Of a stretch of 37,687 nt of DNA, positions 1 to 37,687 are shown piece by piece. Each line of letters begins with the position of its first letter. Position 1 is the stretch's first letter. Made by a program: the position numbers and the translations under genes. The stretch is from NCBI GenBank assembly GCA_032718475.1, contig JAUCBJ010000849.1, positions 1 through 37,687 on the forward strand, written 5' to 3'. Origin of the DNA: Nemertoderma westbladi (Eukaryota > Animalia > Xenacoelomorpha). Under the pieces are notes generated by a model that worked only from the letters and a program-made list of their open reading frames with translations, did not search any database and had not been told where the DNA came from.

Positions 1-61
1 ATTATCTAGAAGACATCCTAATTTGGCGGGTTAAACTGCCAAAGGTCTGAAAGCGCGAACA

Positions 62-170
62 TTGGTAATGGATCCATTAGTTTATCCTTTCTATGTCTTT
101 CCATGTGACGAGATAGATTGTCTTGTCTCATTTCTTTATTACAAACCAAACATCTTTCATAACTAGGCAT
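62..170 (-). pseudogene. Truncated 5' copy of the C2H2 zinc-finger/acidic ORF (35085..36053)
   Basis: Reverse complement of 62-170 encodes MPSYERCLVCNKEMRQDNLSRHMERHRKDKLMDPLP, then similarity stops at unrelated sequence (1-61). Confidence 0.85.
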
Positions 171-1541
171 TATATAGCAATGTCAATTGATATTATGAAT
201 TTTCGCTGAATGATTTTACAAAATTTTAAAGAAATAAAACTTTTATGAAAATAAATAAAACTTTTAAAAATAAAATTAGAGAATGAATGGGAATGCGGTG
301 AATGGGGGCTATTATAGAGGGAGGCTAGAATGGAGTTGTGAAAGAAGAATAATCTATTCATCAAAACCAGATGTTTATTATAATTTTCTTAGGCTGTTTG
401 ACATGCAGTATAACTCAATATAGGATTCAATGGGATTAGTCATGCTACGTCTAATAAGAGCCCAAACGGCCACAGATTATTGAGGGATTGAACCAGGGCC
501 AAACTGGCCCATTTTATTTTCTTGAAAGGGTAATTTATGTTTTGGGCCCCGATCGCGTCTTTATATTTCATTCTACCTTTACCTATTGTACGGCAAAAAT
601 AATACAAATGTACTGTATATTGTATTGCATAGTGCCTACAGTATTGTATATTTCATTTGCTGTAGTACAATTTATTCATCTCGCGTCCCTATATGATTGA
701 CTTGTATCAAATTAAATTGCCTTTGGCAACATTATTTGATACAAATAGATTGATTAAACAATTAATTAATTGTTTAATCGACCAATTAATTAATTGTTTA
801 ATTAATTAATGACCTACTTAACACCTAAGGTGTGAAGTTGGTCCAATTGTCGCCAAGAGTGGCATACTCTTACTACAGTACTGACCTCAATGGTTTTCTC
901 GACCCAAAATGATACTCAACTCACAGACACGATATCTTATTTTACTGCTAATGTAACATATAATGAATTCACTATCTGGTAATTCAGTGACGTAATGCAG
1001 TGACCTTCCTTCAGAAATTTGAATCAGGTTATATTGGCAACTACACTATAGATATTCAAGAACTATAATAATTTATTTCCTTCACTTTATATGCTAAAAT
1101 GGTTAGGTGGACATGATATATTGAAATAGTGCGGTAATTACTGAGTTAACCAAACACTATTATCCTATCTATTGAACTCGAATGAATAACTTCCCACTAA
1201 TTTATGGAGCGATTAATAAAGTCGATCAATAATATCTTATATCTATTGGACAATTATAAAAATTATTTTGGACCTCTAGATGGCGCTGCGAATTTTTCGA
1301 AATTTGTTGGCTAATGTTATAATTAATTGTTGGCATTATTACTAATATTTCAAATGGTTGTCTTATTCTGTTGATAATAGTAACCATGCGCAGAAAGTGT
1401 AGTTAATTTCATAATAATTATTTATTACATGGGAAAAGTAGAACTTTTATTCATTGTTCTCGAGACATTTTATTTACCGAGCGCCAGCGAAGTTAATAAA
1501 GTGTCGAGAGAATATTGAAAAATAGATGTTCTACGTTTATT
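62..1541. repeat. Left arm of ~1.48 kb inverted duplication (partner 33720-35193)
   Basis: Reverse complement matches 33720-35193 almost throughout; ORF track gives an identical 70-aa ORF at 488..700(+) and 34561..34773(-). Confidence 0.95.
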
Positions 1542-1552
1542 CCCATGTAATA
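1423..1552. repeat. ~130-bp imperfect hairpin (also ~11413-11540; partial inverted copy from 33720)
   Basis: tattacatgggaa...ttcccatgtaata outer stem with gtagaac/gttctac and gacattttatt/aataaagtgtc inner stems. Confidence 0.8.
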
Positions 1553-1770
1553 CGTAATTTTGTTCTTAAATTGGTACGTTTTTTAAAGATAGTGTTACAA
1601 AATAAATAGAACTGTGGTATTTTACTACATTATGCTTCCATATAGTTACTGCGATTCCAATTATTGTACTCTGCAACTCCTGATGCTGCCTTACTTAATG
1701 TTAAATAAATTATCTATGAAACTGTATATGGTTTGTAAATATGCCACCCGGGTGTAGCTGAGAATTTCCA

Positions 1771-2302
1771 CCCCCATAAAAATTCACCCCCCGGTTAAAA
1801 TTTATTAGTGTATTTTCAACCCCCGGTTAAAATTCACAAGTGTATTTTCACCCCCGGTTAGAATTCACTATGGTATTTTAAACGGGGGTGAAATTACACT
1901 GGGTGATTTTTCATTTTTTATCATTATCCCCCTTCGCCCTCAGCGTATTATTTTTCTTACCCCCCATGATATTTTAAAGTTCAATATAAAAGCCTACAGT
2001 TAAGCGAACAGACGACAACACACACACATACCTCTAGTACACAGACAAACACACGCTGGAGATTTGTATATAGTAAAGTACTGTAGAATATACAAAAAAA
2101 AATATACACTGGGAGTGAGAATACACTAGGGGAATTTAACAGCCGGATATGGATTTGCACAGAGTGAAAATTGATAAATGCAGGGGTGAATTTTCACTGG
2201 AGGCGGTGTGGGTTAAAATACACTAGGAAAAATACACCCCGGGAGTGAGACATTAGTGAATTTTAACCGGGGGGGGGGGGGGGGGGGGGGGATTTTGTAT
2301 GG
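1771..2302. mobile_element. MITE-like foldback element upstream of TRIM copy A (split in copy B into ~16055-16250 and ~20761-21018)
   Basis: Repeated ccccggttaaaatt at the left; inverted aattttaaccgggg...gattttgtatgg at the right; no coding capacity; no TSD identified. Confidence 0.6.
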
Positions 2303-2487
2303 AATGGGAAGTAAAACCTGCCTCTGATGGTTTTTTAAGCTTATGAATTACTACAGCTGAACGCACTGGACTAGAGGATTACTGCATTAGCAGATTAGAG
2401 TAGGCTACTGAACTGAACCACAACTATTGAACTACTGGTACAAAACAGCCAGGCCAGACTACTGGACTACAATCAGACAATGCAGCA

Positions 2488-4512
2488 ATGGACCCGGAGC
2501 AAGTAGAGCGAGAGTTCGAATGTTCCGTATGTCTACGACTTTTACATCAGCCACGAGTTTTAATCAACTGCTCCCACTGTTTCTGTTACAAATGCATCAT
2601 CAAATTTTCTATACAACGCGGTGATGGATTTTCGTTGGAATGTCCTCGTTGTCGGAATCCCACCGAGGTAGAGAAACTGGATTCTTTGCCGACTGTAAGT
2701 CATATCATTACCTCTATGATTGATATGATTCGAAAAGAAAAAACATGCGACGAGTGCGGAAAAAACAAAGGAACGAATCCCTGCGAACGTTGCGACACCG
2801 AATTGTGCAGAAAGTGCGAACTTTACCACTTCTGCGTCGCCAATCCACCAAATTCGGGAGCAGCTGGAGAACCGACGGGATGTTGGTCTAATGACGTAGA
2901 TCTCGATAAAAGAGGAGCCGTTGGTGGATCTAAAGAACCGGATCCCGATCTGTGCCTAATGCACGGTCTAAACAAACGCCATTATTGCGAGAAATGCGAA
3001 TGTACTGTTTGTCGCCAATGTCATTCCGTTGACGATGTTTCTAAAGATCACGAGGTCGGGTATTCGAACAAAGTCTGTAATTCAATCAGACGAAGCTTAG
3101 TAGAAGGTCCGGGAAAGTTAAGAACACGATTGGAGACTAAACTAACAGTGTTGGAAGGAATTCTGGGGGATTTAGATGACGTCACTAAAGTTTCATCCGA
3201 CGACATCCGCAAACACTTCCAATATTTATACAACGAATTAAAAGCAGCCGAAGATACAATGATGAAGCAGGTCCGGGATTTAAATACCAAAACGGCGGGA
3301 AAAATATCAGCAGCGCAGGAAATTCTCGCTAATATCGAAATTCCTGAAGAAAACGAATATTATAAGAAGATAAAGAATTCCGAGTTGATCAAGGAAATAG
3401 CGGAAGCCAAGAAGATCCTAAAGAAATACAAAGAAATCGAGCAGCGGATTTCTGAGATCGAAGTTGTAGAGGTACCGGAAATTCGTTTCGTTCCGGTCGA
3501 GTTACAGAAGGGCCTGGAAGGGATTACCGGCCGCGTTGATATTATAGATAGCGGCGATGGAGGAGAGAAGATGGCGGTTCCAGTAGAAGAACTGGAGGTT
3601 GAGAAACGTTTTGACCTCCGCCAATACGAAGATATTTTATTAAGAGATCCGCCGCTAAAGGAAACATGTCGGATCGACTGTCGGAGAATGGGAATCGGTA
3701 AAGTCGGTTCCATTGGTGGTCGTCATGGGAACCTGGGGATAACCGATTCCCTAACTAACAGGATTTGTATTTACGAATTCAACGACGACGATTCTTTATC
3801 TTTACGTGGTGAACCTATTATTATAGAACGCGACTGCAACGCCGAAAAGAAACAGATTAAGTTTCTAGATAATTACTACAAGGAAACCTGGATCGCCGCA
3901 ACGGAAGAATGTGTATTTGTAATAAACCCAGACGGAGGTGATGTCAAACATTTGTGTCTTGGTAAAGAGAGATACCGCGGTCAACCAATAGGCCCAATGG
4001 TCGGTATCCATCGTGATTATCTGCTAACGTCAAACAACTGCGTGATTAAACTGGACCGACGCGATTGTTCTAAGGAATGGATATCCCGTATCGAAGAACC
4101 CGGGAAACTCCTTTCCACTACCAGCTCTAGTTTAATGGGCTCTTTAAACGTCGGATTATTCCAACCTAACGAACATAAGTTATCCATATGTGGCTATAAG
4201 GTTACCGGCACCGGACCCAACGTTACTCTCGTATTAAATAGAAGGAAATCCGTTCTTGATTGCGGTAAATCCATCCCTATTGGTGGGATGGAACTACTGC
4301 GGTATCGATCATTGTATTACTTAGTTCCTCTAGAAGAAGAAGGGAATTATTATCTGGGGGTTTATAAAGGCGATACAAACGGAAATGACGTATCCCGATT
4401 GGCTGCCGTGCCGGTAAACGGGTTTGGTGGGATCGCTACTGTCTATAAAACTCAAGGATTATTTCTGTACGAAACTCGTAGTAACAGTTTACTTTATATT
4501 AAATCTAACTGA
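2488..4512 (+). CDS. TRIM-family E3 ubiquitin ligase-like protein, copy A (674 aa; RING, B-box1, B-box2, coiled coil, probable NHL-like beta-propeller)
   Basis: C3HC4 RING (CSVC..CSHCFCYKC..CPRC), B-box1 (CDEC..CERCDTELCRKCELYH), B-box2 (CLMH..CEKCECTVCRQCH..H), helical charged region, beta-rich C-terminus; uninterrupted ORF with an intact paralog. Confidence 0.92.
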   Translation: MDPEQVEREFECSVCLRLLHQPRVLINCSHCFCYKCIIKFSIQRGDGFSLECPRCRNPTEVEKLDSLPTVSHIITSMIDMIRKEKTCDECGKNKGTNPCERCDTELCRKCELYHFCVANPPNSGAAGEPTGCWSNDVDLDKRGAVGGSKEPDPDLCLMHGLNKRHYCEKCECTVCRQCHSVDDVSKDHEVGYSNKVCNSIRRSLVEGPGKLRTRLETKLTVLEGILGDLDDVTKVSSDDIRKHFQYLYNELKAAEDTMMKQVRDLNTKTAGKISAAQEILANIEIPEENEYYKKIKNSELIKEIAEAKKILKKYKEIEQRISEIEVVEVPEIRFVPVELQKGLEGITGRVDIIDSGDGGEKMAVPVEELEVEKRFDLRQYEDILLRDPPLKETCRIDCRRMGIGKVGSIGGRHGNLGITDSLTNRICIYEFNDDDSLSLRGEPIIIERDCNAEKKQIKFLDNYYKETWIAATEECVFVINPDGGDVKHLCLGKERYRGQPIGPMVGIHRDYLLTSNNCVIKLDRRDCSKEWISRIEEPGKLLSTTSSSLMGSLNVGLFQPNEHKLSICGYKVTGTGPNVTLVLNRRKSVLDCGKSIPIGGMELLRYRSLYYLVPLEEEGNYYLGVYKGDTNGNDVSRLAAVPVNGFGGIATVYKTQGLFLYETRSNSLLYIKSN

Positions 4513-5156
4513 ATCAGCTACACCTATCGATAAATTGAGTTTTAACTCGCTAACTATATATAACTGTTTACTTAACTCTTTCTTTCATTTAATACAGGCT
4601 CCAGTCTATGGCCCCGTATTTTATATATGACTGAGCTACCCCACATAGATATTTAGTAAAGATATGCGAAATTATAAAAAATTGTCACCAAACCGGTTCC
4701 GCTGGTTTTTTAGAGGGTCTTAAACATAGCAACGGAGGAAATCCCCATAGCAACAGCTCTTATAGTAGATATGATGAGTTACAATTTATGGAAGATTATT
4801 ATTTTGGATACGAAGAATTTAAGGGCATATTTCGTTTTTTTGAAAATCCCATAGCAACCAAGTGAAAACGACCTTCAATATTAGCTTTATTGATAATGTC
4901 CTTAGCAACGGACTAACGTAATTTCGGTGTTTTTAACATTATGATTCCGACATTTCGTAACAGAATAATTTTATAGTTGTGACATTTTTTATTGAAATTT
5001 TTTATTAAATTATGAAAATATAATAATGTGACATTCATTAATTTCGCGATTTATGCGAGTGACATGCTATTTATAAGTAATATAAATGGTTATAAATAAA
5101 TTATTTATTACATAATAAATACGCTTTTGGCCGCTTTCGTTCATATTATTTTTAAT

Positions 5157-5465
5157 ATTTATCAACTCCAATCGATAGATTAGGTGTTTACGCAACTAAA
5201 TATGTATCATTTATAACATTTATCAACTCCAATCGATAGATTAGGTGTTTACGCAACTAAATATGTATCATTTATAACATTTATCAACTCAAATCGATAG
5301 ATTAGGTGTTTACGTAACTAAATATGTATCATTTATAACATTTATCAACTCCAATCGATAGATTAGGTGTTTACGCAACTAAATATGTATCATTTATAAC
5401 ATTTATCAACTCCAATCGATAGATTATGTGTTTACGCAACTAAATATGTATCATTTATAACATTT
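5157..5465. repeat. 61-bp minisatellite, 5 copies
   Basis: Unit atttatcaactccaatcgatagattaggtgtttacgcaactaaatatgtatcatttataac, contiguous with no spacers. Confidence 0.95.
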
Positions 5466-6630
5466 CATGTCGATGACTCAGTTTTATTCAGGTTTTAATG
5501 GAAATATTCTGGGGTCACGCCAATTCACACAGAAACACGATCTCCTTAAAATGTGACTTCCCGTAGGTTTCATCAAGAGTTCTTTGCGTATAAAGATAGA
5601 TAATACTCTTAGCTTTCGAATGCACTAAATATCTCAGAATTTCATTAACATGGACTCGAGTTATTAAGGATTTCCTGAAAAAATTACACATTTTAACTAA
5701 TTTTCATAATATTTGAGTATTACAGTATAATTTTGCATTGTATATCTCTGTTGCCATGGCAACTGCTGTATGAATTGAATAGAAGCACTTCTAACTCAAT
5801 AGGTATTCCTCACCGCGGTTGTAAATTGTTGTGTTTCCACAGTAAATAGACCGTTTTAGACGCGGTAAAAATTGTCTAGGGTCCCAAAGTAAGTGTGACA
5901 TGTTGCCAATGGCAACGCCTCAAGCTAATTTAGCAAGGTTTCTATAAAATTATTACAAAATATTTGTTAAAACAAATATAACTTGCATCCAAAATGTCAA
6001 TGCGTTGCCTCATTGTATGTCGGTTGAAAGATTACAGTATGTCTGGGTAGTTGGTAGACATACATGTGTGAAGTTGGTAAGACTATGCAGTCCGTATCCA
6101 TGGCAACAGATGTGTATTCCTGTACATACAGTGGCAACGGAAGAAGGGTTGGTTGGTTTTCGTTTAAAACATGTACATAGACCTGCATTGATTATTATAA
6201 TTATGTGATATACTCAGGGACCACACCTTAGCAACAGGGGGTCTTTACCATAGCAACAAGTTATACTCCATAGCAACCATCACGCAGTTACTGAAATCAG
6301 TAGAAAATGTTTGTCATACTTACTAGGCAATATAGGTGATAGACTGACAATAAGTTGGCAATATTCAGTAGTCATTTTCCACATAGCACCAATTTTATTG
6401 CACAGCAACGGATGAACGATTAGTTGGTTATTGGTGAAAATTTGAATGTGGACCTTTTTTTGATTACACATTATATATTTGACGACCACACACCGTAACA
6501 ACAGGGGTTTGTTTCCATAGCAATTAGGTATCATCCATCCATAGTAACGAGAAAGCAGTTGGCTGATATTAGTTGAAAAAGTGTTAGTTCTGTTGTTGAA
6601 ACAATGTTTATTTGCAAAATATTTTGATGG

Positions 6631-7330
6631 TGTGGCGGTGCCACTTACAAACTATGCGTAGCTGCGTAGGGCATTTACAGACTCAGACAGAGTGACTTGA
6701 GATATACTGCTTACCGGTATCGCTCTGCTAAGGTTTTGAATATACGTATACAGATGTTGTCTGGATACAGCAGTACAGCACAGTTAGCTGGATAGTCAGA
6801 CAGTGACTTTTGCATACTGCCACATTGCATGGTGACCTTACTGCTCATCACGATTTGTTGAGCCGAACTGAAACTCGCACCCCACCCCAGCGCCTTCACC
6901 GTGGCTGAGGCAAATGCCGTTGCCTTGAAACTGTCCGCCTTCTGGACTAACCAGCCCGAGGTCTGGTTCGCACAGGCCGAGGCACAGTTCGCCACCCGGG
7001 GCGTCACAGCCGAAGCCACGAAGTACTACTACTGGTAGGGGCCCTCGACCAAGACACCGCCAGCCGCCTCCTCCAGCTGATCCAAGACGCCCCTGCTGTC
7101 AACCAGTACCCAGTACGCCCAGATCAAGGCCAAACTCCTCAAGGTATTCGGACTCTCCCGCCGCGACCGCGCCGTGCGGCTCTGGGACTTGAATGGCCTC
7201 GGTGACGACCGCCACTGCCTGCTGTTCGAGGAGGCGTTCCTCCGCCAGATGCCCGACGCCATCCGCCTCCAACTCGCCGAGGAGGACTTCCGCGACCTCG
7301 ACCGCGTCGCGGACCGGGCCGACGCGCTTT
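6631..7330 (+). mobile_element. gag: Truncated Ty3/Gypsy element (CsRn1-like): 5' LTR 6631-6824, partial tRNA-Trp-type PBS 6830-6837, decayed gag from 6901
   Basis: LTR ends TGTGGCGGT...ACTGCCACA (inverted, TG..CA), TGGTGACC follows; gag N-terminus AVALKLSAFWTNQPEVWFAQAEAQF..TKYYY; frameshift and stops at 7036/7078. Confidence 0.8.
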
Positions 7331-9324
7331 GGTTAAACAAAGAGGTCGATAAACAGAAGTCAAAGAACAATGAATTACGGGAGAAGAACTGGAAGATGAT
7401 GGAGCAGTTGAATCAACTAGAAGCAGCTCGGAAGGATGGTGACGTTAAGGTATCGCCATTATTTTATGTTCCCTTTCCCAGTATAACAAATGGATTTAAG
7501 TTGATTTTTTATTTTACTTAATTTAATTACGTAATCAATAAATGGGTGGTTGTCCGGCATAGTTATGTGATTTTTCCGGAAATATGTTTTTTCAATTTCC
7601 TGAAATTTCCGGATAAGTATACTTCACCCGTGTAGTAAAGACCACAAGGAGCCAAAACAACGAACCGCCTCAACACAACGAGGATGGAATCACTTCTTTC
7701 TAGTGTTATTTACTCTACTTGTGTTTTCCTATTTGTTTTTAGAATGATTGTGTATAAACTGGCCAAATTGTAGGTAAAATCGTAAAAGATTTAAAATTGA
7801 AAATGTATTAATTTCCGAAATTGCGTTAAATATAAAATATATAACAATGAAATGCCAAAACACAAAGTCACAATCACAATTTTAGTTCAAATATTATTAT
7901 TACATTTTATGCAATTAATAAGAAGTTATTCTGTAAATATTTCCTATTAAAAGTAAATTTTATAATACTGTACATTATTAATAAAATAGGAAATTTCCGG
8001 AAAAATGTCTCGGAAAGTTTCTTTATTTTCCTTACATTTCCCAAGTCCTTCAATATGCAGACACCGCACAGCACGAACGACGACCTCCATGGAGACAGTG
8101 TTGGACTAGAGGAGAGCGACCTGCCTCCTTCGGTGACCGCCGCCCAAAACAACACGAAGCCCTTCTCAATATATATTATTTATTCAGCCACCCGTTCTAT
8201 ATGTTATATGTCCCTTTTATTCTCAATTGTTTTTAACTCGCTATATTTCCAATACAGGTTGCCGAGGAAGCCCAAAGACGGGCTTTACATGACCAGTACT
8301 CCGTGTTCCAGAAACTATTTCCTGATGTTGATATTCCCGAGAATATTGACCAATGGGACGCCGAGTATGAGGACAAAGTAACCAATTATCTGGAATCCAG
8401 ATTTCTGGATCTGGAAACTCAGATTACCGAGTAAGTGAATGTTAACTTACCCAATCTGGACTCCCGCCTTGTCTCACAAATCTGTACAACTGTTGTGAGT
8501 GAGTGACTTTGGTCCAATGTATAATGTGTGATTTTTTTTCCAATGGTTTGAGTTGATTGCGAACTTTTGGTTTTTTTGTTGTTGTGGTATTTAACAAATT
8601 TGACAATGAAATTTAAACTCTGATGGGTTGCGACCTCTGCTGTTATATTTAACTTTGCAGTTCGCTCCCATATGAAGAATTCCAGGTCTTCCCTAAAAAT
8701 CCTGGTTCCAGAATGGCTGAATCTAACCAAAACAATAAACGAATTAGAATCTGAATCAACTCGTTGTTGATACTCACTTTCCTCTTTTCGTTCCCGAAGT
8801 AAATCTATTCGCATTACAATCATAAAGTTCACATCTAATAATACATTTTTAATTTATTATAAATAATTATAAATTATTATTTTTGTTCATATTTCAATGT
8901 TTCTCACTTATTTTTAATTGTTGATTACAGTTTGCACTCTCGTCTAGCTTCCGCTGAATCCGAGAACAGTAGTCTACAGACCAAATGCGATCAGTTTAAG
9001 TTGGGTCTCGATCAAACTGAAACAATCCTACACGAGCTGGAACCGTCAGTTGATACCGAGCACACCAAATGGAAGGAGGGCATGGACGACTCGGCCATCG
9101 AGTTGGAAGGGACGCGAGCGGAGTTGGAGGCGATAAAAGAGGAGATGGTTGAACTGAGAACGGAGCGGGATATCGCGTTACAGTCTGAACGCCAAGTCGC
9201 CACGCAGTTGAAGGCCCAACTGGCTTCCCCCCACTCGCCCCTAAGGACTTCGAGCGTTTCAGCCGACCAATTAAACGGCTCCGCTGAGGCTATGCTTAAC
9301 GGTGACTCCCAACAGAACAGCTAG
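7330..9324 (+). pseudogene. 3' part of kinectin/ribosome-binding protein 1 (KTN1/RRBP1)-like gene, copy A; exons ~7330-7449, 8258-8430, 8931-9324
   Basis: KNNELREKNWKMME, FQKLFPDVDIP..W, LQTKCDQFK.GLDQTETILHELE.SVDTEHTKWK resemble successive kinectin/RRBP1 C-terminal motifs; GT-AG introns with compatible phases (0, 2); spliced frame open to TAG 9324; AATAAA at 9805. 5' exons absent. Confidence 0.8.
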
Positions 9325-10169
9325 CTATTGGCCGAATCGTAAGGCTGTTTTATTCCTACCGGTTAACCAATCAATCGCGCGTCGATGGTTGTGCTGGTAG
9401 GGTCAACTCAATGTGCTTTATTTATTTGTAGAGGAGGGCGGGTTATTGGAACATTAAGGTGACGAATAGACTGGCGGTTGTCATGGAAACGTTGCTCTAC
9501 GGAGGTTTCAATGGTGGTGGTGGTGGGTGTAAACAATCGTCACATATATTTAACCTTATAGTAAAAGTATTACCACTCAGTTGTATTTCAATTAAATTAG
9601 CCAATGGGTTCTTTTTATTTTTGTGTGCGGTTTGTTTATATTTATCAGAATTAGTTTATCACACTGTCAATAATAACGCATTACTTTAATATCTATCTAA
9701 TTAATTATTAAATTAGAAATTATTTTTCCCTCTTGTTCGAGATTTTTCCCGATAAAATAATTGGTTGTTTTTGGTTAATTTTATCCAATTCAACCATGAT
9801 GTCTAATAAATTGAATTGTCTAAGTTCTATTGTTTATTTCCCTCAACTCGCTTTATTGTCTATCTACCTCGTTCTATTATTTTCCTCAGATGTTTTTAAT
9901 GATTAAAAAATTAATTGATAACCTCACAATCATAGTTGATGACTTTAGATAACCTTAACAGAGCACTTAATTGATTTCTTTTGACACTCTGTAGCTCTTT
10001 GTTAATATTGACATAGCGAGCATGGTGTTCTGTGGTTAGAAAACTTATTTGCATTATTTTGTAAACAATAAACATAATGTTTAAAAAAATCAGTAATAAT
10101 TTTGGAACTGAAGGGCGTGTCCCACCGCCATTATTATAACTTTTGTTGGGCACAGCTTTGCAAAGTCGG

Positions 10170-10241
10170 CGATCCAGGTAGGATCGAACTGGTGACCTCT
10201 GGGTTGAAAGTCTGACGCTCTAACCATTCAGCTAGCGGCTC
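10170..10241 (-). mobile_element. tRNA-derived SINE head / tRNA pseudogene (copy A)
   Basis: Minus strand has A-box TAGCTGAATGG, B-box GTTCGATCC and a CT-TTC-AA loop, but the acceptor stem does not pair. Confidence 0.65.
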
Positions 10242-11732
10242 AGGTAAAAGGTATAGACCTAGAAATACTATCTGATACGTTGTATGTCCGCAACTTACCT
10301 CCTCATGGCCTCCCATCTCTCAATACCATCATATGCTACCACTGTGCTCAACCCTACTGTACTTGGCCGTATTGTCGTCGTTATACGACGTACTTCACTA
10401 CTTGCTCTGTATTCTTTATTCCCCTTGTGAGACTTGCGACACTGTAACTAGAGGGGTGAGCGCTCCCCACGTTATAAATGGAGAAAATCACTAATGCTTA
10501 TACCCGAAACCAACTTTTGTGTTGTACAATTTTATACACTCAAGGGTAAAGTGAAAGTATTGTTGATAGCTGTATCCTAGCAACACTACTAAATACAATA
10601 AATATTTTTGCTCGATTTTTTTTGAGATTAGGCCAACACATTTTTACATTTTATTTTATTATCTTTAAAACAACTTCTTCTTTATTTTATTTATCTATTG
10701 TAATACAAGGCAGGTTCGTTTTTAAAGAGTACAACTACTTAGTTTGATTTCAGTTAGTTTTCTGTTGTAAGAAGGGGATGGAGGATAATCTACTAAGGAG
10801 ATTTACATCCTCGGGCCAAATCTTAGAGGAAGAAATGCCCGGGCGATCTCATAAAGTAGGAAAATACCGACCTTAATGGTTTTCTCGACCCAAAATGATA
10901 CTCAACTCACAGACGCGATATCTTATTTTACTACTAATGTAACATATAATGAATTTACTATCTGGTAATTCAGTGACGTAATTCAGTGACCTTCCTTCAG
11001 AAATTTGAATGAGGTTATCTTGGCAACAACATTATAGATATTCAAGAACTATAATAATTTATCACCTTCACTTTATCTGCTAAAATGGTTAGGTGGACAT
11101 GATATATTGAAATAGTGCGGTAAATACTGAGTTACCCAAACACTATTATCCTATCTATTGAACCCGAATGAATAACTTCCCACTAATTTATGGAGCGATT
11201 AATAAAGACGATCAATAATATCTTATATCTATTGGACAATTTTAAAAATTATTTTGAACCTCTAGGTGGCGCTGCGAATTTGTCGAAATTTGTTGGCAAA
11301 TGTTTTAATAATTAATTGTTGGCATTATTACTAATATTTCAAATGGTTGTCTTATTCTGTTGATAATAGTAACCATGCGCATAAAGTGTAGTTAATTTCA
11401 TAATATTTATTAATTACATGGGAAAAGTAGAACTTTTATTCATTGTTCTCGAGACATTTTATTTACCGAGCGCCAGCGAAGTTAATAAAGTGTCGAGAGA
11501 ATATTGAAAAATAGATGTTCTACGTTTATTCCCATGTGATACGTAATTTTGTTCTTAAATTGGTACTTTTTTCCAATTATTGTACTCTTCAACTCCTGAT
11601 GCTGCCTTACTTAATGTTAAATAAATTATCTATTGTGTAATCCCGATATACTGTACGTGTTTGAATGCTTTATATATATATATCTCTTACCGGTATGCCA
11701 TACTGACTTATGATTATTATACAGATTACACT

Positions 11733-11760
11733 TGGCGCAGTGTGTAGGATACGAACCTAC
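11733..11760 (+). promoter_or_regulatory. Primer-binding site complementary to a tRNA 3' end (Ser-like), extended through the T-arm
   Basis: Reverse complement GTAGG-TTCGTAT-CCTAC-ACACTGC-G-CCA: perfect T-stem, G discriminator, CCA. Confidence 0.85.
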
Positions 11761-11958
11761 TACTGTACTACAGTACTACCTCTGTACCGGTAGGTCTTCC
11801 CTACCCACAGACCCACTACGACTGTACGATGTACTATCTGCTGTATCTGACTGCTGCACTGACTGACACGTCAAGCTGGTAAATAGTACCGGTACTGTTC
11901 AATATTATTTATATTAGCCTATATTCTGATATTGGATCCATTTCTAACACTCTACCGA

Positions 11959-12825
11959 ATGGCTAACGACCACCGAGACCCCCACTCATTTATCCTCCGC
12001 TGCGTTCCCCCCACCTTCGACATCGACTCCGAACAGTCGACGTGGGACCTGTGGAGAGATGAGTGGGACGCGTTCCTGGTCACGTCCGGCATGGAAAACC
12101 TGCGGACTGCCGACCCCAACAATCCACCGGACCCCACAGTATCAGCAGAACTACTGCGCGTAACGAATCGCCAACGGCGGGCCGCCCTAACCACGGCATT
12201 CTCGCGCAGCACGAACGCTATCGTGAAGGGTCTCGGTTTGTCGGCAGCAGACAACCAAAACGCCGCTACTGTGATCGCCTCCCTAGACACCCACATTAAA
12301 GGAGGAACCAACAAGCGGGTGCACCGCCAAGAACTGACCTGGCGCGCCCGACTGACCGAGGAGACCCCAGAAGCATTCCTCGTTAATCTGCGAGAAATCG
12401 CAGCCAAGTGCGGCTTCGAGGCACTCCCTTCCACTGACGCCCACTTCAATGAACGGCTCCTCGATCAATTCATTGCAGGTTTTAGCAATAAGGAGGTGAC
12501 AGAGCAACTGCTCCTCCTCCCCAATGGCAGCTCCATCACCGCCGCCCTACACCTCGCCCAGTCCGTCTGGACCGCCCGCAAGGACGCCGCAACGATATCT
12601 GCCCCTGCTGCACCAACCCCAGTGACACCCGCAGCCTCGCGGGCCAACGTACCACCACGCAACCGCCCACCTGGAAACCGACGCAACCGGAACCCCACAT
12701 TGGCCTCGCGTTGCACCAACTGTGGCTACCCACCCCACGGACCCGGTGAATCCTGCCCCGGCACCAACGCCCGCTGCCGCCACTGCAACAAATTGGGGCA
12801 TTACAACAGGATGTGCCCCCGCTAA
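11959..12825 (+). CDS. gag: Retrotransposon Gag with two C-terminal zinc knuckles
   Basis: ATG 11959; W..W...W..F N-terminal motif, FLVNLREIAAKCGF..RLLDQFIAG, CTNCGYPPHGPGESC and CRHCNKLGHYNRMC. Confidence 0.9.
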   Translation: MANDHRDPHSFILRCVPPTFDIDSEQSTWDLWRDEWDAFLVTSGMENLRTADPNNPPDPTVSAELLRVTNRQRRAALTTAFSRSTNAIVKGLGLSAADNQNAATVIASLDTHIKGGTNKRVHRQELTWRARLTEETPEAFLVNLREIAAKCGFEALPSTDAHFNERLLDQFIAGFSNKEVTEQLLLLPNGSSITAALHLAQSVWTARKDAATISAPAAPTPVTPAASRANVPPRNRPPGNRRNRNPTLASRCTNCGYPPHGPGESCPGTNARCRHCNKLGHYNRMCPR

Positions 12826-15803
12826 TGCGAGCCCCAGTACCACCCTCCCACCCTCACACAGAGGAGGACGCGGCCTATTCTGGCACTGCCGAGGTGTGGT
12901 CGATCCTTTCAGGCACTGAACTGGAGAGCGCCCCCATCATTTCTGCCTCAGAGCAACTGGAGGCTATGGAAACGGTGACTGTGGGCCTCCAAGTCACCAA
13001 GAACCCAAAGTTTGGTTTCAAGGAGCTCCAGTTCCTCCCGGACTCCTGCGCCAACATAACCGCCATCCCTTTCCGGATCTTCTTGGCGTTCGGTGGGACC
13101 ACTGCTAACCTCCGCCTAACCAACTCGGCGATCCAACCACCCCGATTAGCCAATGGTAGTCGTTCAGGGTGGTTATTCAAAGGAGTATTCCAGGCTACCA
13201 TCCAGTGCCACTTGCTGCATACAGCTTGCACCACGGAAGTCTGGGTCCTGAACGGCCTACACCAGCCACTGCTATCCCGCAGAACTTGTTTCCTTTTAGG
13301 CATCCTCCAGAGCCCGATTCTCCGTGGCGGCCAGCCACCCACTCGCAGCGCAGCCCTGCCACAATGCGCACCAACCACCAGCTACACCCTGCAGGCACAG
13401 CCGCCACCTCCAACTCCCACCACCCAGCCACGACCTCCCGTTACTGGGCCGCCACCGGCGCTGTGGGAGTCCCTCGTTGCCAGGTTCCCCCGCCCTCTTT
13501 CAGGGATTTGCAGGGTGATGCGGGGCGGCGACATAACAATTAAAATGATGCCTGGGGAGAAACCCTCCTTCCACTACGCGAACCGCGTTATCCCCGCCAA
13601 CCTCGAGGCCGCCTTTGAAAAGGAGCTGGACGAGCATGTCGCCATGGGAATCCTGGAGCCGGCAGACGATGAGAATGACCCGAGTGAGTGGCTCAGCCCC
13701 ATGGTAGTAACCCGGAAAAAGGACGGAACCTCGGTCCGGATTACAGTCGACCTCCGGGAGCTGAACCGCCACACCGTCCGGCCCTCCTACATCGCGCCGT
13801 CCCCCTTCCAGGTTGTATCCCGCATCCCCCCAACGGCGCGCTGCTTCACGATGGCTACCTCAACACCAGACGGCGTTCGAGTCGACCCGGGCAGTCCTGT
13901 CCAGCCCCCACTTCCTCTCTGGATTCCACCCTGACCGCCGGACAGAACACCTCACGGACGCATCCCGCATTAACGGCCTCGGGTTCGTTCTCCGCCAGTG
14001 GGACACAAGTGCAAACCGTTGGCTCACGGTCCAGTGCGGCTCCCGGACCCTCGCCAAATACGAGGCCAACTGGTCTGGGATGGCCGAATTGGAGGCCCTC
14101 GGTGCAAGTGTCGTTACTTTCTCGATGGGTTGCGTCACTTCGAGATAGTCACGGATTGCAGCCCATTGATCCCCATCCTCAATGACCGCCGTCTGGACCA
14201 GGTGAGTAACGACCGACTTCTCAAACTCAAAACCCTGCTGTCCCGCTACAACTTAACAGCAAGACACCAGAAGGGGTTGAAACACCTGATCGCGGATGCC
14301 TTCTCCCGCGCACCACGCCACACCCCCCAGCCCGACGACCTCCTGCTCTCCGCTAAAGACGACGCCGACCGTGAGTTTATCGTTAACACCGCGTGCGACG
14401 AGATCCCGTCAGTTGAGTCCCGAGACGCCCGCCTCCAACAGGTCAGGGACGTCGGCCAACGTGACCCTGTATACCGGGCCCTGTTATCCATAATAAGGGA
14501 GGGCTGGCCGACCTCCAAACACAATGTGGAGGACGACCTCATCCGGCCTTACTTCGCGCACCGCACTGAACTGATGGTTCACGATGGCATCATCCTCCGT
14601 GGACCACAGCTCTACATCCCAGTCGAGATGCGCCCGGAGACCCTCCACCAGCTCCACGCCACCCACCAGGGTCTCAACAAGACCCGGGACCGAGCCAGCC
14701 GGTCTGTTTGGTGGCCCTCTATCGCCCACGACGTCAAACAGGTGGTAGAGCGATGCCAATCATGTCAGACAACCCTCCCGTCCCACGCGGCGGAACCACT
14801 CCAACGTAACCCGGATGCAACCCGCCCATTCCAACGAGTCCATGCCGACCTCCTCCAAGTCGACCAGACCAACTATTTCGTGGTCACCGACGAGTTCACC
14901 GGCTGGCCGACGTTATTCCGATTGAACGCGAACACAACGTCCACCCCCATTGTGAATTGCCTACGCAAGCTGTTCCTCGCCACACCGGTGCCTACCATCT
15001 TCCACCCAGATGGTGGAACACAACTCGTTTCCGAGGAGGTGAAAAAGTTTCTCCGGCAGTGGGGTGTTACCCTGGAACCATCCAGCCCCCACCTCCCCCG
15101 CACCAATGGTCGAGCGGAGGCTGCCGTGAAGGCCGTGAAGAAGATAATCCGTGGTGCCAAACACGATTCGGACGGGATAGCACGCGGGATACTGGCGTTC
15201 CGAAACACTCCACGTTACGGCGGACGCTCACCCGCCGAACTACTTTACGGCCACAATATCCGCGAGTTCCTCCCCGTCCACTTCACCGCATTAGACGAGA
15301 AGTGGCGCAAGACGTTCCACCAACTCGACGCAATTGCGGAAACCACACGTGAAAAACTGTTAGCAAACTACAACTGCCACACGAAGCCGCTGGAGGCGCT
15401 GCCAACCGGTCACCCCGTCCTTATACAGGACCCCCGCGACAGGCGATGGACCGGACACGGAACCATAGTCGAGGCCATGCCCAACCATGACTACCTTGTG
15501 CGACAGGGAAGCGGCCGTGTCCTGAGGCGCAACCGCGTTTTCCTACGCACGCGGCAATTTACAGCGCCACCTAGCGGCCTCCCCACACCATCAACCGAGA
15601 GACAGCCACCAACAGCACCACAGCCCAACCCACCATCAGACCCCAAACCTAACTGGAGCGAGGTCGCCAGCCGCCCAGCGCTGGCTCAGGCACAGCCACC
15701 GGCACCTACCCCACATGTGGCGCCCCCTAACGGCACCCGTACCCACACCCAATCGGGGAGAACCATCAGACCTCCCCAACGCTATGCAAATAGCAACTAT
15801 TAA
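12825..15803 (+). pseudogene. pol: Retrotransposon pol, disrupted: protease, N-terminal RT only, frameshifted RNase H, open integrase
   Basis: FLPDSCANIT (protease), SEWLSPMVVTRKKDG..RITVDLRELN (RT start; no YxDD core), TDAS..GLG..AELEAL and VTD..ADAFSR (RNase H), H..H..C..C and HAD/PDGG/NGRAE (integrase). Confidence 0.9.
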
Positions 15804-16303
15804 AAAACTATCGCATACTACTGTATTAAATAAACACATTACCAAACTCACTACAAAGCGTACTCGTAACCCCCACCCACCCCACCCACCACCAGGGGGG
15901 TATGTGTAATCCCGGTATACTGTACGTGTTTGAAGGCCTTATATATATATCTCTTACCGGTACGCCATACTGACTTATGATTATTATACAGATTACACTT
16001 CTATGAGACTGTATATGGTTTGTAAATATGCTACCCGGGTGTAGCTGAGAATTTCCACCCCCCGGTTAAAATTCACTAGTGTATATTTTAACCCCACGGT
16101 TAGAATTCCAGTTCACTTGGGTATTTTAACCGGGGGTGAGACTACACTGGGTGATTTTTAGTGAAATTTAACCCCCCTCGCCCTCCTCAGTGTATTCTTA
16201 CCCCCCATGGTAATTTAAAGTTCAATATAATTTAAATTCAATATAAACCTACTACTTGTATTTTATTTATTAATCAAGCACGTTAAGTAAAAACCTTACC
16301 GGT

Positions 16304-16518
16304 AGGTATGTCAGTGCCAAAGTATGTAAAAAACTAAAAAGCAACAAGACCTAGACGTTGCATGTGTAAAGGCTTTTGCGGGATTGGCTAGTCATTTTTT
16401 CCCTGCGAAGTACTCTTTAGATGTTTTAAAGGACATAAAAGTCGTTTCCTTACTGTACCGGTATTTTAGTGGACATAAAAAGCTATTTTTCTGTATGTGT
16501 ACTTTGGCGGACATAACT
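16304..16518. mobile_element. Possible small MITE
   Basis: ggtatgtcagtgccaaagta at left versus tactttggcggacataac at right (imperfect inverted repeats); no TSD found. Confidence 0.35.
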
Positions 16519-18086
16519 AGCAATCCTATGTCGCAATACGCCATAATACTCTCTACACAGTGTAGTTCAGATTACGACATCTATCAGCTGATTTGGTGTA
16601 CTCGTGGAACTTTCTTTGTTCAGGCCCACTCTGTGCAATCACTCGACCAATCAGCGTGATTTTCAGTTTATTACACAGAGGCCTCCGGGAAATCGCGCAA
16701 TGCATTACGGTTTATGTTTACCTTTTTTCCTGATGCCACGAACATCGGCTGTGGAATAATTCTGTGTTTCAGACTTTAGCCAAACATTAGAACGGCTTGA
16801 TTACCGGAACGTATAACTGTTACCAAGCCAAGTCTTACGGTACCACCGTGCACTCAATGCATTATGGCCTTTCACCGCATTATTTTACTGCTATTTACTG
16901 TCGGTTATTAATTGTATCAGTTGATGGAATATTATTATATTTGGATAATATCGAGAAAGAATCATAAAAACCCCATCTTCTTGATATACTGAAGGTAAGA
17001 GACAGGTTACATATAGCAATTGCGACTCATATTATATTGGTTTTGGAGTGAATCTAATGCTATTTCATAGGCACTACATGGGTCAATTGCTGTTCTCTTT
17101 ATATGTGACTAAAATTAGTAAAGGTCGGCAGATTGGTGTGCAGTATTGTGCGATAGAGTGCATGGTTTGACTGGTAACTAAGCATCTCCTAAAGAATGCG
17201 CCTTATACGTGAATCATAAGCCATACCGTTGTGTTTAGTATAAGTCATAACTCTGTTTACATAATTAGAGCGCCACGTCCTAAAGGAACTGTTAATATTT
17301 CCCGAAAGTGAATAATATTTGTCAGAGATTATATATTAACGATCAATCGAATAATACAGTAGGCTTACAACGCAATAAGGTCAAGTCTTCCGAATCCAGT
17401 CTCCCGGGTATATCCAGCGGGTGAATGGTCGCGCACTAGGCTGGCTTCGGCTAATGTAGTGTTTATTTGTATCAAGTACTTGTCATAGGCTAAAGTCGAT
17501 TTATAATCTAGAAGACATATAAATTTGGCAGGTTAAACTGCTAAAGGTCTTAAAAGCGCGAACAGCATGCAATCAGCTGACAGCAGCCAACTGATCGGTA
17601 GGTTTCGCCCCGAAACTGAAGGCATTCTCAGGAGACCAAGCCAGGAAATGTAGAGAGAGATTCCCAAAGGGGGACGGAACAGGTAACGAAATGAAGATAT
17701 GTCTGTAACTAACCACTGGGTAGCAGCACCGTAAACTTGCACAAGTCACTTTCTGCTTGATACCTACCTACATGCAGTTAAGACCACAGGAGACGGGGTG
17801 GGGGTGGGGGGGGTGGGGGGGGAACTCGACTAAACCCGACCCTTAATATCCTGCCTCAATGATAAATTCTCAATTTAGAGGAAGGAGCAGGTTACAGTGG
17901 CGCGTTATTTTAACCAAAACAATAAAGTAAACACAATAGAAAAGGTTACAGTTTTATTATTGAGAGTAATCAACTTTTATTTGCGTCCAATTTCCCCTGG
18001 AGAGGGATGAATATTAATTTCATTGCGTCCAGTTTCCCCCCCTAACTGGACCACAGATACACATATGTGTACCGACCACATATATG

Positions 18087-18144
18087 CAGGGGCAGATTAA
18101 GGACATGGCGGCCCGGGGTGCACTTTTTCACAGCTCCACCCCCA

Positions 18145-18175
<31 letters not shown>

Positions 18176-20753
18176 GTATCTGTGTTATGCATTGCGGCAA
18201 AACAGAGCTTTTTTTTTACAAATTTAAGTTTGTGCGACAAGTGAAAAATCAAGTCCAGTCTCATTTAAAAATTATATAATATATATAATTATATGACTTT
18301 ACAAATAAAACATTAATTAATAAATTAAAACTAGTTTAACTAATTAATTAAAAAATTAAAGTAGTAAAATGTATTGGCCGCAAATATATACAATTATGAG
18401 AAATATTATTAACAACACAGTTGTTGCAGTTACAATACTAAATACTACTGGTTAATACGCAGATACTACTACTACTACTACTACTAGGATCGGCATGCTT
18501 CGTTGCAGCTGCATTTTTAAGAATGCTGTGCCGGCTTATCAACAAAATTGCACAGCCACAACTCCCTATCACCCATGACATTTTCTAGATCATCCGCATC
18601 TTCAAGGCCAGTGTCCTTTAAGATGCGTCTCAAGAAAGTCATGGGCTGTCCACCATGCTTATTCACTCCATGAGGCTGCCAAAGTACAAGATTATGCACT
18701 GGCTGGTCCTCACGGCGAGAGCAATGTCCTGCAAAGCGGAGGCGGCTCCGTTTATATTAACTCAACAGTATCTCGTAGTCCATAAACTTTACACGGACTT
18801 TAATGTGATAAATAATGTGATCGCTACCACAAACTGGTTCAGCCCTTTTTTGCCTTTTGTAGCAATCAACGGGTTGGCAGGCGCACCCACTATCTGATTT
18901 CATACGAGAGTTAAATGCGAACTGTATACCTGTACAGTACTGTATAAAGACATACCAGTAAACGACAGTACGAAATACGGTATACTGCTGCAGGACAGCT
19001 ACTGTATCAGCTAGGCAATAAGTAGGCCTACAGTACTTGTTTAGTTTCATTATCAACGTCAAGAATGATGACGACAAGGATGGTCCAACATATTGTTTAA
19101 TGTTTAGTGCAGTGTTCCAGTGTTGTATACTTTGTATACGTTTTCTACATTTCATATTTAAAAACGCTGTATACTTTGGAAAAATATGGTGATTCTTTGT
19201 GTGTATACTTAGTAGAATTTTATGTATACTTTGTAACAAATCACATCACATTTCCAAAGTATTCACCACCATTACCTAAAAGTTTCTCTATTAATGGAGA
19301 ATAATTCAAAGTCAAAGTATTCTTGCCGATTGTAGTTAGAATATTCGATATCTCCGCGAAATTCTGCATCGTTTGGTGGGTCAGTTGATATAAACCCGAG
19401 TTTTCTTCCTAAATATTTTATATGAATTAATGTGGATCCAAAGATACAAGTTTATATCCTTTAGCAACTTCGAGAAGATGAATTGTTCCTGTTTGAAATA
19501 GGGTCAATATCATGACAAATTGTATACAGCATTCAAATCCTGAATTATCCGGCTTTCAAATGAGCTATCATGCATGTGCACACTATGTTCACACGAAGTG
19601 TCATGCGCCATTAAAAAATGTTATTCTTTACCAAAAATTTACTTTTATTGCATCCCCTATCGTTTACTATGCACAATTTAACGAATAATACCTGGAGTAT
19701 GTCTTGATGTGTCTAAAATTGTCAGACAACACTTCCAGAATACATATAAACATAAAAGACCCGAGTTGTTTATCTTGGTCCTGAATGAAAAGAAAGCAAA
19801 ATTGCTATATAAAAGTAATATTTTCCAAAGTATACCATTTGGTAGACACAAAGGGGGTGATATTTGTCTGTATCATAAGGGGTGTTAGTTTTATCAGATT
19901 TTAATGATTCTTAACAGAAGCGGAATATAAAAACATTTCGAATGAGCCCTGGTTCACGAAAATTGGTTGAAAACTTCAAAAGTTATGAGTATTTATATAG
20001 AAAACATGTAAGTGTAACGCTTTTTTTAAACAGGACCATAATATATAGCATTGTGTTACCATTATTAGAGGGAAGCCTTATTGTATAAGCTCACTGGGAT
20101 ACCCCAACCGTCGAGTCAGACAGCCAATAGAATAAATTCACCTTCAATATACAGTACTATGTGTATCCTTGTCTGTGCCACTAATGAACTGCATATACCC
20201 CATGTTAAATAAATACATGTTCTGGAATGAATATTTACGACATTGGCTGCGCTCCCGTTCGCGTTGACTACTAATGGCCCTCCTATTTAGTTTCACTGGC
20301 ATTCTTAACATCGTACTGTACAGTTGCAATACATGTTAGCATTGGTTAGCATTAGGCCCACACATAGGGTTGCCCAATACCCAGCCGGCTACTCCTACTC
20401 CAGTTGCCACACAACCAATATAATTAACTCATGTTTACTTTACTATGTTTCTACTTGTTTCTGCCACTACGAGCTGAATTTTTCACCCCATGTTAAAGAA
20501 ATATATGTTCTGGAATGGATATTTAATGACATGGGCGATGCGCTAGATAAAATAACGATAGATAATAGCATTATTGTTCCAAGGCAAAGGTGATTTAATA
20601 ACAAAATGTGGCTTATTCCGTTAAAAAGAATGTAATAAATAATGTAGAAAATAATGTACTTTATACATTAAATTGCCAAAAGCACCTGGCGGCCCCTTGG
20701 CGGCGGCGGCCCGGTGCACCTGCACCCATTGCATCCTCCTTAATACGCCCCTG
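18087..20753. mobile_element. Non-autonomous hAT-like DNA transposon with nested fragments
   Basis: TIRs CAGGGGCAGATTAAGG / CCTTAATACGCCCCTG (14/16); subterminal GGCGGCCC motifs; flanks catatatg/cacttatg (6/8, degenerate 8-bp TSD). Confidence 0.65.
18466..18750 (-). mobile_element. 3' fragment of an RTE-like LINE with (TAG)7 tail
   Basis: Minus strand RLRFAGHC..VHNLVLWQP..G..D.GL..MGDRELW, homologous to the C-terminus of the 27.1-29.0 kb LINE; (CTA)7 at 18466-18486. Confidence 0.8.
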
Positions 20754-21417
20754 CACTTATGTACCTCTAGTACACAGACAAACACACGCTGGAGATTTGT
20801 ATATAGTAAAGTACTGTAGAAGATACAAAAAATATACACTGGGAGTGAGAAAACACTAGTGGAATTTAACCGGGAATGGATTTGCATACAGAGTGAAAAT
20901 TTATAAATGCAGGGGTGAATTTTCACTGGAGGAGGTTAAAATAAACTAGGGAAAATACACCCCGCGAGTGAGACATAGTGAATTTTAACCGGGGGGGGGG
21001 GGGGGGGATTTTGTATGGGATGGGGAGCAGGGGCGGATCCAGAAATTTAGTTTCTATGGTGCGGACAATTTGTGAAGTTTATCTTTTGGTCTAATGGCGC
21101 TACCCCAGCGGTATCCGGGGGGCAGAACCCCTGTTGCCCTGCTGGGGCTAAAGTGGGACGGGCTCCCACCCCGGATTTTTATTTAGATTTTAATATATTT
21201 TCAAGCAAAAATAATAAAATATTTCAATCGATTATCTGACATTTTCTTTTGATAACTTAAAATGTTTTTTCAAAATTTTAAAATAGTTATTTTACTCATT
21301 AAACATTTAAAGGATTGGCAGTTATTAATTCTAGGAGATGAAATAATAATAATTTATTTAAATCATGGGCCTATACAGTATATTGAATAATAATTAGTAA
21401 CTAATTACTAACTAATA

Positions 21418-21590
21418 AGCAGCTTAGTCTAGTGGTGATTCCTGGGCTTCCATTCAGGAAGCCTTGGTTCGATCCCTAGATGGGGCAGGACTATTTGGGC
21501 ACTGAGCTTTAAATACTGCAGCCTAGCCCAGCTCGGGCTTTCATCCTTGGATGGTTGGTATAGGGGAACCAAGGCAACTTGGGAAACAAA
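21418..21590 (+). mobile_element. tRNA-derived SINE head and core (Deu/Nin-domain-like)
   Basis: A-box TAGTCTAGTGG, B-box GGTTCGATCCC, then gggctttcatccttggatggttggtataggggaacc resembling the Nin/Deu core (from memory). Confidence 0.6.
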
Positions 21591-22381
21591 GTAGAAGGGT
21601 TTACTGTGGAAGATCACCCATGGTGGTGAACAGGCATTCCTTTAGGAAACAGTGGAATGGTTTAATGTGGAAGATCACCCATGGTGGTGAACCAGCATTC
21701 CTTTAGGAAACAGAATGGTAGGGTTTATTGTGGAAGATCACCCATGGTGGTGAACAGGCATTCCTTAAGGAAACAGAGTGGAATGGTTTAATGTGGAAGA
21801 TCACCCATGGTGGTGAACAGGCATTCCTTTAGGAAACAGAGTGGAAGGGTTTACTGTGGAAGATCACCCATGGTGGTGAACATGCATTCCTTTAGGAACC
21901 AGAGTGGAAGGGTCTACTGTGGAAGATCACCTATGGTGGTGAACAGGCATTCCACTTGGAAACAGAGTGGAAGGGTTTACCGTGGAAGATCACCCATGGT
22001 GGTGAACAGGCATTCCTTTAGGAACCAGAGTGGAAGGGTTTACTGTGGAAGATCACCCATGGTGGTGAACAGGCATTCCTTTAAGAACCAGAGTGGAAGG
22101 GTTTACTGTGGAAGATCACCCATGGTGGTGAACAGGCATTCCTTTAGGAAACAGAGTGGAAGGGTTTACTGTGGAAGATCAACCATGGTGGGGAACAGGC
22201 ATTCCTTTAGGAAACAGAGTGGAAGGGTTTTACTGTGGAAGATCACCCATGGTGGTGAACATGCATTCCTTTAGGAAACAGATTGGAAGGGTTTACTGTG
22301 GAAGATCACCCATGGTGGTGAACAGGCATTCCTTTAGGAACCAGAGTGGAATGGATTAATGTGGAGATCGCCCATGGTGGT
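21580..22381. repeat. 63-bp minisatellite, ~13 copies (last truncated)
   Basis: Unit aggaaacagagtggaagggtttactgtggaagatcacccatggtggtgaacaggcattccttt; 13 GATC anchors from 21612 to 22366. Confidence 0.95.
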
Positions 22382-23167
22382 CGCCCTGGCTGTATTATTG
22401 AGGTTTGTGAATTGAAGAAACGGTAAACTTCAAAGAATTCCCTCCCAGTAGTACGTAGCTAGCAGTTCACAAAGATAATTGGTTTGGCTTGAATGGCTTG
22501 CATAGACTTGACCCACCTAATATAACAGCAATAATACTTTACAAATTAATAGCACCATGCTTTACATTACATAGGTTGTAAAAGTGGTCTTCCAGTTCAG
22601 GTAAAGCAAGGCCATGCATACTGTTCCTACAATGTATAGCCAGCCCATAACTCCATACTACCATACTGCTGCTGATCTGTTGAAGTCAGACAGTATTACG
22701 CCAAGGTGATACCCACCTCCCGCCTACATGGAGCGCGCCCGTGGGAAAGTTTACAGCAATTTTATATTGTGGATGATGGATGGTATGGAGATGGAAGTTG
22801 TGAATGTGGATTCCGCTTGGGGTTATCGAGTGATGACGGCCCTTGTATGTTTTATCGTAACTACTGAACTATCAATTAATAGTAAATCTAAAAAAAATGT
22901 ATTTTTATAAAAAAAAAATTTAATTTTACTCTTTTTATTTTCTTTCTCAAAAAATCTATGATGTGCGGCGCCACGCGCCTCTATTGTGGATCCGCGCCTG
23001 ATGGGGAGTGAAACCGGCCTCTGATGACTACAGCTGAACGCACAGGACTAGAGGATTACTGCATTAGCAGATTGATTAGAGTAGGCTACTGAACTAAACC
23101 ACAACTACAGAACTACCGGTACCAAACACAGAGACAGCCAGACCAGACTACTGGACTACAATCATCA

Positions 23168-25216
23168 ATGCACAATGCGGTAATGGACCGGGAGCAAGTA
23201 GAGCGAGAGTTCGAATGTTCCGTATGTCTACGACTTTTACATCAACCACGAGTTTTAATCAACTGCTCCCACTGTTTCTGTTACAAATGCATCATCAAAT
23301 TTTCTATACAACGCGGTGATGGATTTTCGTTGGAATGTCCTCGTTGTCGGAATCCCACCGAGGTAGAGAAACTGGATTCTTTGCCGACAGTAAGTCATAT
23401 CATCACCTCTATGATTGATATGATTCGAAAAGAAAAAACATGCGGCGAGTGCAGAAAAAACAAAGGAACGAATCCTTGCGAACGTTGCGACACCGAATTG
23501 TGCAGAAAGTGCGAACTTTACCACGTCTGTGTCGTCAATCCACCTAATTCGGCATCAGCTGGTGTACCGACGGTATGCTGGTCTAATGACGTAGATCTCG
23601 ATAAACAAGGAGCTGTTGGTGGATCTAAAGAACCGGATCCCGATCTGTGCCTAACCCACGGTCTAAACAAACGCCATTATTGTGAGAAATGCGAATGTGT
23701 TGTTTGTCGCCAATGTCATTCCGTTGACGATGTTTCTAAAGATCACGAGGTCTGGTATACGAACGAAGTCTGTACTTCAATCAGACGAAACTTAGTAGAA
23801 GGTCCGGGAAAGTTGAGAACACGATTGGAGACTAAACTATCAGTGTTGGAAGGAATTCTGGGGGATTTAGGTGACGTCACTAAAGTGTCAACCGACGACA
23901 TCCGCAAACACTTCCAATATTTATACAACGAATTAAAAGCAGCCGAAGATACAATGATGAAGCAGGTCCGGGATTTAAATACCAAAACGGCGGGAAAAAT
24001 ATCAGCAGCGCAGGAAATTCTCGCTAATATCGAAATTCCTGAAGAAAACGAATATTATAAGAAGATAAAGAATTCCGAGTTGATCAAAGAAATAGCGGAA
24101 GCCAAGAAGATTCTAAAGAAATATAAAGAAATCGAGCAGCGGATTTCTGAGATCGAAGTTGTAGAGGTACCGGAAATTCGTTTCGTTCCGGTCGAGTTAC
24201 AGAAGGACCTGGAAGGGATTACCGGCCGCGTTGATATTATAGATAGCGGAGATGGAGGAGAGAAGATGGCGGTTCCAGTAGAAGAACTGGAGGTTGAGAA
24301 ACGTTTTGACCTCCGCCAATACGAAGATATTTTATTAAGAGATCCGCCTCTAAAGGAAACATGTCGGATCGACTGTCGGAGAATGGGAATCGGTAAAGTC
24401 GGTACCATTGGTGGTCGTTATGGGAAACTGGGGATAACCGATTCCCTAACTAACAGGATTTATATTTACGAATTCAACGACGACAATTCTTTATCTTTAC
24501 GTGGTGAACCTATTATTCTAGAATCCGACTGCAACGCCGAAAAGAAACAGATTAAGTTTCTAGATAATTACCCCAAGGAAACCTGGATCGCCGCAACGGA
24601 AGAATGTGTATTTGTAATAAACCCAGAAGGAGATGATGTCAAACATTTGTGTCTTGGTAAAGAGAGATACCGCGGTCAACCAATAGGCCCAATGGTCGGT
24701 ATCCATTGTGATTATCTGCTAACGTCAAACAACTGCGTGATTAAACTGGACCGACGCGATTGTTCTAAGGAATGGATATCCCGTATCGAAGAACCCGGGA
24801 AACTCCTTCCCAGCGGTATTTTACCGGGCTATTTAGCCGTCGGATTATTCCAACCTAACGAACATAAGTTATCCATATGTAACTATTCCGCTACCGGTTC
24901 CAGACCCAACGTTACTCTTGTATTGGAAGAAAGGATATGCGTTATTGGTTGCGGTAAATCCGTCCCTATTGGGGCGGTGGAACTACTGTCGTATCGATAT
25001 CCATCATGGCATTACTTAGTTCCTCTTGAAGAAGAAGGGAATCATTATCTGGGGATTTATAAACACAATCCATTCGGAACTAAAGTATCCCGATTGGGTG
25101 CCGTGCCGGTAAACGGGTTCGGTGGGATCGCTACTCTGTATAACTGTGGAGAAACAAAAGGATTCTTTCTGGACGAAACTCGTAGTAACAGTTTACTTTA
25201 TATTAAATCTAACTGA
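23168..25216 (+). CDS. TRIM-family E3 ubiquitin ligase-like protein, copy B (682 aa; homologous ATG at 23183)
   Basis: Same RING/B-box/coiled-coil motifs as copy A; uninterrupted ORF; only frame-preserving indels relative to copy A. Confidence 0.92.
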   Translation: MHNAVMDREQVEREFECSVCLRLLHQPRVLINCSHCFCYKCIIKFSIQRGDGFSLECPRCRNPTEVEKLDSLPTVSHIITSMIDMIRKEKTCGECRKNKGTNPCERCDTELCRKCELYHVCVVNPPNSASAGVPTVCWSNDVDLDKQGAVGGSKEPDPDLCLTHGLNKRHYCEKCECVVCRQCHSVDDVSKDHEVWYTNEVCTSIRRNLVEGPGKLRTRLETKLSVLEGILGDLGDVTKVSTDDIRKHFQYLYNELKAAEDTMMKQVRDLNTKTAGKISAAQEILANIEIPEENEYYKKIKNSELIKEIAEAKKILKKYKEIEQRISEIEVVEVPEIRFVPVELQKDLEGITGRVDIIDSGDGGEKMAVPVEELEVEKRFDLRQYEDILLRDPPLKETCRIDCRRMGIGKVGTIGGRYGKLGITDSLTNRIYIYEFNDDNSLSLRGEPIILESDCNAEKKQIKFLDNYPKETWIAATEECVFVINPEGDDVKHLCLGKERYRGQPIGPMVGIHCDYLLTSNNCVIKLDRRDCSKEWISRIEEPGKLLPSGILPGYLAVGLFQPNEHKLSICNYSATGSRPNVTLVLEERICVIGCGKSVPIGAVELLSYRYPSWHYLVPLEEEGNHYLGIYKHNPFGTKVSRLGAVPVNGFGGIATLYNCGETKGFFLDETRSNSLLYIKSN

Positions 25217-25858
25217 ATCAGCTACACCTATCGATAAATTGAGTTTTAACTCGCTAACTATATATAACTCTTTACTTAACTCTTTCTTTCATTTAATACA
25301 GGCTCCAGTCTATGGCCCCGTATTTTATATATGACTGAGCTACCCCACATAGATATTTAGTAAAGATATGCGAAATTATAAAAAATTTTCACCAAACGGT
25401 TCCGCTGGTTTTTTAGAGGGTCTTAAACATAGCAACGGAGGAAATCCCCATAGCAACGGCTCTTATAGTAGATATGACGAGTTACAATTTATGGAAGATT
25501 ATTATTTCGGATACGAAGAATTTAATGACATATTTCGTTTTTTTGAAAATCCCATAGCAACCAAGTGAAAACGACCTTCAATATTAGCTTTATTGATAAT
25601 GTCCTTAGCAACGGACTAACGTAATTTCGGTTTATTTTACATTTCGATTCCGACATTTCGTAACAGAATAATTTTATAGTTGTGACATTTTTGATTAAAT
25701 TTTTTATTAAATTATGAAAATATAATAATGTGACATTCATTAATTTCGCGATTTATGCGAGTGACATGCTATTTATAAGTAATATAAATGGTTATAAATA
25801 AATTATTTATTACATAATAAATACGCTTTTGGCCGCTTTCGTTCATAATATTTTTAAT

Positions 25859-26345
25859 ATTTATCAACTCCAATCGATAGATTATGTGTTTACGCAACTA
25901 AATATGTATCATTTATAACATTTATCAACTCCAATCGATAGATTAGGTGTTTACGCAACTAAATATGTATCATTTATAACATTTATCAACTCCAATCGAT
26001 AGATTAGGTGTTTACGCAACTAAATATGTATCATTTATAACATTTATCAACTCCAATCGATAGATTAGGTGTTTACGCAACTAAATATGTATCATTTATA
26101 ACATTTATCAACTCCAATTGATAGATTAGGTGTTTACGCAACTAAATATGTATCATTTATAACATTTATCAACTCCAATCGATAGATTATGTGTTTACGC
26201 AACTAAATATGTTTCATTTATAACATTTATCAACTCCAATCGATAGATTATGTGTTTACGCAACTAAATATGTATCATTTATAACATTTATCAACTCCAA
26301 TCGATAGATTAGGTGTTTACGCAACTAAATATGTATCATTTATAA
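25859..26345. repeat. 61-bp minisatellite, 8 copies
   Basis: Same unit as 5157-5465. Confidence 0.95.
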
Positions 26346-27111
26346 AGAGTTCTTTACATATAAAGATATATAATACTCTTAGCTTTCGAATGCACTAAAT
26401 ATCTCAGAATTTCATTAACATGGACTCGAGTTATTAAGGATTTCCTGAAAAAGTTCCACATTTTAACTAATTTTCATAATATTTGTGTATTACAGTATAA
26501 TTTTGCATTGTATATCTCTGTTGCCATGGCAGCTGCTGTATGAATTGAATAGAAGCACTTCTAACTCAATAGGTATTCCTCGCCGCGGTTGTAAATTGTT
26601 GTGTTTCCACAGTAAATAGACCGTTTTAGACGCGGTAAAAATTGTCTAGGGTCCCAAAGTAAGTGTGACATGTTGCCAATGGCAACGTCTCAAGCTAATT
26701 TAGCAAGGTTTCTATAAAATTATTACAAAATATTTGTTAAAACAAATATAACTTGCATCCAAAATGTCAATGCTTTGCCTCATTGTATGTCGGTTGAAAG
26801 ATTACAGTATGTCTGGGTAGTTGATAGTCAGACATATGTGAAGTTGGTAAGACTATGCAGGCAGTATCCATGGCAACAGATGTGTATTCCTGTACATACA
26901 GTGGCAACGGACGAAGGGTTGGTTGGTTTTTGTTTACAACATGTACATAGACCTACATTGATTATTAGAATTATGTGATATACATAGGGACTAGACCATA
27001 GCAACAGGGGGTCTTTACCATAGCAACAAGTTATACTCCATAGCAACCATCACGCAGTTACTGAAATCAGTAGAAAATGTTTGTCATGCTTACTAGGCAA
27101 TATAGGTGATA

Positions 27112-29005
27112 CTACTACTACTACTAGGTCGAGCGAACTCGGACAGTGGAAATGAGATCCTTCCAGGCTTCCCGATTCTCCATAGTTGTCGCAATTTCGT
27201 TTCTCCCAAGTTCAGTATCCCTTTCAAGTTGATCTATATATGTTATGGCAGGTCGTCCACGACTACGCTTTCCATGAGTTGGTTGCTAGAGAAGTAGATC
27301 TGGTATGACCTCGTCTTTACTTCGCCAGCAGTGCCCACTGAATCTTAATCTGCGTTCACGGAGGGTGGTTGATACAGGTGGTATTGTAGCATAAAGCTCG
27401 GCGTTTGTCATGTGTTGTCTCCAGCTGATGTTTAGGGCTGCCCTTAGTAGTCTTGTGTAGCAACCATCAATTCGTTGTTCAAGTGATTTAGTCAGTGTCC
27501 AGGTCTCACCCCCGTATAAAAATACACTTTCCACTGTGGCTCGAAAGAACTTAGTCTTCAGGTGCCTGGAGAGATCTGATTTCCAGATGGTATCCATTTT
27601 TGATAGAGCTACCCAAGCCTTTGCTTTCCTAACTTCTATGTCCTTTTTGCTACTCTCTATCCATGATCCAAGGTACTGGAAGTCATCGACCTTCCTTAGT
27701 TGATTATTATCAATGGTTGTAAGTTTCCATCAACATTAAAGGTCATGAATTCGGTCTTGGTAGCATTTATATGCAATCCAACCTCCTTAGCAGCCCTCTC
27801 CACTTTATTTAGTAGAAGCTGTGCATCTGCTAGCGTATTAGAGAGCAGGGCGTTGTCATCCGCAAAGTCGGTGTCTGTGACTGTAGTTGCCGGATATCTA
27901 CTACTTCTGCGTTCTTGAAGTGTGAATCCCAGATCTTCACCCTTTGTGACCGTCCTCATTGCGTAATCCAGCACAATTACAAATAGTAATGGTGCTAATG
28001 TGTCACCTTGCAGTACGCTAGCCAGGATTGAGAAAAACTCAGTTTCACCATCTGGTGAGAGTACCTGCGCTTCTGTGTCACAATATAACAATCCAATGCC
28101 AGCAACAGTTACTTCTGGTATTCCATAAGCTCTTAGGATTTCAAGCATTTTACCTCTATGGATGGAGTCGAATGCCTTCTTGAAGTCCACAAAAGTCATG
28201 ACTGCGGGGAGATTCTTTGACTTAATTCCTTCAATCAGTCTCCGTAGTGCAAGTATCTGAGCTATTGTTGATCTACTTGGTCGAAATCCGTTTTGGCTCT
28301 TACGCAGTAGTTTCTCTATGTGAGGCCTAATCCTATATAGAATCATTTTATTGTATATTTTGGAAGCTACCACAAGCAGACAGATCCCACGATAGTTTGT
28401 TGGTAAGCCGAGGTCTCCTTTCTTGGGGAGAGGCTTTAGTTGACCTTTAGTCCAAATTGGTGGTGGCTTTTCCCCTTTTAACATCCGTTTGCAAACATTC
28501 AATAATGGTCTATTTAGCACTCCGGTTTTCCATACCTCCGCTGGGATTTCATCTAATCCACTCGCTTTATTATTGGACATGCTTTTAATGCTTCTTTGGA
28601 GTTCGGCAGGTGTGAAGTCCCCTCTCTCTATAGGTAGTGTCTTGTCATATATTTTCCTTGTAGGGCTGACCTCGATGTTTGGTGGCTGCCCAAGCAAGTT
28701 GCTGAAGTGATTTTTCCACTTCCCAACACGTTCTTCAGGACTATCGGCTTTGAGGCCCCCCTTTGCACAACTTTTCAGACCAGATACCTCATTTACAGTT
28801 TGCCAGGTAAGTCTTGATTGTTGCTGTATGTGAGCAGTTGTAATTGCTTCAGTTTTATTCTGTATGTACTTTTCCTGGCTGATGTTGTAGGCCAATTTAA
28901 GATCGTCCTTAGCTTTCTCAACCTTGTTAATGTTTTCGGTTGTTGGTTGTTCGGTTTTAACTTTGTAGGCTATCTTAAGATCTTCTCTCTTACAAGTAAC
29001 CTCAG
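27112..29005 (-). mobile_element. 5'-truncated RTE-like LINE (RT pseudogene), (TAG)5 tail, 12-bp TSD ATATAGGTGATA
   Basis: RT motifs NYRGICL, QNGFRP.RST, DFKKAFDSI, LQGDTLAPLLF, DFADD; frameshift near 27700 and stop at 27286; TSD 27100-27111 and 29006-29017/29029-29040; empty site in copy A near 6330-6341. Confidence 0.93.
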
Positions 29006-29340
29006 ATATAGGTGATATAGATAGATATATATAGGTGATAGACTGACAATAAGTTGGCAATATTCAGTAGTCATTTTCCACATAGCAACAATTTTACATA
29101 TTGCACAGCAACGGATGAACGATTAGTTGGTTATTGGTGAAAATTTGAATGTGGTCCTTTTTTTGATTACACAATTACACATTATATATTTGACGACCAC
29201 ACCGTAACAACAGGGGTTCGTTTCCATAGCAACTAGGTATCATCCATCCATAGTTACGAGAAAGCAGTTGGCTGAGATTAGTTGAAAAAATGTGAGTTCT
29301 GTAGTTCAAACAATGTTTATTTGCAAAATATGCAAAATAT

Positions 29341-30051
29341 GTGCCACTTACAAATTATGCGTAGCTGCGTAGGGCATTACAGACTCCGACAGAGTGACTT
29401 GAGATATACTGCTTACCGGTATCGCTCTGCTAAGGTTTTGAATATCAGAATATACGTATACAGATGTTGTCTGGATACTGGGATACAGCAGTACAGCACA
29501 GTTCACAGTTAGCTGGTTAGTCAGACAGTGACTTTTGCATACTGCCACATTGGTGACCTGACTGCTCAGCACGATTTGTTGAGCCGAACTGACGAACTGC
29601 AACCGGCACCCCACCCCAGCGCCTTCACCATGGCTGAGGCAAATGCCGTTGCCCTGAAACTGCCCGCCTTCTGGACTAACCAGCCCGAGGTCTGGTTTGC
29701 ACAGGCCGAGGCACAGTTCGCCATCCGGGGCGTCACAGCCGAAGCCACGAAGTACTACTACTGGTAGGGGCCCTCGACCAAGACACCGCCAGCCGCCTCC
29801 TCCAGCTGACCCAGGACGCCCCTGCTGTCAACCATTACGCCCAGATTAAGGCCAAACTCCTCAAGGTATTCGGACTCTCCCGCCACGACCGCGCCGTGCG
29901 GCCCTGGGACTTGAATGGCCTCGGTGACGACCACCACTGCCTGCTGTTCGAGGAGGCGTTCCTCCGCCAGATGCCCGACGCCATCCGCCCCCAACTCGCC
30001 GATGAGGACTTCCGCGACCTCGACCGCGTCGCGGAACGGGCCGACGCGCTT
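29341..30051 (+). mobile_element. gag: Truncated Ty3/Gypsy (CsRn1-like) LTR+PBS+gag, copy B
   Basis: LTR end ACTGCCACA 29549, TGGTGACC 29551, ttcaccATGG at 29630, MAEANAVALKLPAFWTNQPEVWFAQAEAQF; frameshift/stop at 29765-29767. Confidence 0.8.
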
Positions 30052-32132
30052 TGGTTAAACAAAGAGGTCGATAAATAGAAGTCAAAGAACAATGCATTAC
30101 GGGAGAAGAACTGGAAGGTGATGGAGCAGTTGAATCAACTAGAAGCAGCTCGGAAGGATGGTGACGTTAAGGTATCGCCATTATTTTATGTTCCCTTTCC
30201 CAGTATAACAAATGGATTTAAGTTGATTTTTTATTTTTCTTAATTTAATTACGTAATCAATAAATGGGTGGTTGTCCGGCATAGTTATGTGATTTTTCCG
30301 GAAATATGTTTTTTCAATTTCCTGAAATTTCCGGAAAAGTATACTTCACCCGTGTAGTAAAGACCACAATAGCCAAAACAACGAACCGCCTCAACACAAC
30401 GGAGAAGGAATCACTTCTTTCTAATGTTATTTACTCTACTTGTGTTTTCCTATTTGTTTTTAGAATGATTGTGTATAAACTGGCCAAATTGTAGGTGAAA
30501 TTGTAAAAGAGTTAAAATTGAAAATGTATTAATTTCCGAAATTGCGTTCAATATAAAATATATAACAATGAAATGCCAAAACACAAAGTCACAATCACAA
30601 TTTTAGTTCAAATCTTATTATTACATTTTATGCAATTAATAAGAAGTTATTCTGTAAATATTTCCTATTAAAAGTAAATTTTATAAAACTGTACATTATT
30701 AGTAAAATAGGAAATTTCCGGAAAAATGTCTCGGAAAGTTTCTTTATTTTCTTTACATTTCCCAAGTCCTTCAATATGCAGACACCGCACAGCACGAACG
30801 ACGACCTCCATGGAGACAGTGTTGGACTAGAGGAGAGCGACCTGCCTCCTTCGGTGACCGCCGCCCAAAACAACACGAAGCCCTTCTCAATATATAATAT
30901 TTATTCAGCCACCCATTCTATATGTTATATGTCCCCTTTATTCTCAATTGTTTTTAACTCACTATATTTCCAATACAGGTTGCCGAGGAAGCCCAAAGAC
31001 GGGCTTTACATGACCAGAACTCCGTGTTCCAGAAACTATTTCCTGATGTTGATATTCCCGAGAATATTGACCAATGGGACGCCGAGTATGAGGACAAAGT
31101 AATCAATTATCTGGAATCCAGATTTCTGGATCTGGAAACTCAGATTACCGAGTAAGTGAATGTTAACTTACCCAATCTGGACTCCCGCCTTGTCTCACAA
31201 ATCTGTACAACTGTTGTGAGTGAGTGACTTTGGTCCAAATGTATAATGTGTGATTTTTTTTCCAATGGTTTGAGTTGATTGCGAACTTTTGGTTTTTTTT
31301 GTGGTATTTAACAAATTTGACAATGAAATTTAAACTCTGATGGGTTGCGACCTCTGCTGTTATATTTAACTTTGCAGTTTGCTCCCATATGAAGAATTCC
31401 AGGTCTTCCCTAAAAATCCTTGTTCCAGAATGGCTGAATCTAACCAAAACAATAAACGAATTAGAATCTGTACAGGTTATCTGACAGAAATAAGAGCTAT
31501 AAAACACTTAAAATAAGGATAATTTAAAAAATACAAATTCTTCCTATATAAAATTCCGATAAATAGACTTACGGAAAATTATTGATAACCTGGATATTCT
31601 TCTCATGATGGGTGCAACTCGTTGTTGATACTAACTTTCCTCTTTTCGTTCTCGAAGTAAATCTATTCGCATTACAATCATAAAGTGAACGTCTAATAAT
31701 ATCAATGTTTCTCACTTATTTTTAATTGTTGATTACAGTTTGCACTCTCGTCTAGCTTCCGTTGAATCCGAGAACAGTGGTCTACAGACCAAATGCGATC
31801 AGTTTAAGTTGGGTCTCGATCAAACTGAAACAATCCTACACGAGCTGGAAGCGTCAGTTGATACCGAGCACACCAAATGGAAGGAGGGCATGGACGACTC
31901 GGCCATCGAGTTGGAAGCGACGCGAGCGGAGTTGGAGGCGATAAAAGAGGAGATGGTTGAACTGAGAACGGAGCGGGATATCGCGTTACAGTCTGAACGC
32001 CAAGTCGCCACGCAGTCGAAGGCCCAACTGGCTTCCCCCCACTCGCCCCTAAGGACTTCGAGCGTTTCAGCCGACCAATTAAACGGCTCCGCTGAGGCTA
32101 TGCTTAACGGTGACTCCCAACAGAACAGCTAG
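30051..32132 (+). pseudogene. 3' part of KTN1/RRBP1-like gene, copy B; exons ~30051-30171, 30979-31151, 31739-32132
   Basis: Same exons, sizes (173, 394 nt) and splice sites as copy A; premature TAG at 30076-30078. Confidence 0.8.
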
Positions 32133-32984
32133 CTATTGGCCGAATCGTAAGGCTGTTTTATTCCTACCGGTTAACCAATCAATCGCGCGTCGATGGTTGT
32201 GCTGGTAGGGTCAACTCAATGTGCTTTATTTATTTGTAGAGGAGGGCGGGTTATTGGAACATTAAGGTGACGAATAGACTGGCGGTTGTCATGGAAACGT
32301 TGCTCTACGGAGGTTTCAATGGTGGTGGTGGTGGGTGTAAACAATCGTCACATATATTTAACCTTATAGTAAAAGTATTACCACTCAGTTGTATTTAAAT
32401 TAAATTAGCCAATGGGTTCTTTTTATTTTTGTGTGTGGTTTGTTTATATTTATCAGAATTAGTTTATCACCCTGTCAATAATAACGCATTACTTTAATAT
32501 CTATCTAATTAATTATTAGATTAGAAATTATTTTTCCCTCTTGTTCGAGATTTTTCCCGATAAAATAATTGGTTGTTTTTGGTTAATTTTATCCAATTCA
32601 ACCATGATGTCTAATAAATTGAATTGTCTAAGTTGTATTGTTTATTTCCCTTAACTCGCTTTATTGTCTATCTACCTCGTTCTATTATTTTCCTCGGATG
32701 TTTTTAATGATTAAAAAATTAATTGATAACCTCACAATCATAGTTGATAACTTTAGATAACCTTAACAGAGCACTTAATTGATTTCTTTTGACTCTCTGT
32801 AGCTCTTTGTTAATATTGACATAGCGAGCATGGTGTTCTGTGGTTAGAAAACTTATTTGCATTATTTTGTAAACAATAAACAAATGTTTAAAAAAAAAAT
32901 CAGTAATAATTTTGGAACTGAAGGGCGTGTCCCACCGCCATTATTATAACTTTTGTTGGGCACAGCTTTGCAAAGTCGGCAATG

Positions 32985-33056
32985 ACATCCAGGTGGGATC
33001 GAACTGGTGACCTCCGGGTTGAAAGCCTGACGCTCTAACCATTCAGCAAGCGGCTC
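32985..33056 (-). mobile_element. tRNA-derived SINE head / tRNA pseudogene (copy B)
   Basis: Paralog of 10170-10241. Confidence 0.65.
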
Positions 33057-33719
33057 AGGTAAAAAATATACCTAGAAATACTATCTGATACCTTGTATGT
33101 CCGCAATTTACCTCCTCATGGCCTCCCATCTCTCAATACCATCATATGCTGCCACTGTGCTCAACCCTACCGTACTTGGCCGTCTTGTCGTCGTTATACG
33201 ACGTACTTCACTACTTGCTCTGTATTCTTTATTCCCCTTGTGAGACTTGCCACACTGTAACTAGAGGGGTGCGCGCTCCCCACGTTATAAACAGAGAAAA
33301 TCAAAAATGCTTGTAACCGAAACCAACTTTTGTGTTGTACAATTTTATACACTCAAGGGTAAAGTGAAAGTATTGTTTATCGCTGTATCCTAGCAGCACT
33401 ACTAAATACAATAAATATTTTTGCTCGATTTTTTTTGAGATTAGGCCAACACATTTTTATATTTTATTTTATTATCTTTAAAACAAAACAACTTCTTCTT
33501 TATTTTATTTATCTACTGTAATACAAGGCAGGTTCGTTTTTAAAGAGTACAACTACTTAGTTTGATTTCAGTTAGTTTTCTGTTATAAGAAGGGGATGGA
33601 GGATAATCTACTAAGGAGATTTACATCCTCGGGCCAAATCTTAGAGGAAGAAATGCCCGGGCGATCTCATAAAGTAGGAAATTACCGACCTCAATGGTTT
33701 TAAATAATTAATAATAAAC

Positions 33720-35193
33720 AATAAACGTAGAACATCTATTTTTCAATATTCTCTCGCCCCTTTATTAACTTCGATGGCGCTCGGTAAATAAAATGTCTCG
33801 AGAACAATGAATAAAAGTTCTACTTTTCCCATGTAATAAATAATTATTATGAAATTAACTACACTTTATGCGCATGGTTACTATTATCAACAGAATAAGA
33901 CAACCATTTGAAATATTAGTAATAATGCCAACAATTAATTATAACATTAGCCAACAAATTTCGAAAAATTCGCAGCGCCATCTAGAGGTCCAAAATAATT
34001 TTTATAATTGTCCAATAGATATAAGATATTATTGATCGACTTTATTAATCGCTCCATAAATTAGTGGGAAGTTATTCATTCGAGTTCAATAGATAGGATA
34101 ATAGAGTTTGGTTAACTCAGTAATTACCGCACTATTTCAATATATCATGTCCACCTAACCATTTTAGCATATAAAGTGAAGGAAATAAATTATTATAGTT
34201 CTTGAATATCTATAGTGTAGTTGCCAATATAACCTGATTCAAATTTCTGAAGGAAGGTCACTGCATTACGTCACTGAATTACCAGATAGTGAATTCATTA
34301 TATGTTACATTAGCAGTAAAATAAGATATCGTGTCTGTGAGTTGAGTATCATTTTGGGTCGAGAAAACCATTGAGGTCAGTACTGTAGTAAGAGTATGCC
34401 ACTCTTGGCGATAATTGGACCAACTTCACACCTTAGGTGTTAAGTAGGTCATTAATTAATTAAACAATTAATTAATTGGTCGATTAAACAATTAATTAAT
34501 TGTTTAATCAATCGATTTGTATCAAATAATGTTGCCAAAGGCAATTTAATTTGATACAAATCAATCATATAGGGACGCGAGATGAATAAATTGTACTACA
34601 GCAAATGAAATATACAATACTGTAGGCACTATGCAATACAATATACAGTACATTTGTATTATTTTTGCCGTACAATAGGTAAAGGTAGAATGAAATATAA
34701 AGACGCGATCGGGGCCCAAAACATAAATTACCCTTTCAAGAAAATAAAATGGGCCAGTTTGGCCCTGGTTCAATCCGTCAATAATCTGTGGCCGTTTGGG
34801 CTCTTATTAGACGTAGCATGACTAATCCCATTGAATCCTATATTGAGTTATACTGCATGTCAAACAGCCTAAGAAAATTATAATAAACATCTGGTTTTGA
34901 TGAATAGATTATTCTTCTTTCACAACTCCATTCTAGTCTCCCTCTTATGCCCCCATTCCCGCTTCCATTCATTCTCTAATTTTATTTTTAAAAGTTTTAT
35001 TTATTTTCATAAAAGTTTTATTTATTTAAAATTTTGTAAAATCATTCAGCGAAAATTCATAATATCAATTGACATTGCTATATAATGCCTAGTTATGAAA
35101 GATGTTTGGTTTGTAATAAAGAAATGAGACAAGACAATCTATCTCGTCACATGGAAAGACATAGAAAGGATAAACTAATGGATCCATTACCAA
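33720..35193. repeat. Right arm of ~1.48 kb inverted duplication (partner 62-1541)
   Basis: Starts aataaacgtagaacatc = reverse complement of 1525-1541; ends ccattaccaa = reverse complement of 62-71. Confidence 0.95.
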
Positions 35194-36053
35194 AGAAATT
35201 TAAAAAATCCAAAGATATTTTTAGTGGAGAAGAAAATAAAAAGAGAGTTGAGCGTGATATATTAAAGATAAAACAGACAATGGACAATAAATTTCATAAA
35301 GTTATGAATATTTTGAAAGGGTTACAAAAACAGTTACCCCTAGAAAATGATGAGAATTTGAGTGAGAAAGATGAAGAAGAAGAGGACGATGAGATGGAGA
35401 ATGAAAATAGTGAGGATCAAGATGAAGTTGAAGAGAGTGAGGTTGAGAACGAAGTGAGTGAAGGTCATGAAGATGACGAAGAAAGTGAAGGTCAGGAAGA
35501 GGGTGAAGAAAGCGAAGGTCAGGAAGAGAATGAAGAAAATGAAGAACAGGAAGAGGATGAAGAAAGTGAAGAACAGGAAGAGGATGACGAAAGTGAAGGT
35601 CAGAAAGAGGATGAAGAAAGTGAAGGTCAGGAAGAGGACGAAGAAAGTGAAGGTCAGGAAAGTGAAGAAGATGATGAAAATGATAATAATAAGGAAATAT
35701 TGAGACAATTACTTGGAAATAAGAATAAATTGCGGAAAATTATTAAACATTTAGAAGAGAATGATGAAAATAAAGAAGAGATATTGAGACAAATATTAGG
35801 AAACAAAAATCAAATGCGGAAATTTATTAAACAAATGGAAGAAAACGAGGAAAATAGAGAAGAGATATTAAGACAGGTTTTGGGAAATAAAAGTAAATTA
35901 TTGAAAATTAATGAACAATTGAATAAAATTAAGAAACCGTTGGTTAATGAGGAAGATGAAAGTAAAGAAAATCAACCAGCTTTTACTTATTTTCGAAGAC
36001 CTATGACAGCAAACTCTCGTACAGTATTTGCCCGCGCAGGCGGACGCTATTGA
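35085..36053 (+). CDS. Hypothetical 322-aa protein: N-terminal C2H2-type zinc finger, long D/E tract, three helical repeats
   Basis: CLVC-x11-HMERH; ESEGQEEDE-type 27-bp repeats; three (N)KEEILRQxLGNK repeats; 969-nt open frame in AT-rich DNA. Confidence 0.7.
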   Translation: MPSYERCLVCNKEMRQDNLSRHMERHRKDKLMDPLPKKFKKSKDIFSGEENKKRVERDILKIKQTMDNKFHKVMNILKGLQKQLPLENDENLSEKDEEEEDDEMENENSEDQDEVEESEVENEVSEGHEDDEESEGQEEGEESEGQEENEENEEQEEDEESEEQEEDDESEGQKEDEESEGQEEDEESEGQESEEDDENDNNKEILRQLLGNKNKLRKIIKHLEENDENKEEILRQILGNKNQMRKFIKQMEENEENREEILRQVLGNKSKLLKINEQLNKIKKPLVNEEDESKENQPAFTYFRRPMTANSRTVFARAGGRY

Positions 36054-36428
36054 CATTTGTTTGTTTGAGTTCCTTTCATAATAGTATTAGGACTATTTAT
36101 CCATAACAATTATATTGGTATTAGGAGTATTTATCCTTAATTATTATTAGTATTATAAATGTATTTGCCAACAATATTTATTGCTATTAGGTCTATTTAT
36201 TCAAGAAATTATATGTTTTTTATAATATATTTTGGAAAATTAGCCGACTAAGTCATAATTTTTAAAACTTTAAATAAGGGTGGAGTTATTTTATAAAGTT
36301 AAGAAGAGTGAATCAATGGAGGCAACATGAAGTCTAATCTCTTGCCCTTTACTCATAAGACCGCACATTAACTCCCAAGGTTGCATACTATCACTATAGC
36401 TGGGAGAGTCAAAGCTAGTGTACAGGAA

Positions 36429-37687
36429 TGAGGAAGTGAGGGAGTGAGGGAGTGAGGGAAGTGAGGGAAGTGAGGGAAGTGAGGGAAGTGAGGGAAGTGA
36501 GGGAAGTGAGGGAAGTGAGGGAAGTGAGGGAAGTGAGGGAAGTGAGGGAGTGGAGTGAGGGAAGTGAGGGAGTGAGGGAAGTGAGGGAAGTGAGGGAAGT
36601 GAGGACAGTGAGGGAAGTGAGGGAGTGAGTGAGGCACTTCCCTCACTTCCTTCACTCCCTCACTCACTCCCTCACTTCCCTCACTTCCCGCACTTCCCTC
36701 ACTGCCTCACTTCCCTCACTTCCCTCACTTCCCTCACTCCCTCACTCACTCCCTCACTTCCCTCACTTCCCTCACTCCCCTCACTTCCCTCACTTCCCTC
36801 ACTTCCCTCACTTCCCTCACTTCCCTCACTTCCCTCACTTCCCTCACTTCCCTCACTCCCTCACTCACTCCCTCACTTCCCTCACTTCCCTCACTCCCCT
36901 CACTTCCCTCACTCCCCTCACTTCCCTCACTTCCCTCACTTCCCTCACTTCCCTCACTTCCCTCACTTCCCTCACTCCCTCACTCACTCCCCTCACTTCC
37001 CTCACTTCCCTCACTTCCCTCACTTCCCTCACTGCCTCACTTCCCTCACTTCCCTCACTTCCCTCACTCCCCCCCACTTCCCTCACTTCCCTCACTTCCC
37101 TCACTTCCCTTACTTCCCTCACTTACTCCCTCACTTCCCTCACTTCCCTCACTTCCCTCACTTCCCTCACTTCCCTCACTTCCCTCACTCCCTCACTTCC
37201 CTCACTTCCCTCACTTCCCTCACTTCCCTCACTCCCTCACTTCCCTCACTTCCCTCACTTCCCTCACTTCCCTCCACTTCCCTCACTTCCCTCACTTCCC
37301 TCACTCCCTCACTTCCCATCACTTCCCTCACTTCCCTCACTTCCCTCACTTCCCTCACTTCCCTCACTTCCCTCACTTCCCTCACTTCCCCTCACTCCCC
37401 TCACTTCCCTCACTTCCCTCACTTCCCTCACTCCCTCACTCACTCCCTCACTTCCCTCACTCCCCTCACTTCCCTCACTTCCCTCACTTCCCTCACTTCC
37501 CTCACTGCCTCACTTCCCTCACTTCCCTCACTTCCCTCACTTCCCTCACTTCCCTCACTTCCCTCACTCCCCTCACTTCCCTCTCTTCCCTCACTTCCCT
37601 CACTTCCCTCACTTCCCTCACTTCCCTCACTCCCCTCACTTCCCTCACTTCCCTCACTTCCCTCACTCACTCCCTCCCTTCCCTCAC
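36429..37687. repeat. 9-bp satellite: (GAGGGAAGT)n 36429-36634 then (ACTTCCCTC)n 36635 to window end
   Basis: Direct reading; variant units ACTCCCTC, ACTCCCCTC, ACTC, ACTGCCTC. Confidence 0.97.

Follow-up and report, generated by a model that had tools for sequence, protein, structure and literature searches.

Two tandem genes of Nemertoderma westbladi, here called A and B, appear to be intact members of a birth-and-death TRIM family, in which a fast-changing C-terminal domain, likely a beta-propeller, would let the copies bind different targets, most likely pathogen molecules in the cytosol; a probability of about 0.55 is given to this reading as a whole. The amino acids of the C-terminal domain change faster than the silent sites while the RING finger and the coiled coil are conserved, and therefore each copy likely binds a different target. 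A pathogen is considered the likeliest driver because of the analogy with TRIM5 and finTRIM, and on that analogy a pathogen target, taken by itself, seems reasonably probable.

Two TRIM genes in a duplicated unit

The window, that is, the whole stretch of 37,687 nucleotides that was analyzed (contig JAUCBJ010000849.1 of assembly GCA_032718475.1, forward strand), has a background GC content of 30-44%, shows hardly any depletion of CpG in its non-coding DNA (observed/expected 0.8-0.9), which suggests an invertebrate, and contains two copies of a unit of about 8.5 kb, at the start of which genes A and B are located (Table 1). A and B are tandem duplicates within this larger repeated unit. It is unlikely that they are unmerged alleles of one gene, since the DNA between and within the units is different.

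Table 1. Coordinates of the two genes, their predicted domains and the repeated unit in the window
Feature	Position	Strand	Remarks
Gene A	2488..4512	+	674 aa, single unbroken reading frame; coding part needs no intron
Gene B	23183..25216	+	677 aa, intact paralog, single unbroken frame
Duplicated unit, copy A	2347..10883	+	self-BLAST 94-96% in four blocks
Duplicated unit, copy B	23024..33701	+	split by a LINE fragment at about 27111-29063
C3HC4 RING finger, aa 12-55	2521..2652	+	Pfam zf-RING_UBOX 25.7 bits (cut-off 25.2); ligand pattern; identical in A and B
B-box 1, aa 87-114	2746..2829	+	Cys/His pattern; ANCHR-like_BBOX only E 1.2
B-box 2, aa 156-188	2953..3051	+	zf-B_box E 0.0009, 19.8 bits, below cut-off 24.1; ligand pattern
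Likely coiled coil, about aa 200-345	3085..3522	+	inferred from position and charged, helix-like sequence
C-terminal domain, aa 385-674 (290 aa)	3640..4509	+	likely divergent six-bladed beta-propeller; sequence relatives not found
Hypervariable part, gene A	4114..4470	+	predicted blades 4-6
Hypervariable part, gene B	24809..25174	+	counterpart of the hypervariable part of gene A

By their predicted domain order, A and B are TRIM proteins, with a RING finger, a pair of B-boxes and a likely coiled coil followed by the C-terminal domain. The best PDB sequence matches of the RING were TRIM72, TRIM3, TRIM30 and TRIM2, and its zinc ligands are intact, A and B being putative E3 ligases. Pfam rows for the coiled coil were weak (E 0.2-0.4). 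No signal peptide was evident by inspection of the RING-first N-terminus, and neither frame contains a stop codon.

Divergence and selection along the protein

The original prediction was that a constant RING and an almost constant coiled coil and linker are followed by an end in which replaced segments alternate with invariant blocks. The details stated were all confirmed: the identity around the RING extends over aa 4-87, aa 238-341 of the coiled coil are identical, and across aa 238-407 the sole residue change is G342D, accompanied by five silent changes (codons 302, 310, 314, 356 and 389). All six replaced segments were found in the hypervariable parts, and the indels of the last ~130 codons are in frame only (-6, +6 and +9 nt). 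These codons differ by 14.3% (56/393 nt) whereas the 3' non-coding DNA is far more alike (13 substitutions in 629 nt, 2.1%), as had been noticed, and four flank blocks together differ by 2.7% (158/5874), so that the last part diverges at about 5 times the flank rate. The alternation itself was only partly upheld: four identical blocks of 10-14 aa are present, but over aa 542-674 the arrangement is not beyond chance (51 runs, p 0.17, runs test). Beyond what had been noticed, all 13 differences in columns 401-540, in the first half of the C-terminal domain, are nonsynonymous and none is synonymous, and the signal therefore spans the whole domain. The B-box region (2830-3100) differs too, with 20 nonsynonymous and 10 synonymous changes (omega 0.67) and every zinc ligand retained; these differences could tune which copies cluster together.

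Selection was modeled pairwise, with a codon model on the two full sequences of A and B. Omega was 0.08 for the RING part (p 0.023) and 0.17 for coil and linker at aa 236-384 (p 0.041), showing purifying selection on the RING and the coiled coil, and in the C-terminal domain as a whole it rose to 2.27 (p 0.016), or to 2.47 (p 0.017) once the codons lying within 4 of a gap had been masked. The last 131 codons, a part whose boundary was picked after the data were seen, gave 2.17 (p 0.040), and with one dS for the gene 3.6 (p 4e-7), or 3.2 when multi-base changes were permitted (p 3e-5). Within the C-terminal domain alone, permitting multi-base changes lowered omega to 1.97 and significance was lost (p 0.083), and codons with a single-base change were not significant either (34 nonsynonymous to 8 synonymous, p 0.13-0.24). 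Counts of nonsynonymous to synonymous differences were 23/18 for the RBCC and 61/8 for the C-terminal domain (p 0.0002), and dS did not differ significantly between gene parts (p 0.16-0.41). Positive selection on the C-terminal domain is thus very probable, and the proposal that selection diversifies the domain at the C-terminal end of an E3 scaffold was supported; the opposite pattern, a dN/dS of at most 1 with an equally raised dS, was not what the two copies display.

The proposal of a larger family was supported by further loop versions, beyond A and B, in contigs from the four runs in which the gene was found, representing at most three samples and three studies, with one run possibly being the window's own source. 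Contigs matching 4075-4540 numbered 97, 70, 169 and 152 in these runs, and 46, 29, 67 and 72, respectively, were less than 95% alike over that stretch; the contigs pool alleles and paralogs, which are indistinguishable there. At one position three different letters were seen, and the loops came in several lengths; one X1 contig holds a third version of the first loop in which 9/9 letters are nonsynonymous across 7 codons. Among 40 listed of 95 variant rows, scored against the codons of A, 35 were nonsynonymous and 5 synonymous; 21 match the letter of B, and the remaining 19 are all nonsynonymous (p 0.002-0.004), although these new letters are not independent, several sharing a contig or a codon. 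Upstream of 4113, the 26 variant rows are split evenly (13 nonsynonymous, 13 synonymous). Gapped pieces amount to 8 among 32 listed of 492, and all 8 totals are multiples of 3, several of which may be one event. In divergent copies, which are about 84% alike, the gaps add up to 4 and 14 and there are joints that leave out 700-900 bases; some copies are therefore likely broken, which suggests birth and death.

The same divergent copies, with their gap totals and large deletions, bear on relaxed constraint, in which the end of the protein would be dispensable and drift at an omega near 1. Some copies likely do decay, and once multi-base changes are permitted an omega of 1 is not rejected for the domain itself (p 0.08). 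Drift is nevertheless quite improbable as the explanation of the variable end, given that divergence is several times that of the flanks, that frame is kept by the indels in A, B and every gapped piece listed, and that A and B retain identical blocks and open frames.

Gene conversion is improbable in its full form, in which the variable part would be a patchwork of older tracts from distant paralogs with unselected changes, but in a lesser form it likely contributed. Silent divergence is 6% in the coding region against 2.7% in the flanks (p 0.0006), because of which some older or converted tracts are likely; fourfold sites differ at 5/48 in the last part, 1/59 in the first half of the domain directly upstream and 7/135 in the RBCC, and an older tract may therefore add to the divergence. 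There are paralogs with an identity of about 84%. If an old tract had evolved neutrally or under purifying selection, however, its dS should be at least equal to dN, whereas pN is 0.16 and pS 0.09 in the variable part, and neither the first half of the domain nor the new listed letters contain one synonymous change. Conversion moves variants around without explaining an excess of amino-acid changes. Of the patchwise conversion that had been offered as an alternative, the contribution of older tracts thus remains likely and the explanation of the excess falls away, and A and B likely have a patchy history with exchange between paralogs.

The C-terminal domain and its possible variable face

No sequence relative of the C-terminal domain was found among 1.84 billion representatives, no Pfam family up to E 10, NHL and PRY/SPRY included, and no sequence match among PDB structures. 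Homolog searches with the region of the domain, with aa 1-340 and with aa 5-215 (at E up to 10), in which proteins of 370-1180 aa were covered, were blank as well, and neither an exact sequence look-up nor searches of metagenome contigs, viral contigs and plasmids returned a relative. A PRY/SPRY identity for the domain was rejected, the Pfam match being absent. With no sequence relatives in the searched libraries, the structure of the domain would be new information in itself.

This isolation from cellular sequences also fits a gene of viral or large mobile-element origin that diversifies against host targets, as do the intronless coding part and a CpG observed/expected ratio of 1.41 in the coding sequence of gene A (2488-4512) against 0.8-0.9 in neighboring non-coding DNA. 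Such an origin is nonetheless very improbable: no relative was met among the viral contigs searched, the duplicated unit contains ordinary host DNA including a spliced exon, element ends were not seen around the gene, and the tripartite motif often lies on one exon in animals, according to the available part of PMC2533329.

A structural model built without alignment, and hence unguided, consists of all-beta meanders at a pLDDT of 31. Its first seven Foldseek rows are BamB chains, which have a propeller fold (best E 0.021), the best Z was 3.9, and no PRY/SPRY entry was seen among the fold matches listed for this low-confidence model. Blade 1 alone resembles an NHL repeat, and 3/500 shuffles score as high. 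Against 39 prokaryotic NHL propellers, which were left of 43 six-blade stretches, located in 114 frames that came from 124 loci, after L009, L013, L016 and L115 had been dropped, the global score reached a z of 4.1 for A and 3.2 for B, compared with 1.3 for reversed sequences, and block shuffles attained it in 0/100 cases for A and 1/100 for B. A profile comparison with NHL by hhalign was not significant (E 0.09 and 0.037; 3/100 shuffles reach it).

An alignment with all 39 NHL rows (A3) conflicts with the hand register and was set aside; the alignment used (A4) takes the top 8 of the 39 rows by score and agrees with that register at blades 1-4 and 6. The model guided by these 8 rows had a pLDDT of 43, propeller matches at E 4e-6 and a Z of 14.4 (rmsd 2.7, 147 aligned), but it is circular because A4 was picked over A3 for agreeing with the hand register. 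Taken together, these results, weak and in part circular as they are, point to a C-terminal domain that is probably a divergent NHL-like six-bladed beta-propeller. Since the NHL sequence test failed, A and B are filed only as TRIM proteins with a likely NHL-like propeller.

In Brat, as described in the available text of PMC4015489, the top face, which binds RNA, is made up of the b-c and d-a loops, and the bottom of the a-b and c-d loops. Faces were assigned in A and B with strands from the guided model, four of which were placed wholly or partly by hand after the pattern had been seen. Over aa 540-672, A and B differ at 27/67 bottom and 12/66 top positions (Fisher p 0.007), and read-derived changes fall on 23/67 and 7/66 (p 0.002); this bottom-face bias fails a shift control, in which 17 of 132 circular shifts do equally well. 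The variable segment at aa 584-601 sits at the rim or top, and the predicted top half, hand-assigned, has 18 K/R and 17 D/E and is not basic. It had been expected that the variable sites would map to one face of a predicted structure; a lean toward the predicted bottom, opposite the RNA-binding face of Brat, was obtained, but in view of the shift control it is suggestive only.

Relation to known TRIM families

The RBCC-B30.2 families, namely TRIM5alpha/TRIM22, finTRIM, btr and trim35, share with A and B the scaffold, the tandem copies, the gains and losses and the positive selection on the C-terminal domain, as far as the available parts of PMC2657112, PMC3137616 and PMC10709114 describe them. 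By analogy A and B would work like these families, but membership is excluded by the missing B30.2: by Pfam and PDB sequence search they have no PRY/SPRY, and a propeller likely stands in its place. Antiviral cases in the RBCC-B30.2 families have been tested, and an antiviral role of A and B would be a matter of analogy; PMC3137616 cautions, in the part available, that binding evidence is required. The examined invertebrates reportedly lack B30.2 TRIMs of group 2 (accessible text of PMC2533329). The likeness to TRIM5 and finTRIM drawn in the original prediction therefore holds for the positive selection and not for the domain on which it acts. For the same reason its term "undescribed system" was too strong, the evolutionary pattern being already known from TRIM5 and finTRIM and found here on another domain.

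The second relevant group is the TRIM-NHL proteins of class VII, or subfamily C (TRIM2, TRIM3, TRIM32, TRIM71, TRIM56, Brat and Mei-P26), in which the RBCC is followed by a propeller, as is likely in A and B with their NHL-like first blade (PMC3503706, PMC2533329, PMC4015489, each in part). Two of its members, TRIM2 and TRIM3, rank with the best matches to the RING of A and B, and subgroup D is the one TRIM expansion that PMC2533329 names in invertebrates. Unlike this group, A and B lack a Pfam NHL match, and the stretch between coil and domain, about 45 aa, is too short for a filamin repeat, whose length exceeds it. Multiple copies and fast evolution set the family of A and B apart from the group 1 genes, which mammals conserve 1:1, according to portions of the same three sources. 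In contrast to Brat, which binds RNA on top (PMC4015489, available text), A and B have a predicted top face that is not basic and changes that lean to the predicted bottom.

Among invertebrates, TRIM expansions of several to many genes with a proposed immune role include an expanded family of 26 genes in the annelid Enchytraeus crypticus (PMC8460440) and 22 TRIMs in Aplysia (PMC9334734); the accessible portions of these sources give counts only, with neither C-terminal fold nor selection test, and the comparison with A and B is by description. A search of the main texts of mostly open-access literature listed no work in which invertebrate propeller TRIMs were shown to be under positive selection. 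Arms-race TRIM receptors have so far been described in vertebrates on PRY/SPRY, and propeller TRIMs are known as conserved RNA-binding regulators. If true, a propeller TRIM family under diversifying selection would mean that the same sensor design arose on a second fold, and it would be a concrete candidate for varied recognition of intracellular invaders in animals without PRY/SPRY.

TRIM proteins act as coiled-coil dimers that carry a recognition domain at either end; when the B-boxes cluster on a multivalent target, the RING is activated and ubiquitylation follows. In A and B, the coiled coil would likewise form a dimer with a propeller at each end, and since the coil is identical the two could pair, making mixed dimers conceivable. 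The two propellers of a dimer would bind the target by avidity, the B-boxes would cluster the dimers, and the RING would be switched on so that the target is ubiquitylated or a signal is sent. The fixed RING and coil would hold this output constant while specificity is set by the variable domain. Point mutations and in-frame indels in the loops would give rise to new specificities, as likely would exchange between copies, while some copies decay. Because a fixed scaffold contrasts with a small number of variable loops, loop swaps and pull-downs would be easy to carry out.

A more elaborate form of this mechanism is doubtful: a repertoire, encoded in the germline, of cytosolic E3 receptors that are built on an orphan beta-propeller, with the face opposite the usual NHL ligand face diversified (bottom loops and rim, blades 4-6), loop versions swapped between copies, two-specificity dimers via the identical coils and a constant top face that docks a shared partner.

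The main rival to a pathogen target is internal conflict, in which the same diversifying E3 receptors would be directed against proteins of transposons or endogenous viruses, meiotic drivers, or gamete or self-recognition partners. It fits all of the selection evidence equally well, mobile elements (Gypsy, LINE) abound in the region, and known TRIM-NHL proteins reportedly act in the germline and in development. It is nevertheless unlikely, as those positively selected C-terminal domains of TRIMs that have been tested are antiviral (available parts of PMC10709114 and PMC2657112), and surface recognition is disfavored because the RING-first N-terminus has no evident signal peptide.

Several other elements were observed in the window. 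A Gypsy-type LTR element lies between the two units (about 11634-16000) with gag-like, protease/RT-like and integrase frames; it is split into several frames, and its 100-base terminal repeats are 94% alike. The LINE fragment is a reverse-transcriptase fragment on the minus strand, inserted in copy B only. A gene for a coiled-coil protein, represented by what is likely its last exon (8931-9324 and about 31740-32132), was duplicated along with the unit; the exon has a splice-acceptor-like edge at 8931 and no Pfam match at E 0.01, and earlier exons of the gene were not found in the window. Directly downstream of each TRIM gene is a 61-base minisatellite (5144-5465, 5.3 copies; 25850-26345, 8.1 copies), and a 63-base array (21582-22381) lies upstream of gene B. 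A 326-aa frame (35073-36053, plus strand) has a weak C2H2 finger at its N-terminus (E 0.3), and it also encodes a long acidic repeat as well as repeats of 28 aa. The 1.5 kb upstream of this frame and its first codons are repeated, inverted, at the start of the window (62-1541, 98.7%), where a second copy likely extends past the left end, and a further 700-base piece is located at 10865-11572. The right end of the window is occupied by a 9-base array in both orientations (36432-37687).
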